A stretch of DNA of 60,560 nucleotides from Clostridia bacterium (GTDB lineage Bacteria > Bacillota > Clostridia > UMGS1883 > UMGS1540): contig JAQXGO010000029.1 in the NCBI GenBank assembly GCA_029006755.1, forward strand, positions 1 through 60,560, in the 5' to 3' direction. The notes under the pieces are model-generated. The model saw nothing but the letters and a program-made list of their open reading frames with translations, was not told where the DNA came from and searched no databases. The position numbers and the translations under genes were made by a program. Of this stretch, positions 1 to 60,560 are shown piece after piece (position 1 is the first letter of the stretch; every line of letters starts with the position of its first letter).

Positions 1-48
1 AACGAAGGAATATTTTGAGAATACAAATTCATCGGCGTATATTTGCGG
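1..48 (-). repeat. Intergenic repeat module E2 (partial, at window edge)
   Basis: 1-48 aligns by eye with the reverse complement of 60355-60402 (shared blocks aacgaagg / atattttg / caaattc / tcggcgta). Confidence 0.55.
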
Positions 49-74
49 CAGACCCGGTTTTTCAAAAGTCTAAA

Positions 75-124
75 GGAGCCGTAGCAAAATGATGATTCAA
101 AATCTTTTTGCTACGGCTCCTTTT
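75..124 (+). terminator. Hairpin T1 of a conserved terminator-like repeat family
   Basis: GGAGCCGTAGCAAAA (75-89) pairs with TTTTGCTACGGCTCC (106-120), followed by TTTT. The same stem sequence recurs at 37339-37380, 46126-46159 and 60292-60325. Confidence 0.6.
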
Positions 125-235
125 GGGGCTGGAGAAAAATAGTGCGGAATGGACAAACTGCGCCAAAGCCGCAGGCTTTGGGTTCCCGAAGGCGTACACA
201 GGTACGTCGAGAGGCGAAGTTTGTTCATAGCATAA
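125..235 (+). repeat. Structured ~110-nt repeat, copy C1
   Basis: Near-identical to the reverse complement of 37141-37255 and 46013-46125. Contains nested stems (ggacaaact/agtttgttc, ccaaagcc/ggctttgg, ggcgtac/gtacgtc). Confidence 0.8.
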
Positions 236-240
236 AGCAT

Positions 241-364
241 TTATATTTTAAGGAATTCATTCTTTAGCGAATTTCCACCCTAACTTTTTGATTCTTATAA
301 GGCTTATCCGCATCTTCTCTAGAATCGTATGCATTATGCGGTCTGTGCATTTTGCTACGGCTCC
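241..364 (-). repeat. Repeat modules K1+E1, inverted copy of 60448-60560
   Basis: The reverse complement of 241-364 (ggagccgtagcaaaatgcacagaccgcataatgcatac...aaagttagggtggaaattcgctaa) matches 60448-60546 at roughly 85 percent by eye. Confidence 0.75.
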
Positions 365-384
365 TTATCCATTACAAACAAATT

Positions 385-864
385 TTATTTGGAGATGGAA
401 AGAATTTTAAATTCTAACACGGCACCGGAAGGTACAGGCACCTTAACGGTTTCGCCCACCTTTGCGCCTAAAAGCCCTTTCCCTACGGGAGATTCATCAG
501 AAATTCTGTTCTTGGAAGGATCTGCTTCGGTAGAGCCGACGATGGAATATTCAATCTCCTCGTCAAACTCAAAGTCCAAAACCTTGACCTTTGTACCAAC
601 ACTCACCACGGTTGTATCGATATGTTCTTCATCAATGACCTTAGCATTTTTGAGCTTATTCTCGATTTCAACGATGCGATTTTCAATTTGGGCCTGCTCA
701 TTTTTTGCTTCGTCATACTCACTGTTTTCGGAAAGATCGCCATACGCACGCGCCTGCTTAATCTTTTCGGCAACTTCCTGTCTTTTGTATGTCTTTAAAT
801 ATTCCAGCTCATCCTCCAGCTGTTTTAATCCATCAGCTGTCAGAATAGTTTGTTTCACTGCCAT
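385..864 (-). CDS. greA: Transcription elongation factor GreA
   Basis: 159 aa from the internal ATG ([24 protein letters not shown]...). It has the GreA N-terminal coiled coil and the C-terminal [18 protein letters not shown] motif. The ORF-track start at 912 adds 16 atypical residues. Confidence 0.9.
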
Positions 865-985
865 TATATTCACTCCTATTTTCATCCCAAACAACTTGTT
901 TGTAATATTCATATATTATAGCATGGTTGTTTTATAAAGTCAAGCATTTTATTGTTTTTTCATGAAAGTTCCCTCCTGCATGCGT

Positions 986-1741
986 TTATTTTGTGTATTT
1001 CGACAAATAAATCGCCACATCGTCATGCGGAATCGCAAAATAGGTCAGGAGAGCATCTAAGCTTTCCGGCGTTTTTTCCTGCCAGAAGGGCAAGATGGCG
1101 GCGGGCGGGACAAAGGTTACAGCATGGGGACAGTTGTTTTGAAAATCCAGTGTGCACGCGGCAGGGGGAACGAAGCTTGCTCCGGGCAAAAGAAGGACTG
1201 TATCCACCGCAGCGGACAACTTTTCACGCACCGGTACCACAGCCCCTATGGTGGCGAGCAAATCATCTGCAATTTCGGCTTGCACTGACAAAGGGGCAAC
1301 AATAAACGGAAAGCGAATACGCTCGGCAAAACGGCGTACAAGTGCTTTTGAATAATCCTCCCCAACCACAAGTGCTGCTTTTGCAGTAGAGGGAAGTGCA
1401 TCTATATATTTTTCCGCTGCTAAAAGTCGAAGCTGCAGGCTATCCCCCGAAAGAGTGGGGATGCCGAGTTCTTTGGCCATTGCAGCATTTTGTGTGCAGT
1501 AACCCTTTGTATGTCTACGAAGTTTTTGGAGAAGCATCCACCGCCGGATCCCACGCAAGGCGAGGTTACAGCGAAAAATTGTGTAGCTTCGCCCAAGCTG
1601 TTCCCCCTGTTCTGCCGAATAGCGTTTTGCCTGTATAAAAACAGCAAGAGGTTTTGTAGATACGGTTCTTTGTGTGCTCATTTGCGGTGATGCCCCCAAA
1701 AGCAGGCACCTACATTCCGAAAAGCGGTAGAAAAACGCCAA
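986..1741 (-). CDS. Hypothetical protein; N-terminal third may be frame-disrupted
   Basis: The C-terminal ~165 aa (MAKELGIPTLSGDSLQLRLLAAEKY...) have normal composition. The N-terminal ~85 aa are Arg/Cys-rich, and all three minus-strand frames are partly open across 1440-1887. Confidence 0.35.
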   Translation of the reverse strand: MAFFYRFSECRCLLLGASPQMSTQRTVSTKPLAVFIQAKRYSAEQGEQLGRSYTIFRCNLALRGIRRWMLLQKLRRHTKGYCTQNAAMAKELGIPTLSGDSLQLRLLAAEKYIDALPSTAKAALVVGEDYSKALVRRFAERIRFPFIVAPLSVQAEIADDLLATIGAVVPVREKLSAAVDTVLLLPGASFVPPAACTLDFQNNCPHAVTFVPPAAILPFWQEKTPESLDALLTYFAIPHDDVAIYLSKYTK

Positions 1742-1887
1742 CTAAAACCATACCGCGGTCGATCACAGCGTTTTCCGGAGCAACGGCGCCCGGGGCATCG
1801 CCGATGATGGTTACGGCAACTGCAAAGGTATTCTTCCACTTCATCCAGCCAAGCACCGATACAAGGCCTCATATGAACACCTCCTAT

Positions 1888-3438
1888 TTATCGGGGAATT
1901 AAAAGCTTTGTACCGGCCGGTACAGTGTCGCTTTCTTCAAGCCCGTTTGCTGCTGCAATTTTTGCTGTTGTCGTTCTATATTTTTTCGCAATATTCCAGA
2001 GAGAATCGCCATCTCCGACAAAGGCGATAACAACCGAAGGCCGTTTTTCTGCCGTATCTTCCTCAATGGTAATGTTTTCAATGGTTTCTACACTTTCCTC
2101 TGCACAAAGGCGCAGGCAAATATCCAGATTGATGCGTAAATCCACAGCACCGGAGGAAGAAAGGGAATAAAAGCAACCCAGGAGCGTTACGCGGCAACTT
2201 GGAATGGCAGTATCGTCTGCCTGGGTTCCCGCAGCAAACGTGAAGGGGACGGTATCGCGGTAGCAAAAGAGCGGCATGTCACTGTCATCGGTTAAATAAA
2301 GGACATACACTTCCGCCACGCCGGTGACCTCCACAGTACCGTTGTGAATTTCCACCGTTTTCACCTGCGGCCTGCCCACTACATTATAGACTTGTGCGAT
2401 GGGCGGGCACTCCGAAGGCAAGGACAGACTTTTCTTTGCTGCAAGCTGCTCGCGGATGCTGTCAACAATGGCATCCGTACGGCAGGGACGGCGAGAAAGC
2501 TTTGTATCGTAATTCGGCGCATAGCAATCCTCTAAGATTTCCATTTCCACATTTTGTGTAGCTTCTCCGCGGAGCGTCATGGTGACTTCTGCACCGACAT
2601 GCCGCGCGCCATCGCCTTCATCGTCAGTTTCATAATATATTTTATCAATATCATAATCCACTGTACAATCCATGCCCTCTGCCGCACCGGGCATATCGAG
2701 AATTTCCGTAAAAGGCAAATCATGCTCCATAAACTGCACAGAAGGGGAGGGGCCGGCAGATAAATACAAGGTCGCAAGCCGTATCACGCCTTTTGCTATG
2801 GCTTTATTCGTGATGACACGCACTTCCTGCCCCACAACCACTCCGTCCATTTTCAAAATTTCGCCTACGGCGGGTTTTTCTGCAGGCACTTCTAAGGTAT
2901 CTGCTGCCGTTACGGTAAATTCCCCGTCCGACAGCGTGTTTTGCATATGGATTTTACGCATGCGCATTGCAAGTTCCGTATCAGCGGTGGCGCCGGTTAC
3001 AAAATCGGTTTCCGCCTGCTTCCACTGATGGATCGTAAGATGCACGGTCGCTTTAATGGAAAGCTTTCTGGAATTTAAAAGCATGGATTCAATTCTAGAA
3101 AGCTCTGCCGAAACGGCACCGCGTAGATTTTCTGCATCGCCATCCGTGCTGCATACATCCTTAAAGGTCATTTCCGTATGGAGGCTGCGTACGGGGGCAC
3201 CCATCTCATCCTCCTCCGGAATATACAGGACACAGAAGCTTGCAACGCCGGTGCAAACCAGTTTATCCCCCTGCCGCTCCCGGCCGGTGATGGTGGCTCT
3301 GCCGTCTATTTGCAGAATTTTTAAAATGTCCGGTGCTGTATCCGGGACAATCACGTCTCCCTGCACCGTGACATCCGAGGCCTTCTCCTGCATCGCTTCA
3401 TTTACGCGCATGGCCTCCTTCAGTAGTGTTACCTCCAT
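1888..3438 (-). CDS. SPOCS/DUF3794-type protein with C-terminal LysM domain (SpoVID/SafA-like spore-coat morphogenesis candidate)
   Basis: 516 aa. C-terminal LysM signature GDSLWNIAKKYRTTTAKIAAANGL...GTKLLIP. GGGAGGA lies 7 nt upstream of the ATG at 3438 (MEVTLLKEAM...). Confidence 0.6.
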   Translation of the reverse strand: MEVTLLKEAMRVNEAMQEKASDVTVQGDVIVPDTAPDILKILQIDGRATITGRERQGDKLVCTGVASFCVLYIPEEDEMGAPVRSLHTEMTFKDVCSTDGDAENLRGAVSAELSRIESMLLNSRKLSIKATVHLTIHQWKQAETDFVTGATADTELAMRMRKIHMQNTLSDGEFTVTAADTLEVPAEKPAVGEILKMDGVVVGQEVRVITNKAIAKGVIRLATLYLSAGPSPSVQFMEHDLPFTEILDMPGAAEGMDCTVDYDIDKIYYETDDEGDGARHVGAEVTMTLRGEATQNVEMEILEDCYAPNYDTKLSRRPCRTDAIVDSIREQLAAKKSLSLPSECPPIAQVYNVVGRPQVKTVEIHNGTVEVTGVAEVYVLYLTDDSDMPLFCYRDTVPFTFAAGTQADDTAIPSCRVTLLGCFYSLSSSGAVDLRINLDICLRLCAEESVETIENITIEEDTAEKRPSVVIAFVGDGDSLWNIAKKYRTTTAKIAAANGLEESDTVPAGTKLLIPR

Positions 3439-3602
3439 AGTAATTCCTCCCATTCCAAAATAAAAAAGGGATTTACACCTTTCTTTTTTTACTACATGTA
3501 TATGACAGGCTATTTATTTTATGCCTTTTTTTGGTGCACATTTTCTGCACTGGTGAAAATGCAGTGCCTATGCTAAACTTGCAGGTGAAAGGAGGTGATA
3601 CA

Positions 3603-5261
3603 ATGCAAACAAGACGAAAGGCACGTCTCTCTCTTATGAGCGAGGCAGAATGCGCCCTCAGCCAAAAGTACCGCGAATTCTATCGCAGGGCTTACGAGGA
3701 CAAGGCGAGACGCGGGATACCGGAACGGTATGCTTTATACGATGCCTATTGGGAGGGCGATGTCAATTTGCCGCAATCAGAAAACGATCCCGGTTCTAAT
3801 ACCAACATTATTCACGCCAATGTAGAAGGACAGGTTTCGATGCTGATTGAACAGAATATTGGCATTCAGCCGCGACCGGTTGCTCCGCAGGATGCGCCGT
3901 TTGCCGATACGGTCCGCGAAGTGCTTACCTTTATTAAGGATAAGAACAAAATGGTGCGCAAGCTGGATATGCATGAAAGACGACGGGAAAAATACGGCAT
4001 CGGGATTTTGCGCGTATCCTTTGACCCCAACGCGTTGGGCGGAACAGGATTGCCGTTAATTGAGGCCTGCCATCCGCTCCATGTGTATGTGGACCCGGGG
4101 ATTACGGATGTATATCGGCTGAACGAAGCGGCTTTCATCATTGAAACGATGACAAAGTCGATTCACTGGGCAAGAGAACAGTACGGCGATGTGGTTGCAG
4201 ATGCCATTGAGCCGGGATACCGTCCCCTCTACGAGGAGGATCCGTCACGCCGTCCCGGGCAAGATGACACCTATTTACACATGCTGGTCTGGACACGAGA
4301 CGGCGGAATCCTGCGATTGGTTGAAATGACCGGATGTGGCCTCATTTTATCCGACAGCTTCCGCCAAGGAAAGAAAAGCTTTTATCCCGGCGGAGCATAC
4401 CCCTATTTCTTTACCCCTTTATACTGCCGCGAAGGCTCACTTTGGGGCAAAGGCGATGTAGAGCTTTTAATGCCCGTGCAGGACCTCATCAACGATTTGG
4501 ATGATCAAATCCGTATCAATGCACGGCTGACCGGCAATCCCCAGCGCCTAATTGAAGTGGGGAGCGGCATTGATCTGGATGCGATGACCAATGAAGCGGG
4601 ACTGAATATTCCCACCACGAGTATTCACGCAGTACGCAATTTAGAAGCACCGCCTCTGCCGAACTATATCTTGCAAAGACGTGACACGGCTTTGCGCTAC
4701 GAATCCGGACGTGTAACCCGTTTTTCCGACCAGATGACCGGGGCAAAGCAAAACGGTGTCACCACTGCGGCAGAAGCCACCATTTTGCAGCAGGGTGGTC
4801 AATCCATTATTCAGTACAAAAAGCTGCTTTTACAAGAAACGCTTGCCGAAGTATTTGCCTATTGCCTTGCAATGGTACGTGAATATTGGACAGACGAGGT
4901 TGCCATTCGGCTTTCCGGACAGGAAAATGACTTTATTTTCTTCCGTGGGGACAGCCTGCGAAACATTCCTGCCGGAGGGGATCGAGTGAAGGATGCGGAA
5001 TTTGACATTGTCGTTACCGTGGGTGCCGGCATGCCTTCCAACAAGGTGTCGGTATACCAGATGATGAGTGACCTTTGCGGGCGCGGCGTTATCAGCAGCA
5101 CAGAACTGCGGGACTTTCTGACAGATTACATGGGGTTGCCACTCGCAGAGGGACAAGCACCACAAGAGGGATTCCCTTTGCAAGGCAAACAGACGGCCAT
5201 GGAAGGGGCTGAGGCAGAAGGACTGTCCCCCGGCGGACACGTGATGCCGCGCAACAGCTGA
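3603..5261 (+). CDS. Phage portal protein candidate
   Basis: 552 aa. AGGAGGTG SD precedes ATG 3603. It is the first gene of the scaffold-capsid module. The N-terminal pattern (YDAYWEGD...NIIHANVEGQVSMLIEQNIGIQPRP...) has portal-like spacing. Confidence 0.65.
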   Translation: MQTRRKARLSLMSEAECALSQKYREFYRRAYEDKARRGIPERYALYDAYWEGDVNLPQSENDPGSNTNIIHANVEGQVSMLIEQNIGIQPRPVAPQDAPFADTVREVLTFIKDKNKMVRKLDMHERRREKYGIGILRVSFDPNALGGTGLPLIEACHPLHVYVDPGITDVYRLNEAAFIIETMTKSIHWAREQYGDVVADAIEPGYRPLYEEDPSRRPGQDDTYLHMLVWTRDGGILRLVEMTGCGLILSDSFRQGKKSFYPGGAYPYFFTPLYCREGSLWGKGDVELLMPVQDLINDLDDQIRINARLTGNPQRLIEVGSGIDLDAMTNEAGLNIPTTSIHAVRNLEAPPLPNYILQRRDTALRYESGRVTRFSDQMTGAKQNGVTTAAEATILQQGGQSIIQYKKLLLQETLAEVFAYCLAMVREYWTDEVAIRLSGQENDFIFFRGDSLRNIPAGGDRVKDAEFDIVVTVGAGMPSNKVSVYQMMSDLCGRGVISSTELRDFLTDYMGLPLAEGQAPQEGFPLQGKQTAMEGAEAEGLSPGGHVMPRNS

Positions 5262-5287
5262 TAAATTCAGCAGATAGGAGAATGTTT

Positions 5288-5521
5288 ATGCAGATTTACC
5301 TGCCGCAGGCCGTGGCAAAGCGCATGCGCCGCCACGCATACCTGCAAAGCATTGATTTGGAAAAACTACGCGATAATCCAGTCTGTCCCCGCTGCGAAAG
5401 AGCAGCACTACGGGATGTGGGCTGGAGTGAAAAACACATTGGGCATTGCCCCTATTGCGGGCATCGCGGCCCCATGCCGGTAACGGTAGGGGAATACGCA
5501 CAAAAAGAGTTATATAAGTAG
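5288..5521 (+). CDS. Small zinc-ribbon protein (phage block)
   Basis: 77 aa with CPRC...CPYC pairs. SD AGGAG lies 8 nt upstream of ATG 5288. Confidence 0.5.
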   Translation: MQIYLPQAVAKRMRRHAYLQSIDLEKLRDNPVCPRCERAALRDVGWSEKHIGHCPYCGHRGPMPVTVGEYAQKELYK

Positions 5522-5535
5522 GAAAGGATGTTTTT

Positions 5536-6282
5536 ATGGGAAAAGCAAAAAAGAAACAAGTTCTGTCACCGACACCGGTGGTGCGTGCTGCCATGCAGCC
5601 ACAGGATGAAAAGGCACATGCGGAACTTGCGGAAGAATGGCTGGATGCCATGACAAAAGAAGAGGAGCCGAACCAGAAGGATTTGGCAAAGGAGGAGCCG
5701 GAAGAAAGGTCGAAAAAGGCAAAGGAGAAAGAGCCGAATGACGAGCTTGCCGAGTTGCGTGCACTTTTACAAAGGCTCATGGACGACTTGGGTATTCAAG
5801 ACATGCAGGAACTTTCTGCACGCATTGACCAGGCAGAAATCCAAAAGCTGACAGAAGGCTACGGCCTGACAGGGGAAGCAGCACAGCTTTTCCTTGCCCA
5901 GCAGGAAAAGGTACGCGCTTTGCGTGCGGCGCAAAAAGCGGCGCAAAGAGAAGCAGAATATGCATCACTCAGCAATGATCCCCTTTATGCAGACATTGGG
6001 GACAAACGGGCAGAAATTGAGGCATTCATTCTGCGCACCGGTGTTTCACCGCGAGAGGCCTATGGCGCATTGTATGCCGAGGAAAGGCTACGCAGTCTAT
6101 TGGAAGAACAAGGCGAAAAAGCCGCGGAGAAGGAAAAGAAGGCACATGCCATTCCGGCACTTTCCGGTGGGAATGCCCAGGAAAAACCGGGGCATGTACG
6201 ACTTAGCGATGCAGAAATCTGGGCGGCTGAACGCGCAGGGATGACACCCACCGAGTATGCAAAATATAAATATTCATATTAA
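5536..6282 (+). CDS. Phage scaffolding protein candidate
   Basis: 248 aa, highly charged (K/E-rich) with helical coiled-coil character. Located between the portal and capsid genes. Confidence 0.5.
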   Translation: MGKAKKKQVLSPTPVVRAAMQPQDEKAHAELAEEWLDAMTKEEEPNQKDLAKEEPEERSKKAKEKEPNDELAELRALLQRLMDDLGIQDMQELSARIDQAEIQKLTEGYGLTGEAAQLFLAQQEKVRALRAAQKAAQREAEYASLSNDPLYADIGDKRAEIEAFILRTGVSPREAYGALYAEERLRSLLEEQGEKAAEKEKKAHAIPALSGGNAQEKPGHVRLSDAEIWAAERAGMTPTEYAKYKYSY

Positions 6283-6301
6283 AATTTGAGAGGAGATTTT
6301 T

Positions 6302-7249
6302 ATGGTTTCAAAACTTACAAGAACAAACTTTGCAGAACTTTTAACCCCCGTACACAGAAAGGTGTTTTTCGACACTTACAATAAAAAGGATAAGCAGTAT
6401 ACATCCATTTTTAAGGTGGATGACATGCATGCGAAGCAGGAAACCTTCCCGCACCTCGGTGCTTTTGGCAAGTGGGAGGAGAATACAGAAGGCAGTGATT
6501 TCAGACAGGCAGATATTACCATGGGCGATATTGCAACCTTCACAGCCAAACGGTACGATAAGGCCTACGAGGTAACGTGGGAACTTGTACAGGACGATTT
6601 GTACAACACATTAAAAGGAAATGGTCGCGGCGGCAGTGCTTCCAAGTTAGGCAGTGGCTTGCAGGCCACAGAGGAATCCCAGGCGGCCGGTGTGATCAAC
6701 GGCGGTTTTACCACCAACGGCTACGATGGCGTACCGCTGTTTTCCGACAGCCACCCCTTAGCAAGCAGCAGCAATACGGTTTCCAATCTGATTGTAGGGG
6801 GACTGACAGACGAGACACTTAAAGCAGCTTTGACAAAAATGCGCTTGCAGACGGACGAAGCCGGTGTATTGGTGGCAGCACATGCGGACAGACTTGTGGT
6901 TCATCCGGATTGGGAATTTACAGCCCGTGCACTCATTGATTCCACACTTCGCGCCGGCACAAACAACAACGATAAGAACACATTGCCTGGTCTTGACGTC
7001 ATTGTTTGGGATTATCTTTACGATGCTGCCGGCAATATTAAGCCGTGGTTTGTACAGGACAGCAGCATGGACAACCTGATGTTCCTGTGGCGTGAAAAAC
7101 CCATCTTTGACAGCGAAAAAATCGAAAACAAGATGGACTATCGCTTCTATGGCTACTGCCGTTTTGATACCGGCTATGTAGATTGGCGCGGACTATGCGG
7201 CTCTAACGGTGTTACAACTGCAGGCACAACAGAATCTTCAGCAGCATAA
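6302..7249 (+). CDS. Phage major capsid protein candidate
   Basis: 315 aa with a strong SD (GAGAGGAG). Position after the scaffold gene and size fit an HK97-fold coat protein. No frame disruptions. Confidence 0.6.
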   Translation: MVSKLTRTNFAELLTPVHRKVFFDTYNKKDKQYTSIFKVDDMHAKQETFPHLGAFGKWEENTEGSDFRQADITMGDIATFTAKRYDKAYEVTWELVQDDLYNTLKGNGRGGSASKLGSGLQATEESQAAGVINGGFTTNGYDGVPLFSDSHPLASSSNTVSNLIVGGLTDETLKAALTKMRLQTDEAGVLVAAHADRLVVHPDWEFTARALIDSTLRAGTNNNDKNTLPGLDVIVWDYLYDAAGNIKPWFVQDSSMDNLMFLWREKPIFDSEKIENKMDYRFYGYCRFDTGYVDWRGLCGSNGVTTAGTTESSAA

Positions 7250-7258
7250 GCGTAGCAA

Positions 7259-9040
7259 ATGGATGAAACAGAAAGGAGTGATTTTTTGAAGGTATCGGAA
7301 GCATTACAAAAAGGGGTGGAGGATTTTCTCACTCTCACTCCACAAGCTACGGCACACATGGAAAGTCACGAAAATCCGCATGCTGTAACGGCCGCCCAGG
7401 TGGGGCTTGGAGAGATTATTAACGAAAGGCAGGCAACAGCTGCCGAATTATCCGCACACCAGAATGCTTCGACTATGCCCCATGTGGCAGGAAGTGTGAA
7501 GACAGCGCATTTGGACGATGGCGTGGTGACCTCCGCAAAGCTTTCGAATGATGCGGTAATCGCGGAAAAGATTGCATTGGGCGCAGTGACAGAAAAGAAG
7601 ATTGCGTATCATGCGGTGAAGGAGGATAAATTAGGCGATACCAGCGTTTCAACCCGCGTGCTGAAAAATGGCGCAGTAACGGAGAACAAGATTGCTGCAG
7701 ATGCCGTATCCATGCCGTGCCTTGCCCCCGCACTTCGTAAATACATCGAGGGAAAGGTGGACAAGGTGGATGGACTTGGTCTTTCCCAAAACAGCTTTAC
7801 AGACAGCGAAAAAGCGAAGCTTGCTGCGATCAACGTAACGGAGGGCGACCTGAGTGTCGACCTCTCCAGCTACGCGAATTCCGCCTTACCTTTGTCGCTT
7901 GTTCCCACGGGGCAACGTTTGATTCAAAAGGGGAGCGAAACCATCTCGGGCGTAGGGGAATTTGTGTCTGCTTATGCCAATCCGTATACAAAGACGTTAT
8001 TAGAAAGCTGGACAGCAAGCGAGGATGGCCATTACGTAGTCCGGGCTACACTGCCCGACAGTACACAATTTACTGTGGACGGACCTGTGGGCGCAACTTG
8101 TCATTGCTTGACAGAGGATGCACTTTATATACCAGTCGTTTCGGAACAGGATGTACTGATCTATCAGCGATTCATTGCGGACGGCAGCGGGACGGCAACC
8201 TTATGGAAAACCATTTCCCTTACATCAGTATCAAACATAGAATTGATTGAAATATTTGTGGAAGAAAGCCAAATTAAACTGTTGTATACAGCATGTGTCA
8301 GCACAGAAGATCATACGCGGCTGCACTGCTTCTCCTACAGCGGCGAAGAACTGTGGAAGGTCTATACAATTACCCTATTCCGTACAACGATGACACAATC
8401 TTATCCGCAGGCAGATTATTTTGCGCCACGTTTCCGGAAAGCTGTGGATGGCGTAAATGGTGAGCTCTTCTGTTGCGGTGGCATGTATCGCGGCCAAATA
8501 GAGGATGGGCCGAACGTAAGCATGATTAATGCCTATCGCATCAATTCGGAGGGGGTTATTACAAAAGGGTATGGAGTGCGTCCAAACAGCGTAACGTTGA
8601 AAGATCTCTATCTGGATATTTGCACGGCCTTGGGGAACCGAGTCTATGTATGGGCTTATGGCGATGTATATTGCTTTGACGCAGATACGAGTGAGAAATA
8701 CACCTTCCTAAAGACGAAAAAAATGATTCAAAAAGGGAGAGGTCTTTCGTCGACCGCAGACGGAAAACTTATGATGGCACAGACGGTGCAGAAACCGGAT
8801 ACCGGCGTAGACTGTACAGAAATTTCTTTTATTGATGGCACCATGTTTGTCAATGCCCGTGACAGAGAACTGGTTACGGATTCTTTCCTTTTAGATACAA
8901 TTTATAACTACACGCAGCTTCATGGAGATAGCGTGCTTTGTTACCGCTATGATGAGGATACCTCTTCTCTTGTACGAGATGAATACCGACTGGCGAAGGT
9001 ATATGACATTTATGTAGGCAATCAGGAGGAAAGCGCATGA
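7259..9040 (+). CDS. Phage tail-fibre/spike-like protein
   Basis: N-terminal HENPHAVTAAQVGLG motif and about six ~10-residue AVTxxKIA repeats, plus GLSQNSFTDSEKAKLAAI, all typical of Firmicute phage fibre N-termini. The alternative TTG start at 7286 has a better SD (AAAGGAG). Confidence 0.55.
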   Translation: MDETERSDFLKVSEALQKGVEDFLTLTPQATAHMESHENPHAVTAAQVGLGEIINERQATAAELSAHQNASTMPHVAGSVKTAHLDDGVVTSAKLSNDAVIAEKIALGAVTEKKIAYHAVKEDKLGDTSVSTRVLKNGAVTENKIAADAVSMPCLAPALRKYIEGKVDKVDGLGLSQNSFTDSEKAKLAAINVTEGDLSVDLSSYANSALPLSLVPTGQRLIQKGSETISGVGEFVSAYANPYTKTLLESWTASEDGHYVVRATLPDSTQFTVDGPVGATCHCLTEDALYIPVVSEQDVLIYQRFIADGSGTATLWKTISLTSVSNIELIEIFVEESQIKLLYTACVSTEDHTRLHCFSYSGEELWKVYTITLFRTTMTQSYPQADYFAPRFRKAVDGVNGELFCCGGMYRGQIEDGPNVSMINAYRINSEGVITKGYGVRPNSVTLKDLYLDICTALGNRVYVWAYGDVYCFDADTSEKYTFLKTKKMIQKGRGLSSTADGKLMMAQTVQKPDTGVDCTEISFIDGTMFVNARDRELVTDSFLLDTIYNYTQLHGDSVLCYRYDEDTSSLVRDEYRLAKVYDIYVGNQEESA

Positions 9041-10482
9041 TTATTGTAAAGGGAAGGCATGTAATGATTCCTGAGGAGGAAAGAACAATTGGATGGATGG
9101 GTGATCATGCCGCCCAGACAGTACAGTTTTGCATGGTGGACACTTCTCTTGCAGATTGCAGCTTTCGCATTGATGTCGCACAAAAAGAAAAAAACATGCT
9201 GTTACCAACTATGACGGTTCAGGAGAATGGCATTTTCCTATCCTGGGAGGTACAAAAAGAACATTTGCAGACTGCCGGTGAGATGCAGGTGCAGATACGA
9301 GCCTTCCGGGGAACGGCGATGGTTTGGCACAGCGAAGTATTTACCCTTTGGGTGGAGAGTTCCATTCAGGCAGAGGCGGCCTTTTCGTCGCCTCTCCCGT
9401 CTGCCTTTTCTACCTTAGAGGCTAATGTGGCGCAGCTTGCAGACGAGACGGCGGCATCCGCCAATACGGCAGCAGCATCCGCCGAGACGGCTTCGGCTTC
9501 TGCATTCGCCATGCAGGAAGCACTGGATAACTGCGTTCCGATTGTCGGAGATAACGGTAACTGGTTTTTATGGGACATAGAAACAGGAGGCTATGTAGAC
9601 AGCGGCAAGCCGTCACGCGGGGTGCAGGGTGAGCAAGGCATCCAGGGCGTACAAGGCATTCAAGGCATTCAGGGCGAACGCGGATTACAAGGCGTACAGG
9701 GCGTACAGGGCGAGCGCGGTGAACGCGGCGAACGCGGCGAGCAGGGCATCCAAGGCGAGCGCGGCCTGCGCGGTGAGCAAGGTATCCAGGGCATCCAGGG
9801 GAAACCCTTTGGCATTGCAAAGATTTATTCATCTATTCCCGCGATGCAGGAGGATTATGCCACGGCAGACGTGAATGTCGGCGATTTCGTATTGATCAGC
9901 ACCGGCAATGTGGAGGATGAAGACAATGCAAAGCTGTATGTAAAAGACAACACCGGCTTTTCGTACATCACGGATTTATCCGGTTCAGCCGGTATACAAG
10001 GAGAACAGGGCATCCAGGGTGTGCAGGGGCAACGCGGCGAAAAAGGGGAGAAAGGAGACAAGGGTGATAAAGGCGATACCGGACCACAAGGCATCCAGGG
10101 CATCCAAGGCGTGCAGGGAGAGCAAGGGTTACAAGGCATCCAGGGCGAACGCGGTGAGCAGGGCATCCAAGGCGAGCGAGGCTTTAGCGGGTTAAATCCT
10201 TTAATCCAAGTGCCGTACGCCGCAAGCTTAACAGTTTCGGCAAACACCATGACATACATTGCAGAACTTGCCGGAGATATTTCCATTACACTTGGCGACA
10301 GCGTCCCCGACTACGACAATGAATGGGCATTTAGCATTACGCAAGGCCAAACGGCATACGAGGTCACGCTGCCGACAGTAAACTGGCAGGCTGGAATTGC
10401 ACCGGTTTTTGCAGCGAACACAACCACGGAAATCCGGCTTTACTATATCGGCAGCACCTTAAAAGGGGTGTGGATACAGTGA
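9037..10482 (+). CDS. Collagen-like triple-helix repeat fibre protein
   Basis: Two uninterrupted Gly-X-Y blocks (9619-9807 and 9982-10190, e.g. [22 protein letters not shown]...). ATGA overlap with the upstream gene. Confidence 0.8.
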
Positions 10483-11612
10483 GGAAAACGACTGCAATCA
10501 TGGGAACATTTGTGCCGGATTCCCAAACCGGAGAGAGCCTTACATGGCAAAACTGCAAAGGCGGGTATTTTAGCATTACGGAAGAGAATGGACTGAAAGT
10601 CAAGGGAAACACACTGCAAAACGGTACACCAACGCCGGATGCGCCGCTGGATATGCAATGCGTGAAAGAGGGCACGGAAATAATTTGCCAAGGGAATAAT
10701 CTATTCAACTTTGCTGTCTTTTTAGATGTCAGTGCATGGCAGTACTCCGGCGCTCAAAACTTTGCGTTTTATGATCTTGATTTTTTAGAGGTTGGAAAAA
10801 GATATACAATTTCAGCAGTCGGCGCAGACAGCTGCTTCCCGTTAGATGCGTCGCTATGGTTTATGAGAGGAGAAGAACATTATTCCGGGACAACTGTTTA
10901 TTTGCTAAGTTCGAAAACGCCAAACAGCAACAGAATATATAGTTTCGAAGCAACAGGCAATGAATTTTTAAGAGTATATGTTCCGCGGATTAACGGCGCA
11001 TATGATTTCATCAATGACGCAAGCATACTGGAGTATTTTAGCAGAATTTACCTTGTGGAAGGGAGTTACACACAAGAAACATTACCAACCTATGAGCCAT
11101 ATTTTAAAAGCACAATCTCAACGCCGTGTGACTTATACGAAGGCGATGTCTGGTATCCTGCGACCGGAAAAGTGGTACGAGAAAATTTAGTTGCGACGAT
11201 AGAGGCGGCAACTGGCATGGATAACGTCACTTACGATAAATCGATTTTCCATTGTAGTGTGCCATCAAATCCGTGCGTAGACTTTACTTCAAAATCCAAT
11301 CGTTTTCTTGGTGCGGATAAAGACCTTGCGGCATTAGAGACAAATGAATGTATCAATATATACTCCAATAGCAGAACTTTTTTTGAATGGGTAATGGAAG
11401 TAGACACGATGGAAGAAATGAATGCGAAAATTGCGGAATGGAATGCCGGTGCGCAACCGTTAAAGTTCTATTGTAAGTTACAAGAACCGGTTGTAGAATA
11501 TTACACGCCGCAGCCCATCTACGCCATGCAGGGGGAGGTACACGTTTTGCAAACCCCCCTCGATTTGCCGGCTGCGCTCTCTGCAACCATGCTTGTAAAG
11601 GGGGTGGGATAA
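10470..11612 (+). CDS. Hypothetical phage structural protein (distal fibre / receptor-binding candidate)
   Basis: 380-aa intact ORF overlapping the collagen-like gene stop and followed by a TAATG junction. The start is uncertain (GTG 10470 or ATG 10500). Confidence 0.4.
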   Translation: MDTVRKTTAIMGTFVPDSQTGESLTWQNCKGGYFSITEENGLKVKGNTLQNGTPTPDAPLDMQCVKEGTEIICQGNNLFNFAVFLDVSAWQYSGAQNFAFYDLDFLEVGKRYTISAVGADSCFPLDASLWFMRGEEHYSGTTVYLLSSKTPNSNRIYSFEATGNEFLRVYVPRINGAYDFINDASILEYFSRIYLVEGSYTQETLPTYEPYFKSTISTPCDLYEGDVWYPATGKVVRENLVATIEAATGMDNVTYDKSIFHCSVPSNPCVDFTSKSNRFLGADKDLAALETNECINIYSNSRTFFEWVMEVDTMEEMNAKIAEWNAGAQPLKFYCKLQEPVVEYYTPQPIYAMQGEVHVLQTPLDLPAALSATMLVKGVG

Positions 11613-11881
11613 TGGCAGATGGGATTATGAAGGCCGCAACCGTGGCTGCGGCAATTGCTACGATCTGCGGCCTTTTGGTTACGGGGGTAAAGTGGTACTT
11701 AAAACAGGATGCGCAAACGGAGGATATTGAGGCGCTGAAAAAAGAGAATTCACTGATTTGCTATGGTCTTTCGGCGGCGCTGGACGGCCTGATGCAACTT
11801 GGTGCCAACCATACTGTGCCGCTTGCAAAGGACAAGCTGGATAAGCATCTGAATCAAAAAGCGCATGGGCAGGAGAGGTGA
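11612..11881 (+). CDS. Small membrane protein preceding the holin
   Basis: 89 aa with one N-terminal TM segment (AATVAAAIATICGLLVTGV) and then a helical charged tail. Confidence 0.4.
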   Translation: MADGIMKAATVAAAIATICGLLVTGVKWYLKQDAQTEDIEALKKENSLICYGLSAALDGLMQLGANHTVPLAKDKLDKHLNQKAHGQER

Positions 11882-12020
11882 GAGAAAGCAGGGCTTGACA
11901 GGATGTGGGGAGCGGATCATTCTCCGAGGGAAGGAGAACCGCATGCGGCAGGCGAGGACAGAAAGACAGGTAAACGATGTTTTCAAAGGGAACCGATACA
12001 ACATGGGAAGGAGATGGCAT

Positions 12021-12200
12021 ATGCAAAACAGACTAAAAAGTCCGGCCCTTTGGGTGGCTGTTGCAGCGCTGATTGCCTTTGTGGCAAAAAATTGGCTGCA
12101 CCATGAAATCCCCGGGTGGGACGGATTTGTAGAGCTCATTATGGCGGTACTCATGGCATTTGGGATTATCAACAACCCTACGGACAAGGAGAATTTCTAA
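12021..12200 (+). CDS. Holin (two-TM, phi-LC3-like); possible long form from ATG 11943
   Basis: 59 aa MQNRLKSPALWVAVAALIAFVAKNW...FVELIMAVLMAFGIINNPTDKENF. GGGAAGGAGA SD precedes the start. The stop overlaps the amidase start (TAATG). Confidence 0.7.
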   Translation: MQNRLKSPALWVAVAALIAFVAKNWLHHEIPGWDGFVELIMAVLMAFGIINNPTDKENF

Positions 12201-12817
12201 TGAAACAAATTGCATATAACAGAACAGAACGAAAGGAAAAACCAAAATTCATTGTGATTCACTGCACCGGCAATCCAAAAGAGGGCGCGAATGCGAATGC
12301 ACATTTTCGCTACTGGAATAGCGGTAACGTGGGGCAGAGTGCGGATTTTGTGGTGGACGACAAAGAAGCACTGCAAATTAACGACTACAAGAAATACTAT
12401 ACATGGCACTGCGGTGACGGAAAAGGCAAATACGGCATCACCAACAGCAATTCCATCGGTATTGAAATCTGTGTAAATCGTGACGGTGACTTTGACAAGG
12501 CGGTAGAAAATACCATTCACCTCGTACGCCGCATCATGGGAGAAACCGGCATTTACAACGTGGTACGCCATTATGATGCCTCCCGCAAGATTTGCCCGGC
12601 GGAGATGGCGGAAAACAATTGGGCAAAATGGAATGAATTTAAAAGGAGGGTTGCAGAAATGAGAGAACTTACAAGCATTAACGATATTGTCTGGGAGCTT
12701 GCAGACCGCAATATTATTACGGATGTTGCTTTATGGATGACAAAGCTTGAAGACGATGAAAACATATATTGGCTGGCGCGTAAGTGTGTCCATTATCTGA
12801 GGGGGCGTTGCGTTTGA
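12200..12817 (+). CDS. N-acetylmuramoyl-L-alanine amidase endolysin (Amidase_2/PGRP type)
   Basis: 205 aa. FIVIHCTGNP...YHFVVD-like FVVDD...TWHCGDG...SIGIEIC...RHYDASRKICP motifs of zinc amidases, plus a ~70-aa C-terminal domain. Confidence 0.85.
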   Translation: MKQIAYNRTERKEKPKFIVIHCTGNPKEGANANAHFRYWNSGNVGQSADFVVDDKEALQINDYKKYYTWHCGDGKGKYGITNSNSIGIEICVNRDGDFDKAVENTIHLVRRIMGETGIYNVVRHYDASRKICPAEMAENNWAKWNEFKRRVAEMRELTSINDIVWELADRNIITDVALWMTKLEDDENIYWLARKCVHYLRGRCV

Positions 12818-13434
12818 CGTTAAAAAGCTTTTTAACAGACATTAAAACGCGTATGCCGAACGCCTTTGAGGAAGAACAACTGATTGCGTGGATCAACACA
12901 GCGATCAGAGAAGTGTACAAAGTGATGGCCTTGCAGGATGGCTATACATTTACAGCCATTTCCGGACGCACTTTATATCCGCTTCCCGGCGAGATTGCGT
13001 TTGAATTAATCCGCACGGTTTTGGCTGACGGGATAGAATATGAGCCGCGCCGCTTAGGAGAAGATGTGCCGACCCACAGCTGGTTTAAGGCGGCAGAAGG
13101 ATTTATGGGCTTTTATCCGCCCCCAAAGGGAGGCACGCCGATTACCATCTTCTATCACGAACGTCCGGTTAGCCTTTTGACAGCCACGGAGGCACAAGCG
13201 GCCGGCGTTGACTATGATACCCAACCGATTGCACTTGTGGAAGACTATATGGAAATGGTGAAATACGCAGTTTTTATTACCATTGCAGAGGCGCGGGAGG
13301 ATGTTACGCTTGCCAACAATTACAAGCTCAGTTACAACCTTCTTCTGAGCCGTGCCCAGCAGGAACGGTATGAGAGGGAAGGGAAGTATCCGGTCACGAA
13401 AATTGTCAATCGAAAGAGGAGGCTGCAATATTGA
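12814..13434 (+). CDS. Phage neck/adaptor candidate
   Basis: ~206 aa. TTG start overlaps the amidase stop (TTGA) with GAGGGGG 8 nt upstream. The ORF track extends it to 12784. Function is inferred from position only. Confidence 0.4.
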   Translation: MTLKSFLTDIKTRMPNAFEEEQLIAWINTAIREVYKVMALQDGYTFTAISGRTLYPLPGEIAFELIRTVLADGIEYEPRRLGEDVPTHSWFKAAEGFMGFYPPPKGGTPITIFYHERPVSLLTATEAQAAGVDYDTQPIALVEDYMEMVKYAVFITIAEAREDVTLANNYKLSYNLLLSRAQQERYEREGKYPVTKIVNRKRRLQY

Positions 13435-14819
13435 GAAAGGGGACATGGCAAGAGATAGGCAGCAAAAAGAGAATGCTGCTAAAAAAGACGGGCGGCGGTA
13501 TCCATACGGGTCTGCCGGCGGAGGAAATTCCGGACGGCATGGCGGCGGACATGTATAATCTTTCCTCACGCAGTTATCCGCAGCTTCGCCCACGTGCCGC
13601 CCGTATAAAAGGGATGCCGGATTTGCCGGCCGGTACATTGCGCTATTTCGGCCTGATTTTAGGGAACACACCCGGGGCGGTGGTTGACCAAACTTTATAC
13701 ACCCTGCAAAACGATACCTGGACAAGCTGCGGCACACTGTTTACAGGGGCAGAGAGCAGAGTTTTTGCTGTCGATTACATGGATTACACAGTGTTTGCAG
13801 ACGGGACAGAATGTAAAAAGTACGATGGAACAGCCATATCAAAGGTCGGAGGTACAAATACGGGGCCGACAAACGCGGCGTTCCCGGTTTCCCACGCATG
13901 GCACCTTTTTACGGCATCGACCAGCGACAGTTATTTGCGATACAGTGCGGTAGAAGACATCGATGACTGGACAGCACCACTGAATGCCGGGCGGGAATTG
14001 GTCGAAACAGGGCGCGGCGCCTATGGCAGCGCATTATATGCGTATGGCGGCCATGTCTTGTACTTTAAAAAGTCGGCTCTGTTTGAACTTTACGGAACAG
14101 ACCCGGTAAACTTTTCACTCATGGAAATCAGCGGCGATATTGGCTGTGTTTCGCAAGGCTCTCTTGTGGAAATTGATGGTGTTCTATATTTCGTCGGCAT
14201 GGATGCAGTCTATCGTTATGATGGTGGGGCACGTCCTAAACGCATCAGCTTCCCCATTCAGCGGTTTATGGATAATTTAGATACAGACCGCTGCACGGAC
14301 ATTGTAGCCGGCAGTGACGGCACAAGGTACTATTTATCGCTGCCGCAAAAAGAGAACCAAAGCTGCTTATTGACCTATGACACGCGGATTGCCGAATGGT
14401 TTGTAGAAGATGAAACAGAAATATTTGCTTTTTCCTTACAGGAGAGCACACTGTTTGGCGCAACGCGTGCGGGAGAGGTGTTCGCATTTAACAGCAAGGA
14501 AGAAGGGGAAGACGTGACTTGGTCGTACACATCCAAACCGTATCTCTGCGAAAACTCGCTACACCAGAATTGGCATCGTCTCTATATTCGCGCGGCTGTG
14601 CCGCAGGGCGCGCATTGTACAGTGTATCTAAGTCCATGGTGCGGCGGAGAAGGGTTTGTACGGGTGGCAGAAGTGACCAAAAGCGGAATCACACAAATTG
14701 AAATACCGCCGCGGCTTTGGGATGCTCCGCAAATACGCATTAAATTATGCGGTTGTGGGGACATAACCATCCCGGCCTTGGAATTTACCTTCCGCGGAAG
14801 GGAAAGAAGTTACGGATAA
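13431..14819 (+). CDS. Phage tail/neck structural protein candidate (about the size of P22 gp10-type proteins)
   Basis: 462 aa. TTG start with GAGGAGG 8 nt upstream, overlapping the upstream stop. Beta-rich sequence. Assignment rests on size and gene order only. Confidence 0.4.
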   Translation: MRKGTWQEIGSKKRMLLKKTGGGIHTGLPAEEIPDGMAADMYNLSSRSYPQLRPRAARIKGMPDLPAGTLRYFGLILGNTPGAVVDQTLYTLQNDTWTSCGTLFTGAESRVFAVDYMDYTVFADGTECKKYDGTAISKVGGTNTGPTNAAFPVSHAWHLFTASTSDSYLRYSAVEDIDDWTAPLNAGRELVETGRGAYGSALYAYGGHVLYFKKSALFELYGTDPVNFSLMEISGDIGCVSQGSLVEIDGVLYFVGMDAVYRYDGGARPKRISFPIQRFMDNLDTDRCTDIVAGSDGTRYYLSLPQKENQSCLLTYDTRIAEWFVEDETEIFAFSLQESTLFGATRAGEVFAFNSKEEGEDVTWSYTSKPYLCENSLHQNWHRLYIRAAVPQGAHCTVYLSPWCGGEGFVRVAEVTKSGITQIEIPPRLWDAPQIRIKLCGCGDITIPALEFTFRGRERSYG

Positions 14820-14831
14820 TAAGGAGGGAAT

Positions 14832-15935
14832 ATGGAATATAAGGTTGATCAATGGCTAAAGGATAGAAACTATGGGGTTTCCAATGGAGAAAAAGGCCTT
14901 TCGGTAACGGATGGAAGCGGCACGGTGCGGACGTTGGATACGACCGGGCTTACGCAAAAGGCAGACGGTATGTACGGCACGAGGCAAAGCATTTCGGCGG
15001 CACTGTCAAACAGCAATGTGGGCGCACCGAAAGGGTTTGCGCCCCTTCGGAATACGCTGATCGCCTCCGGCGCAACAGTAGGCTATGCACCGCAAAGCGA
15101 TGCCCCGATTGTGAACGGGCAGACGTTGAATCCCAATGACAGCCGGATTGTGAAAGTGGGAGACGATTATTGGATAGATAAGGGATACGCGGATAGTTTT
15201 ACAGAGCGAAGCTATCAGAATCCGTACAAGGATGAGATGAAATCCATTCTCCGCTCGCTGGTGCGAGATAACTTTTCGTATGATCCATCGAAAGATACAG
15301 CCCTTGCGGCAGCACAGGAGAATGCCATGCTGGCGGCGAAACAATCTGCGAATGCACGTGGCCTTTTAGGGGGCAGCACTGCTGAAATCATGCGACAGAA
15401 TGCGGCAGCGCAGTTAATACCGCAGTATGAAGCAATGGCGTATGCGCGTTATCAGGATGAAAAGGACAGAAAGGTTAAAACACTTTCCGTTTTAGATAGC
15501 CTTGCGAAAAATGCTTTTGCAGAGTACAACGAGGGGAACGCTATGGAAATGGCAAACAAGCAGTATGCGCAGAATGTGCAGGAGGCACAGGAGGAAAGTG
15601 CGGATCATGCATTCCAGCAGCAGCTCAAACGCGTAACCACTATTGGAGAAGTGGATGAAGAGGCTGCCGCTGTGCTGCATCTGCCGGTGGGCACACTGAC
15701 CGCTGACCGGCGTGAATTCCTGGAACAATTTAACCAGGCCCTTGCTATGCAGGCCGCAGAAAAAGAGCAGGCCAAAGAACTGCAGACAATGAAAAATGAA
15801 GCCCAGCGGGAACAGGAAGAACAAAAGTTCTATCACGAACAGACACTTGCAGCCATGGAGCAGGCCAACGAACTGGAAAAGCTTCGTGCGCAAGCGGACG
15901 AGGTGATTCGCCGGATTCGCGCAGTAGGCAAATAA
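14832..15935 (+). CDS. Phage structural/ejection protein candidate with long C-terminal coiled coil
   Basis: 367 aa with SD AAGGAGGG. The C-terminal half is A/E/Q-rich helical (QAAEKEQAKELQTMKNEAQREQEEQ...). Confidence 0.4.
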   Translation: MEYKVDQWLKDRNYGVSNGEKGLSVTDGSGTVRTLDTTGLTQKADGMYGTRQSISAALSNSNVGAPKGFAPLRNTLIASGATVGYAPQSDAPIVNGQTLNPNDSRIVKVGDDYWIDKGYADSFTERSYQNPYKDEMKSILRSLVRDNFSYDPSKDTALAAAQENAMLAAKQSANARGLLGGSTAEIMRQNAAAQLIPQYEAMAYARYQDEKDRKVKTLSVLDSLAKNAFAEYNEGNAMEMANKQYAQNVQEAQEESADHAFQQQLKRVTTIGEVDEEAAAVLHLPVGTLTADRREFLEQFNQALAMQAAEKEQAKELQTMKNEAQREQEEQKFYHEQTLAAMEQANELEKLRAQADEVIRRIRAVGK

Positions 15936-15979
15936 CTTTACATTAGAAAGCGATTCACGGCACGGATGAAAGCTTTAAT

Positions 15980-16031
15980 GGAGGCAGCACTGATGTTGGT
16001 GTAGATACCAACATCAGTGCTGCCTCCTTTT
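15980..16031 (+). terminator. Strong rho-independent terminator closing the phage block
   Basis: Perfect 21-bp stem ggaggcagcactgatgttggt / accaacatcagtgctgcctcc, 6-nt loop, then TTTT. Confidence 0.85.
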
Positions 16032-16172
16032 GCGGTGTTTTCACCGCGATATAGGCCATAGCCGCAGATACTACGATTTCGTATGCACAACATGAGTAAA
16101 CCCAAGTGCCGAAAACCCTTATTTTATGCGGTGGATGTATACTAAAAAAGTGGATAGTAAACTGGAAATGAT

Positions 16173-16588
16173 GTAAAATAGCGAATACGGAGTCTCTTCA
16201 AGTGCTTTATCTAAATGGTTAAAGCTTTATTCCGAAGTTAAAATTGACGATGATACTGTTATCACTGCACAACAAATCAAAGAATTACAAAAACGCAACG
16301 CTCAACTTGAGGAGGAAAATCTCATAATAAAAAAGCAATTGCAATATTCACTCCACACGCAGACAACGATTCACTGCTGTAAAAGCTCTTTCAAAGCAAC
16401 ATTCGGTTACCACTCTTTGCAGAGTTCTCCGTGTAAACAGAAGTACATACTACAAATGGATGAATCACTCTCCGTCTGCAAGAGAACTTGAAAACAGGGC
16501 TATTCGTTCATGCATTCTTGAACTCTACGCCAAAACTGACAAACGTTTAGGAAATCGCAAAATCAAAGATTGTCTAAGCCGTGATGAT
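16173..16588 (+). pseudogene. IS3-family (IS150-like) transposase remnant, 5'- and 3'-truncated
   Basis: Translates to EYGVSSSALSKWLKLYSEVKIDDDTVITAQQIKELQKRNAQLEEENLIIKK (OrfA leucine-zipper end). After a frame change it reads [62 protein letters not shown] (OrfB N-terminus). There is no DDE domain. Confidence 0.75.
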
Positions 16589-16814
16589 CCAAAAACAAAA
16601 TACTTAAGTTTTTCGGGCAAGCGCATAGGTGTGACAAGCGCTTGGTTCCCATCGCGCAAATCTGTACTGCACCAAATGGGAGCCTTCGTGATTTCTTTGG
16701 ATGGCCATATAGTCTATCAAACCGTTTCTTTATCGCCTATGGGGCATTTTTACTGAATTTTATTGTATTTTCTGAATGCCGTCCATATTTATGTGCAATT
16801 TTTTTAAAAAAGCC

Positions 16815-16843
16815 TTGACAAATGAAGGAAAATCGTGTACACT
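16815..16843 (+). promoter_or_regulatory. Sigma-A-type promoter for ylxM-ffh operon
   Basis: TTGACA (16815-16820), 17-nt spacer, TACACT (16838-16843). Confidence 0.45.
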
Positions 16844-16887
16844 AATTAGGCTGTAAACGTTTTTATATTTACAGGGTGGAGAAAGCT

Positions 16888-17205
16888 ATGAAGAACCTAA
16901 GTACCGGATGCCTTCTTGACTATTATGCACCGCTTCTTACGGTGCGACAGAGAGAGGCGCTGGATATGTATTATAATATGGATTATTCGCTGTCGGAAAT
17001 TGCAGACCACTTTGCGGTGACAAGGCAGTGCGTGCGCGGCTATATCCAAACCGGGGAAGCAAACATGCGGCGGTTTGAGGCGGTTTTGGGGCATGCGGCT
17101 TTGCACGCGGCGGCAGATGCACTGCGTCGGGCAACCATAGAAAAGGACGCGGTTGCCGTGCAAAATGCGGTCAATAGATTGAGTGAAATTCTGGATATGG
17201 AATAG
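16888..17205 (+). CDS. ylxM: YlxM/UPF0122 putative DNA-binding protein
   Basis: 105 aa. LLDYYAPLLTVRQREALDMYYNMDYSLSEIA helix-turn-helix, located immediately upstream of ffh. Confidence 0.85.
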   Translation: MKNLSTGCLLDYYAPLLTVRQREALDMYYNMDYSLSEIADHFAVTRQCVRGYIQTGEANMRRFEAVLGHAALHAAADALRRATIEKDAVAVQNAVNRLSEILDME

Positions 17206-17217
17206 AAAGGGTAAAGA

Positions 17218-18549
17218 ATGGCTTTTGAAAGTTTAGGCGATAAGCTGCAAGGCGTGTTCAAAAAGCTCCGTGGGAAAGGACGCGTCAGTGAAAAAGATAT
17301 AAAGGATGCCATGCGTGAGGTGCGGCTTGCCCTGTTAGAGGCAGACGTAAACTTCAAAGTTGCGCGGGAATTTATTGCCAAGGTCAGCGAGAAGGCAGTG
17401 GGCGCGGATGTTTTGGAAAGCCTTACGCCTGCGCAGCAGATTATTAAAATTGTCAGAGATGAACTCATTGCGCTTATGGGAGGCACAGAAGCCAAACTGG
17501 CAGTTTCCTCAAAGCCGCCTACAATTTTGATGCTGGTGGGGTTAAACGGTGCCGGTAAAACCACAACTGCAGCTAAACTTGCGGCGCATTTGAAAAAAAT
17601 CGGTAAACGTCCTTTGCTGGCAGCGTGTGACGTGTACCGTCCGGCGGCGGTGCGGCAGCTTATGGTAGTTGGTGAGCAGGTAGGCGTGCCCGTTTTCACG
17701 AAGGAGGGCGAAAAGGATCCGATTCGCATTGCGGAGGAAGCCGTGCGCGGCTGTGACCTTTCGCGGTTTGATACGGTGATTTTGGATACTGCCGGTCGTT
17801 TGCAGGTGGACGAGGCTTTGATGGACGAGCTTGTCCGCATGAAGGATGCTGTGCATCCCACTGAAATTTTATTGGTCGTAGATGCTATGACCGGACAGGA
17901 TGCTGTGAATATTGCGGAGGGCTTTAATGAAACCGTAGGCATTGACGGCGTAATTTTAACCAAAATGGACGGCGATACCCGCGGCGGTGCTGCGCTGAGC
18001 GTTAAGGCCGTGACCGGGAAGCCCATCAAGTTTTCCTGTATCGGCGAAAAGCTGACAGATATAGAGCCGTTTTATCCGGATCGCTTAGCTTCCCGTATTT
18101 TGGGCATGGGCGACATGCTGACCTTGATTGACAAGGCGCAGGCGGCATTTGATGAGAAAACAGCCTTACAGCTGGAGCAAAAGCTTCGCGCAGAAAGGTT
18201 TACCTTACAGGATTTTCTGGACCAGATGGAGCAAATGAAAAAAATCGGCTCTATCGGGGAGTTAATGAGCATGATGCCCGGTATGAATCAAAAGGCGCTG
18301 CAAGGCGCAGAAATTGATGAACGCCAGGTGGATCGCACCGGTGCCATTATTAAATCCATGACACCGGCAGAACGAGAAAATCCGCAGATCATAAATGCAT
18401 CCCGCAAGCGGCGCATTGCAGCCGGCAGCGGCATGCAGGTGCAGGACGTAAACCGCCTTTTAAAGCAGTTTGACGATATGCAAAAGCTTATGAAGCAGTT
18501 TATGGGCAAAGGGAAAAAGCGTATGCGGTTTCCTTTTGGACTTCGATAA
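17218..18549 (+). CDS. ffh: Signal recognition particle protein Ffh
   Basis: 443 aa. [16 protein letters not shown]-loop, DTAGRL, TKMDGD motifs and a Met-rich M domain. Confidence 0.95.
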
Positions 18550-18563
18550 GGGAGGTGAAAGAA

Positions 18564-18809
18564 ATGGCAGTAAAGATTAGACTCAGAAGAATGGGTGCGA
18601 AGAAGTCTCCGTTTTACAGAGTGGTTGTCGCAGATTCCAGATATCCGCGTGACGGCAGATTTTTAGAAGAAATCGGCACATACAACCCCATGGTAAATCC
18701 GTCCGAGATTAAGATTGACGGAGAAAAGGCAAAGAAGTGGATCGGCAATGGTGCACAGCCTACAGACAGCGTGAAGATACTTCTTAAGAAAAGCGGCATT
18801 GTTGACTAA
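18564..18809 (+). CDS. rpsP: 30S ribosomal protein S16
   Basis: [26 protein letters not shown]... canonical S16 N-terminus. Confidence 0.95.
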
Positions 18810-18827
18810 AAAGAGGGAGGATAAGCC

Positions 18828-19055
18828 ATGAAAGACCTTTTAGAGTTTATCGTAAAATCGCTTGTTTCCTGCCCGGATGATGCCGTGATTACAGAGACAG
18901 TAAATGGTGACGTGATTACCCTGACCGTGCAAGTAAATGAAGTGGATATGGGTAAGGTTATTGGCAAGCAGGGCAAGATTGCGAAGGCAATCCGCTCGCT
19001 GATGAAAGCGGCTGCCGCAAGGCATAACGTAAAAGTAAATGTCGACATTGTGTAA
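18828..19055 (+). CDS. KH-domain RNA-binding protein (YlqC/UPF0109)
   Basis: 75 aa with the VIGKQGKIAKAIRSL GXXG KH motif, in the conserved position between rpsP and rimM. Confidence 0.85.
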   Translation: MKDLLEFIVKSLVSCPDDAVITETVNGDVITLTVQVNEVDMGKVIGKQGKIAKAIRSLMKAAAARHNVKVNVDIV

Positions 19056-19134
19056 TGGATTTGCACGATATGGCGGGTCGGTCACTCAGTGACCGATCCC
19101 CTTTGGCCTTGCAAATACGAAAAGGAGAAAAACT

Positions 19135-19629
19135 ATGCTACTTTGCGGAAAAATTGTAAACACCCATGGTTTGGGCGGTGAGGTAAAGGTTTTGCCCTAT
19201 GCCGATCATCCGTCTTTTTTTGATAGCATTCATTGCCTTTGCCTGGCGGACGGCACAAGGCTGACACTACAAGGCTATCGTCCGCAAAAAGGCGCCCTTT
19301 TATTTCGCTTTGCAGAAATCAATACCATAGAAAAGGCGGAGGCACTCCGCGGACAGGCACTGTATGTGGAACGGCAGGAGGCACCGCCATTGCCGGAAGG
19401 TAGGTTCTATATTGTGGATATTATCGGCCTTTCTGTGGTTACAGATACCGGAAGGGAGCTTGGGCACGTTACCGAGGTTTTGCAGACCGGCAGTAATGAT
19501 GTATATGTTGTCCGCGGGGACAAGGAATATTTAATTCCGGTGATTGACGAGGTTGTGCTGGAGGTAAACCCCAGTGCAGGATTGATACGAATTAAGCCCT
19601 TGGAGGGACTGTTAGATGATGAAGATTGA
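19135..19629 (+). CDS. rimM: 16S rRNA processing protein RimM
   Basis: 164 aa. GKIVNTHGLGGEVKV...YIVDIIGL...PVIDEVV pattern, in operon context. Confidence 0.9.
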   Translation: MLLCGKIVNTHGLGGEVKVLPYADHPSFFDSIHCLCLADGTRLTLQGYRPQKGALLFRFAEINTIEKAEALRGQALYVERQEAPPLPEGRFYIVDIIGLSVVTDTGRELGHVTEVLQTGSNDVYVVRGDKEYLIPVIDEVVLEVNPSAGLIRIKPLEGLLDDED

Positions 19630-20308
19630 TGTTCTGACCCTGTTCCCCGGCATGTTTGAGGCTGTACTTGGTGACAGTATCATTGGTCGTGCCGCGGAAA
19701 AGGGTCTTTTGCATTTACAATATACAAATATTCGCGATTTTTCCTTGGATAAACACAAGCGGGTGGACGACTATCCCTATGGTGCCGGCGGCGGTATGGT
19801 TATGGCACCGCAACCGATTTACACTGCGTATCAGCACTTGACAGAAGGGTTGGAGGAAAAACCGCATGTGATCTATCTTTCGCCGCAAGGGAAGGTTTTC
19901 ACGCAGGAAAGGGCAAAGGCGCTTGCCTCAAACTATTCGCACCTTATTTTGCTTTGCGGACATTACGAAGGCGTGGATGAGCGTATTATAGAAGAAATTG
20001 TAGACGAGGAAATTTCGATTGGTGATTATGTGTTAACCGGTGGAGAAATTCCGGCAATGGCCGTGATTGATGCGGTCGCCAGAATGATTCCCGGCGTGGT
20101 ACAGCATGCGAATGCGGAAAGCGAATCCTTAGAGAACGGCCTTTTGGAGTATCCACAGTATACAAGACCGCCGGAATTCTTGGGGCGTAAGGTGCCGGAT
20201 GTGCTTTTGAGCGGGCATCATGCCGAAATTGTCAAATGGCGGCACCAAAAGTCCTTGGAACGCACTGCAAAAAAGCGGCCGGATTTACTGGCACCAAAGG
20301 CAGAATAA
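19616..20308 (+). CDS. trmD: tRNA (guanine37-N1)-methyltransferase TrmD
   Basis: 230 aa. IDVLTLFPGMF...DDYPYGGGxGMVM-like DDYPYGAGGGMVM...LLCGHYEGVDERI motifs. Confidence 0.95.
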   Translation: MMKIDVLTLFPGMFEAVLGDSIIGRAAEKGLLHLQYTNIRDFSLDKHKRVDDYPYGAGGGMVMAPQPIYTAYQHLTEGLEEKPHVIYLSPQGKVFTQERAKALASNYSHLILLCGHYEGVDERIIEEIVDEEISIGDYVLTGGEIPAMAVIDAVARMIPGVVQHANAESESLENGLLEYPQYTRPPEFLGRKVPDVLLSGHHAEIVKWRHQKSLERTAKKRPDLLAPKAE

Positions 20309-20321
20309 AGGAGCGTAGTAT

Positions 20322-22472
20322 ATGGCAAAAACACTGGTTTTAGCAGAAAAGCCTTCTGTTGGCAGAGAAATTGCGGCAGCTTTGGGTTGCCGCAAAAAGA
20401 TGCAGGGGTTTATAGAGGGGGAGCAATATATTGTTACCTGGGCATTGGGGCATTTGGTGACTTTGGAGGATCCGGAGCATTATGATGCGGCGTATAAGCG
20501 CTGGTCTTTGGAAACATTGCCAATGCTGCCGAAAAAGATGGCACTGAAGGTCATTCCGGACACAGCAAAACAGTATAAAGTTGTGCGCGACCTTTTGCGC
20601 CTTTCTACGGTAACCGAGGTGGTAATTGCAACGGATGCCGGACGGGAGGGGGAGTTGGTCGCCCGCTGGATTTTGGAAAAAGCAAGCTGCAAAAAGCCGA
20701 CAAAACGGCTTTGGATTTCTTCTCAGACACAGAAGGCGATTCGGGAGGGCTTTCAGAATTTGCAGGACGGCTCTGTCTATAACGGACTTTATGATGCGGC
20801 CTTTTCCCGTGCAGCAGCGGATTGGTTGGTTGGGCTGAACGTCACCCGTGCCCTAACCTGTAAGTTTGGCGCGCAGCTTTCTGCCGGCCGTGTGCAAACA
20901 CCCACCTTGGCGCTGATTGTGGAAAGAGAAAAAGAAATTGAGGCCTTTCGCTCTCGGCCGTACTACACGCTGCATGCGGATTTGGGGAACTTTTTTGTCA
21001 CCTGGCATGGCGAGGACGGACAAAGTGCCATTTTTGATAAAGCGGAAGCGGAGAAAAAGGCGGGGAAAATTCAAAATGCCACTTTTACCGTTACAGAGGT
21101 GAAGAGGACCAAGAAAACGACACCGCCGCCTGCACTCTATGACTTAACCGAATTGCAGCGGGATGCCAATAAACAATTTGGGTTTTCCCCAAAGGAAACC
21201 CTGCAATATATGCAGCGGCTTTATGAGGTACATAAAGCGCTGACCTATCCGCGTACGGATTCCCGTTACCTGCCTGCCGATATTGTGCCGACACTACCGG
21301 AGCGGCTGACAGCCATTGGGGTCAAAAGCCTTGCACCGTTTATTGCGGCAATACGAAAAGAAGGTATGGAGATTGCTAAAAGCTGTATAAATGATAAAAA
21401 GGTGACGGATCACCATGCAATTATTCCGACAGAACAGTATATAAACCCGGCAGAATTATCCGCCGAGGAAATGAAAATATATGGGTTGGTTACAAAGCGG
21501 TTTGTGGCATGCTTTTATCCATCCTATGCCTATGAATCCGTCAAAATCTACACGTCCTGCGAAGACGAGTGTTTTACCGCGCAAGGGCGCGTTGTGACGG
21601 AAGCCGGCTGGCGCAGTGTGCAGAACCTTACGGAGGAGGAAGAAGAGGGCGAACAGACGTTGCCGAAAATCCAAAAAGGGGACACCTTCTGCTGTCGCAG
21701 TACCCAGCTGAAAGCACAGAAAACAACACCGCCGGAGCGGTATACAGAAGCAACGCTTTTGTCGGCCATGGAGAATCCCGGCAAGTTTATTGCGGATAAG
21801 GTCATGCGTGCCTATATCGGCGGCGGATTGGGTACGCCGGCAACGCGTGCGGATATTATTGAGAAGCTTTACAAAGTGTTTTATATGGAGAAAAAAGACG
21901 GCAAGCATATTAGCCCGACCCCGAAGGCAATGCAGCTGATTGAGATTGTACCCGAACCGCTTCGTGCACCGCTTTTAACGGCAGAATGGGAAAGCCGGCT
22001 TGAAGAAATCCGGGCGGGCCGTAAAAAGAAAAAAGATTTTATTCGCGATATGGAGGCCTATGCCGCGAACTTAGTCAGCGAAATTAAGCAGAGCGAAAAG
22101 GTGTATGTGCACGAGAATTTGTCGTCTACACCTTGTCCGCTATGTGGCAAAATGATGCTGCGCGTGGAGGATAAAAAGGGGAATAAAATGATGGTCTGCA
22201 GCGACCGTACTTGCAGGGGCCGTGAAATCATCAGCCGCAAAACGGAGGTGCGCTGCCCGCAATGCAAAAAAAAGATGGAACTGTTTGGGACAGGGGAAAA
22301 GCAGAATTATATTTGTTCCTGCGGCTATCGGGAAAGGGCGGCTGAAAAATCTGTCGGTGCTTCGCGCGGGGAAGTGCGGCGATATATGTCCCGGCAGACA
22401 GAAGAGGCGCATACCACACTGGCCGATGCACTCAAAAAGGCGTTTGAAAATGGAAAGGAGGCACACAAATGA
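20322..22472 (+). CDS. topB: DNA topoisomerase III with C-terminal zinc ribbons
   Basis: 716 aa. Toprim LVLAEKPSVGREIA, DAGREGE, catalytic-Tyr region TYPRTDSRYL, and two CxxC...C..C fingers at the C-terminus. Confidence 0.85.
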   Translation: MAKTLVLAEKPSVGREIAAALGCRKKMQGFIEGEQYIVTWALGHLVTLEDPEHYDAAYKRWSLETLPMLPKKMALKVIPDTAKQYKVVRDLLRLSTVTEVVIATDAGREGELVARWILEKASCKKPTKRLWISSQTQKAIREGFQNLQDGSVYNGLYDAAFSRAAADWLVGLNVTRALTCKFGAQLSAGRVQTPTLALIVEREKEIEAFRSRPYYTLHADLGNFFVTWHGEDGQSAIFDKAEAEKKAGKIQNATFTVTEVKRTKKTTPPPALYDLTELQRDANKQFGFSPKETLQYMQRLYEVHKALTYPRTDSRYLPADIVPTLPERLTAIGVKSLAPFIAAIRKEGMEIAKSCINDKKVTDHHAIIPTEQYINPAELSAEEMKIYGLVTKRFVACFYPSYAYESVKIYTSCEDECFTAQGRVVTEAGWRSVQNLTEEEEEGEQTLPKIQKGDTFCCRSTQLKAQKTTPPERYTEATLLSAMENPGKFIADKVMRAYIGGGLGTPATRADIIEKLYKVFYMEKKDGKHISPTPKAMQLIEIVPEPLRAPLLTAEWESRLEEIRAGRKKKKDFIRDMEAYAANLVSEIKQSEKVYVHENLSSTPCPLCGKMMLRVEDKKGNKMMVCSDRTCRGREIISRKTEVRCPQCKKKMELFGTGEKQNYICSCGYRERAAEKSVGASRGEVRRYMSRQTEEAHTTLADALKKAFENGKEAHK

Positions 22473-24811
22473 CAGTACGAGATTTAAAAATCGGTCAATC
22501 GGGCACGATATTGTCCGTGGGCGGTAATGGGGCACTCCGACAGCATTTTCTTGATATGGGACTGATTCCCGGCACCATGGTGACTTTGGTCAAGTTTGCG
22601 CCAATGGGGGATCCTATAGAACTCTTAATCCGGGGATATGAGCTGACCATTCGGGTGGCCGATGCAGAAAACATAGAGATTGCGCCGCTGGATACAAAAA
22701 CAGAGACAGTCCAAAAGACAGCGCGAAAAAAAGAACCGCCCCACCCCGGACTGGGAGAGAGCGGTCGGCACCACAATAAGGCTACGGCAAATCCGCTGCC
22801 GGAGGGCACACGGCTGACATTTGCACTGGTCGGCAACCAAAACTGCGGCAAGACAACGCTGTTTAATCGCCTGACAGGAGCAAATCAGCATGTCGGCAAC
22901 TTTCCGGGCGTCACTGTTGAACGGAAGGATGGCGCAATGAAGGGGTATCCCAATACCTGCGTGACTGATTTGCCGGGGATATATTCCATGTCCCCCTATA
23001 CCAGTGAGGAACTGGTGACACGTTCCTTTATTTTGGAAGAAAGGCCGAAAGGCATTATCAATATTGTGGATGCCTCCAATATTGAGCGCAATTTGTATCT
23101 GACAATGCAGCTTCTGGCTTTGGATATTCCGATGGTGGTTGCGCTGAACATGATGGACGAGGTCCGCGAAAATGGCGGCAGTATACGCATTAACGCCATG
23201 GAGGAGCTTTTAGGTGTGCCGGTCATTCCGATTTCTGCGGCAAAAAACGAAGGCATTGATGAACTGATTGACCATGCAATGCATGTAGCAAAGTACCGGG
23301 AATGTCCGGCAAAGCAAGATTTTTGTTTTGCAGATGACGAAGGGAGTGCCGTGCATCGATGCATCCATGGTATCATGCATCTTATAGAGGATCACGCCAT
23401 AAAGGCAGATGTGCCGGTATGGTTTGCAGCCGTAAAGCTCGCAGAGCGCGATGTCCGCGTGGCAGAACGGCTCTCCTTAGAGAAAAATGAAACGGAGATG
23501 CTGGAACATATTATTCAGCAGATGGAAAAAGAACGGCGGCTCGATTGCGCCGCGGCCATTGCCGACATGCGTTTTCGCTTTATCCGCCGGGTTTGTGATG
23601 AAACGGTCATTAAGCCCCGCGAGAGCCGGGAACACGCGCGTAGCCGGCAAATTGACAAGTTTTTAACCGGCAAATACACGGCGATACCTGCTTTTATCGG
23701 CATTATGGCCTTAGTGTTCTGGCTGACCTTTCACGTGATTGGGGCAGCGCTTGCAGACCTTTTGGAGCAAGGCATTACGGTTTTAACGGCACTTTTGGAT
23801 ACAGCCATGACCGCAACCGGTGTCAATGCTGTTTTAAAGTCCCTGGTCATTGACGGCGTTTGCAACGGCGTAGGCAGCGTATTAAGCTTCCTGCCCATTA
23901 TTATCACATTATTTTTCTTTCTGTCCATGCTGGAGGACAGTGGGTATATTGCAAGAGTTGCGTTTGTTATGGATAAGCTGCTTCGTAAAATCGGTCTTTC
24001 CGGCCGAAGCATTGTGCCAATGCTGATTGGCTTTGGATGCACCGTGCCCGGTGTGATGGCGAGCCGCACACTGGCTTCGGAACGGGACAGAAAAATGACG
24101 GTTTTGCTGACGCCCTTTATGAGCTGTTCCGCGAAGCTACCGATATATGTCTTTTTCACTGCCGCATTTTTCCCGGGGCATGAAACACTTGTAATGGTAC
24201 TTTTGTATTTTGGCAGTATTTTCGTGGGCATTTTGACCGCGCTCATTATGAAAGGCACACTGTTTCGCGGTGAACCAGTGCCCTTTGTTATGGAACTGCC
24301 GAACTACCGCATGCCCGCGCCGAAAAGCGTTTTCCAGCTTTTGTGGGAAAAGGCAAAGGACTTTTTGCAGCGTGCGTTTACGATTATTTTCATAGCGACA
24401 ATTGTGATCTGGTTCTTGCAGTCCTTTGATTTGCATTTGGACTTAGTACAAAATTCACAAGATAGCATTCTGGCTGCCGTGGCCGGTCTGCTTGCGCCTG
24501 TCTTCCGCCCGGTGGGTTTTGGAGATTGGCGCATTTCCACAGCGCTGATTACGGGATTTATTGCCAAGGAAAGCGTGGTTTCCACCCTTTCGGTATTATC
24601 CCTTTCGGCAGAAACATTACCAAGCTTTTTGTCTGCCGTATCCGCGGCCTCGCTTTTGGCCTTCTGTCTTCTTTATACGCCGTGCGTGGCTGCCGTGGCG
24701 GCCATCAAACGCGAACTTGGCTTCAAATGGGCGGTATATGTAGTTGTGGGGCAATGCGCGATTGCGTATGCGGCAGCCCTTGCGGTACAGCTTGTCGGCA
24801 GCCTTTTATAA
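22469..24811 (+). CDS. feoB: Fused FeoA-FeoB ferrous iron transporter
   Basis: 780 aa. N-terminal FeoA SH3-like domain (LKIGQSGTILSV...), then the G-domain GNQNCGKTTLFN and a multi-TM permease. ATGA overlap with the topB stop. Confidence 0.9.
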   Translation: MTVRDLKIGQSGTILSVGGNGALRQHFLDMGLIPGTMVTLVKFAPMGDPIELLIRGYELTIRVADAENIEIAPLDTKTETVQKTARKKEPPHPGLGESGRHHNKATANPLPEGTRLTFALVGNQNCGKTTLFNRLTGANQHVGNFPGVTVERKDGAMKGYPNTCVTDLPGIYSMSPYTSEELVTRSFILEERPKGIINIVDASNIERNLYLTMQLLALDIPMVVALNMMDEVRENGGSIRINAMEELLGVPVIPISAAKNEGIDELIDHAMHVAKYRECPAKQDFCFADDEGSAVHRCIHGIMHLIEDHAIKADVPVWFAAVKLAERDVRVAERLSLEKNETEMLEHIIQQMEKERRLDCAAAIADMRFRFIRRVCDETVIKPRESREHARSRQIDKFLTGKYTAIPAFIGIMALVFWLTFHVIGAALADLLEQGITVLTALLDTAMTATGVNAVLKSLVIDGVCNGVGSVLSFLPIIITLFFFLSMLEDSGYIARVAFVMDKLLRKIGLSGRSIVPMLIGFGCTVPGVMASRTLASERDRKMTVLLTPFMSCSAKLPIYVFFTAAFFPGHETLVMVLLYFGSIFVGILTALIMKGTLFRGEPVPFVMELPNYRMPAPKSVFQLLWEKAKDFLQRAFTIIFIATIVIWFLQSFDLHLDLVQNSQDSILAAVAGLLAPVFRPVGFGDWRISTALITGFIAKESVVSTLSVLSLSAETLPSFLSAVSAASLLAFCLLYTPCVAAVAAIKRELGFKWAVYVVVGQCAIAYAAALAVQLVGSLL

Positions 24812-25492
24812 AGGCCGTCGCTTCAGCGTTTTTAAGTATGCTTTTTGTGCCGGAGAAATCCGCCTGGATTCTATGGCTTTTTGAATACTTTTGTTATGTA
24901 CCCACAAGGAGAGTTTGTTTTTTGTGAAAAAGGGCAAAATAGCTTTATACTGCTTTGCAAGCGCGGTCGCAAAATACCAGCTTTGCATCATTTTTACATA
25001 ATATTCGTCTTGTGTCAGGGCGGCCACCTTTTCGGCTTGCTCGGGTGCGAAGGCATCGTCTAAAAAGTATCGCATCAGTAATCCAATGCCATAGCGCACA
25101 GTATAGACTGCATCGTCTGCCATCCATCGCTCAATTTCCGGCAGCATGCGGTCTTTGTTTTTGTCAAAAACCTTGGGTAAAAACGAGTCGCAGGTGGCCC
25201 AGTTGTTGATATAGGGCAGAAAGCGGTCAACGGCGATGACAGCTTTTTCAAAAGAAGGCTCGTATTCCAAAAGAAAAGCATGCAAATTATTTTCCTCATA
25301 GTAGGTGTGCGGTAAAATCTCCAAAAAGGAGGCCGCTTGCGGCGTTTTGTGCAGACGGCGTGCATATTGCCGGAGGAGAGGGGTGCGCACCCCAATGACC
25401 GTCTCTTTCGGTACGGTGGGCATCAGTGCACACTGAAAGTCCTTATATTTTAAATCCTGCATATCGAAAAGTGCCTGAGTTATTTCCTGCAT
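24806..25492 (-). CDS. DNA alkylation repair protein (AlkD-like HEAT-repeat family)
   Basis: 228 aa from ATG 25492 (SD AAAGGAG). The WATCDSF and YVKMMQSWYFATAL patterns are typical of this family. Confidence 0.7.
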   Translation of the reverse strand: MQEITQALFDMQDLKYKDFQCALMPTVPKETVIGVRTPLLRQYARRLHKTPQAASFLEILPHTYYEENNLHAFLLEYEPSFEKAVIAVDRFLPYINNWATCDSFLPKVFDKNKDRMLPEIERWMADDAVYTVRYGIGLLMRYFLDDAFAPEQAEKVAALTQDEYYVKMMQSWYFATALAKQYKAILPFFTKNKLSLWVHNKSIQKAIESRRISPAQKAYLKTLKRRPL

Positions 25493-25625
25493 AACATTCA
25501 CTCCTTTGGTCATAGTTTATCATAATTTGACACGTTTTTCAATCTATTTCATAGAATAAAATAGGGGAAATTTCGTGGAAAACTGCATCATATACAAATT
25601 TCGTCAAACTTTTTTAAAAAAAGGC

Positions 25626-25654
25626 TTGTTAAATATTTATCAATGTGCTATACT
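25626..25654 (+). promoter_or_regulatory. Sigma-A-type promoter (extended -10) for the mdh-hdr-flx-frd-fum operon
   Basis: TTGTTA (25626-25631), 17-nt spacer, TGcTATACT (-10 at 25649-25654). Confidence 0.5.
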
Positions 25655-25700
25655 ATATGCGTGAAAGATTGATTATTTTTTGTCAAACGAATATGGAGGG

Positions 25701-26654
25701 ATGAAAGTGAGTAGAAAGATTACGATTATTGGTGCCGGAAGCGTAGGTTCAACCATTGCCTACACTTTGTCGAATGACGATATTGCTTCCGAGGTTGTAT
25801 TGATTGATATAAAAAAGAATAAGGTGGAGGGTGAAGTTCTGGACATTATGCAAGGAACCAGCTTTCGAGACCCTATCTCGATTGTAGCCGGGGACTATGC
25901 AGATGCAGCAGGATCGGATATTGTAATCATCACCTCCGGGATTGCCAGAAAGCCCGGGCAGTCACGCTTGGAGCTTGTGCAGACCAACGTAAATATCATA
26001 AAAGAAATTGCGCCAAAGATTGTAGCGGCCGCACCGGATGCTTTGTATATTATCGTCAGTAACCCCGTAGATATTATTACGTATGTATTCACAAAGATTT
26101 CCGGCTTGCCGGAGCATAGAATCATTGGGTCCGGTACGCTTTTGGATACAGCGCGGCTTCGCTGTGCATTGTCAGAGCATTTCATGGTCGGACAGAAGAA
26201 CATGCATGCCTATGTTTTTGGCGAGCATGGGGATTCTTCCTTTATTCCCTGGTCTTGCGCAGTTGTTTCCGGCGTGCAGATAGATGAATACAGTAACATC
26301 ATGGCTTCCCATGGCCTTTTGGATAAGCCACTCGATAAAGAAGAAATGACATCGTATATTCATAAATCCGGCGGTACGATTATTGCCAATAAGGGCGCAA
26401 CGTACTATGCCGTTTCCGTATCTGTTTGCCGCCTATGCGCTGTGCTCTTGTCGGCAGAGGATTCGATTTTAACCATTTCTTCCATGATGCATGGGGAATA
26501 TGGCATTGAAGATGTTTGCATCAGTACCCTGACGCTGGTAGGGCCGAATGGCATTCGAACCAAAGTGCCGGTTCGCCTAACGGAGGAAGAAACCCAGAAA
26601 CTCCGCGATAGTGCCGATAAGTTGAAGGAAGTTATTCAAAGCATAAATATATAA
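25701..26654 (+). CDS. LDH/MDH-superfamily 2-hydroxyacid dehydrogenase, predicted malate dehydrogenase
   Basis: IIGAGSVG Rossmann fold, DTARLR, GEHGDS active-site His. The substrate-discriminating position reads IARKPGQSR (Arg where LDHs have Gln). GTG 25707 is an alternative start with better SD spacing. Confidence 0.8.
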   Translation: MKVSRKITIIGAGSVGSTIAYTLSNDDIASEVVLIDIKKNKVEGEVLDIMQGTSFRDPISIVAGDYADAAGSDIVIITSGIARKPGQSRLELVQTNVNIIKEIAPKIVAAAPDALYIIVSNPVDIITYVFTKISGLPEHRIIGSGTLLDTARLRCALSEHFMVGQKNMHAYVFGEHGDSSFIPWSCAVVSGVQIDEYSNIMASHGLLDKPLDKEEMTSYIHKSGGTIIANKGATYYAVSVSVCRLCAVLLSAEDSILTISSMMHGEYGIEDVCISTLTLVGPNGIRTKVPVRLTEEETQKLRDSADKLKEVIQSINI

Positions 26655-26673
26655 AAGAAGAAAGGACAGCAGT

Positions 26674-27459
26674 ATGAAGTACAGTTATTATCCCGGCTGC
26701 ACCATGAAAGCAAAGGCGGCTTATGCGGATGCCTGTGCAAGGCGTTCTGCTGCAGCATTAGGCTTTGCCATGGAGGAATTGCAGGACTGGCAATGTTGTG
26801 GTGGTGTGTACCCCTTAGGGGCAGATGAGGTTGCCACGAAATTATCCTCTGTGCGTGCACTTATGGCAGCGCAGGAAAAAGGGCAGGATGTGATTACATT
26901 ATGCGCAGCTTGCCATCATGTTTTAAAGCGTGTGAACGACGATATGCGGCATGTACCTGCAGTGCAGGAAAAGGTTGCGCGCTACATGGGAACAGAGGCC
27001 CCGTATCAGGGGGAAACGAATGTGTACCACTATTTAGAGGTGTTGCGCGATACAGTCGGCTTTGACACGATAAAGAAAAAGGTTGTAAAGCCATTTACCG
27101 GACAGAAAATCGGTGCTTATTACGGCTGTCTGCTCCTTCGCCCCGGCAAGATTATGGGGTTTGACGACCCGGAGAATCCGACGGTTTTGGAGGATTTCAT
27201 TCGAGCCATAGGGGCAGAACCTGTTTTGTATCCCTACCGCAACGAGTGTTGCGGTGGGTACATATCCTTACGGGAAAAAGCACTGGCCGGCAATATGTGC
27301 GAAAATATTGTTGCTTCTGCTGCCGGGTTTGGCGCAGAAATGCTCGTTACCGCATGTCCGCTTTGCCAATATAATCTGACAAAGACGACCAAAATGCCGG
27401 TACGCTTCTTTACAGAGCTTTTGGCGGAAGCACTCGGATTGGAGGGTGAGGAAGCATGA
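26674..27459 (+). CDS. hdrB: Heterodisulfide reductase subunit B-like (two CCG domains)
   Basis: 261 aa. YYPGCT...WQCCGG and ...ECCGGY... CCG motifs. Confidence 0.85.
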   Translation: MKYSYYPGCTMKAKAAYADACARRSAAALGFAMEELQDWQCCGGVYPLGADEVATKLSSVRALMAAQEKGQDVITLCAACHHVLKRVNDDMRHVPAVQEKVARYMGTEAPYQGETNVYHYLEVLRDTVGFDTIKKKVVKPFTGQKIGAYYGCLLLRPGKIMGFDDPENPTVLEDFIRAIGAEPVLYPYRNECCGGYISLREKALAGNMCENIVASAAGFGAEMLVTACPLCQYNLTKTTKMPVRFFTELLAEALGLEGEEA

Positions 27460-27833
27460 AAACAGTAGATGAAATCCGTGAAATCAGCGGGGTGAATCCC
27501 TATAAATGTATGAAGTGTGGGAAGTGCTCTGCCAGCTGCCCGTCCTATGCAGAAATGGATATTAAGCCCCACCAGTTTGTTTCTTATGTACAGCGTGGGG
27601 AGATTGAAGCACTTACTGCTTCTCGTTCCTTAGAAAAATGCCTTTCCTGCTTTGCTTGTATTGAGCGTTGCCCAAGGTCGGTAGAGCCGGCAAGGCTTAT
27701 TGATGCTGCACGGCAGCTTGTGGTGCGGCGGCGTGGCGAAACGATGCTCTCGCCGGATGAAATTCCTGCCTTGGCGGAAAGCGATGCACCGCCGCAGCTT
27801 TTAGTCAGTGCGTTTAGAAGGTATAGGAGGTAA
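27456..27833 (+). CDS. hdrC: Heterodisulfide reductase subunit C-like 4Fe-4S dicluster protein
   Basis: 125 aa. CMKCGKCSASCP and CLSCFACIERCP motifs. ATGA overlap with hdrB. Confidence 0.85.
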   Translation: MKTVDEIREISGVNPYKCMKCGKCSASCPSYAEMDIKPHQFVSYVQRGEIEALTASRSLEKCLSCFACIERCPRSVEPARLIDAARQLVVRRRGETMLSPDEIPALAESDAPPQLLVSAFRRYRR

Positions 27834-27837
27834 TTGT

Positions 27838-29826
27838 ATGGAAAAAATCGGTGTATTTGTCTGCCATTGCGGCAGTAATATTGCCGCTACGGTGGATGTT
27901 TCCCGCGTTGTTGCAGCCGCGCTGACGGAGCCGGGAGTTGTCCATGCGGAGGATTACCCTTATATGTGCTCCGAGGCCGGACAGGCAAAGATTGCAGCAG
28001 CAATCAAAGAAAAGTCGCTGACCAGTCTTGTGGTCTGTTCCTGCTCGCCGCGTATGCATGAGGAAACCTTTCGTGCCGCAGCAAAGAAGGCAGGCATAAA
28101 TCCTTATATGGTGGAGATCGCCAATATCCGTGAGCATTGCTCTTGGATTCATAAGGATATGGAGGAGGCGACCGCAAAAGCGATTGTGCTGGCGCGTGCC
28201 GCCATTCAAAAGGTACATAGAAATGTACCGCTGTTCCCGGGGGAAAGCCTTGTTACCAAACGTGCTTTGGTCATTGGCGGCGGTATTGCCGGGATTCAGA
28301 CGGCTCTCGATATTGCAGATGCCGGTTATAAAGTAGATATTGTGGAGAAAACCCCCAGCATCGGCGGCCGTATGAGCCAGCTCGACAAAACCTTTCCGAC
28401 GTTGGATTGCTCGGCTTGTATTCTCACACCGAAGATGGTGGATGCTGCCGCGCACCCGAATATTACGATTTATACGTATAGCGAAGTGGAAAAGGTATCC
28501 GGATTTGTCGGGGATTTTACAGTTGAAATTCGAAAAAAAGCACGCTTTGTGGATGCCAATGCCTGTACGGGATGTGGCGTATGCCAGGAAAAATGTCCGT
28601 CCAAAAAGGCTATGAGTGAGTTTAACCGTGGCCTTTCCACGCGCAGTGCAATCTATACACCTTTTGCACAGGCCATTCCGAATGTGCCGGTCATTGATAC
28701 AGAGGCTTGTATTAAAATGAAAACCGGGAAGTGCGGGCTTTGCCAAAAGGTTTGCCAGGCAGGGGCGATTCATTATGACCAGAAGGATGAGATGATTACG
28801 GAAAAGTACGGAGCAATTATCGTTGCGACCGGTTTTGACGTCATACAGCTCGATGCCTATGATGAATATGCGTATAGTCAGTCGAAGGATGTCATCACCT
28901 CCTTGGAGCTGGAACGCATTATGAACGCTGCCGGACCGACCAAAGGGCACTTAGAACGCCTTTCAGACGGCAAGGCACCGAAGCATATTGTCTTTATCCA
29001 ATGTGTAGGCAGCCGTTGCGATGACCATAGAGGAAAGAGCTACTGTTCCAAAATCTGCTGTATGTATACCGCAAAGCATGCCATGCTGATTCGGGATAAG
29101 TACCCGGATGTAAAAGTCACGGTGTTTTATATTGATGTACGGACACCGGGCAAGAATTTTGATGAATTTTATCGCCGTGCCGTAGAGGAATACGGTGTGG
29201 AATATATCAAAGGACAGGTCGGCAAGGTGTTGCCGCAGCCGGACGGCAGTCTGTTGGTACGCGGTTCGGATTTGATTGACAATCGCCAGATCACCGTAGA
29301 GGCGGACATGGTGGTGCTTGCCGCAGCGATTGAGCCGGAAAAATCCGTAAGAAAGCTTGCAACCATGCTGACGGCAAGTATTGACACCAATAACTTTCTG
29401 ACGGAAGCGCATCCGAAGCTGCGCCCGGTAGAATCGCCGACAGCCGGCGTGTTTCTCTCCGGTGTCTGCCAAGGGCCGAAGGATATTCCGGAAACGGTTG
29501 CCCAGGCCGGTGCGGCAGCAGTCAAGGCGATTGGACTCCTTGCAAAGGATAAGCTGCTGACAAACCCCTGCACGGCGCAGTGTAATACGTTGTTGTGTAA
29601 TGGCTGCAGCACCTGTGAAAATGTTTGCCCGTATGGCGCAATTTCTTATGATGACCAAGAGGTAAATGACCACGGCAAGCGTGAAACCCGCCGGGTTGCT
29701 TCTGTGAATAATGCCCTTTGTCAAGGCTGCGGCGCATGTACGGTAGCTTGCCCGAGCGGCGCGATGGACTTGCAGGGCTTTTCAAACCGACAGCTGATAG
29801 CGGAGGTGGATGCAATATGTCGATAG
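27838..29826 (+). CDS. hdrA: Heterodisulfide reductase subunit A-like FAD/FeS flavoprotein
   Basis: 662 aa. N-terminal IGVFVCHCGSNIA, GGGIAGIQTALD FAD fold, FIQCVGSRCD...YCSKICCMY, and C-terminal ferredoxin CxxCxxCxxxCP motifs. Confidence 0.9.
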   Translation: MEKIGVFVCHCGSNIAATVDVSRVVAAALTEPGVVHAEDYPYMCSEAGQAKIAAAIKEKSLTSLVVCSCSPRMHEETFRAAAKKAGINPYMVEIANIREHCSWIHKDMEEATAKAIVLARAAIQKVHRNVPLFPGESLVTKRALVIGGGIAGIQTALDIADAGYKVDIVEKTPSIGGRMSQLDKTFPTLDCSACILTPKMVDAAAHPNITIYTYSEVEKVSGFVGDFTVEIRKKARFVDANACTGCGVCQEKCPSKKAMSEFNRGLSTRSAIYTPFAQAIPNVPVIDTEACIKMKTGKCGLCQKVCQAGAIHYDQKDEMITEKYGAIIVATGFDVIQLDAYDEYAYSQSKDVITSLELERIMNAAGPTKGHLERLSDGKAPKHIVFIQCVGSRCDDHRGKSYCSKICCMYTAKHAMLIRDKYPDVKVTVFYIDVRTPGKNFDEFYRRAVEEYGVEYIKGQVGKVLPQPDGSLLVRGSDLIDNRQITVEADMVVLAAAIEPEKSVRKLATMLTASIDTNNFLTEAHPKLRPVESPTAGVFLSGVCQGPKDIPETVAQAGAAAVKAIGLLAKDKLLTNPCTAQCNTLLCNGCSTCENVCPYGAISYDDQEVNDHGKRETRRVASVNNALCQGCGACTVACPSGAMDLQGFSNRQLIAEVDAICR

Positions 29827-30254
29827 AGACAAACTGGAAACCAAAAATTGTAGCATTTTGCTGTAACTGGTGCAGCTATGCAGGGGCGGATCTTGCCGGT
29901 AGCAGCCGTTTGGACTATCCGGCAGAAGTGAAAATTATCCGCGTGCCTTGCTCCTGCCGTGTGAATCCCATGTTCATTCTGCGCGCTTTTGAGAAAGGGG
30001 CGGATGGCGTGATTCTCTGTGGCTGTCACCCCGGAGATTGCCACTATTCTACCGGGAACTATTATGCCCGTCGCCGTATGACGCTTTTGTGGTCCCTTTT
30101 GGACTTTATCGGTGTAGAAAAGGGACGAACAAGAGTGGAGTGGGTATCGGCGGCAGAAGGGGTTAAGTTCTCGACCACAATGAACGAATTTGTTGAAAAG
30201 ATATATAGTTTGGGCGAAAATGTCAGATTGGGGGATTTACGATGCAAGAATTAG
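29817..30254 (+). CDS. mvhD: MvhD/FlxD-like [2Fe-2S] electron-transfer subunit
   Basis: 145 aa. IVAFCCNWCSYAGADLAG...RVPCSCRV...ILCGCHPGDCHY signature. Overlaps the hdrA stop. Confidence 0.85.
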   Translation: MSIETNWKPKIVAFCCNWCSYAGADLAGSSRLDYPAEVKIIRVPCSCRVNPMFILRAFEKGADGVILCGCHPGDCHYSTGNYYARRRMTLLWSLLDFIGVEKGRTRVEWVSAAEGVKFSTTMNEFVEKIYSLGENVRLGDLRCKN

Positions 30255-31210
30255 TCGCTCGTTTAAAAGAGCTCCTTTCTGCGGGTACTGTTGACCGTGT
30301 CCTTGGTTGGAAACGGGGCGATAGTGATTGGAACCCGGAACCGGCTTTCTTTACAAGCGTAGAGAGCCTTGCAGATTTTGTATACGATGGCTTTTGCGGC
30401 GCAAATCTTTCTAAATATATGATAGAGGCCACAGCGCAGGAAGGCAGAACGGCTGTACTTTTAAAGCCTTGCGATACATACAGCTTTAACCGGCTTTTAG
30501 CGGAGCATCGCGTGGTACGGGAGAAAGCCTATGTCATCGGTGTAGGTTGCCGCGGTAAACTGGATATGGGTAAGCTGCGTAAGCTTGGCATGAAAGGGAT
30601 TCAGCACATTGAAGGGGCAGATGCCTTTGCAGGCGACACCCTGACAGTGGATACAGCCTATGGCAAAAAAACCTGTGCCTATCAGGATGCGCTTTTGGAT
30701 CGCTGCCATGTTTGCAAGGGTAAGACGCATGTTGTTTATGATGAGGTAATCGGCGCGTCCGCCGATACGACGGATATGGATCGGTTTGCAGAGGTGGAGC
30801 GCCTTGCAGCCATGTCCCCGGAGGAACGCTTTGCCTTCTTTCAGGGCGAACTTTCGCGGTGTATTCGTTGCAATGCCTGCCGCAATGTCTGCCCGGCCTG
30901 CTCTTGCCGCAAATGTGTGTTCGACGGAGATAGCTTCGACAGTGCGCAGAAGGCAAATGTCGATAGCTTTGAAGAAAAAATGTTTCATATCATCCGCGCC
31001 TTTCATGTAGCAGGGCGCTGTACCGATTGCGGGGAATGTAGCCGTGTTTGTCCGCAAGGCATACCGTTGCATCTTTTTAACCGCAAGCTCATTGGAGATA
31101 TCAATGCGTTTTACGGGGAGTATACCGCCGGAGAAACGGCGGAAAACAAAAACCCCCTCGTAAGCTTTACCACGGAGGATAGAGAACCGGGCGAAGGGAG
31201 GAATGCATAA
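30242..31210 (+). CDS. Iron-sulfur oxidoreductase subunit (FlxC / sulfhydrogenase-beta-like)
   Basis: 322 aa. CIRCNACRNVCPACSC and CTDCGECSRVCP cluster motifs. Overlaps the mvhD stop. Confidence 0.6.
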   Translation: MQELVARLKELLSAGTVDRVLGWKRGDSDWNPEPAFFTSVESLADFVYDGFCGANLSKYMIEATAQEGRTAVLLKPCDTYSFNRLLAEHRVVREKAYVIGVGCRGKLDMGKLRKLGMKGIQHIEGADAFAGDTLTVDTAYGKKTCAYQDALLDRCHVCKGKTHVVYDEVIGASADTTDMDRFAEVERLAAMSPEERFAFFQGELSRCIRCNACRNVCPACSCRKCVFDGDSFDSAQKANVDSFEEKMFHIIRAFHVAGRCTDCGECSRVCPQGIPLHLFNRKLIGDINAFYGEYTAGETAENKNPLVSFTTEDREPGEGRNA

Positions 31211-32238
31211 TGTTTAAAATTGCAAGAGAAGCTTTGCCTGCGTTGTTTGCCAAGATGGCGGAGATTGCAGATTTATTCCTACCGGTGAAAAATAACATAA
31301 ACACAGAGTATGCACGTTTTACACCGGAAAGCGCTGTGGATCTGGAGACCTTAAAGACAGCCAAATCCCCTAAGGATTTGTTTTTTCCGCAAAGCGAAAC
31401 ATTGTATACCTGCCATAGGGATGGCAAGAAATTGTCTGTTGTGCCGGAAAAACTTGCCGAGGCACCGTTTATTGTGTTCGGCATGCGTGCCTGTGATATA
31501 CAAGGCGTTGCGGTTTTGGACCGGGTATTTCTTTCCGAGCCGCAGGACAGCTTTTATGCGGCAAGACGGCAAAACGGTCTACTCATTGGCATGGCCTGTA
31601 CGGAACCGGAGGAAAGCTGTTTTTGCGGCACCTTTGGGATTGACCATACGGCGCCCGGCGGCGATGTGGACACGATGCTGACAAAAACGCATTTGTACTG
31701 GATGCCTTGCACGGAAAAGGGACAGGTGCTGACAGAAAAGTTAGCCGATCTTCTGCAAGAGGCCAAGGAGGATGAGCTCGACAAAGAAAAGGAGAAGGCA
31801 AAGGCCTTGATGGAGGCGATGCCCTATAAGGATGTATCGGTAGAGGGATGGGGCGCAGCCGCGGCGGATAAGAACTTTGACAGTCCGCTTTGGGAAAGCC
31901 TTGCAAAGCCTTGCCTTGCATGTGGCACGTGCACCTTTGTTTGCCCCACCTGCCAGTGCTACGATATCAAGGATTATGAAACCGGCCATGGCGTGAAACG
32001 CTATCGTTGCTGGGATTCCTGTATGTATTCCGACTTTACCATGATGGCGCACGGCAATAATCGCACCACCCAAATGCAACGCTTCCGCCAGCGGTTTATG
32101 CATAAGCTTGCGTATTTCCCTGCCAATAATGATGGGATGTTTTCTTGCGTGGGCTGCGGCAGATGTGTGGAAAAATGCCCAAGCGCATTGAATATTGTAA
32201 AAGTGATTAAGGCTTTTGGAGGTGAACAGCATGCATGA
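31210..32238 (+). CDS. Iron-sulfur subunit (AsrA / HydB / FlxB-like)
   Basis: 342 aa. FGMRACDIQG...ESCFCGTFG and CLACGTCTFVCPTCQC, CVGCGRCVEKCP motifs. TAATG junction. Confidence 0.65.
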   Translation: MFKIAREALPALFAKMAEIADLFLPVKNNINTEYARFTPESAVDLETLKTAKSPKDLFFPQSETLYTCHRDGKKLSVVPEKLAEAPFIVFGMRACDIQGVAVLDRVFLSEPQDSFYAARRQNGLLIGMACTEPEESCFCGTFGIDHTAPGGDVDTMLTKTHLYWMPCTEKGQVLTEKLADLLQEAKEDELDKEKEKAKALMEAMPYKDVSVEGWGAAAADKNFDSPLWESLAKPCLACGTCTFVCPTCQCYDIKDYETGHGVKRYRCWDSCMYSDFTMMAHGNNRTTQMQRFRQRFMHKLAYFPANNDGMFSCVGCGRCVEKCPSALNIVKVIKAFGGEQHA

Positions 32239-33085
32239 ATGTACCTGCCATCAAAACTATACGGCGGACACGCTGATTCCGAAGGTGGGCATCATCACGG
32301 ATATCCGGCAGGAAACGCCGGATGTAAAAACCTTTCGAGTCAACGCACCGGAGGGCGGAAAGCTCTTTGAGCACATGCCAGGTCAATGTGCGATGCTTTG
32401 TGCGCCGGGCATTAGTGAGGGGATGTTTTCCATTACTTCCTCGCCGACCAATAAGGAATATCAGGAATTCAGCATAAAAAAATGCGGAAGCTTAACGTCG
32501 TATTTGCATGACCTTTCCGTGGGAGATGCCATTACAGTGCGAGGCCCTTATGGCAATCATTTCCCCGTGGATTCGGCACTTTTAGGAAAGGATCTTCTGT
32601 TTATTGCCGGTGGGATCGGACTTGCGCCGCTGCGGAGTGTCATAAACTATGTGTTAGACAATCGCGAGCAGTACGGCAAGATTGATATTTTGTACGGCTC
32701 ACGCAGTGCGGATGATTTGGTGCAGCTGAAAGAAATCCGCGAAAAATGGATGCAGGCCGAGGGCGTGCAAGTCCATTTAACGATTGACAGACCCCAGGAG
32801 GGGTGGGACGGGCATGTTGGTTTTGTGCCGGCATACCTGAAGGAGCTGGGATTTTCCAATGACAAAACCGCACTCGTATGCGGACCGCCCATTATGATTA
32901 AGTTCGTTTTGGCGGCGTTAGAGGAAATGGGATTTTCCAAAAATCAGGTATATACCACCCTGGAACTTCGGATGAAATGCGGTGTCGGGAAATGCGGCAG
33001 ATGCAATATCGGCACAAAATATGTTTGTAAGGACGGGCCGGTATTTCGCTGTGACGAAATCGACGCCTTACCTGACGAATATTAA
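32231..33085 (+). CDS. FAD/NAD(P)-binding [2Fe-2S] subunit (AsrB / HydG / PyrK / FlxA-like)
   Basis: 284 aa. Ferredoxin-reductase fold (FIAGGIGLAPL, ALVCGPPIM) and C-terminal MKCGVGKCGRCNIG cluster motif. SD GGAGGTG. Confidence 0.8.
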   Translation: MHECTCHQNYTADTLIPKVGIITDIRQETPDVKTFRVNAPEGGKLFEHMPGQCAMLCAPGISEGMFSITSSPTNKEYQEFSIKKCGSLTSYLHDLSVGDAITVRGPYGNHFPVDSALLGKDLLFIAGGIGLAPLRSVINYVLDNREQYGKIDILYGSRSADDLVQLKEIREKWMQAEGVQVHLTIDRPQEGWDGHVGFVPAYLKELGFSNDKTALVCGPPIMIKFVLAALEEMGFSKNQVYTTLELRMKCGVGKCGRCNIGTKYVCKDGPVFRCDEIDALPDEY

Positions 33086-33103
33086 TTGAAAGGACGTGTT
33101 CGT

Positions 33104-33778
33104 ATGGACAATATGGTTAATGTGTATTTTTTCGGAAAAAAATACAGTGTTCCGGCAGAACTTACCATTATGACGGCGATGGAATATGCCGGCTACACCT
33201 TGTCCCGCGGTTGCGGCTGTCGGCATGGATTTTGCGGTGCTTGTGCCACCATTTACAGAATAAAGGGCAAGAATGAACTTTTCACCTGCCTTGCTTGCCA
33301 AACGCAGGTACAGGAGGGCATGTATATTGCCTCCATTCCGTTCTTCCCCACGGATAAACGCACATACTCGATGGAAGAAATCCGCCCGGAGGCACAGGTG
33401 ATGATGGAACTGTATCCGGAGATATATAGTTGTATCGGCTGCAATGCTTGTACAAAAGCCTGCACGCAGAGTTTGCCGGTTATGCAGTATATTGCATACG
33501 CACAGCGCGGAGATATTCAGGCTTGTGCGGAGGCTTCGTTTGATTGCATCGGCTGTGGCTGCTGTTCTGTTCGATGCCCGGCCGGGATTTCGCATCCGAT
33601 GGTCGGCCTTCTGGCAAGACGTCTTACAGGTAAGTACATTGCACCTACCTCCAAGCACTTAGTTGATCGCGTGGAAGAAATCCGGCATGGTGCATATGAC
33701 GAGATCATTGAAAAAGTAATGGGAAAATCCATTGACGAGATGAAAGAACTGTATAATCACAGAGAAATTGAGAAATAA
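33104..33778 (+). CDS. Succinate dehydrogenase/fumarate reductase iron-sulfur subunit-like protein
   Basis: 224 aa. GCRHGFCGACA...LAC [2Fe-2S] pattern as in SdhB/FrdB, then CIGCNACTKAC and CIGCGCCSVRCP. Confidence 0.75.
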   Translation: MDNMVNVYFFGKKYSVPAELTIMTAMEYAGYTLSRGCGCRHGFCGACATIYRIKGKNELFTCLACQTQVQEGMYIASIPFFPTDKRTYSMEEIRPEAQVMMELYPEIYSCIGCNACTKACTQSLPVMQYIAYAQRGDIQACAEASFDCIGCGCCSVRCPAGISHPMVGLLARRLTGKYIAPTSKHLVDRVEEIRHGAYDEIIEKVMGKSIDEMKELYNHREIEK

Positions 33779-33791
33779 GGAGGGATCCAAA

Positions 33792-35393
33792 ATGTTTACA
33801 CCGGAAATGCTCGCTTCCGTCAAAAAGGTGGAAGCAACCCGAAGCGCCCGTATGGGCATGGAGCCGCGTCGCATGACAGCGCAGGAAAAGGAGACCCTTC
33901 TGAAGGATTTCCATCCGGACTATCGGGCAGATGGCTTTGGCGAAATAAAAATCGGGCCGAACGCCGGACAAAAAGCACCGTTGGAGCTTTGCAATCTTCT
34001 TCATGGGAAAAGCCGGCTTTTAGATACAGAAATAGATTTAACGAAAATTGATTATGATACGGACGTTTTGATTATCGGTGGTGGCGGTGCAGGTGCCTCT
34101 GCAGCCATTGAGGCACATGAGGCTGGCGCAGATGTTATGATGGTCACAAAGCTTCGTATCGGCGATGCCAACACTATGATGGCAGAAGGCGGTATTCAGG
34201 CAGCAGATAAGGAAAATGATTCCCCGGCGCAGCATTATTTGGATGCATTTGGCGGCGGCCATTTTGCAGCCGTACCGGCACTTTTGCGGCGGCTGGTTAT
34301 GGAAGCACCGGATGCGATTCGTTGGCTGAATGCACTCGGCGTTATGTTTGATAAGGACGCAGACGGGAATATGATTACTACGCATGGCGGCGGCACTTCC
34401 CGTAAGCGTATGCACGCATGCAAGGACTATTCCGGCGCAGAAATTATGCGTAATTTGAGGGATGAGGTGCTTTGCCGTAATATTCCTGTCATCGAATTTA
34501 CTGCAGCAGTAGAATTGATTCTGGATGAAAAAGGACAAGTGGCCGGTGCGATTCTGCTGAATATGGAAACCGGCGACTACTTGGTTGCCCGTGCAAAGAC
34601 GGTGATTTTGGCTACTGGCGGCGCAGGACGGCTGCATTACCAGAATTTTCCCACCTCCAATCACTACGGTGCAACAGCAGACGGCTTGATTTTGGGCTAT
34701 CGTGCCGGTGCAGCACTGCTTTATCAGGATACCATTCAGTATCATCCTACCGGCGTGGCGTTCCCATCACAGCTTTTTGGGGCATTGGTAACAGAAAAAG
34801 TTCGTTCACTTGGGGCAATGCTCGTAAACCGTGAGGGAGAAGCCTTTATGCATCCCCTCGAAACGCGTGATGTTTCGGCGGCATCGATTATTCGGGAATG
34901 TACAGAACGTAAGCTGGGCGTGGAAACACCGATTGGCAGCGGTGTATGGCTGGATACGCCAATGATTGAAATGATTGGCGGCGAAGGCACGATTGAAAAA
35001 CGAATTCCTGCTATGCTGCGTATGTACTTGAATTATGGGATTGATATGCGGAAGCAACCGATTTTGGTGTATCCGACATTACACTATCAAAATGGTGGGC
35101 TTGCCATAAACGGAGACGGATTCACACCGAATATACCGAACCTTTTGGTTGCAGGTGAAGCGGTCGGCGGGATTCATGGCCGCAATCGCTTAATGGGCAA
35201 TTCCCTTTTGGATATTATTGTGTTCGGCAGAAATGCCGGTAAGGCAGCTGCCGGCCGTGCAAAGGAAATTGAGATCGGCAAGCTATCTTTGGCACATATT
35301 AAAAAATATCAAGCGGCACTTGAAGCGGCCGATGCCGCAACAGACGTGGTTTCGCCTCTCCTTCTGCCGCAGTACGCCCGCCATGTGCGGTAG
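33792..35393 (+). CDS. Fumarate reductase/succinate dehydrogenase/aspartate oxidase-family flavoprotein
   Basis: 533 aa. IIGGGGAGASAA FAD fold, QYHPTG, TEKVRSLGA, HYQNGG, AGEAVGGIHGRNRLMGNSL motifs. Has a ~95-aa N-terminal extension. Confidence 0.8.
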   Translation: MFTPEMLASVKKVEATRSARMGMEPRRMTAQEKETLLKDFHPDYRADGFGEIKIGPNAGQKAPLELCNLLHGKSRLLDTEIDLTKIDYDTDVLIIGGGGAGASAAIEAHEAGADVMMVTKLRIGDANTMMAEGGIQAADKENDSPAQHYLDAFGGGHFAAVPALLRRLVMEAPDAIRWLNALGVMFDKDADGNMITTHGGGTSRKRMHACKDYSGAEIMRNLRDEVLCRNIPVIEFTAAVELILDEKGQVAGAILLNMETGDYLVARAKTVILATGGAGRLHYQNFPTSNHYGATADGLILGYRAGAALLYQDTIQYHPTGVAFPSQLFGALVTEKVRSLGAMLVNREGEAFMHPLETRDVSAASIIRECTERKLGVETPIGSGVWLDTPMIEMIGGEGTIEKRIPAMLRMYLNYGIDMRKQPILVYPTLHYQNGGLAINGDGFTPNIPNLLVAGEAVGGIHGRNRLMGNSLLDIIVFGRNAGKAAAGRAKEIEIGKLSLAHIKKYQAALEAADAATDVVSPLLLPQYARHVR

Positions 35394-35415
35394 TTAAGGA
35401 AAGGAGCATTTTAGA

Positions 35416-36258
35416 ATGCGTGAAATCTCTGTCAATGAATTATCTCTTGTAATCGAAAGGCTTTGTATTGAAGCCAATACGTACCTGCCGGAAGATGTCA
35501 AATGCGCAATTCATACGTGCCGTGCCTGCGAGGACAGCACGATTGCCCAAGGGGTCTTAGACAATATTATTGAAAACTACGAGATTGCCGACCGCGAAAA
35601 CGTCCCGATTTGCCAGGACACCGGTATGGCATGCGTATTTTTGGAAATCGGACAGGATGTGCATTTGGTAGATGGCGACCTTGCCGCCGCAGTCGATGAG
35701 GGTGTGCGCCGCGGCTATGAAAAAGGATATTTGCGAAAATCCGTTGTGGGAGATCCGGTACGGCGCGGGAATACCGGCGATAATACACCGGCAATGCTTT
35801 ACACCGAGATTGTCCCCGGGGACAAAATACATGTCACGATTGCTCCGAAGGGCTTCGGCAGTGAGAATATGAGTGCAATTCGTATGTTTAAACCGTCTGC
35901 CGGTATTGAAGGCATTAAGGATTTTATTTTGGAAACTGTGGAGGCTGCAGGCCCGAATCCTTGTCCGCCTATGGTCATCGGCGTTGGAATTGGCGGCACA
36001 TTTGATAAGGCGGCACTGCTTGCCAAAAAAGCACTGCTTCGTCCGCTGAACACTTCTCATCCGGATCCGTACTATGCAGATCTCGAAAAGGAAATGCTGG
36101 AAAAGGTAAACAAGTTGGGCATTGGCCCGCAGGGCTTTGGCGGTAAAACCACAGCACTGGGGCTCAACATAGAAACTCTGCCCACCCATATAGCCGGCAT
36201 GCCGTGCGCAATCAATATCAATTGCCACGTGACCAGGCATAAATCCGCAGAGATATAA
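35416..36258 (+). CDS. Class I (Fe-S) fumarate hydratase, alpha/N-terminal subunit
   Basis: 280 aa. PICQDTGMA...APKGFGSENMS...GVGIGGT motifs of Fe-S hydro-lyases. Confidence 0.85.
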   Translation: MREISVNELSLVIERLCIEANTYLPEDVKCAIHTCRACEDSTIAQGVLDNIIENYEIADRENVPICQDTGMACVFLEIGQDVHLVDGDLAAAVDEGVRRGYEKGYLRKSVVGDPVRRGNTGDNTPAMLYTEIVPGDKIHVTIAPKGFGSENMSAIRMFKPSAGIEGIKDFILETVEAAGPNPCPPMVIGVGIGGTFDKAALLAKKALLRPLNTSHPDPYYADLEKEMLEKVNKLGIGPQGFGGKTTALGLNIETLPTHIAGMPCAININCHVTRHKSAEI

Positions 36259-36449
36259 CTTGAATTTTCAATCAAAGTTGTCCGCATTTGCCGTTAGCGG
36301 TGCAAAATTGTTGCAGGGAAGGCGAGAAGAAGACCTTCGCTGGGAACATGATGCGCTTTGCGGCGCCCTCGTGTCTTTTCGATAAGAAAGCGTGATGCCG
36401 AAGGAGCGGAACAACCGCATAAAATATAGAAATAGAAAGGAACTCCACT

Positions 36450-37010
36450 ATGGAAAAGCGTATAACCTTGCCGCTTACGCCAGCACTTGCCAAAACACTG
36501 CATGCAGGCGATCGTGTGCTTTTAACCGGCACCATTTATACCTCCCGCGATGCGGGGCATAAAAGAATGTGTGAAACTCTTGCTAAGGGAGAAAAGCTAC
36601 CCTTTGACCCACAGAATGCAACCATATATTATGTAGGCCCTACCCCTGCAAAACCGGGACAGGTGATTGGGTCTGCCGGACCGACAACCAGCGGACGTAT
36701 GGATGCGTATGCCCCGACCATGATGGCGGCCGGTGCACGCGGTATGATCGGGAAAGGTGCGAGACTGCCTGCCGTTGTGGAAGCTATGAAGGAGCATAGC
36801 GGTGTGTACTTTGGCGCCATTGGCGGCGCCGGTGCGCTTCTTGCAAAGTGCATAAAAAAGGCTGAGATGATTGCATACGAGGATTTGGGCGCAGAAGCCC
36901 TTCGTAAGCTTTATGTGGAGGATATGCCCCTGATTGTCATTATTGACACAGAGGGGAATAACCTGTACGAAACCGGGCGTGCGGACTACCTGAAATCTAC
37001 TGCAAAATAA
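36450..37010 (+). CDS. Class I fumarate hydratase, beta/C-terminal subunit
   Basis: 186 aa. LLTGTIYTSRDAGHKRM...GPTTSGRMD...IGKG pattern. Confidence 0.85.
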   Translation: MEKRITLPLTPALAKTLHAGDRVLLTGTIYTSRDAGHKRMCETLAKGEKLPFDPQNATIYYVGPTPAKPGQVIGSAGPTTSGRMDAYAPTMMAAGARGMIGKGARLPAVVEAMKEHSGVYFGAIGGAGALLAKCIKKAEMIAYEDLGAEALRKLYVEDMPLIVIIDTEGNNLYETGRADYLKSTAK

Positions 37011-37016
37011 ATCAGT

Positions 37017-37140
37017 GGGACGTAGAAAAATGCACAGAGCGCATAAAGCATAGGCATACAAAACATAGAATAAGCATACAAAATGTTGAAAAGTATGCGC
37101 GGAAATTCGTCAGTCGATGAATTTGTGAAAATAAAATACA
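37017..37140 (+). repeat. Repeat modules K2+E-like
   Basis: gggacgtagaaaaatgcacagagcgcataaagcataggcataca matches 37256-37300 exactly by eye and also 60448-60487. Internal stem gcgcata (37039-37045) / tatgcgc (37094-37100). Confidence 0.75.
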
Positions 37141-37255
37141 TTATGCTATGAACAAACTACGCCGCTCGGCGTACCCATGTACGCCTTCGGGTAACCCAAA
37201 GCCTGTGGCTTTGGCGCAGTTTGTCCATTCTGCACGATTTTTCTCCAGTCCCAAA
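37141..37255 (-). repeat. Structured ~110-nt repeat, copy C2
   Basis: Aligns along its full length with 46013-46125 and with the reverse complement of 125-235. Confidence 0.85.
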
Positions 37256-37300
37256 GGGACGTAGAAAAATGCACAGAGCGCATAAAGCATAGGCATACAA
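37256..37300 (+). repeat. Repeat module K3 (direct repeat of 37017-37061)
   Basis: Identical 44-45 nt by eye. It brackets copy C2 together with K2. Confidence 0.8.
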
Positions 37301-37338
37301 AGAATTACAAACCACACTATTTTCTCTATCCCTAAAAG

Positions 37339-37387
37339 GAGCCGCAACAAAAAGATTTAAAAATCTTTTTGCTGCGGCTCTTTTTTT
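37339..37387. terminator. Bidirectional terminator hairpin T2
   Basis: 20-bp stem gagccgcaacaaaaagattt / aaatctttttgctgcggctc (one mismatch), T-run on the plus side and TTTT on the minus side. Sits between the fumarase operon and the convergent zinc-ribbon gene. Confidence 0.75.
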
Positions 37388-37398
37388 GTGCTACTATT

Positions 37399-37755
37399 TT
37401 AGAATTTGTGTCCGCAACCGGAGCAGAACATAGCATCTTTTTCCATTTCTTTTTTGCAATCCGGGCAGGACTTTGCATTTTTCATTTCCATAATGCGGGT
37501 ATTCAGTTCCGCAATCTTCTCATACTTTTTGTCAATCAGCTCACATTGTTCTTCCAAGGATTCGTAGGATTCTCCGCCGGTTTTATAGGCGCCGTACAGG
37601 GTTTCGCCAATGTGCCGGAAGATACTGGCCACTTCGCTTTCTGCCTCAGAAACGGCCATTTTCAGCTTGGTGATTTCAACCAAATCGTTGGACTTTTTAA
37701 TAGCTACCTGTGTTGTCTTTGAAATTGTGTTCTTTAAGTTTTCAAAAAATTCCAT
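37399..37755 (-). CDS. Zinc-ribbon domain protein
   Basis: 118 aa. Helical N-terminal region and C-terminal CPDC...CSGCG zinc ribbon. Confidence 0.6.
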   Translation of the reverse strand: MEFFENLKNTISKTTQVAIKKSNDLVEITKLKMAVSEAESEVASIFRHIGETLYGAYKTGGESYESLEEQCELIDKKYEKIAELNTRIMEMKNAKSCPDCKKEMEKDAMFCSGCGHKF

Positions 37756-37768
37756 GTGATTACCTCCT

Positions 37769-39112
37769 TTATTTTCTATCCCCTAAATTAAAATAGGGGG
37801 ATTTACCAACAACATTTTTATATGCCGGACGAATAATTTTGCCACCGACCAATACCTCTTCCATTCGGTGTGCGCACCAGCCTGCGGCGCGAGAGATGGC
37901 AAAAATCGGGGTATATAACTCATGAGGAATCCCTAACATACTATATACAAAGCCGGAATAGAGATCCACATTGGCGCACATGACGCGGTCCGTATTCTTG
38001 AGGCGATTAAAGATGGAGGGAGTCAAGGTTTCCACAAGCTCGTACAGGCAGAACTCGTCCTCTCGGTTCTTTTCCTTGGCAAGCACTCTTGCCTTTTCTT
38101 TCAGAAGGACAGCACGCGGGTCACTTTTGGTATAAATCGCATGTCCCATACCATAAACAAGCCCGGCACCGTCAAAAGCCTGTCGCTGCAGGATCTTTTC
38201 AATATATGCGCCAACCTCCTTGGCATCCGTAATATCTTTAATGTTTGCCTTAAAATCGTCAATCATTTCACGCACTTTTATATTCGCACCGCCGTGCAAT
38301 GGCCCTTTCAGGGAACCGACGGCGGCTGCCAGTGCAGAATAGGTATCTGTGCCGGAGGAGGAAACCACATGCGTTGTGAAGGTAGAGTTGTTACCGCCAC
38401 CATGTTCCGCGTGAATAATCAGGCACTCATCCAATGTGTCTGCTTCAAGCTTTGAAAAGTTATTATCGGGACGGATCATGTGGAGGAAATTCTCCGCAGT
38501 GGAAAGCGATTCGTCCGGCGCATGGATAATCAGGCTTTTTTTATCATAGTAGTGTACCTTTGCATAGTAGCCGTATGTAACCATTGTCGGAATCCGCGCA
38601 ATCAATTCGATCGATTGGCGCAGCATATTTTCAAGCGTTAAAGTGTCCGGATCATCATCATAGGAATAGGTTGCCAGTATGGCGCGCGCAAGCTTATTCA
38701 TGATGTTAGGGCTGGGGGCTTTTAAAATCATATCCTCCGTAAACCCATCCGGCAAATTATGCCGCTTGCCTAAGAATTTTGTAAAGCCGTTGAGCTCTTC
38801 CTTGGTCGGCAATTTGCCGAATAAAAGCAGATACACAACCTCCTCATACCCATGCCGATCCTCTTCCCGACAGCGGTTTACAATATCGCGCACATCCACA
38901 CCGCGGTAGCGCAAAACACCCTCGTCCGGAATCTTATCGCCTTCATTTAGGATATAACCGTGGGCATCCCCAATATTAGTAAGACCAACCAAAACGCCTG
39001 TGTTATCCGCATTCCTAAGGCCGCGCTTTACGTTATACTTTGAGTAGAGCGATGGATCAATGGCATAGGCAGGTCTTGCAGCCTCACATAATTTTCTGAA
39101 TGTTTCTGTCAT
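37769..39112 (-). CDS. Citrate synthase (Si-type family)
   Basis: GPLHGGAN and MGHAIY, CANVDLYSG motifs. The second ATG (39112) has better SD spacing than 39118. Confidence 0.9.
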   Translation of the reverse strand: MTETFRKLCEAARPAYAIDPSLYSKYNVKRGLRNADNTGVLVGLTNIGDAHGYILNEGDKIPDEGVLRYRGVDVRDIVNRCREEDRHGYEEVVYLLLFGKLPTKEELNGFTKFLGKRHNLPDGFTEDMILKAPSPNIMNKLARAILATYSYDDDPDTLTLENMLRQSIELIARIPTMVTYGYYAKVHYYDKKSLIIHAPDESLSTAENFLHMIRPDNNFSKLEADTLDECLIIHAEHGGGNNSTFTTHVVSSSGTDTYSALAAAVGSLKGPLHGGANIKVREMIDDFKANIKDITDAKEVGAYIEKILQRQAFDGAGLVYGMGHAIYTKSDPRAVLLKEKARVLAKEKNREDEFCLYELVETLTPSIFNRLKNTDRVMCANVDLYSGFVYSMLGIPHELYTPIFAISRAAGWCAHRMEEVLVGGKIIRPAYKNVVGKSPYFNLGDRK

Positions 39113-39133
39113 ATACATATTCCTTTCTGTGCT

Positions 39134-40024
39134 CTATTGTTGGCAGAGTGCAGTGTTTTCTGAAAAGCTTTGCCGAAAATCAAAATGCCCAAAATACTCG
39201 ATGGTCTCTCCTTCAATTAGGAAGCAGACCTTTTCAATACCGGGCAGGGCGCAGAGGGAATTGACGATGGAGTATACCGCCATGGTTTCCTCTGTAGTGT
39301 CGCCTGCATGTTTTTCTATAAAGTTTTTGCCAAAGTTTACATAGCAGGTTTCATTGCGTATATCTGTGGAAATTAAAGTAGTTTCCGGCGAAAGCGGGGC
39401 ATGCAGGGAGGAAACGTCTGTTCCGGCAATCAAGGCTTCCACAACAGCATATGCAATCGTTTTTCCTTCTAATAGGCTGAGCTGCCGGCTTTCGGGGACA
39501 AGCCTTGTGCCGGCCGAATCTGTATAATAAAGGGTTGCGAGTGCTTGGGTATCCACAACCAGTTCGGAAAGTGCAAGGTCAGCTATCCCTAACGCTCCTA
39601 AGGGTTCGTTATTTTTAAAGCCGGCAAGCGGAACGCCTTCTACCGAAATTTTTACCTTCTGCACATTGGGAAGGGAACAAACCGTATAAATCAGTGTGTA
39701 GCGTGACAGAAGGCGGTCTGTCGTATTCCCGGTATCAAAGGGTGCGCTCATATCCAGTTCTGCCACGGTGCCATTTATGCGTACACTGCGAAGGGCGGTT
39801 TCCCGAGGGATAATCTGTGTCATCCCAGGCTTGGAAGGCCCTTTTAGCAGTGCGTTTATGGTTTCGGTAATCATTGTTGCACTGTCCGCTTCTATTTGGC
39901 GTTCCTCTACAGAAATCTCTTTTTTATCTGCGGATACAAAGTATAGACGAACAGACGTGCCGTGCTCCGGCGTACAGCCTGTGAAAAAGCATAGTACGAA
40001 AAACAGATAAAGGACTCTTTTCAT
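39134..40024 (-). CDS. GerM-domain lipoprotein
   Basis: 296 aa. Lipobox FFTGC. Two GerM-like repeats (LYF/LYYTD... pattern). SD AAGGAGGAA. Confidence 0.65.
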   Translation of the reverse strand: MKRVLYLFFVLCFFTGCTPEHGTSVRLYFVSADKKEISVEERQIEADSATMITETINALLKGPSKPGMTQIIPRETALRSVRINGTVAELDMSAPFDTGNTTDRLLSRYTLIYTVCSLPNVQKVKISVEGVPLAGFKNNEPLGALGIADLALSELVVDTQALATLYYTDSAGTRLVPESRQLSLLEGKTIAYAVVEALIAGTDVSSLHAPLSPETTLISTDIRNETCYVNFGKNFIEKHAGDTTEETMAVYSIVNSLCALPGIEKVCFLIEGETIEYFGHFDFRQSFSENTALCQQ

Positions 40025-40035
40025 AGCATTCCTCC

Positions 40036-41475
40036 TTATAAGGTTGTGGAAACCGGCAATACGATACGGAAAAGACTGCCTTCACCCTCCCGACTTTCCA
40101 CTTCAATATAGCCGCCGTGCAATTCAACGGCACTGAGTGCAATAGAAAGGCCCAAGCCTGTGCCGCCGGTTTCCCGTGCCCGCGCTTTATCCACGCGGTA
40201 AAACCGTTCAAAGATTTTGGCGAATTCCGTTTCTGCCATGCCGATGCCGTTATCGGCAATCGAAATATAGATATGATCTTCATCACGATACAGTTCCGTG
40301 TACACACGGCCGTCTGCCGGGGTATACTTTATGCTGTTATCCAAAATGTTATAAACGGCTTCCCAAATTTTGTCCGCATCTACACGCAGAAAAATATTTT
40401 CCTGCAAATGCGCGTCGAGCATAATGTTTTTATTGGCTGCAAGCGGGGATAGGGCCTTTATAACGCCGCTGACTAAAGTATGTAAATTCACAGTGGAAAA
40501 GGCAAAACCTTCCTTGGAGGCTTCCAAGGAATCGAGCTTTGTCAGGCTCAAAAGCTTATTGATAATCCGCGTGAGCCTATCCACCTGCTCATTCATATCA
40601 TACAAGAATTCTTGCACCGTTTCCTGATCTGTCTCCGGATTCTGCAAGAGAGAATCACAAATCAGTTTAATGGAAGAAAGCGGTGTTTTCAACTCATGCG
40701 AGGCATTCGAAACAAATTCCTGCCGCCGATTATCAATTGTGTCCATACGTTCCACCATAAGGTTAAAGGCGCTTACCAGCTCCATAATCTCGTTACCGCC
40801 GCGAATATGTACCGGCTTTTTGGATTCGGTTTCAGCCATATCCTTAATCTGCTTGGTTAATCGGGAAAGCGGCGCGGTAAAGATAACGGAAAGAAAAATG
40901 CCGAACAGGCCAATGACCACAGATCCAATCCAAGCAATCGAAATTGCCTTATCCTTCATGTGGGAAAAAAAGGCGTATTGCGATTTTGTGGAAGTCCGAG
41001 TAATTAAAATACCTATGCTGTCCGTCCCTTTATAAATCGGCACGGCCGCGAGCATGTAGGGGTCATTCCCTAAGGTTCTTTCCACCGTCAGGTTCTCACC
41101 GCCAATGGCGCGGAGGACCCATGGGGTAGCCAATATTTTTCCGCGTCTGCCGGAGGATTCGTTTGAATCAAAAAGGACGCGCCCATCCGTATCCAAAACC
41201 ATGATGCCGGCATCGGTATACGCCCAAGCACCGGGCTTAGGCAAAACGGCGGCATCCATCGTTTCTATATAGGCAGAACACGACGTGCCGGATAGAAGAT
41301 TGGCGCTTTCCAGCATATCCCCGGACAGTGTTTGCAAGGAATATCCGCGAATGCTGTCCAGAATAAAGAGAATCATAAGGAGAAGCGCCAGAGATATGAC
41401 AACAAAATATATCGCAACCAGTCGCAGACGAATACTGCAAAAAAACTGCTTAATCTTCTTTAAAATAATAGCCAA
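40036..41475 (-). CDS. Sensor histidine kinase
   Basis: 479 aa. Two TM segments, HAMP, H-box SNASHELKTPLSSI, N/G boxes (DNSIKYT, DNGIGM, GGTGLGLSI). Confidence 0.9.
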   Translation of the reverse strand: MAIILKKIKQFFCSIRLRLVAIYFVVISLALLLMILFILDSIRGYSLQTLSGDMLESANLLSGTSCSAYIETMDAAVLPKPGAWAYTDAGIMVLDTDGRVLFDSNESSGRRGKILATPWVLRAIGGENLTVERTLGNDPYMLAAVPIYKGTDSIGILITRTSTKSQYAFFSHMKDKAISIAWIGSVVIGLFGIFLSVIFTAPLSRLTKQIKDMAETESKKPVHIRGGNEIMELVSAFNLMVERMDTIDNRRQEFVSNASHELKTPLSSIKLICDSLLQNPETDQETVQEFLYDMNEQVDRLTRIINKLLSLTKLDSLEASKEGFAFSTVNLHTLVSGVIKALSPLAANKNIMLDAHLQENIFLRVDADKIWEAVYNILDNSIKYTPADGRVYTELYRDEDHIYISIADNGIGMAETEFAKIFERFYRVDKARARETGGTGLGLSIALSAVELHGGYIEVESREGEGSLFRIVLPVSTTL

Positions 41476-42136
41476 CCCCCCACTTGGTGATGATATATTT
41501 TGGCTGTGCAGGATTCGGTTCTATTTTTTCACGCAGACGACGTATATGCACATCCACTGTGCGAATATCACCGGGATAATCATAGCCCCATACAATATTC
41601 AAAAGATTTTCGCGTGAGTACACCTTGCCGATGTTGGTCACCAGTAAATCCATCAGGTCAAATTCCTTCGCAGTCAGTTCAATCCAATTGTCCCCAATGC
41701 GTACCTTGCGTAAATTATAATCGAGAGCCACCGTGCTGCCAATGGTTTTGGTCTTGCTGCCCTCCGTGGTATTGCCGGATTGTGCCCGTCGCAAAATGGC
41801 CTTTACACGTGCTTTGAGCTCTAAAATATTAAAAGGCTTTGTTAAATAATCATCAGCGCCATATTCAAGCCCCATAATTTTATCCATATCCTCAGATTTG
41901 GCGGTTAGCATGATAATGGGAACACGCGAAAAGTCGCGCACCTTTTGACAAACGGACAGACCGTCAATCTTCGGCAGCATCAAATCCAGAATAATTAAAT
42001 CGATACTTTTGTCCCGCGCCAGTTTCAGTGCTTCTTCCCCATCATAGGCGGTTTCTACCTGAAAGCCTTCCTGCTCAAAATTAAATTTTATGCCTTTGAC
42101 CAAAAGTTTTTCATCGTCCACAATAAGTATTTTCAT
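41450..42136 (-). CDS. OmpR-family response regulator
   Basis: 228 aa. MKILIVDDE receiver domain, DLIILDLMLP, and winged-helix C-terminus (VHIRRLREKIE). Confidence 0.92.
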   Translation of the reverse strand: MKILIVDDEKLLVKGIKFNFEQEGFQVETAYDGEEALKLARDKSIDLIILDLMLPKIDGLSVCQKVRDFSRVPIIMLTAKSEDMDKIMGLEYGADDYLTKPFNILELKARVKAILRRAQSGNTTEGSKTKTIGSTVALDYNLRKVRIGDNWIELTAKEFDLMDLLVTNIGKVYSRENLLNIVWGYDYPGDIRTVDVHIRRLREKIEPNPAQPKYIITKWGVGYYFKED

Positions 42137-42150
42137 ACCGAACCACTCCC

Positions 42151-42519
42151 TTAAATAGTAATTTGAGCTTTTATGGCTTCATATTTTGCTTGCCCGATTC
42201 CTGCCACCTCTTGGATGGCTTCCGGTGAGGCAAAAGGACCGTTTGCAGTGCGATAGGCGATAATGCGAAGCGCCAACGCCTCACCGATGCCCGGAAGGCT
42301 GGCAAGCATCTCTGCATCCGCCGTATTGATGTTAATCTTGTATTCTGCTACCGCAACAGAGGCGTTCTCCTTGGCAGAATAGAGTTCGGGTGCATTCCTT
42401 TTAACGGAAAGGGAAACATCACGGGGTTTAAGAAGGATAAGCATACCAATGCAGGCAAACAAAAGAAGCAGAAAAAGAACCCAAGGCAGGTACTTCACTT
42501 TTTGCGGCGACATGCGCAT
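42151..42519 (-). CDS. ComEA-like helix-hairpin-helix DNA-binding protein
   Basis: 122 aa from ATG 42519 (SD AAAGGAGG). N-terminal TM segment. ININTADAEMLASLPGIGEALALRII HhH motif. Confidence 0.8.
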   Translation of the reverse strand: MRMSPQKVKYLPWVLFLLLLFACIGMLILLKPRDVSLSVKRNAPELYSAKENASVAVAEYKININTADAEMLASLPGIGEALALRIIAYRTANGPFASPEAIQEVAGIGQAKYEAIKAQITI

Positions 42520-42663
42520 CAAAAGCCTCCTTTGCAACAAAGATGCACTGCTTTGTTACTTTATTTGAACCATTATATATCATTTTTAAAATTTTTTCAA
42601 TGTCTATTAGAAAATATTTCAGAAATTTAAAAAAACACACAAAAGGCTTAGAGTTTGAACCGA

Positions 42664-43524
42664 CTAAAAAAACGGTGTGACGGCAATCGCTGGGAGAGAG
42701 TAATCAGCCAAAAGGCGGGGAACCATAAGTTCCATTGGCACACCTTCGCGCTGCGGCACACCCTCCTCTTGTGCTGTTCGAATGGCTGTAAAAACAAAGT
42801 CTGCCGCTTTGCCGGCACTCTCGGTAAGGGACTTGCCGGAGAGAAGCGCACCGGTCAAGACAGAAGTAAACAGATCTCCGGTGCCGGGGTAATGCACATG
42901 GACAAAGGGGTTGTCAATACGGAAAAAGCGGTCCGATGCGCGGTCATACAACAGCACCGCAACAGCATTGCCGCAGGGGATACCGGTAATCAGAATCGAA
43001 GCGTTCGTTATGGCGGTCAGTGCTTTCGCGGCACGATAGGCAGCGCGTATATCGCCGGTATTTGGCGTATCAGTCAAGAAACAGGCTTCTGTTAAATTCG
43101 GTGTAATAATATCTGCTTTCGTAATCAGTTTTTTCATGGCCACCGTAATATCCGCCGAAAAACAATCATACCATGCGCCATCATCTGCAAAAACAGGATC
43201 CACTACGACAAGCGGTGCGTGCGCATCTGCAATAAACGCCTCGGTAATCTCCACACCGCGCACAGATCCGATAAAGCCGGAATACACGCAGTCGAAAACA
43301 CAGCCCTCCTTTTTCCAATGCCCAAAAAGACGGCCCAAAAAGTCCGTCATATCTGCCATAGCATAGTCTGTATAATAGCCGGTAATGGAAGAAAGCACTG
43401 CGGTCGGTGCCGGACATGCTTGATGCCCCATTACACTGAGAGTAGGCAGCACAACAGTAAGAGAACTGCGGCCGAAGCCGGCAATGTCATGAACGGCGGC
43501 TACCTTCTTTGGCACCTTACTCAT
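42664..43524 (-). CDS. pdxK: Pyridoxal/pyridoxamine kinase
   Basis: 286 aa. VAAVHDIAGFGRSSLTV...DPVFADDG...GTGDLFTS ribokinase-fold PdxK pattern. Confidence 0.8.
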   Translation of the reverse strand: MSKVPKKVAAVHDIAGFGRSSLTVVLPTLSVMGHQACPAPTAVLSSITGYYTDYAMADMTDFLGRLFGHWKKEGCVFDCVYSGFIGSVRGVEITEAFIADAHAPLVVVDPVFADDGAWYDCFSADITVAMKKLITKADIITPNLTEACFLTDTPNTGDIRAAYRAAKALTAITNASILITGIPCGNAVAVLLYDRASDRFFRIDNPFVHVHYPGTGDLFTSVLTGALLSGKSLTESAGKAADFVFTAIRTAQEEGVPQREGVPMELMVPRLLADYSLPAIAVTPFF

Positions 43525-43696
43525 ACGGCAGTTGCTCCATAAGAGACGGATTCTTGCCTTTCAAAAAGGCATCCACTTCGCTCTCTGTAACAGATGCATC
43601 TGTATGATTGGAAGAGGGCGTGTTTTTCGTTTGCTTGCAGCCGCCAAGCGCACAAAGCAAAAAACTAACCAAAAAAACACAAAAAATCTTACGCAT
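43517..43696 (-). CDS. Small lipoprotein
   Basis: 59 aa from MRKIFCVFLVSFLLCALGGC (lipobox). Confidence 0.5.
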   Translation of the reverse strand: MRKIFCVFLVSFLLCALGGCKQTKNTPSSNHTDASVTESEVDAFLKGKNPSLMEQLPYE

Positions 43697-43814
43697 AAAA
43701 ATCCTCCGAAAAAAGTCGGTATACGGGGCAAAGAAGCCCATGGGGTGTGAAAGCCTACCATTTGTACCACACCCCTCTTATTATACCACGCCCGGAAAAA
43801 AACTGCAAGATTTT

Positions 43815-44399
43815 TTAATTTCTGGTTAAAATTGGCTGTAATTGGCGATGCATCAGTGCTGCCTCTGTGGCCGGGACAAGAAGGGACATATTGGCCACAA
43901 GGGAGGCGGGCTTTCTGTCCGGATCATCCTGCCCGAAGGGCACAAAGAAATGGTTTTTTCGGCTTAATAGAACGCCGATGTTTTTTGCCGCCGCGGAAAG
44001 CCCGTCATTTGTGGACACGGCCAGAACCACCGGGCGACTGTTTCGCAGATGCGCTTTTGCGGCCATTGTGACCGATGTATCCGTAATGCCGCCTGCCAGC
44101 TTGCCCAGCGTGTTGCCGGTACAGGGGGCAATAATCAGTATATCTAAAAGACGGCCGGGGCCGATTGGCTCTGCCGCTTGTACGGTTGTAATAATCTCTT
44201 CTCCTGTAATGTCACGGATTCTTTGGCAAAAATCCGCAGCTTTACCGAAACGTGTATCCGTATTCGCTGCAATCGCACTCATTACAGGCAATATATGGGC
44301 ACCAGCCTTTGCAAGGTTTTCCATCTCGGGCAATACTGCGCGGAAGGTGCAAAAGGAGCCGGTCAGCGCGAAACCGACTGTAATGCCGGATAAATCCAT
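43815..44399 (-). CDS. dpaB: Dipicolinate synthase subunit B
   Basis: 194 aa from MDLSGITVGFALTGSFCTF. Flavoprotein-fold SpoVFB pattern, directly downstream of dpaA. Confidence 0.85.
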   Translation of the reverse strand: MDLSGITVGFALTGSFCTFRAVLPEMENLAKAGAHILPVMSAIAANTDTRFGKAADFCQRIRDITGEEIITTVQAAEPIGPGRLLDILIIAPCTGNTLGKLAGGITDTSVTMAAKAHLRNSRPVVLAVSTNDGLSAAAKNIGVLLSRKNHFFVPFGQDDPDRKPASLVANMSLLVPATEAALMHRQLQPILTRN

Positions 44400-44439
44400 A
44401 GCCTTTCTTGCCTTTCTACTCACAAAATTCTCTCTTCTT

Positions 44440-45279
44440 TTACCTGTGAGTGGATAAAAGAAGATTCGTAACGGTACGAGCAATTGCCGCACCGGCCGTA
44501 ACCGGCGCAACCTTTCCCGGCAGAGAGAGTGCCGGAATCACTTTGATGTCGTATAGCTTTGCTGCAGCGATATCAACGCCGCCGGGTGCAGAGGCAAGGT
44601 CTATAATCAAGGCATTTTGTCCTAAATGGCGCAGGGCCGTTTTCCCCAGAACCGGCGCAGGAACGGTGTTAATAACCAGTACCTTATCTGCAATGTGTCG
44701 GTCAATTTCCGCTGTCTGCACCGCATGAAAGCCGTTTGCTTCTATCCAAGCAATGTCACCGGGCCGCCGTGCAGAAACGGTCACCGATGCACCGCATCCG
44801 GCAAGAAGCCGAGATAAATATTTGCCGATGCGGCCATAACCGACCACAAGACAGTTTGCTCCATGCAAGGTGATAGGCATTTCCTTAAGGGCAATGCTCA
44901 CAGCACCTTCGGCGGTTGGAATCGCATTCATCACAGCGAGTTCCTCACAAAGCATGTAATCTACATAGGAAATGCCGGCCTTTTGAAAGCCTTCGCAAAG
45001 CACGGCGTCCGGCTTTCCGCAAAAAACCGGGATAGAAGGCCGACAAAGAGCAAGCAGGGTATCATAGGTGATTTCTCCCGCATAGAACGGAGCATGCAGA
45101 ACACCGGGTTGCCGGGATACGGGTACCCCGAGCACAATCGCATCGGTATCCTCTGCCGGATGCTGTGCGGCAGGAATGTGTGGCGGCAATCCCAAGGCTT
45201 CGACCGCAATGCCGTCTTTTATCAGTGTTTCTGCCATTTTACAAATTCGCATGTCGCCACCGACAACAAAGAGTTTCAT
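44440..45279 (-). CDS. dpaA: Dipicolinate synthase subunit A
   Basis: 279 aa. VVGYGRIGK NAD-binding motif, SpoVFA-like. Confidence 0.85.
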   Translation of the reverse strand: MKLFVVGGDMRICKMAETLIKDGIAVEALGLPPHIPAAQHPAEDTDAIVLGVPVSRQPGVLHAPFYAGEITYDTLLALCRPSIPVFCGKPDAVLCEGFQKAGISYVDYMLCEELAVMNAIPTAEGAVSIALKEMPITLHGANCLVVGYGRIGKYLSRLLAGCGASVTVSARRPGDIAWIEANGFHAVQTAEIDRHIADKVLVINTVPAPVLGKTALRHLGQNALIIDLASAPGGVDIAAAKLYDIKVIPALSLPGKVAPVTAGAAIARTVTNLLLSTHR

Positions 45280-45401
45280 GTATACTCAACCTTTCCGGAA
45301 ATCCATTTCATTTACTCTACCAATGCCAGTATATGCAAAAACAAAAAAAATGACTCCATTACAGAAAATGGAAATTATCCGGACAAAAAAAGCAAAAACA
45401 C

Positions 45402-45430
45402 TTGACTTTAGTACGAAAAAAATGTATAGT
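45402..45430 (+). promoter_or_regulatory. Sigma-A-type promoter
   Basis: TTGACT (45402-45407), 17-nt spacer, TATAGT (45425-45430). Confidence 0.45.
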
Positions 45431-45472
45431 ATATACTGTCTTATATTATGTAAACAGGAGGCGCTTTAATTT

Positions 45473-45952
45473 ATGATGAAAGAAAATGAAAAAAGAGAAA
45501 GAAAAAGACAGATACAAGAGGAAAGAGAAAGGCTGGATAATAAAGTTGTGCTTGCAACTGCAATCGCACTGGTTTCTGCCATGCTGATGCTTTTTATATA
45601 TAACTGGTTTGTATCTGCTTATGCCGCACAGACGAAGGTATTGATTCAGGTGCTTATGTGGATCGGCGTTGCCGGGGTTGCTGCATTCTTGGTATTGGGA
45701 TTTGTAAAGAAAGATAAAAAGTATTTCGTTGTTCTGGCTTACTGCGCCGTTGGTGCGTTCCTCCTTCGTGAGGTGCTGAAGGGAACAGTCACAACATGGA
45801 TTCTGCTGTTGGCTTCTAAAATTCCCTTCTTAAATACCGTTGCATACGCAACTACCAAGGCAAGATTTAACTTTGTATATATTGCCTTAGCCATTTACCT
45901 GGTTGCCTCTTACATCTACTACGGTGTAAAAATGAAAAAGTTAAAAAAATAA
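45473..45952 (+). CDS. Membrane protein (4 predicted TM segments) with K/E-rich N-terminus
   Basis: 159-aa ORF, SD AGGAGG, hydrophobic segments. Confidence 0.55.
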   Translation: MMKENEKRERKRQIQEERERLDNKVVLATAIALVSAMLMLFIYNWFVSAYAAQTKVLIQVLMWIGVAGVAAFLVLGFVKKDKKYFVVLAYCAVGAFLLREVLKGTVTTWILLLASKIPFLNTVAYATTKARFNFVYIALAIYLVASYIYYGVKMKKLKK

Positions 45953-46012
45953 GGAAATCAAAGGATTGCAGAAGGGAACGTTTAGGAGTACATTTCTTAA
46001 AATAAAAATACT

Positions 46013-46125
46013 TTATGCTATGAACAAACTGTGCCTCTTGACGTACCTGTGTACGTCTTCGGGAACCCAAAGCCTGCGGCTTTGGCGCAGTTTGTTCATT
46101 CTGCACTATTTTTCTCCAGCCCCAA
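46013..46125 (-). repeat. Structured ~110-nt repeat, copy C3
   Basis: Full-length match to 37141-37255. Confidence 0.85.
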
Positions 46126-46165
46126 GGAGCCATAGCAAAAATCATTTTGCTATGGCTCCTTTTTT
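46126..46165. terminator. Terminator hairpin T3
   Basis: GGAGCCATAGCAAAA / TTTTGCTATGGCTCC plus TTTTTT. Lies between convergent genes. Confidence 0.75.
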
Positions 46166-46186
46166 GCATAGAATCCACAAGCTTTT

Positions 46187-47296
46187 TTACAGCATGTAGT
46201 AATCGCATAAGAATAGGAAACAATTTGGATTGGAGGAAGGCGGCGTGATTTTGCATCGTCCATGAGAAAAATCTGTAAGAATGCGTTGCATATGGTCAAA
46301 ATCAGCCTTTTCGGTAATACGGCCTTCACAATAATCTATGGCGTATTGCACACCGGCCTGTACCATTAATACATCGGAAGAAAGGGCCCAGGTAGCCATG
46401 CGGCCGGTATTGCCATACTGGGCAACGCCATTTGCAATTTGCTTTAAAACGCCTTCCGGATCATCAAACCGGCCACAATCAATGCCGAAAAAGCTGGTGT
46501 AACCATGAAAGGGACTGGGACAGCAGGGCTGGGGATAAATTGCTCCACATTCCAAAACAGCTTTAATCAGCTGGGCATGAATGGTGCAATCCGTACAGAA
46601 GAAAGCAAGACCGGAACCATAGTTGCCTACTTGCTCCGGCACATCCTCTTCAATAAAGATACGTGCCTCAGCACCGCCGCCTTCTGCATCCTCCGGATCA
46701 GGCGTGGTGACATCAATAAATTCCATCCCCAGTTCGTTACAACGAGCAACCATGATTTCGCGCCGCCGAATAATCGGTTCGCTTAAAAGATGCCGGGCAA
46801 ACGTATAATGAATCAGACGTTTTGCACCCATGCGATAGGCTTCGTCCACAATTTCCCGGCCCATAGAATACATATCTTGTGCCATACAAATGTCCGCTTT
46901 TTGTGAAACAAAGGCAGCATCCTCTGTATCTGCACCGGTAATAAACAAGACATCCGGTCTTTTTGCCTTTACGGCTTCAATTGCTTGATCAATTCCGGCA
47001 ATGGCGCGCACAAAAACAATTGCGCGAATCGCAGGATCCTCTGCAAGTTTTGTACAAATCTCTATGGTATTTTCTGCGGAAAGATTGTCCGCATAGGTCG
47101 TGGTGGTCACAAAATTGTATTTTTCCGCCATACGTTCGGCCTCAAAAACCGCTTCGCTATACACGGCGCTGCCGGTCACAATGCCGATTTTGTAGGGCGC
47201 ATGATCATCTGTCGTATGCGCTTTCTTCTCTGCCTTCTTGCATCCGGAAAGAAGTACAGGTATGCAAAGAAGCAAACACAAAAATCTTTTCATCAT
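46187..47296 (-). CDS. Lipoprotein with periplasmic-binding-protein-like fold (DUF3798-type candidate)
   Basis: 369 aa from MMKRFLCLLLCIPVLLSGC (lipobox). YKIGIVTGS pattern. Confidence 0.5.
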   Translation of the reverse strand: MMKRFLCLLLCIPVLLSGCKKAEKKAHTTDDHAPYKIGIVTGSAVYSEAVFEAERMAEKYNFVTTTTYADNLSAENTIEICTKLAEDPAIRAIVFVRAIAGIDQAIEAVKAKRPDVLFITGADTEDAAFVSQKADICMAQDMYSMGREIVDEAYRMGAKRLIHYTFARHLLSEPIIRRREIMVARCNELGMEFIDVTTPDPEDAEGGGAEARIFIEEDVPEQVGNYGSGLAFFCTDCTIHAQLIKAVLECGAIYPQPCCPSPFHGYTSFFGIDCGRFDDPEGVLKQIANGVAQYGNTGRMATWALSSDVLMVQAGVQYAIDYCEGRITEKADFDHMQRILTDFSHGRCKITPPSSNPNCFLFLCDYYML

Positions 47297-47426
47297 CCTT
47301 ATCTGTCCTTTCCAAGCTAAAACCCATACAAGATAGGAATAGTATAGCATATCTTGCAAATAAAAGCAATATTTTTATGGGACTGTCGCGGTTTTTTCGT
47401 TTTTTTTGTGTTTTTCAAAGAAAGAC

Positions 47427-47454
47427 TTGCTTTTTTTTGAATTTATGGTATGAT
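47427..47454 (+). promoter_or_regulatory. Promoter for ECF sigma operon
   Basis: TTGCTT, 16-nt spacer, TGgTATGAT. Confidence 0.4.
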
Positions 47455-47489
47455 AATAAATATGGATTTTTCGTTGAAAGGATGCATTT

Positions 47490-48089
47490 ATGACAGACGA
47501 ACAGCTTTCTTTATGCAAACAGCAGAATCATGCTGCGTTTGAGCTACTTGTGCGGGAGTTTTCTCCGCAGGTGTATGGTGTTTCTTTGTCCATGATGGGC
47601 AATGAGCACGATGCGAAGGATGCTGCACAAGAGGCTTTTATTAAAATATATCAATCCATCTCTCGCTTTCGGGGAGAGTCTGCTTTGCAAACCTGGATTT
47701 ATCGTATTACGGTGAATGCATGTAAGGACATTCTTCGTCGGCGGAATCGATATATTTCTTTGGGAGAAGAGGACGAAGCGGCTCTTTTTTCTAAAGAGGA
47801 TGAGGCGCCCGGCCCGGAGGAAATGGTTGTTTCCGCAGAGAGAGCAAGAGAGGTTCGTTTAGGGATTGCTGCATTACCGACGGAATATAAAATTTGCATT
47901 TTTTTAAGGGATATGAAGGGATTGCCGTATGCAGAGATTGCCATGATTTTAGATTGCCCGATTAACACAGTGAAATCCAGGATTTCCAGAGCTCGTCGCC
48001 TTTTATTAAAAAGACTTTCTGAAAATCGGAAACTTTTTGCAGGGAAGAAATGTCTACAGAAAGAGGAGGACGAAAGGCATGAAGTGTGA
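47490..48089 (+). CDS. ECF-type RNA polymerase sigma factor
   Basis: 199 aa with region 2 (DAAQEAFIKIY, WIYRITVN) and region 4 (YAEIAMILDCPINTVKSRISRAR). Confidence 0.9.
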   Translation: MTDEQLSLCKQQNHAAFELLVREFSPQVYGVSLSMMGNEHDAKDAAQEAFIKIYQSISRFRGESALQTWIYRITVNACKDILRRRNRYISLGEEDEAALFSKEDEAPGPEEMVVSAERAREVRLGIAALPTEYKICIFLRDMKGLPYAEIAMILDCPINTVKSRISRARRLLLKRLSENRKLFAGKKCLQKEEDERHEV

Positions 48090-49233
48090 ATTTGTACAAA
48101 GCAATATGAGCAAATATATAGAAGAAGATCTTTTGCCGGACGAAGCATCTGCCGTGGATGCACACATAAAGACCTGTGCGAGGTGTCGGCAGTACTGTGC
48201 AAACATGCGCCAGCTTGTCGATACCATTCATGGTTTGGAATCGGAGTCGGTCCCGGTGGATTTGACAACGTTAGTGCTGAAGCGCTTAAATGAAAAAGAG
48301 AAGCATACTTTTATTCTGCCGGAATGGCTAAAGAACTGGCGCTTTTATACAATTGCAGCAGCTTGCGCGCTGTTTGTTTTTGTCATTAGCGGCAATTTGG
48401 AAGAGGGATTTGTTCCCCAAAAAGATTTTTTTTATCAGTGGGAAACCCCTGTATCCTATGAGAAGAAGGAAGAACCGGTTTTGGAAGAAATGATGTTGCA
48501 TGACGAGGCAGTAGCCGTGGGGGAAGTGCCGGCATCGAGCACCCCGGAGCAGACGAATCAGCCTATTGCGCCCGGCCTTGGACTGAAAAATAATACAGGC
48601 CAGACATCGCAGAAGAGGCAAGTAGACGGCAATCCCGCTGCACCGGCTGCACCGATTGCGTCCATGGCACCGAAACAGAATACGAGCAGTTCTCAAGGGA
48701 GCACACCGCAGGTACAGGGATCTGCAAGCCGCGGAGGAAGCGGTGCGATCTCTACGGAATCGTCACCCAATATATCTTTCTTTTTTCCGAATATAAGCAC
48801 AGATAAAAAAGGACTGACGGCAGGTACGAGCGCGGCATCTGACAAAAAGACCGCAACGAATGAAACGGTTTTGAATACCGCGACGGCACAGAACCATGCT
48901 ACCGTTGCATCTTTGCCAAAACGTAAGATCACATTTGTTGTCAGCGATCCGGATGCTGCTACAGTATTTCAAAATGCCTGTGCGGGTGGAGCAGATGCTG
49001 TGCGTGAGGCGTTTCGAAGTGCAGATATTGCATGGAGAGAAAGAGAATCCGTCGTAGAAGAATATGCCGGGCAGTATAATGCGCTGGCGGCAGAAGCCAA
49101 TCAAATAGAAAAGCAGATAGCGGCAGGCGGAGCAACGGATAGCCTTCGTGCAGCACTTTCCGAAAAAGAGCAAGCGATGAAAAGCCTAAAGGATAACTGC
49201 AGCACGGTATCCGTAGGCTTATCCATCTCCTGA
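48079..49233 (+). CDS. Anti-sigma factor (zf-HC2) with TM segment and low-complexity extracytoplasmic region
   Basis: H-x3-C-x2-C (DAHIKTCARC). TM segment WRFYTIAAACALFVFVI. Overlaps the sigma gene stop. Confidence 0.75.
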   Translation: MKCEFVQSNMSKYIEEDLLPDEASAVDAHIKTCARCRQYCANMRQLVDTIHGLESESVPVDLTTLVLKRLNEKEKHTFILPEWLKNWRFYTIAAACALFVFVISGNLEEGFVPQKDFFYQWETPVSYEKKEEPVLEEMMLHDEAVAVGEVPASSTPEQTNQPIAPGLGLKNNTGQTSQKRQVDGNPAAPAAPIASMAPKQNTSSSQGSTPQVQGSASRGGSGAISTESSPNISFFFPNISTDKKGLTAGTSAASDKKTATNETVLNTATAQNHATVASLPKRKITFVVSDPDAATVFQNACAGGADAVREAFRSADIAWRERESVVEEYAGQYNALAAEANQIEKQIAAGGATDSLRAALSEKEQAMKSLKDNCSTVSVGLSIS

Positions 49234-49235
49234 TT

Positions 49236-49454
49236 TTATTTTTGGAAAAAGGCCGTCACAGCGGTAGAAATATTTTCCATGCAAAGGGAAGCAGTCAGCA
49301 CTTTTTCCAGTGTGTCTGCACCCGGCAACCGATATTGATAGATTGCAGTTGCTGTCATGAATAGAATGGCACATAAAATGCATTGAATAACAAAAAGGCG
49401 ACGTCTTTTGCTTGTGCGCGACGGCGCTTTTCTGTTTCTGTATCTGTTTGCCAT
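49236..49454 (-). CDS. Small membrane protein with polybasic N-terminus
   Basis: 72 aa from ATG 49454 with SD AAGGAGGG. One TM segment. Confidence 0.4.
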   Translation of the reverse strand: MANRYRNRKAPSRTSKRRRLFVIQCILCAILFMTATAIYQYRLPGADTLEKVLTASLCMENISTAVTAFFQK

Positions 49455-49518
49455 ACAGTTCCCTCCTTTGCGTGTTTTGCAAACTCTATTACAAATATAC
49501 GAAAGGGCTTTTGTCATT

Positions 49519-50808
49519 ATGTCAAAAACACCACTTGCAGATGCAATCCAACGGTATGCAAAAAAAGATATGCATAGATTTCACATGCCCGGACATAAAG
49601 GGAAGGCCACAGGTATTTTCCCGGCAGCCTTTACGGCGCTCGATGTGACAGAAATTGAAGAAACCGACAATTTAATGGAGCCCAAAGGCTGTATTCTTGC
49701 TGCAGAAAGGCTTTGCGCATCTGCCTTTGGGGCACAGAGAACTTTTTTTACCACAGGCGGCTCTACCTGCGGTGTTCTGGCAATGCTACATGCCGTACTG
49801 CGGCCGGGGGATAAGGTGCTGGTGGACCGAAGCTGTCATCTGTCTGTCTATGCGGCACTTTCCCTTTGCGGTGCAGTGCCTGTGTATGTGCGTGGGGCGT
49901 GGATGGCGCAGATAGGCGCATTTGCGCCGCCTGCAACGGAGGGAATTGCATCGATTTTAGAGAGAGAAAAAGACATTCGCGCACTGGTACTGACCACGCC
50001 GACGCCCTATGGAATTGCGGCGGACACAGAGGCGATCGCAGAAATCTGTCATGCACGGGGCGTACTTCTCCTTGTGGATGAAGCGCATGGCGCCCATTTT
50101 GCATTTGCACCGCATTGCCCAAAAACGGCTCTGGCAGCAGGGGCGGATTTATGCGTACAAAGTCTGCATAAAACTTTGCCGGCCCTCACTGGGAGCGCAG
50201 TATTGCATGTGGGAAATCCGGCACTTATCCATAAGGCGGAAGCGGCATTGCGGCTGTTTCAATCCACAAGTCCGTCCTATCTTTTGATGGCAAGCATGGA
50301 TTGCGCCCGTGCGGCGGCAGAAGAAAGTGCAGGCTTATGGGAGGAGCTTTATGCGGCAATAGAAGCGTGCCGCTTCCCCGGTCTTTACCGGACGGATGAC
50401 CCTTATCGACTCACGGTTTCATGCCAAGGCGAGGTGAGTGCACCGCTTCTTGCCGCGGCAGGCTTTGTGCCGGAGATGACCGGCACACACACGGCCGTAA
50501 TGATTGTTACGATGGCAGACAGTCCGAAGACAGTGCAGCGGCTATTGGACTTTGCAAAAACATGGAAGCCCGCTGCTTGGCCGGCACCCCTGCCGCCGCA
50601 GTGCCCGGCTGTCCTTACTCCGGCAGAGGTGCGGTGCAGAGAGGCAGAGTTGGTGGCAGCAGATGAGGCCGTCGGAAGAATTGTGGCGCGACCGGTATAT
50701 TGCTATCCGCCGGGAACGGCCATTGTGGCACCGGGTGAGGTGTTTAGCCGGGAGGTGCTGCTGTACCCTGCCTTTAAAGAGGAAAGAATATGGGTAGTGC
50801 AGGCGTAA
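49519..50808 (+). CDS. Orn/Lys/Arg decarboxylase-family PLP enzyme
   Basis: 429 aa. RFHMPGHKG N-terminus and SLHKTLPALTG PLP-lysine motif. Confidence 0.8.
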   Translation: MSKTPLADAIQRYAKKDMHRFHMPGHKGKATGIFPAAFTALDVTEIEETDNLMEPKGCILAAERLCASAFGAQRTFFTTGGSTCGVLAMLHAVLRPGDKVLVDRSCHLSVYAALSLCGAVPVYVRGAWMAQIGAFAPPATEGIASILEREKDIRALVLTTPTPYGIAADTEAIAEICHARGVLLLVDEAHGAHFAFAPHCPKTALAAGADLCVQSLHKTLPALTGSAVLHVGNPALIHKAEAALRLFQSTSPSYLLMASMDCARAAAEESAGLWEELYAAIEACRFPGLYRTDDPYRLTVSCQGEVSAPLLAAAGFVPEMTGTHTAVMIVTMADSPKTVQRLLDFAKTWKPAAWPAPLPPQCPAVLTPAEVRCREAELVAADEAVGRIVARPVYCYPPGTAIVAPGEVFSREVLLYPAFKEERIWVVQA

Positions 50809-50885
50809 AGCGGGCAATCGAAAATAAATTGACATTTTATGGCTTCTGTGCTACAATGGAGCAGAAATAAGAAATGGGGAGTTTT

Positions 50886-52703
50886 ATGGAAGAGTTATTC
50901 TCTGCCGTACAAAAGCCGGTCCGGTATATCGGTGGTGAGTATGGTGCGATATATAAGAAGAAAGAGGATGTGAAGATTCGCTTTGCCATGTGTTTCCCGG
51001 ATTTGTATGAGGTGGGGATGAGCCACCTTGGCATGCGAATTTTATACCATTTAAAAAATAGCCGTTCGGACACCTGGTGCGAGCGTTGCTTTATGCCGTG
51101 GGACGATATGATAGAGGCCATGGCAGAAAGGGACATGCCTCTGTTTGCGCTGGAAAGCCGTGACCCCCTGACAGCATTTGATATGCTGGGCTTTTCACTG
51201 CAATATGAAATGAGTTATACAAATGTTTTAGAGATGCTTCGCCTGGCGCGGATTCCGCTGCGCAGCGCGGACAGAAAGACGGCCTATCCATTTGTTTGCG
51301 CCGGCGGCTCCTGCGCTTATAATCCTGAGCCAATGGCGGATTTTATTGACTTTTTCATTATCGGTGAGGGTGAAGAAGTCAATATGGAAATTCTGGACGC
51401 TTATAGCGCATGGAAAGATAGCGGTGCGCCAAAAGCAGCCTTTTTGGAAACGGTTTCCCATATTGAGGGCGTGTACGTGCCTTCTTTCTATGAAGCAGAA
51501 TATGCGGGCGATAGGCAGGTCGCCTTTACGCCAATTGGGAATGCACCGAAAAAAATCAAAAAGAGAATTGTAGAGGATATGGACAATGCCTTTTTTCCGG
51601 AGGACATGATTGTGCCGTATGGGGAGATTGTCCATGATCGTATCGCGCTCGAACTGTTTCGAGGTTGTATCCGTGGCTGTCGTTTTTGTCAGGCAGGGAT
51701 GATTTATCGGCCGGTTCGGCAACGCTCCGCAGCGCGATTGCTTTCGCTTGCAGAAAAGCTGATAAAGAATACCGGTTATGAGGAAATTTCGTTGTTGTCA
51801 TTGAGTACCAGTGACTACACGGCGCTTGAAGAATTCACGCAGGAATTACTTGCCATGACGGAAAAGAGAAAAATCAGTATGGCTTTGCCCTCCCTGCGCA
51901 TTGATAATTTTTCTATGGAACTCATGCAGCGCATACAAAAGGTGCGTAAAACCGGCCTGACATTTGCACCGGAAGCAGGCACACAGCGTATGCGGGATGT
52001 CATCAATAAAGGCATTACGGAGGAGGATGTGTTACAGTCCGCTTATTTGGCCTTCTCCGGCGGATATAAAAGCATTAAACTATACTTTATGATCGGGTTA
52101 CCCTTTGAAACAGAAAAAGATGTTGCGGGCATTCCGCAGCTGGCACAAAAAGTGATCGAAACATCGTATCAGATTCCCCGGCAGAAGGGTGAAAAGCCCT
52201 GCACGGTGACAACCAGTGTTTCTTCTTTTGTGCCAAAGCCACATACACCGTTTCAGTGGTGTGCGCAGAATACATCGGAAATGCTGCGGGAGAAACAGCA
52301 GATTCTGCGTGATGCTTGTACGTCCAAACGCGTAACCTTGAATTATCACGAATCGAAACTGAGCGTGTTAGAGGGCGTTTTTGCGCGGGGGGACAGAAGG
52401 CTTTGTAAGGTGCTGGAGCGCGCGGTTGAAGTTGGATGCCGATTCGATGGCTGGAGTGAGCATTTTTCCTATGAAAGATGGATGACGGCATTTGCGGATT
52501 GTGGCGTAGATCCGTCAATCTTTATTCGGCAAAGAGAAAAGGACGAGCTGTTGCCTTGGGATATGATTGATTGCGGTGTAACAAAGTCGTTTTTATTAAA
52601 AGAATATGAAAAAGCGGAGAAGGGCGAAATCACGCCGCATTGCCGTGTAAAGTGCAGCGGTTGCGGCGCAGCCGGCTTTAAGGCAGGTGTTTGTTTTGCA
52701 TAA
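50886..52703 (+). CDS. B12-binding-domain radical SAM protein (TIGR03960-like)
   Basis: CIRGCRFC radical-SAM triad. N-terminal VRYIGGEYG pattern. Confidence 0.8.
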   Translation: MEELFSAVQKPVRYIGGEYGAIYKKKEDVKIRFAMCFPDLYEVGMSHLGMRILYHLKNSRSDTWCERCFMPWDDMIEAMAERDMPLFALESRDPLTAFDMLGFSLQYEMSYTNVLEMLRLARIPLRSADRKTAYPFVCAGGSCAYNPEPMADFIDFFIIGEGEEVNMEILDAYSAWKDSGAPKAAFLETVSHIEGVYVPSFYEAEYAGDRQVAFTPIGNAPKKIKKRIVEDMDNAFFPEDMIVPYGEIVHDRIALELFRGCIRGCRFCQAGMIYRPVRQRSAARLLSLAEKLIKNTGYEEISLLSLSTSDYTALEEFTQELLAMTEKRKISMALPSLRIDNFSMELMQRIQKVRKTGLTFAPEAGTQRMRDVINKGITEEDVLQSAYLAFSGGYKSIKLYFMIGLPFETEKDVAGIPQLAQKVIETSYQIPRQKGEKPCTVTTSVSSFVPKPHTPFQWCAQNTSEMLREKQQILRDACTSKRVTLNYHESKLSVLEGVFARGDRRLCKVLERAVEVGCRFDGWSEHFSYERWMTAFADCGVDPSIFIRQREKDELLPWDMIDCGVTKSFLLKEYEKAEKGEITPHCRVKCSGCGAAGFKAGVCFA

Positions 52704-53328
52704 GTATGTAGTTCGATATACAAAAGAGGGGGATGCAAAGTTTATTTCTCATCTGGACTTTCTTCGTGCCGTGCAGCGCGCAATGCGGCGTGCCGATTTA
52801 CCCATAAAGTATTCGGAGGGATTTAATCCGCATCCTTGCCTATCTTTTGCTCAGCCGCTGGGAATAGGCGTCACCGGAGAAAATGAGTGGTTTGAGGCGG
52901 AAATGACAGAGGAGGTCCCCGATTTGGCATCACGGCTGGATCGTGCCATGCCACGGGGCGTGCATATCCGAGAAGCGATTTTGGAAGTAAAAAACCGCTT
53001 TGCCGCAATCATGCGCGCGGAATACCTGGTTACTCCTGCGGCTTTGCCGGAGGATGTTGCAATTGCAGCGTTTTTGGCGAGAGAAGAAATTCCAATTGAA
53101 AAACGCACCAAGAGCGGGACAAAGATGACGGACATCCGCCCCATGATAGATACGATTTCGCGCCGGGATAAACAGCTGTTTATGCGCATTGCTGCCGGCA
53201 GCGCTGTCAATTTGAAGCCGCAAACGGTTATGGATGCACTCGAGGCATATATACCCGAGTATCATGCCGGATTCTGTCGGTATCACCGTCTGGCATTGCT
53301 GGATCACGATAACCAACCGATATATTAG
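52687..53328 (+). CDS. Radical-SAM-associated protein (DUF2344/TIGR03936-like)
   Basis: YTKEGDAKFISHLDFLRAVQRAMRRADLPIKYSEGFNPHP. GTG/TTG start overlaps the upstream stop. Confidence 0.75.
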   Translation: MFVLHKYVVRYTKEGDAKFISHLDFLRAVQRAMRRADLPIKYSEGFNPHPCLSFAQPLGIGVTGENEWFEAEMTEEVPDLASRLDRAMPRGVHIREAILEVKNRFAAIMRAEYLVTPAALPEDVAIAAFLAREEIPIEKRTKSGTKMTDIRPMIDTISRRDKQLFMRIAAGSAVNLKPQTVMDALEAYIPEYHAGFCRYHRLALLDHDNQPIY

Positions 53329-53383
53329 ACAATATATACGAAAAATACAGAAAAATTTCGTGAAAAACTTTGTAAAAAAAGAA

Positions 53384-53412
53384 TTGCTTTATACGAAAAA
53401 AAACTATATAAT
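53384..53412 (+). promoter_or_regulatory. Sigma-A-type promoter for mreB
   Basis: TTGCTT, 17-nt spacer, TATAAT (53407-53412). Confidence 0.5.
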
Positions 53413-53443
53413 ATATGTATATTTAATGCAGGAGGACTGAAAC

Positions 53444-54469
53444 GTGTTTGGATACGGTCAGGATATCGGGATTGATTTGGGGACGGCTTCCGTTCTCGTA
53501 TACGTAAGAGGCAGGGGCATCGTCTTAAAAGAGCCCAGTGTTGTTTCTATTGACAAGAATACAGGCAAGGTACAAGAGGTTGGTATGGAGGCGCAACGCA
53601 TGATAGGCAGAACGCCCGGCAATATCGTTGCCATTCGTCCCTTGCGTGATGGCGTTATTTCGGATTATGATACCACCGAGAAAATGTTAAAGTATTTCTT
53701 GAAGAAGGTTTGCAATAAGCGCCTTTTTCGTCCAAATGTGATTGTTTGCGTGCCCAGCGGTGTCACCGAGGTGGAAGAACGCGCGGTGATTGATGCAGCC
53801 ATGCAGGCAGGTGCCCGTCGGGTGCATCTGATTGAAGAACCGATTGCAGCAGCAATTGGTGCCGGTATGGATATTGCAAAACCATACGGCAGTATGGTTG
53901 TGGATATCGGCGGCGGCACGAGTGACGTGGCGGTTATTTCTTTGGGCGGCATCGTTGTCAGCAACTCCATTAAGGTTGCCGGAGATGCCTTTGACGAAAC
54001 GGTGGTTCGCTACATTCGCAAAAAGCATAACATCATGATTGGTGACCGCACAGCAGAAGATTTGAAAATAAAAATCGGCTGTGTATATCCCAGAGAGGAA
54101 ACCGAGGTTATGGAAATTCGCGGCCGTTGCCTGCTCAGCGGTTTGCCGAAAACCGTTACTGTTTCCTCTGATGAGATGCTCGAAGCGTTAGAGGAGCCGG
54201 CGCATGCAATTGTGGATGCTGTGCACTCTGTTTTAGAAAAAACACCGCCTGAACTGGTGGGGGATATCAGTAATTCAGGCATTGTCCTTACAGGCGGTGG
54301 CTCGCTGATTCACGGACTTGATCTGCTTTTGCAGAAGGAAACCGGTATCACCGTCCGTGTTGCGGAGGATGCCATTTCCTGCGTTGCAATCGGGACAGGG
54401 AAGGCGCTCGACAATATTGATTCGCTGCAAGGAAACATTAGCGCAAACAAACGAAAATATCAATCATAA
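53444..54469 (+). CDS. mreB: Rod-shape-determining protein MreB
   Basis: GIDLGTASVLVYV, actin-fold phosphate motifs, VDIGGGTSDVAV. GTG start with SD AGGAGG. Confidence 0.92.
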   Translation: MFGYGQDIGIDLGTASVLVYVRGRGIVLKEPSVVSIDKNTGKVQEVGMEAQRMIGRTPGNIVAIRPLRDGVISDYDTTEKMLKYFLKKVCNKRLFRPNVIVCVPSGVTEVEERAVIDAAMQAGARRVHLIEEPIAAAIGAGMDIAKPYGSMVVDIGGGTSDVAVISLGGIVVSNSIKVAGDAFDETVVRYIRKKHNIMIGDRTAEDLKIKIGCVYPREETEVMEIRGRCLLSGLPKTVTVSSDEMLEALEEPAHAIVDAVHSVLEKTPPELVGDISNSGIVLTGGGSLIHGLDLLLQKETGITVRVAEDAISCVAIGTGKALDNIDSLQGNISANKRKYQS

Positions 54470-54479
54470 TGGAAGATTC

Positions 54480-54521
54480 GGAGCTTTGAGAAATTCTATG
54501 CATCAAAGCTCCTGTTTTCTT
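54480..54521 (+). terminator. Rho-independent terminator after mreB
   Basis: ggagctttga / tcaaagctcc stem followed by a T-rich tract. Confidence 0.7.
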
Positions 54522-54538
54522 GAGAGAGGAGAAGAACG

Positions 54539-55072
54539 ATGTCCAAGTTAAATTGCTACATACGGATTGCTGTTTTAAGTGCCATAGGCTTTATACTCAT
54601 CAATATTGAATTTCCGATTTTGCCGGGCGCACCGTTTTTAAAGCTGAATCTTTCGGAGGTGCCGGTACTTTTGGCGGCTTTCTCTATGGGTCCGATTGCC
54701 GGTGCTGTGGTAGCAGTACTGCAAAATCTGTTGCACCTTTTGCAGTCGAAAAGCGGCGGCGTGGGAGAAATTGCGAACATAGTGATAAGCAGCACTTATG
54801 CGATTACGGCCGGCCTCATCTATCTGCGTATAAAAACGCGAAAGGGCGCATGCTTGGCGCTTCTTTTCGGCAGTTTGGCCATGATTGTGGCAGCAGGGTT
54901 TGCCAATCTGTTTATTATGCTGCCTCTTTATGGGATTCCGGCGGAAAATCGGCTGCCGCTAATTCAGACAGCCATTTTGCCGTTTAACTTTATTAAAGCC
55001 GCTGTAGTGTTTTTGGTAACATGGTTTTTGTATAAACCGCTTTCATCGCTTTTAAAGGGGAAACAAAAATAG
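54539..55072 (+). CDS. ECF-transporter S component (RibU-like; substrate unknown)
   Basis: 177 aa, 5-6 TM segments. LNLSEVPVLLAAFSMGPIAGAVVAVLQNLLH pattern. Confidence 0.65.
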   Translation: MSKLNCYIRIAVLSAIGFILINIEFPILPGAPFLKLNLSEVPVLLAAFSMGPIAGAVVAVLQNLLHLLQSKSGGVGEIANIVISSTYAITAGLIYLRIKTRKGACLALLFGSLAMIVAAGFANLFIMLPLYGIPAENRLPLIQTAILPFNFIKAAVVFLVTWFLYKPLSSLLKGKQK

Positions 55073-55095
55073 GATTTGTTTAGAAGTATCAGGAA

Positions 55096-55130
55096 AAACA
55101 AGTAGCCTTTGAGGATACTTGTTTTTTTAT
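55096..55130 (+). terminator. Rho-independent terminator
   Basis: aaacaagta / tacttgttt stem plus T-run. Confidence 0.6.
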
Positions 55131-55148
55131 CTTTTTTTGTAAAAAACA

Positions 55149-55177
55149 TTGACTTATGGGTGATTCTATAGTATAAT
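55149..55177 (+). promoter_or_regulatory. Consensus-like sigma-A promoter for the decarboxylase operon
   Basis: TTGACT, 17-nt spacer, TATAAT. Confidence 0.6.
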
Positions 55178-55248
55178 CGAAATCAAATGCGATTGTTTTG
55201 CCCATGGAATTTTAAAAGGGCAAAAAAGATACGAAAAGGAGGATTTTC

Positions 55249-56625
55249 ATGAAGGTACAATTTACAGAAACCGTCCTTCGGGACGCGAACCAATCCCTCA
55301 TCGCTACCCGTTTACCGTTTGATAAGTTTGCACCGATTCTTGAAACCATGAATCGTGCCGGCTATTATTCAGTAGAATGTTGGGGTGGCGCAACATTTGA
55401 TTCTTGCTTGCGTTTTTTAAACGAGGATCCGTGGGAAAGACTTAGAAAGATTAAAGAGAAAATGCCGGACACAAAGCTGCAGATGTTGCTTCGCGGCCAG
55501 AACCTTCTGGGCTATAAGCACTATCCGGACGATGTTGTGAGAAAGTTCGTACAGCTTTCTGTTGCCAATGGAATTGACATTATCCGTATTTTTGATGCGC
55601 TGAACGACCTGCGCAATATTCGTGTGGCAGTAGAGGAAACCAATCGTTGCGGCGCACACGCTTCCGGTGCGATTTCCTATACCACCAGCCCGGTGCATAC
55701 CTTGGAGAATTATGTTGCATTGGCAAAAGAAATGGAAAATATGGGCGTTGGCTCTATTTGTATAAAGGATATGGCCGGTGTTATGGCACCGCAGGAAGCC
55801 TATGATTTAGTAAAGGCTATTAAGGGTGCTGTAAAGATCCCGGTTGTTGTACACACCCATTGCACAACCGGTCTTGCATTTATGACTTATCTCAAGGCAG
55901 TAGAAGCCGGTGCAGATGTCATTGATACAGCTTCCTCCTGCTTCTCTGGCGGAACAAGCCAGCCGGCGACGGAAACTCTTTGCTACGCACTGCGTCAGCT
56001 CGGCTACACCATAGACTTAAACGATAAGGTTTTAAAAGAGGTTAATGACTTCTTTAAGCCGATTCGTGCTGAATATATTGCAAATGGAACATTAAACCCC
56101 ACCGTTTTGGCAACGGATACGGACGCTTTGAACTACCAGATCCCGGGCGGTATGCTGTCTAACCTGATTTCTCAGCTGAAGGCACAAAACGCGTTGGACA
56201 GATTGGATGAGGTTCTTTTGGAAACACCGCGTGTACGTAAGGATTTAGGCTATCCGCCGCTGGTAACACCGATGAGCCAGATGGTTGGCGTGCAGGCCGC
56301 TACCAATGTCCTTATAGGTGAACGCTATAAGAATATCAGTAAGGAAGTGAAGGCATATCTCCGTGGCGAATACGGCCAGGCACCCGGTCCGATTGATCGG
56401 GCACTGCAGGAGAAGGCTCTGGATGGCGAAACACCGGTTACATGCCGCTTCGCAGACACTTTGGAGGATGCGTTTGAAAAGACAAAGGCAGAGCTTGGAG
56501 ATAAGGCAAGCTGTGACGAAGATGTACTTTCCTACATTGCTTTCCCGCAGGTAGCAGAAAAGTTCTTTAAAGAACGGGAAGCACGTCGCGAAAATTGCGT
56601 TAAGTATTCCATTGAAGCCATGTAG
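55249..56625 (+). CDS. oadA: Oxaloacetate decarboxylase alpha-type carboxyltransferase (no fused biotinyl domain)
   Basis: 458 aa. TETVLRDANQS, HTHCTTG, 5S/PycB-type TIM barrel. The protein ends before any AMKM motif. Confidence 0.8.
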   Translation: MKVQFTETVLRDANQSLIATRLPFDKFAPILETMNRAGYYSVECWGGATFDSCLRFLNEDPWERLRKIKEKMPDTKLQMLLRGQNLLGYKHYPDDVVRKFVQLSVANGIDIIRIFDALNDLRNIRVAVEETNRCGAHASGAISYTTSPVHTLENYVALAKEMENMGVGSICIKDMAGVMAPQEAYDLVKAIKGAVKIPVVVHTHCTTGLAFMTYLKAVEAGADVIDTASSCFSGGTSQPATETLCYALRQLGYTIDLNDKVLKEVNDFFKPIRAEYIANGTLNPTVLATDTDALNYQIPGGMLSNLISQLKAQNALDRLDEVLLETPRVRKDLGYPPLVTPMSQMVGVQAATNVLIGERYKNISKEVKAYLRGEYGQAPGPIDRALQEKALDGETPVTCRFADTLEDAFEKTKAELGDKASCDEDVLSYIAFPQVAEKFFKEREARRENCVKYSIEAM

Positions 56626-56651
56626 TGCTTTGGCACGGAAAGGATATTGTT

Positions 56652-56960
56652 ATGCAGAATCTTTTATTCCAATCTCTTGGGAATTCAGTTTTAGGATTGG
56701 CCATCGTGTTTGCAGTCTTGATCATTCTTATGGCATGCATCAAGGTTATGTCCGCATTCATGAAGAAAGGTGAAGCACCGCAAAAGGTGCAGGCACCGGC
56801 ATCGGCTGCACCGGTAGTTGCGGCAAAAGGCAGTTGTGGGGATATTCGGATTTTCGATGTACCGGAAAAGACAGCTGCTATGCTGATGGCAATTACAGCA
56901 GACAAGCTTGGTGAACCTTTGCATACTTTACGGTTCATCTCTATTAAAGAAGTGAAATAA
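56652..56960 (+). CDS. oadG: Decarboxylase gamma (OadG-like) membrane subunit
   Basis: 102 aa. N-terminal TM segment LGLAIVFAVLIILMACIKVM. Confidence 0.65.
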   Translation: MQNLLFQSLGNSVLGLAIVFAVLIILMACIKVMSAFMKKGEAPQKVQAPASAAPVVAAKGSCGDIRIFDVPEKTAAMLMAITADKLGEPLHTLRFISIKEVK

Positions 56961-56977
56961 GGGAAGGAAGGCTAACG

Positions 56978-57367
56978 ATGAAATATAAGATTACATTAAA
57001 CGGAAAAACATATGAAGTTGAAGTAGAAAAGGGCGCCGCGATTGTTGCAGCAGAATATGATGCCGCCGCACCGGCTGCCGCACCTGCCGCACCGGCTGCG
57101 CCTGCCGCCGCACCGGCCGCTGCACCGGCCGCTGCACCGGCTGTAACCGGAGCGGGGGACCCTGTTGTATCTCCGCTGCCCGGCACAGTTCTCAGCATTA
57201 AGGTTACACAGGGCCAGGCTGTGAAGAAAGGTGACCTTCTGGCGATTGTAGAAGCCATGAAGATGGAAAACGAAATTCTGGCACCGAAGGATGGCACGGT
57301 TACGCAGATTATTGCATCAAATGGCGCAACGATTGACAGTGGTGCACCCCTCCTCGTATTAGCATAG
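56978..57367 (+). CDS. Biotin carboxyl carrier protein with Ala/Pro linker
   Basis: 129 aa. (AAPAA)n linker and the biotinylation motif EAMKMEN. Confidence 0.9.
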   Translation: MKYKITLNGKTYEVEVEKGAAIVAAEYDAAAPAAAPAAPAAPAAAPAAAPAAAPAVTGAGDPVVSPLPGTVLSIKVTQGQAVKKGDLLAIVEAMKMENEILAPKDGTVTQIIASNGATIDSGAPLLVLA

Positions 57368-57380
57368 GAGGCTGGACAAG

Positions 57381-58571
57381 ATGAATATTTTAGAAACTTT
57401 AGAAAAAATCTGGAACACTTCCGGTCTTGCTACAATTATCAATCAATTTGGCGTAGATGGTTTCCGTCAGCTTATTATGATTGCATTGTCCTGCTTGCTT
57501 TTATATCTCGGCATTGTGAAAAAATTCGAGCCGCTTCTTTTAGTCGGCATTGCATTTGGCATGCTTTTAACAAACCTGCCTATTTCCGGCGTGTATAACC
57601 CCATGTACTGGGCTGGTACAGGAAAGCCGGATTACGGCGAAATTCTGTTTCATGGCGGCGTTTTGGACATTTTATATTTAGGCGTTAAGACCGGTCTTTA
57701 TCCGTCTTTGATTTTCTTAGGCGTAGGCGCCATGACAGACTTTGGACCCATGATTGCGAATCCGAAGTCTATGCTTTTGGGTGCAGCTGCACAGTTCGGT
57801 ATTTACTGTGCGTTGATATTGGCAATCCTTTTAGGCTTTGATGGACAGGCAGCTGCTTCTATCGGTATTATCGGTGGTGCGGACGGCCCGACCGCTATCT
57901 GGCTGACAAAAACTTTAAAGCCGGAGCTTTTAGCCCCGATTGCGATTGCAGCGTATTCCTACATGGCACTGATTCCGATGATTCAGCCGCCGCTGATGAA
58001 GCTGATTACAACAGAAAAAGAACGTAAAATTAAAATGGAGCAGCTTCGTCCTGTTTCCAAGACAGAGAAAATCGTATTTCCGATTTTGGTTACCATTGTC
58101 ACCTGCTTAATCCTGCCCTCTGTTGCTCCCCTCTTGGGTTGCCTCATGTTGGGAAATCTTTTAAAGGAATGCGGTGTTACGGAGAGACTCTCTGATACAG
58201 CACAGAATAACTTGATGAATATTGTTACGATATTCCTGAGCATTTCTGTGGGTGCAACAGCAAGATATGATACCTTCTTGCAGTTTGACACCTTAAAGAT
58301 TGTTGTGCTTGGTCTTATCGCCTTTAGCTTCTCTACATTGGGCGGCCTTTTACTGGGCAAGCTTATGTGCAAGCTTTCTGGCGGGAAAATCAATCCGCTT
58401 ATCGGTTCAGCCGGTGTTTCCGCTGTACCGATGGCCGCACGTGTTTCGCAGACGGTTGGACAGAAGGCAGATCCTTCTAACTTCCTTTTAATGCATGCAA
58501 TGGGGCCGAATGTTTCCGGCGTTATCGGTTCCGCAGTTGCAGCCGGATTCCTGCTTGCAGTCTTCGGCTAA
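57381..58571 (+). CDS. oadB: Na+-transporting decarboxylase beta subunit
   Basis: 396-aa polytopic protein. GADGPTAI and SAGVSAVPMAARV motifs of the OadB/GcdB/MmdB family. Confidence 0.85.
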   Translation: MNILETLEKIWNTSGLATIINQFGVDGFRQLIMIALSCLLLYLGIVKKFEPLLLVGIAFGMLLTNLPISGVYNPMYWAGTGKPDYGEILFHGGVLDILYLGVKTGLYPSLIFLGVGAMTDFGPMIANPKSMLLGAAAQFGIYCALILAILLGFDGQAAASIGIIGGADGPTAIWLTKTLKPELLAPIAIAAYSYMALIPMIQPPLMKLITTEKERKIKMEQLRPVSKTEKIVFPILVTIVTCLILPSVAPLLGCLMLGNLLKECGVTERLSDTAQNNLMNIVTIFLSISVGATARYDTFLQFDTLKIVVLGLIAFSFSTLGGLLLGKLMCKLSGGKINPLIGSAGVSAVPMAARVSQTVGQKADPSNFLLMHAMGPNVSGVIGSAVAAGFLLAVFG

Positions 58572-58588
58572 AAATATGCGTATCAATC

Positions 58589-58625
58589 GAATCCTCTTGT
58601 ACGTGGGTACGAGGGGATTCTTTTT
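58589..58625 (+). terminator. Rho-independent terminator
   Basis: gaatcctcttgtac / gtacgaggggattc stem (two G-U pairs) plus TTTTT. Confidence 0.7.
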
Positions 58626-58649
58626 ACTTGCATCTTTTATAAATTTTTC

Positions 58650-58678
58650 TTTACAAATTGGCATTTTTAGTATATAAT
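58650..58678 (+). promoter_or_regulatory. Sigma-A-type promoter for putP
   Basis: TTTACA, 17-nt spacer, TATAAT. Confidence 0.55.
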
Positions 58679-58707
58679 TAAAAAATCATATATAAAGGAG
58701 TGTTACT

Positions 58708-60279
58708 ATGGATAAGAGCACATTGCAAATTCTTATCTCCATGGTCGGTTACATGCTGATTGTAATCGGCATTGGTCTTTATTTTTCAAAACGTGCACAA
58801 CAAAGCTCAGAAAACTTTTTCTTGGGGGGCCGCTCTCTTGGTCCCTGGGTGGCTGCAATGAGCGCAGAGGCTTCTGATATGAGCGGATGGCTCTTGATGG
58901 GTCTGCCGGGCGTTGCATACTGGTGTGGTATTGCAGATGCAGCTTGGACGGCGATTGGTTTGGCATTGGGCACCTACATAAACTGGTTAATTGTTGCAAA
59001 GCGCCTGCGTCGGTATTCCGTCGTAGCAGGAAACGCCATTACAATTCCCGAGTTTTTCAGTAATCGTTTCCATGAAAAGAAAAAGCTTTTGATGACGATA
59101 TCTGCAATGATGATTTTGGTGTTCTTTACGGTATACGCCGGTAGCTGCTTTGTCACTTGCGGCAAACTGTTCGGAACACTGTTTGGATTCTCCTATCATT
59201 CCATGATGATTGCGGGTGCGTTATTTGTAATTTTCTACACCTTCATTGGTGGTTTTTTAGCAGAAAGTGCATCTGACTTTATGCAAGCCATTGTTATGAT
59301 TCTTGCACTTGTGATTACACTGGTTGTTGGCACAGCCGCTGCCGGCGGCCTTGGTGCAGTGATTGAAAATGCAAAAGCCATTCCCGGCTATTTCTCGCTG
59401 GCCAATATGGCAAGCCCGGTCGTTGATGCAGATGGTGTACAGCAGGTAACCAGCGGTTTGCCGGTCTTCGGCGCACCGACAAGGTATGGTGTTTTAACAG
59501 CCATATCCATGCTTTCCTGGGGGCTTGGCTATTTCGGTATGCCGCAGGTGTTACTCCGGTTCTTTGCAATTCGCCGCGTGGATGAATTAAAGCGCTCTCG
59601 CCGCATTGCAACGGTCTGGGTTGTGATTTCTCTTTTGGCGGCTGTAGCAATCGGTATTCTCGGCCGTACATTGTTCCCCACAGAAGCGGGCCTTTTGACA
59701 AAGAGTGGCGCGGAAAATATTTTTATCACAATGTCACAGTCCCTGTTTCCGCCGATCATCGCCGGTATTATTATGGCAGGTATTCTGGCTGCAACCATCA
59801 GTTCCTCGGACTCCTACCTGCTGATTGCCGCTTCTGCTTTTGCAAAGAATATTTTTGAGGGTATCATAAAGAAGGATGCAACGGATAAGCAGGTTATGGT
59901 CGTTACCCGTATTGTACTGATTGCGATTTCGTTGATTGGTATCCTGATTGCTTGGAATGAAAAGAGTGTTATTTTCAATATTGTTTCCTTTGCATGGGCA
60001 GGCTTTGGTGCAACCTTCGGGCCTTGTATGCTGTTCTCCTTGTTCTGGAAGCGTATGAATCGCAATGGTGCAGTTGCAGGTATGCTGATTGGCTGTGCAA
60101 CGGTATTTGTCTGGAAGTTAGTGCTGAACCCCTTGGGTGGCATCTTCAAGATTTACGAGTTGTTCCCAGCCTTCGTGATTGCTTCTGTTGCAATTGTCGT
60201 GGTTTCTCTTTTGACTGCACCGCCTGAAAAGGCTATTACAGATGAGTTTGATGCAGTCAAGGAATATGTTGTAGAATAA
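58708..60279 (+). CDS. putP: Sodium:proline symporter (SSF family)
   Basis: 523 aa, ~13 TM segments. FFLGGRSLGPWVAAMSAEASDMSGWLLMGLPG signature. Confidence 0.85.
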   Translation: MDKSTLQILISMVGYMLIVIGIGLYFSKRAQQSSENFFLGGRSLGPWVAAMSAEASDMSGWLLMGLPGVAYWCGIADAAWTAIGLALGTYINWLIVAKRLRRYSVVAGNAITIPEFFSNRFHEKKKLLMTISAMMILVFFTVYAGSCFVTCGKLFGTLFGFSYHSMMIAGALFVIFYTFIGGFLAESASDFMQAIVMILALVITLVVGTAAAGGLGAVIENAKAIPGYFSLANMASPVVDADGVQQVTSGLPVFGAPTRYGVLTAISMLSWGLGYFGMPQVLLRFFAIRRVDELKRSRRIATVWVVISLLAAVAIGILGRTLFPTEAGLLTKSGAENIFITMSQSLFPPIIAGIIMAGILAATISSSDSYLLIAASAFAKNIFEGIIKKDATDKQVMVVTRIVLIAISLIGILIAWNEKSVIFNIVSFAWAGFGATFGPCMLFSLFWKRMNRNGAVAGMLIGCATVFVWKLVLNPLGGIFKIYELFPAFVIASVAIVVVSLLTAPPEKAITDEFDAVKEYVVE

Positions 60280-60291
60280 ACATTAAAAAAG

Positions 60292-60338
60292 GGGGCCGTA
60301 GCAAAAAGTAATTTGCTATGGCCCCTTGCTTGTTTTTT
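60292..60338 (+). terminator. Terminator hairpin T4
   Basis: GGGGCCGTAGCAAA / TTTGCTATGGCCCC (one G-T pair) followed by a T-rich tract. Confidence 0.7.
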
Positions 60339-60354
60339 GAGAATGCAAACTCTA

Positions 60355-60402
60355 CCGGACCAACGTACGCCGACGAATTTGCATCCCCAAAATATACCTT
60401 CG
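60355..60402 (+). repeat. Repeat module E2
   Basis: Reverse complement matches 1-48. Confidence 0.55.
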
Positions 60403-60447
60403 TTTTTCAACCTCTGACCAGCGTGTCGATTGTATCGACACGCTGAA

Positions 60448-60560
60448 GGGGCCGTAGAAAAATGCACAGACCGCATAAAGCATACAATTCTTGAGAATAT
60501 GCGGAAAAGCATTAAAAGAGTCAAAAGTTAGGGTGGAAATTCGCTAAACCATGCATTTCT
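60448..60560 (+). repeat. Repeat modules K4+E1 (runs off window)
   Basis: Matches the reverse complement of 241-364. Internal stem ccgcata (60471-60477) / tatgcgg (60498-60504). Confidence 0.75.

Follow-up and report, generated by a model that had tools for sequence, protein, structure and literature searches.

A Twelve-Gene Operon of Gut Clostridia May Couple a Soluble Fumarate Reductase to an Electron-Bifurcating Flx-Hdr Module

A gut Clostridia genome carries twelve co-directional genes on the plus strand (25701-37010 of the 60.5-kb window, the whole stretch of DNA analysed here), encoding in order a malate-type dehydrogenase (mdh), HdrB, HdrC, HdrA, MvhD/FlxD, FlxC, FlxB, FlxA, an FrdB-like protein, an FrdA-like protein and the alpha and beta subunits of a class I fumarase. 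The locus raises the question of how a putative fumarate reductase and an Flx-Hdr module might work together. From the genes it contains, their cofactor motifs and catalytic residues, the conservation of their order and the pathway context, it seems to us reasonably likely that the operon serves the reductive C4 branch and encodes a soluble, quinone-independent fumarate reductase physically coupled to a bifurcating FlxABCD-HdrABC assembly.

Results

All twelve plus-strand reading frames of the original prediction are present at their predicted coordinates. The tight junctions that it described were likewise seen, comprising an ATGA overlap at 27456/27459 (hdrB/hdrC), further overlaps at 29817/29826, 30242/30254 and 32231/32238, a TAATG junction at 31208-31212 (flxC/flxB) and a 13-nt gap at 33778/33792 (frdB-like/frdA-like). 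The single large gap, between the two fumarase genes, measures 191 nt (36259-36449), compared with relatives in which fumA and fumB are abutting or approximately 92 nt apart. No recognisable element was found in this spacer, which has an RNA fold z-score of -0.77 and no Rfam match. Domain calls previously made from motifs were all reproduced by HMM searches against Pfam or NCBIfam, and the predicted gene content is borne out by domain and family assignment of the twelve products. We confirm the region as a real twelve-gene operon.

Upstream of mdh, the predicted promoter-like site (25626-25654, plus strand; TTGTTA-17-TATACT with a TG upstream) was recovered by promoter scan with a match to 9 of 12 consensus positions, although such matches are common by chance in the region (29 found vs 17.8 expected). 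Its first 18 nt (25626-25643) constitute a Rex-operator-like palindrome, TTGTTAAATATTTATCAA, which differs by one mismatch from the documented clostridial Rex consensus TTGTTAANNNNTTAACAA (PMC8457756) and is the only match with two or fewer mismatches in the window. By the same threshold, the 300 nt preceding mdh contain a Rex box in 19 of 40 related loci and none in the other 21; the survey returned 39 matches in total over 1.33 Mb of loci. Judging from this palindrome, the NADH-sensing regulator Rex probably represses expression of the operon. At the distal end, a hairpin followed by a U-run (37334-37385, no strand assigned; -30.1 kcal/mol, z = -7.9) is likely to be a bidirectional intrinsic terminator ending the operon. 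The hairpin belongs to the dispersed repeat family D8.

A gene-neighbourhood survey was performed on related loci with enough flank (n = 57). The nine redox genes were colinear on one strand in 57/57, in Lachnospiraceae, Oscillospiraceae, Acutalibacteraceae, Christensenellaceae and others, an arrangement far beyond chance. Thus, the proposed linkage of Frd to Flx-Hdr emerges as strictly conserved synteny, and the design is widespread. In a more distant relative (FrdA 56% identical), the order hdrA-mvhD-hdrC-hdrB-frdB-frdA is kept and a 2-oxoacid:ferredoxin oxidoreductase replaces Flx. The constant part is thus Hdr-Frd, and an enzyme that depends on ferredoxin recurs beside it.

The HdrA subunit of methanogen Hdr carries the bifurcating flavin. 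The corresponding FAD/FeS subunit of the operon (hdrA, 27838-29826) scored 793 bits against the HdrA2 model and matched HdrA of PDB entries 5odc, 8rvu and 7bkb over its full length (E 6e-204, for 5odc_A, to 3e-187). The hdrB-like gene (26674-27459) encodes a CCG protein with two non-cubane [4Fe-4S] motifs (PF02754 twice), whose 10 CCG-motif cysteines are all retained (57/57). It aligned with HdrB chains 9sfi_C (E 8e-33) and 5odc_B (E 1.5e-29); its best NCBIfam models, the SdhE 'anchor' of 8-methylmenaquinol:fumarate reductase (141 bits) and HdrB TIGR03288 (133 bits), both scored below cut-off. The hdrC-like product (27456-27833) is a 2x[4Fe-4S] protein of the dicluster type (Fer4_17/Fer4_8) with a match, also below cut-off, to HdrC TIGR03290 (E 1.2e-14).

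The [2Fe-2S] adaptor encoded by flxD/mvhD (29817-30254) matched PF02662 FlpD over the full profile length (E 1.5e-54). FlxC (30242-31210), an FdhB/FrhB-like FeS subunit containing Fer4_8 and a weak FrhB_FdhB_C match, aligned with FdhB subunits of Fdh-Hdr complexes (9t1s_M, 7bkb_E and 8rvu_E; E 6e-24 to 2e-20). FlxB (31210-32238; Fer4_22, E 1.5e-30) is an AsrA/sulfhydrogenase-beta-like FeS subunit recognised by ShyB/HydB/AsrA models, and matched the beta subunit of Pyrococcus furiosus sulfhydrogenase I (9nez_B, E 7e-50), sulfhydrogenase being an NAD(P)H-linked enzyme. FlxA (32231-33085) combines FAD_binding_6, NAD_binding_1 and DHODB_Fe-S_bind domains with matches to HydG/ShyC/AsrB-type models; this FAD/NAD(P)H-binding [2Fe-2S] subunit is likely to be the electron entry point.

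The frdB-like gene (33104-33778) encodes a [2Fe-2S] plus 2x[4Fe-4S] protein (Fer2_4/Fer2_3 and Fer4) without a CCG domain. Its label derives from the weak similarity of its family profile to SdhB/FrdB chains (E 2e-7 to 3e-5) together with its cluster motifs; the cysteine ligands, including two complete CxxCxxCxxxC motifs, are kept in 81/81 sequences. The protein matched residues 19-165 of the TfrB model (E 3.7e-6), aligning with the N-terminal part of that model as the HdrB-like protein does with the C-terminal part, such that the two together look like a split TfrB. A natural FrdB-FrdA fusion also exists (P0123).

The frdA-like gene (33792-35393) encodes a 533-aa flavoprotein (FAD_binding_2, E 1e-66) with a family-specific N-terminal extension of 88 aa and no Succ_DH_flav_C domain. 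Its best NCBIfam model was TfrA (336 bits vs a cut-off of 718), and it fell below every curated family cut-off. Of the catalytic His/Thr/Arg/His/Arg set, H318, T320, R338 and R466 are conserved in 83/83 sequences and H431 in 82/83. Asn127 occupies the position of the covalent-FAD histidine (83/83), and the FAD is predicted to be bound non-covalently. A check for clustering with L-aspartate oxidase (NadB) was run; the flavoprotein does not group with NadB, which forms a separate clade (bootstrap 100/100), and constitutes its own clade outside both NadB and TfrA/SdhA, with 33-39% identity to those (33-37% to NadB). The AlphaFold model of the protein (pLDDT 52) was too poor for use.

The LDH-fold, NAD-dependent malate-type dehydrogenase (mdh, 25701-26654; Ldh_1_N/C) is marginally favoured as an L-LDH over an MDH by the curated models (NCBIfam L-LDH, 352 bits, cut-off 339; MDH PRK06223, 283.1, cut-off 283). 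An alternative GTG start is present at 25707. In the motif GIARKPGQSR, alignment to 4m1q and 1y6j places an Arg at the Gln102 position of LDHs, and this MDH-determining residue is kept, with the NAD-specifying Asp, in 43/43 orthologues. The MDH gene itself occurs in 43/57 related loci and an Asp-Al_Ex permease (C4-dicarboxylate-type) in 30/57. Both fumarase subunits scored above the curated cut-offs of class I models (fumA, 35416-36258, NF004885, 419 bits, cut-off 276; fumB, 36450-37010, NF005310, 289 bits, cut-off 238). Of the 57 loci, 25 have class I fumAB and 29 have class II FumC, an unrelated enzyme; the swap at the same operon position is a non-orthologous displacement. The predicted route from oxaloacetate through malate and fumarate to succinate holds in the light of the conserved Arg (43/43), the Frd catalytic residues (82-83/83), the fumarase swap and the permease. 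The locus context strongly supports an oxaloacetate-to-succinate pathway.

Discussion

The gene order and cofactor content suggest the following scheme. NAD(P)H would be oxidised at the FAD and [2Fe-2S] of FlxA, and electrons would travel via FlxB, the FdhB-like FlxC and the MvhD-type FlxD to the HdrA flavin. From there one electron would take the high-potential branch through HdrC, the CCG clusters of HdrB and the FrdB-like protein to the non-covalent FAD of the FrdA-like protein and on to fumarate, whilst the other would pass to ferredoxin; the net reaction would be 2 NADH + fumarate + 2 Fd(ox) -> 2 NAD+ + succinate + 2 Fd(red). We infer that the nine proteins form one complex with direct HdrB-to-FrdB electron transfer, and the donor is presumably NADH rather than NADPH. 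The established potentials are -320 mV for NADH, +30 mV for fumarate/succinate and about -450 mV for ferredoxin, and on these values the coupled reaction would release some 40 kJ/mol. It is plausible that HdrA divides NADH electrons between the two acceptors, fumarate and ferredoxin.

The novelty implied by the original prediction did not survive a literature search, as the same architecture and bifurcation hypothesis appeared in print in 2019-2020; an Flx/Hdr-coupled fumarate reductase was previously proposed in 2019. Koendjbiharie and van Kranenburg (2019, preprint) and PMC7282089 advanced the same hypothesis for the 'succinate operon' of the succinate producer Pseudoclostridium thermosuccinogenes, a cluster of the same kind that is upregulated approximately 4-fold under CO2 limitation (PMC7282089). 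The hypothesis was likewise put forward for tubeworm symbionts, which together with Thioflavicoccus possess the arrangement frdBA-hdrCB-korDABC-hdrA-flxDCBA (PMC6315080), the homologous cluster being co-expressed in the symbionts (PMC6315080; PMC13147460), and Hdr-linked fumarate reductase has been covered in review (PMC13147460). The statement that no characterised enzyme has this subunit set stood: the searchable literature and the PDB yielded none, nor any biochemical characterisation or structure of the proposed nine-protein complex or account of ferredoxin reduction by it.

Transfer from NADH to fumarate is already strongly exergonic alone (-58 kJ/mol; PMC13147460 Table 1), and thermodynamics thus does not call for bifurcation. 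The operon might encode a non-bifurcating NAD(P)H:fumarate oxidoreductase in which Flx and Hdr serve as an FeS/flavin wire to FrdBA and ferredoxin is not reduced. The analogy here would be with the NADH-fumarate reductase of Hydrogenobacter thermophilus, a soluble enzyme of five subunits; a soluble multi-subunit NADH-Frd has been characterised (Miura 2008, as cited in PMC13147460). A distant relative of the FrdBA pair (L084) adjoins only a NuoF-like NADH-binding protein, without Hdr, so that the module can apparently run on plain NADH input. We nevertheless regard this as unlikely, given that HdrA, complete with its ferredoxin-type domains, and MvhD are kept at 70-87% identity in 57/57 loci, which would be costly for a mere wire. 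To our knowledge, every characterised HdrA-MvhD-type assembly is bifurcating or confurcating. Furthermore, H2 suppresses succinate formation in P. thermosuccinogenes, which its authors argue fits ferredoxin coupling (PMC7282089).

Alternatively, two enzymes might communicate through a soluble thiol/disulfide in the manner of methanogen TfrAB, with Flx-Hdr bifurcating to ferredoxin and to a disulfide at HdrB and a thiol:fumarate reductase re-oxidising the thiol. Such a shuttle has been weighed for the tubeworm-symbiont cluster (PMC6315080 Text S1 Note 3), and is consistent with the fully intact CCG motifs of HdrB and with the flavoprotein scoring best against TfrA among curated models. We consider it decidedly unlikely, however, as no thiol carrier gene candidate is conserved in the related loci, and a single assembly accounts better for the FrdB-FrdA fusion and the strictly kept hdr-flx-frd gene order. 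Thiol oxidation in TfrB takes place at its CCG domain; the FrdB-like protein lacks this domain and the operon has one CCG protein only, leaving a shuttle without its second catalytic site. The disulfide-reductase site of HdrB is nevertheless complete, which speaks against the proposed scheme to the extent that a thiol/disulfide intermediate might still be in use.

That the flavoprotein is instead an L-aspartate-oxidase-like or other enoate/2-enoate reductase, its adjacency to fumarase incidental, is highly improbable: although it is nearly equidistant from NadB and Sdh/Frd/TfrA, with NadB models scoring only about 70 bits below TfrA, and departs from Sdh/Frd at both termini, it lies outside the NadB clade, is always accompanied by an FeS partner, which NadB is not known to have, and shares its operon with alternating, unrelated fumarases, MDH and an Asp-Al_Ex-type permease, as well as having a counterpart in the cluster of succinate-producing P. 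thermosuccinogenes described above.

If fumarate reduction is indeed coupled to bifurcation by Flx-Hdr, the reduced ferredoxin could power Rnf or H2 formation, and the operon would thereby provide these Clostridia with a quinone-free equivalent of fumarate respiration.

Operon organisation and flanks

All 12 forward-strand ORFs of the original prediction (25701-37010) were found in the window with the junctions it had listed, in the order mdh, hdrB, hdrC, hdrA, flxD/mvhD, flxC, flxB, flxA, frdB-like, frdA-like, fumA and fumB. Four gene pairs overlap (27456/27459, as ATGA; 29817/29826; 30242/30254; 32231/32238) and one junction has a single base in common (TAATG at 31208-31212). The other intergenic gaps measure 13 to 22 nt, with the exception of the 191 nt separating fumA from fumB (36259-36449, +). 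This spacer holds no significant fold, repeat or ORF: its predicted fold is no better than that of shuffled sequences (z = -0.77) and it is not among the copies of the dispersed repeat of the window. fumA and fumB abut in most relatives (loci L005, L010, L011) and lie about 92 nt apart in L004. At 37334-37385, a very stable hairpin (-30.1 kcal/mol, z = -7.9) and its U-run form the obvious terminator of the operon. Scans for sigma-70 and terminator consensus sequences within the operon returned weak matches only, at approximately the rate expected by chance, and these were not accepted as evidence for internal transcription units.

The 5' neighbours of the operon are a divergent DNA-alkylation-repair-like gene and feoB. 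The latter (22469-24811, two genes upstream of the FeS-rich operon) encodes a ferrous-iron transporter with a fused FeoA-like N-terminal segment (FeoA match at residues 21-73). On the 3' side, a convergent gene (37769-39118, -) encodes citrate synthase (PRK14032, 683 bits; cut-off 426), a second enzyme consuming oxaloacetate. A dispersed intergenic repeat of approximately 100-370 nt is present at 96-366 (inverted), 37017-37385, 45979-46163 and 60446-60560, with copies 80-93% identical; the copy directly 3' of fumB includes the same 46-nt stretch twice, without a mismatch (37017-37062, 37256-37301), and carries the terminator hairpin at its end. The repeat resembles a MITE or REP element, and the entire window, repeat included, gave no match to Rfam. 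Further upstream, an SU10-type phage portal homologue (3531-5261) and a forward-strand ORF with approximately 590 nt of 9-nt-periodic collagen-like (Gly-X-Y) repeats (9037-10482, repeats at 9614-10201) suggest a prophage or phage-remnant region.

Conservation of the operon and of its dehydrogenase and fumarase

When each GTDB species was scanned through a single genome, confirmed relatives were present in at least 582 species-level genomes. Close homologues of the FrdA-like protein number more than 8000, the best of which (82-86% identical) belong to Lachnospiraceae, Oscillospiraceae and Blautia ('Ruminococcus sp. 5_1_39BFAA'); the exact window protein is on deposit as 'FAD-dependent oxidoreductase' from a Clostridia MAG. 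Loci taken from the scan were the closest 80, at 69% identity or more, and 81 distinct loci were fetched. The nine redox genes, hdrB to frdA, were present, colinear and co-directional in every locus with room for all nine (57/57). Clostridia-like copies of the operon (L079, L074, L063 and L052; FrdA 69-71% identical) also occur in genomes labelled Bacteroides uniformis, Bacteroidaceae, Planctomycetota and Synergistaceae, which points to mis-binning or horizontal transfer.

The two fumarase proteins score above the curated cut-offs for the class I two-subunit enzyme (NF004885, 419 against 276; NF005310, 289 against 238). In 25 of the 57 loci, class I fumAB lie downstream as in the window, while in 29 the unrelated class II fumC is found between mdh and hdrB instead. 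This swap of fumarase class within the same operon is strong evidence for fumarate as an intermediate. An Asp-Al_Ex-family permease is encoded directly 3' of frdA in 30/57 loci, and such a permease fits succinate export. Accessory genes vary by lineage; in Blautia (L001), for instance, a divergent LysR regulator (367-1275, -) flanks the operon and a DUF1275 membrane protein (13205-13984) follows fumB.

mdh is present in 43/57 loci. Curated models score gene 1 slightly higher as L-LDH than as MDH, and the L-LDH models also exceed their cut-offs. The residue at the discriminating Gln/Arg102 position is nonetheless Arg (GIARKPG aligned with AGAAQKPG of LDH 4m1q), and both this Arg and the NAD-specifying Asp are kept in 43/43 orthologues. 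A published survey discarded Q102 sequences as likely LDHs (PMC13147460). The 'malate-type' label originally given to gene 1 therefore holds on the strength of the conserved discriminator Arg, despite the L-LDH model scores.

The Hdr and Flx subunits

Searches with Pfam and NCBIfam models reproduced every product call that had been made from motifs. HdrA aligns over its full length (residues 3-660) with residues 5-649 of 5odc_A, the structurally characterised bifurcating HdrA of Methanothermococcus (E 6e-204), and possesses the FAD domain and FeS/ferredoxin domains that characterise the FlxABCD-HdrABC type. Its score of 794 falls below the methanogen-specific NCBIfam cut-off of 1100, as expected for a bacterial homologue. 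HdrB contains PF02754 twice and matches solved HdrB chains with E-values of 1e-29 to 1e-33; all ten Cys residues of its CCG motifs align with 5odc_B/9sfi_C and are kept in 57/57 loci. HdrC is a dicluster protein matching Fer4_17/TIGR03290, and MvhD/FlxD has a complete PF02662 domain (E 1.5e-54).

Within the Flx module, FlxA combines FAD_binding_6, NAD_binding_1 and DHODB_Fe-S_bind domains and is of the FAD/NAD(P)/[2Fe-2S] type, while FlxB has its match in the beta subunit of sulfhydrogenase I (9nez_B, E 7e-50). In methanogen Fdh-Hdr complexes, the homologue of FlxC is FdhB (E 6e-24 to 2e-20), which fits Flx as the electron-input module. The gene order hdrB-C-A-flxD-C-B-A of the window recurs in 57/57 loci and is essentially that of Desulfovibrio flx-hdr.

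The FrdB-like and FrdA-like proteins

The FrdB-like protein (gene 9) has Fer2_3/Fer2_4 and Fer4 domains in the cluster order of SdhB/FrdB, an N-terminal [2Fe-2S] site followed by two further motifs, and the ligands C39/C44/C47/C65, C110/113/116/120 and C148/151/154/158 are kept in 81/81 sequences. The third motif has its complete four Cys, so that a second [4Fe-4S] cluster is predicted. Matches to SdhB/FrdB chains are weak (E 2e-7 to 3e-5) and stand amid generic ferredoxin matches; TIGR00384 is matched at E 2e-4, far under its cut-off. A domain search found no CCG domain in this protein. On the model of TfrB, gene 9 covers positions 19-165 and gene 2 (HdrB) positions 415-484. In one homologue (P0123, 727 aa), the FrdB-like and FrdA-like proteins are naturally fused into a single polypeptide.

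The FrdA-like protein (533 aa) matches PF00890 (FAD_binding_2; E 1e-66) and displays the Sdh/Frd active-site set of His-Pro-Thr, Arg proton donor, second His and second Arg: H318/T320/R338/H431/R466 align with these motifs and are kept in 82-83 of 83 loci. At the position of the His that binds FAD covalently, all 83 sequences have Asn (Asn127 in the window). Soluble fumarate reductases typically bind their FAD non-covalently. PF02910 (Succ_DH_flav_C) is absent, with approximately 60 residues following the FAD domain, and the N-terminus bears a conserved extension of 88 residues. No curated family cut-off for TfrA, Sdh/Frd or NadB is reached, and the margin is wide (score/cut-off: TfrA 336/718, PRK07803 272/819, TIGR01812 264/567, TIGR00551 251/453, PRK07804 266/639).

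A neighbour-joining tree (429 columns, 100 bootstraps) was built from labelled representatives, which had been drawn from 1.84 billion cluster representatives by exhaustive search. The NadB sequences group together with 100/100 support and leave the window protein outside; the latter falls into a separate clade with short forms of approximately 410 aa (100/100), outside the TfrA/SdhA group, and is about equidistant (33-39% identity) from TfrA-like, SdhA/FrdA and NadB sequences. Clustering with NadB or AprA, which the original prediction had named as evidence against itself, was not seen in this tree. An identity as L-aspartate oxidase was rejected on the basis of the tree together with the operon context. 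As judged from its sequence, the FrdA-like protein lies outside TfrA and SdhA/FrdA proper, and its assignment to fumarate is based mainly on context. This flavoprotein clade has no representative in the PDB. Modelled with AlphaFold2 from an alignment of 17 sequences at 82-86% identity, the window protein reached a pLDDT of 52, too low for use.

Outside Clostridia, relatives that share the N-terminal extension are found at 44-47% identity, in a marine Gammaproteobacteria MAG (L084) and in Prochlorococcus sp. MIT 1201 (P0285). At L084 (9366-12891), frdB-frdA (FrdA 47% identical) is followed by a gene for a NuoF-like protein (Complex1_51K and NADH_4Fe-4S), and the three genes could encode a three-subunit NADH:fumarate reductase without Hdr. 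A metagenome contig (L086, 811-9771; FrdA 56% identical) has korD/A/B/C-type 2-oxoacid:ferredoxin oxidoreductase genes immediately 5' of hdrA-mvhD-hdrC-hdrB-frdB-frdA and no flx, and resembles the published rTCA cluster of tubeworm symbionts. In these distant relatives, the FrdBA pair is kept and the partner module changed.

A predicted Rex operator

An 18-nt palindrome, TTGTTAAATATTTATCAA (25626-25643), makes up the -35 part of the promoter-like site. It has one mismatch to the clostridial Rex operator consensus TTGTTAANNNNTTAACAA (PMC8457756) and is the sole match in the window when up to two mismatches are allowed. Rex-type boxes lie at most 300 nt upstream of mdh in 19/40 related loci, compared with 39 boxes in the whole 1.33 Mb fetched. 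A rex gene is found beside the operon in one relative (Yeguia hominis, L081; 12925-13548, after the permease). This predicted Rex-type operator in the promoter region of the operon is first noted here. NADH-responsive derepression would suit an NADH-consuming branch.

Proposed electron path

Assignment of the operon to the pathway from oxaloacetate to succinate is well supported. For the redox module, the bifurcation model of the original prediction is the best-supported reading and is plausible. NAD(P)H would deliver electrons at FlxA, from where FlxB, FlxC and FlxD would carry them on to the HdrA flavin. The high-potential branch would then run from HdrC through HdrB and FrdB to the FAD of FrdA and so to fumarate, and the low-potential branch would reduce ferredoxin. 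Standard potentials give approximately 40 kJ/mol as the energy released by the coupled reaction. We infer bifurcation itself, as well as complex formation, donor specificity and ferredoxin reduction.

Electrons might alternatively pass between Flx-Hdr and the fumarate reductase by way of a thiol shuttle. We give this explanation less weight, as the FrdB-like protein has no CCG domain and the operon consequently encodes a single thiol/disulfide site. Direct transfer from HdrB to FrdB is favoured for this reason, and also because genes 9 and 2 resemble a split TfrB. Extending direct transfer to the whole system, we tentatively propose that the nine redox proteins may constitute one cytoplasmic, flavin-based bifurcating NADH:fumarate/ferredoxin supercomplex in which the non-cubane CCG clusters of HdrB relay electrons directly to the FrdB-like protein with no disulfide reduction. 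Together with Rnf or a hydrogenase, and under Rex control, such a complex would sustain quinone- and cytochrome-free fumarate respiration in at least several hundred species of gut and rumen Clostridia, and could be a major, hitherto unassigned route to intestinal succinate. We consider this full proposal possible, and slightly more apt to fail in some part than to hold throughout.

Comparison with known systems

Both the architecture and the bifurcation hypothesis have been in print since 2019-2020, in work on Pseudoclostridium thermosuccinogenes and on tubeworm symbionts. As described there, the 'succinate operon' of P. thermosuccinogenes comprises a fumarate hydratase, seven Flx-Hdr genes, two fumarate reductase genes and a putative transporter (PMC7282089; Koendjbiharie & van Kranenburg 2019 preprint, doi 10.20944/preprints201912.0288.v1). 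Its transcripts rise approximately 4-fold under CO2 limitation, and its authors proposed that succinate formation is coupled to ferredoxin reduction (PMC7282089). The hypothesis, NADH bifurcation to fumarate and ferredoxin, is the same as that considered here. As published, the layout resembles that of the 'type 2' relatives in our set (fumarase, nine redox genes, putative transporter). The window differs: in the published description, fumarate hydratase comes first and a hypothetical protein, regarded by the authors as a possible succinate transporter, comes last, whereas in the window operon mdh is the first gene, the split class I fumAB are the last, and a transporter gene is absent.

The second published case is the rTCA cluster of tubeworm symbionts and Thioflavicoccus mobilis, frdB-frdA-hdrC-hdrB-korDABC-hdrA-flxDCBA (Rubin-Blum et al., PMC6315080). 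Its genes are co-expressed, and the proposed complex would bifurcate NADH electrons to fumarate and ferredoxin (PMC6315080; PMC13147460); a 2026 survey restates the idea and reports co-expression (PMC13147460). A TfrAB/FrdAB-like pair is interleaved with flxABCD-hdrABC there, as in the window. However, the hosts are autotrophic (rTCA) Gammaproteobacteria, a 2-oxoglutarate:ferredoxin oxidoreductase is embedded, the gene order is different, and mdh and fumarase are absent from the cluster.

With Desulfovibrio vulgaris FlxABCD-HdrABC (Ramos et al. 2015, as cited in PMC7282089 and PMC6315080), the window shares seven subunit types, flxDCBA following hdrA, and a proposed NADH bifurcation to ferredoxin and a high-potential acceptor. 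In Desulfovibrio, the partner is an alcohol dehydrogenase and the proposed acceptor the DsrC disulfide, in place of FrdBA, fumarase, MDH and fumarate in the window. The methanogen complexes MvhAGD-HdrABC and Fdh-Hdr (PDB 5odc, 7bkb, 8rvu) contain clear homologues of HdrA, HdrB, HdrC and MvhD, and their FdhB is akin to FlxC. Their donor module is a hydrogenase or formate dehydrogenase rather than the NAD(P)H-type Flx, and the window HdrB is approximately 30 residues shorter. To our knowledge, the CoM-S-S-CoB heterodisulfide is not an expected substrate in bacteria.

Methanogen TfrAB provides, in TfrA, the best curated model for the window flavoprotein; its FeS subunit likewise has a [2Fe-2S] and two complete [4Fe-4S] motifs, with CCG chemistry in the same system. 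TfrB fuses the FeS and CCG parts, whereas in the window these are separate proteins, encoded six genes apart. Moreover, the window flavoprotein does not fall within the TfrA-like clade, its N-terminus is extended and its C-terminal domain missing, and its proposed donor is NAD(P)H via HdrA instead of CoM-SH/CoB-SH. Type E SdhABE enzymes (succinate:quinone/methylmenaquinol:fumarate reductases) also join a CCG protein to an SdhA/SdhB-type pair, and the SdhE CCG 'anchor' model is the top match of gene 2 (141 bits, far under the cut-off of 500). Unlike SdhE, the window CCG protein belongs to an hdrBCA unit. Type E enzymes are membrane-associated and quinone-linked.

A characterised cytoplasmic NADH:fumarate reductase is the five-subunit, irreversible, quinone-independent FrdABCDE of Hydrogenobacter thermophilus (Miura et al. 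2008, as summarised in PMC13147460). This enzyme is not reported to bifurcate and is not known to contain HdrA or MvhD.

Significance

The searchable literature yielded hypothesis papers, and no biochemical or structural characterisation of a Flx-Hdr fumarate reductase. The window adds an instance and comparative detail, and no new concept: the fumarase class swap, the non-covalent-FAD signature, the distinct flavoprotein clade, the FdhB-like FlxC and the predicted Rex operator. The value of the finding is in this detail and in the wide distribution of the system in gut Clostridia. If the mechanism is true, fumarate would count among the few high-potential acceptors known to drive flavin-based bifurcation, and it would be explained how Clostridia free of menaquinone might draw energy from making succinate. 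The family, being both very common and very conserved, is probably relevant to succinate production in the human and ruminant gut and to the engineering of succinate producers.
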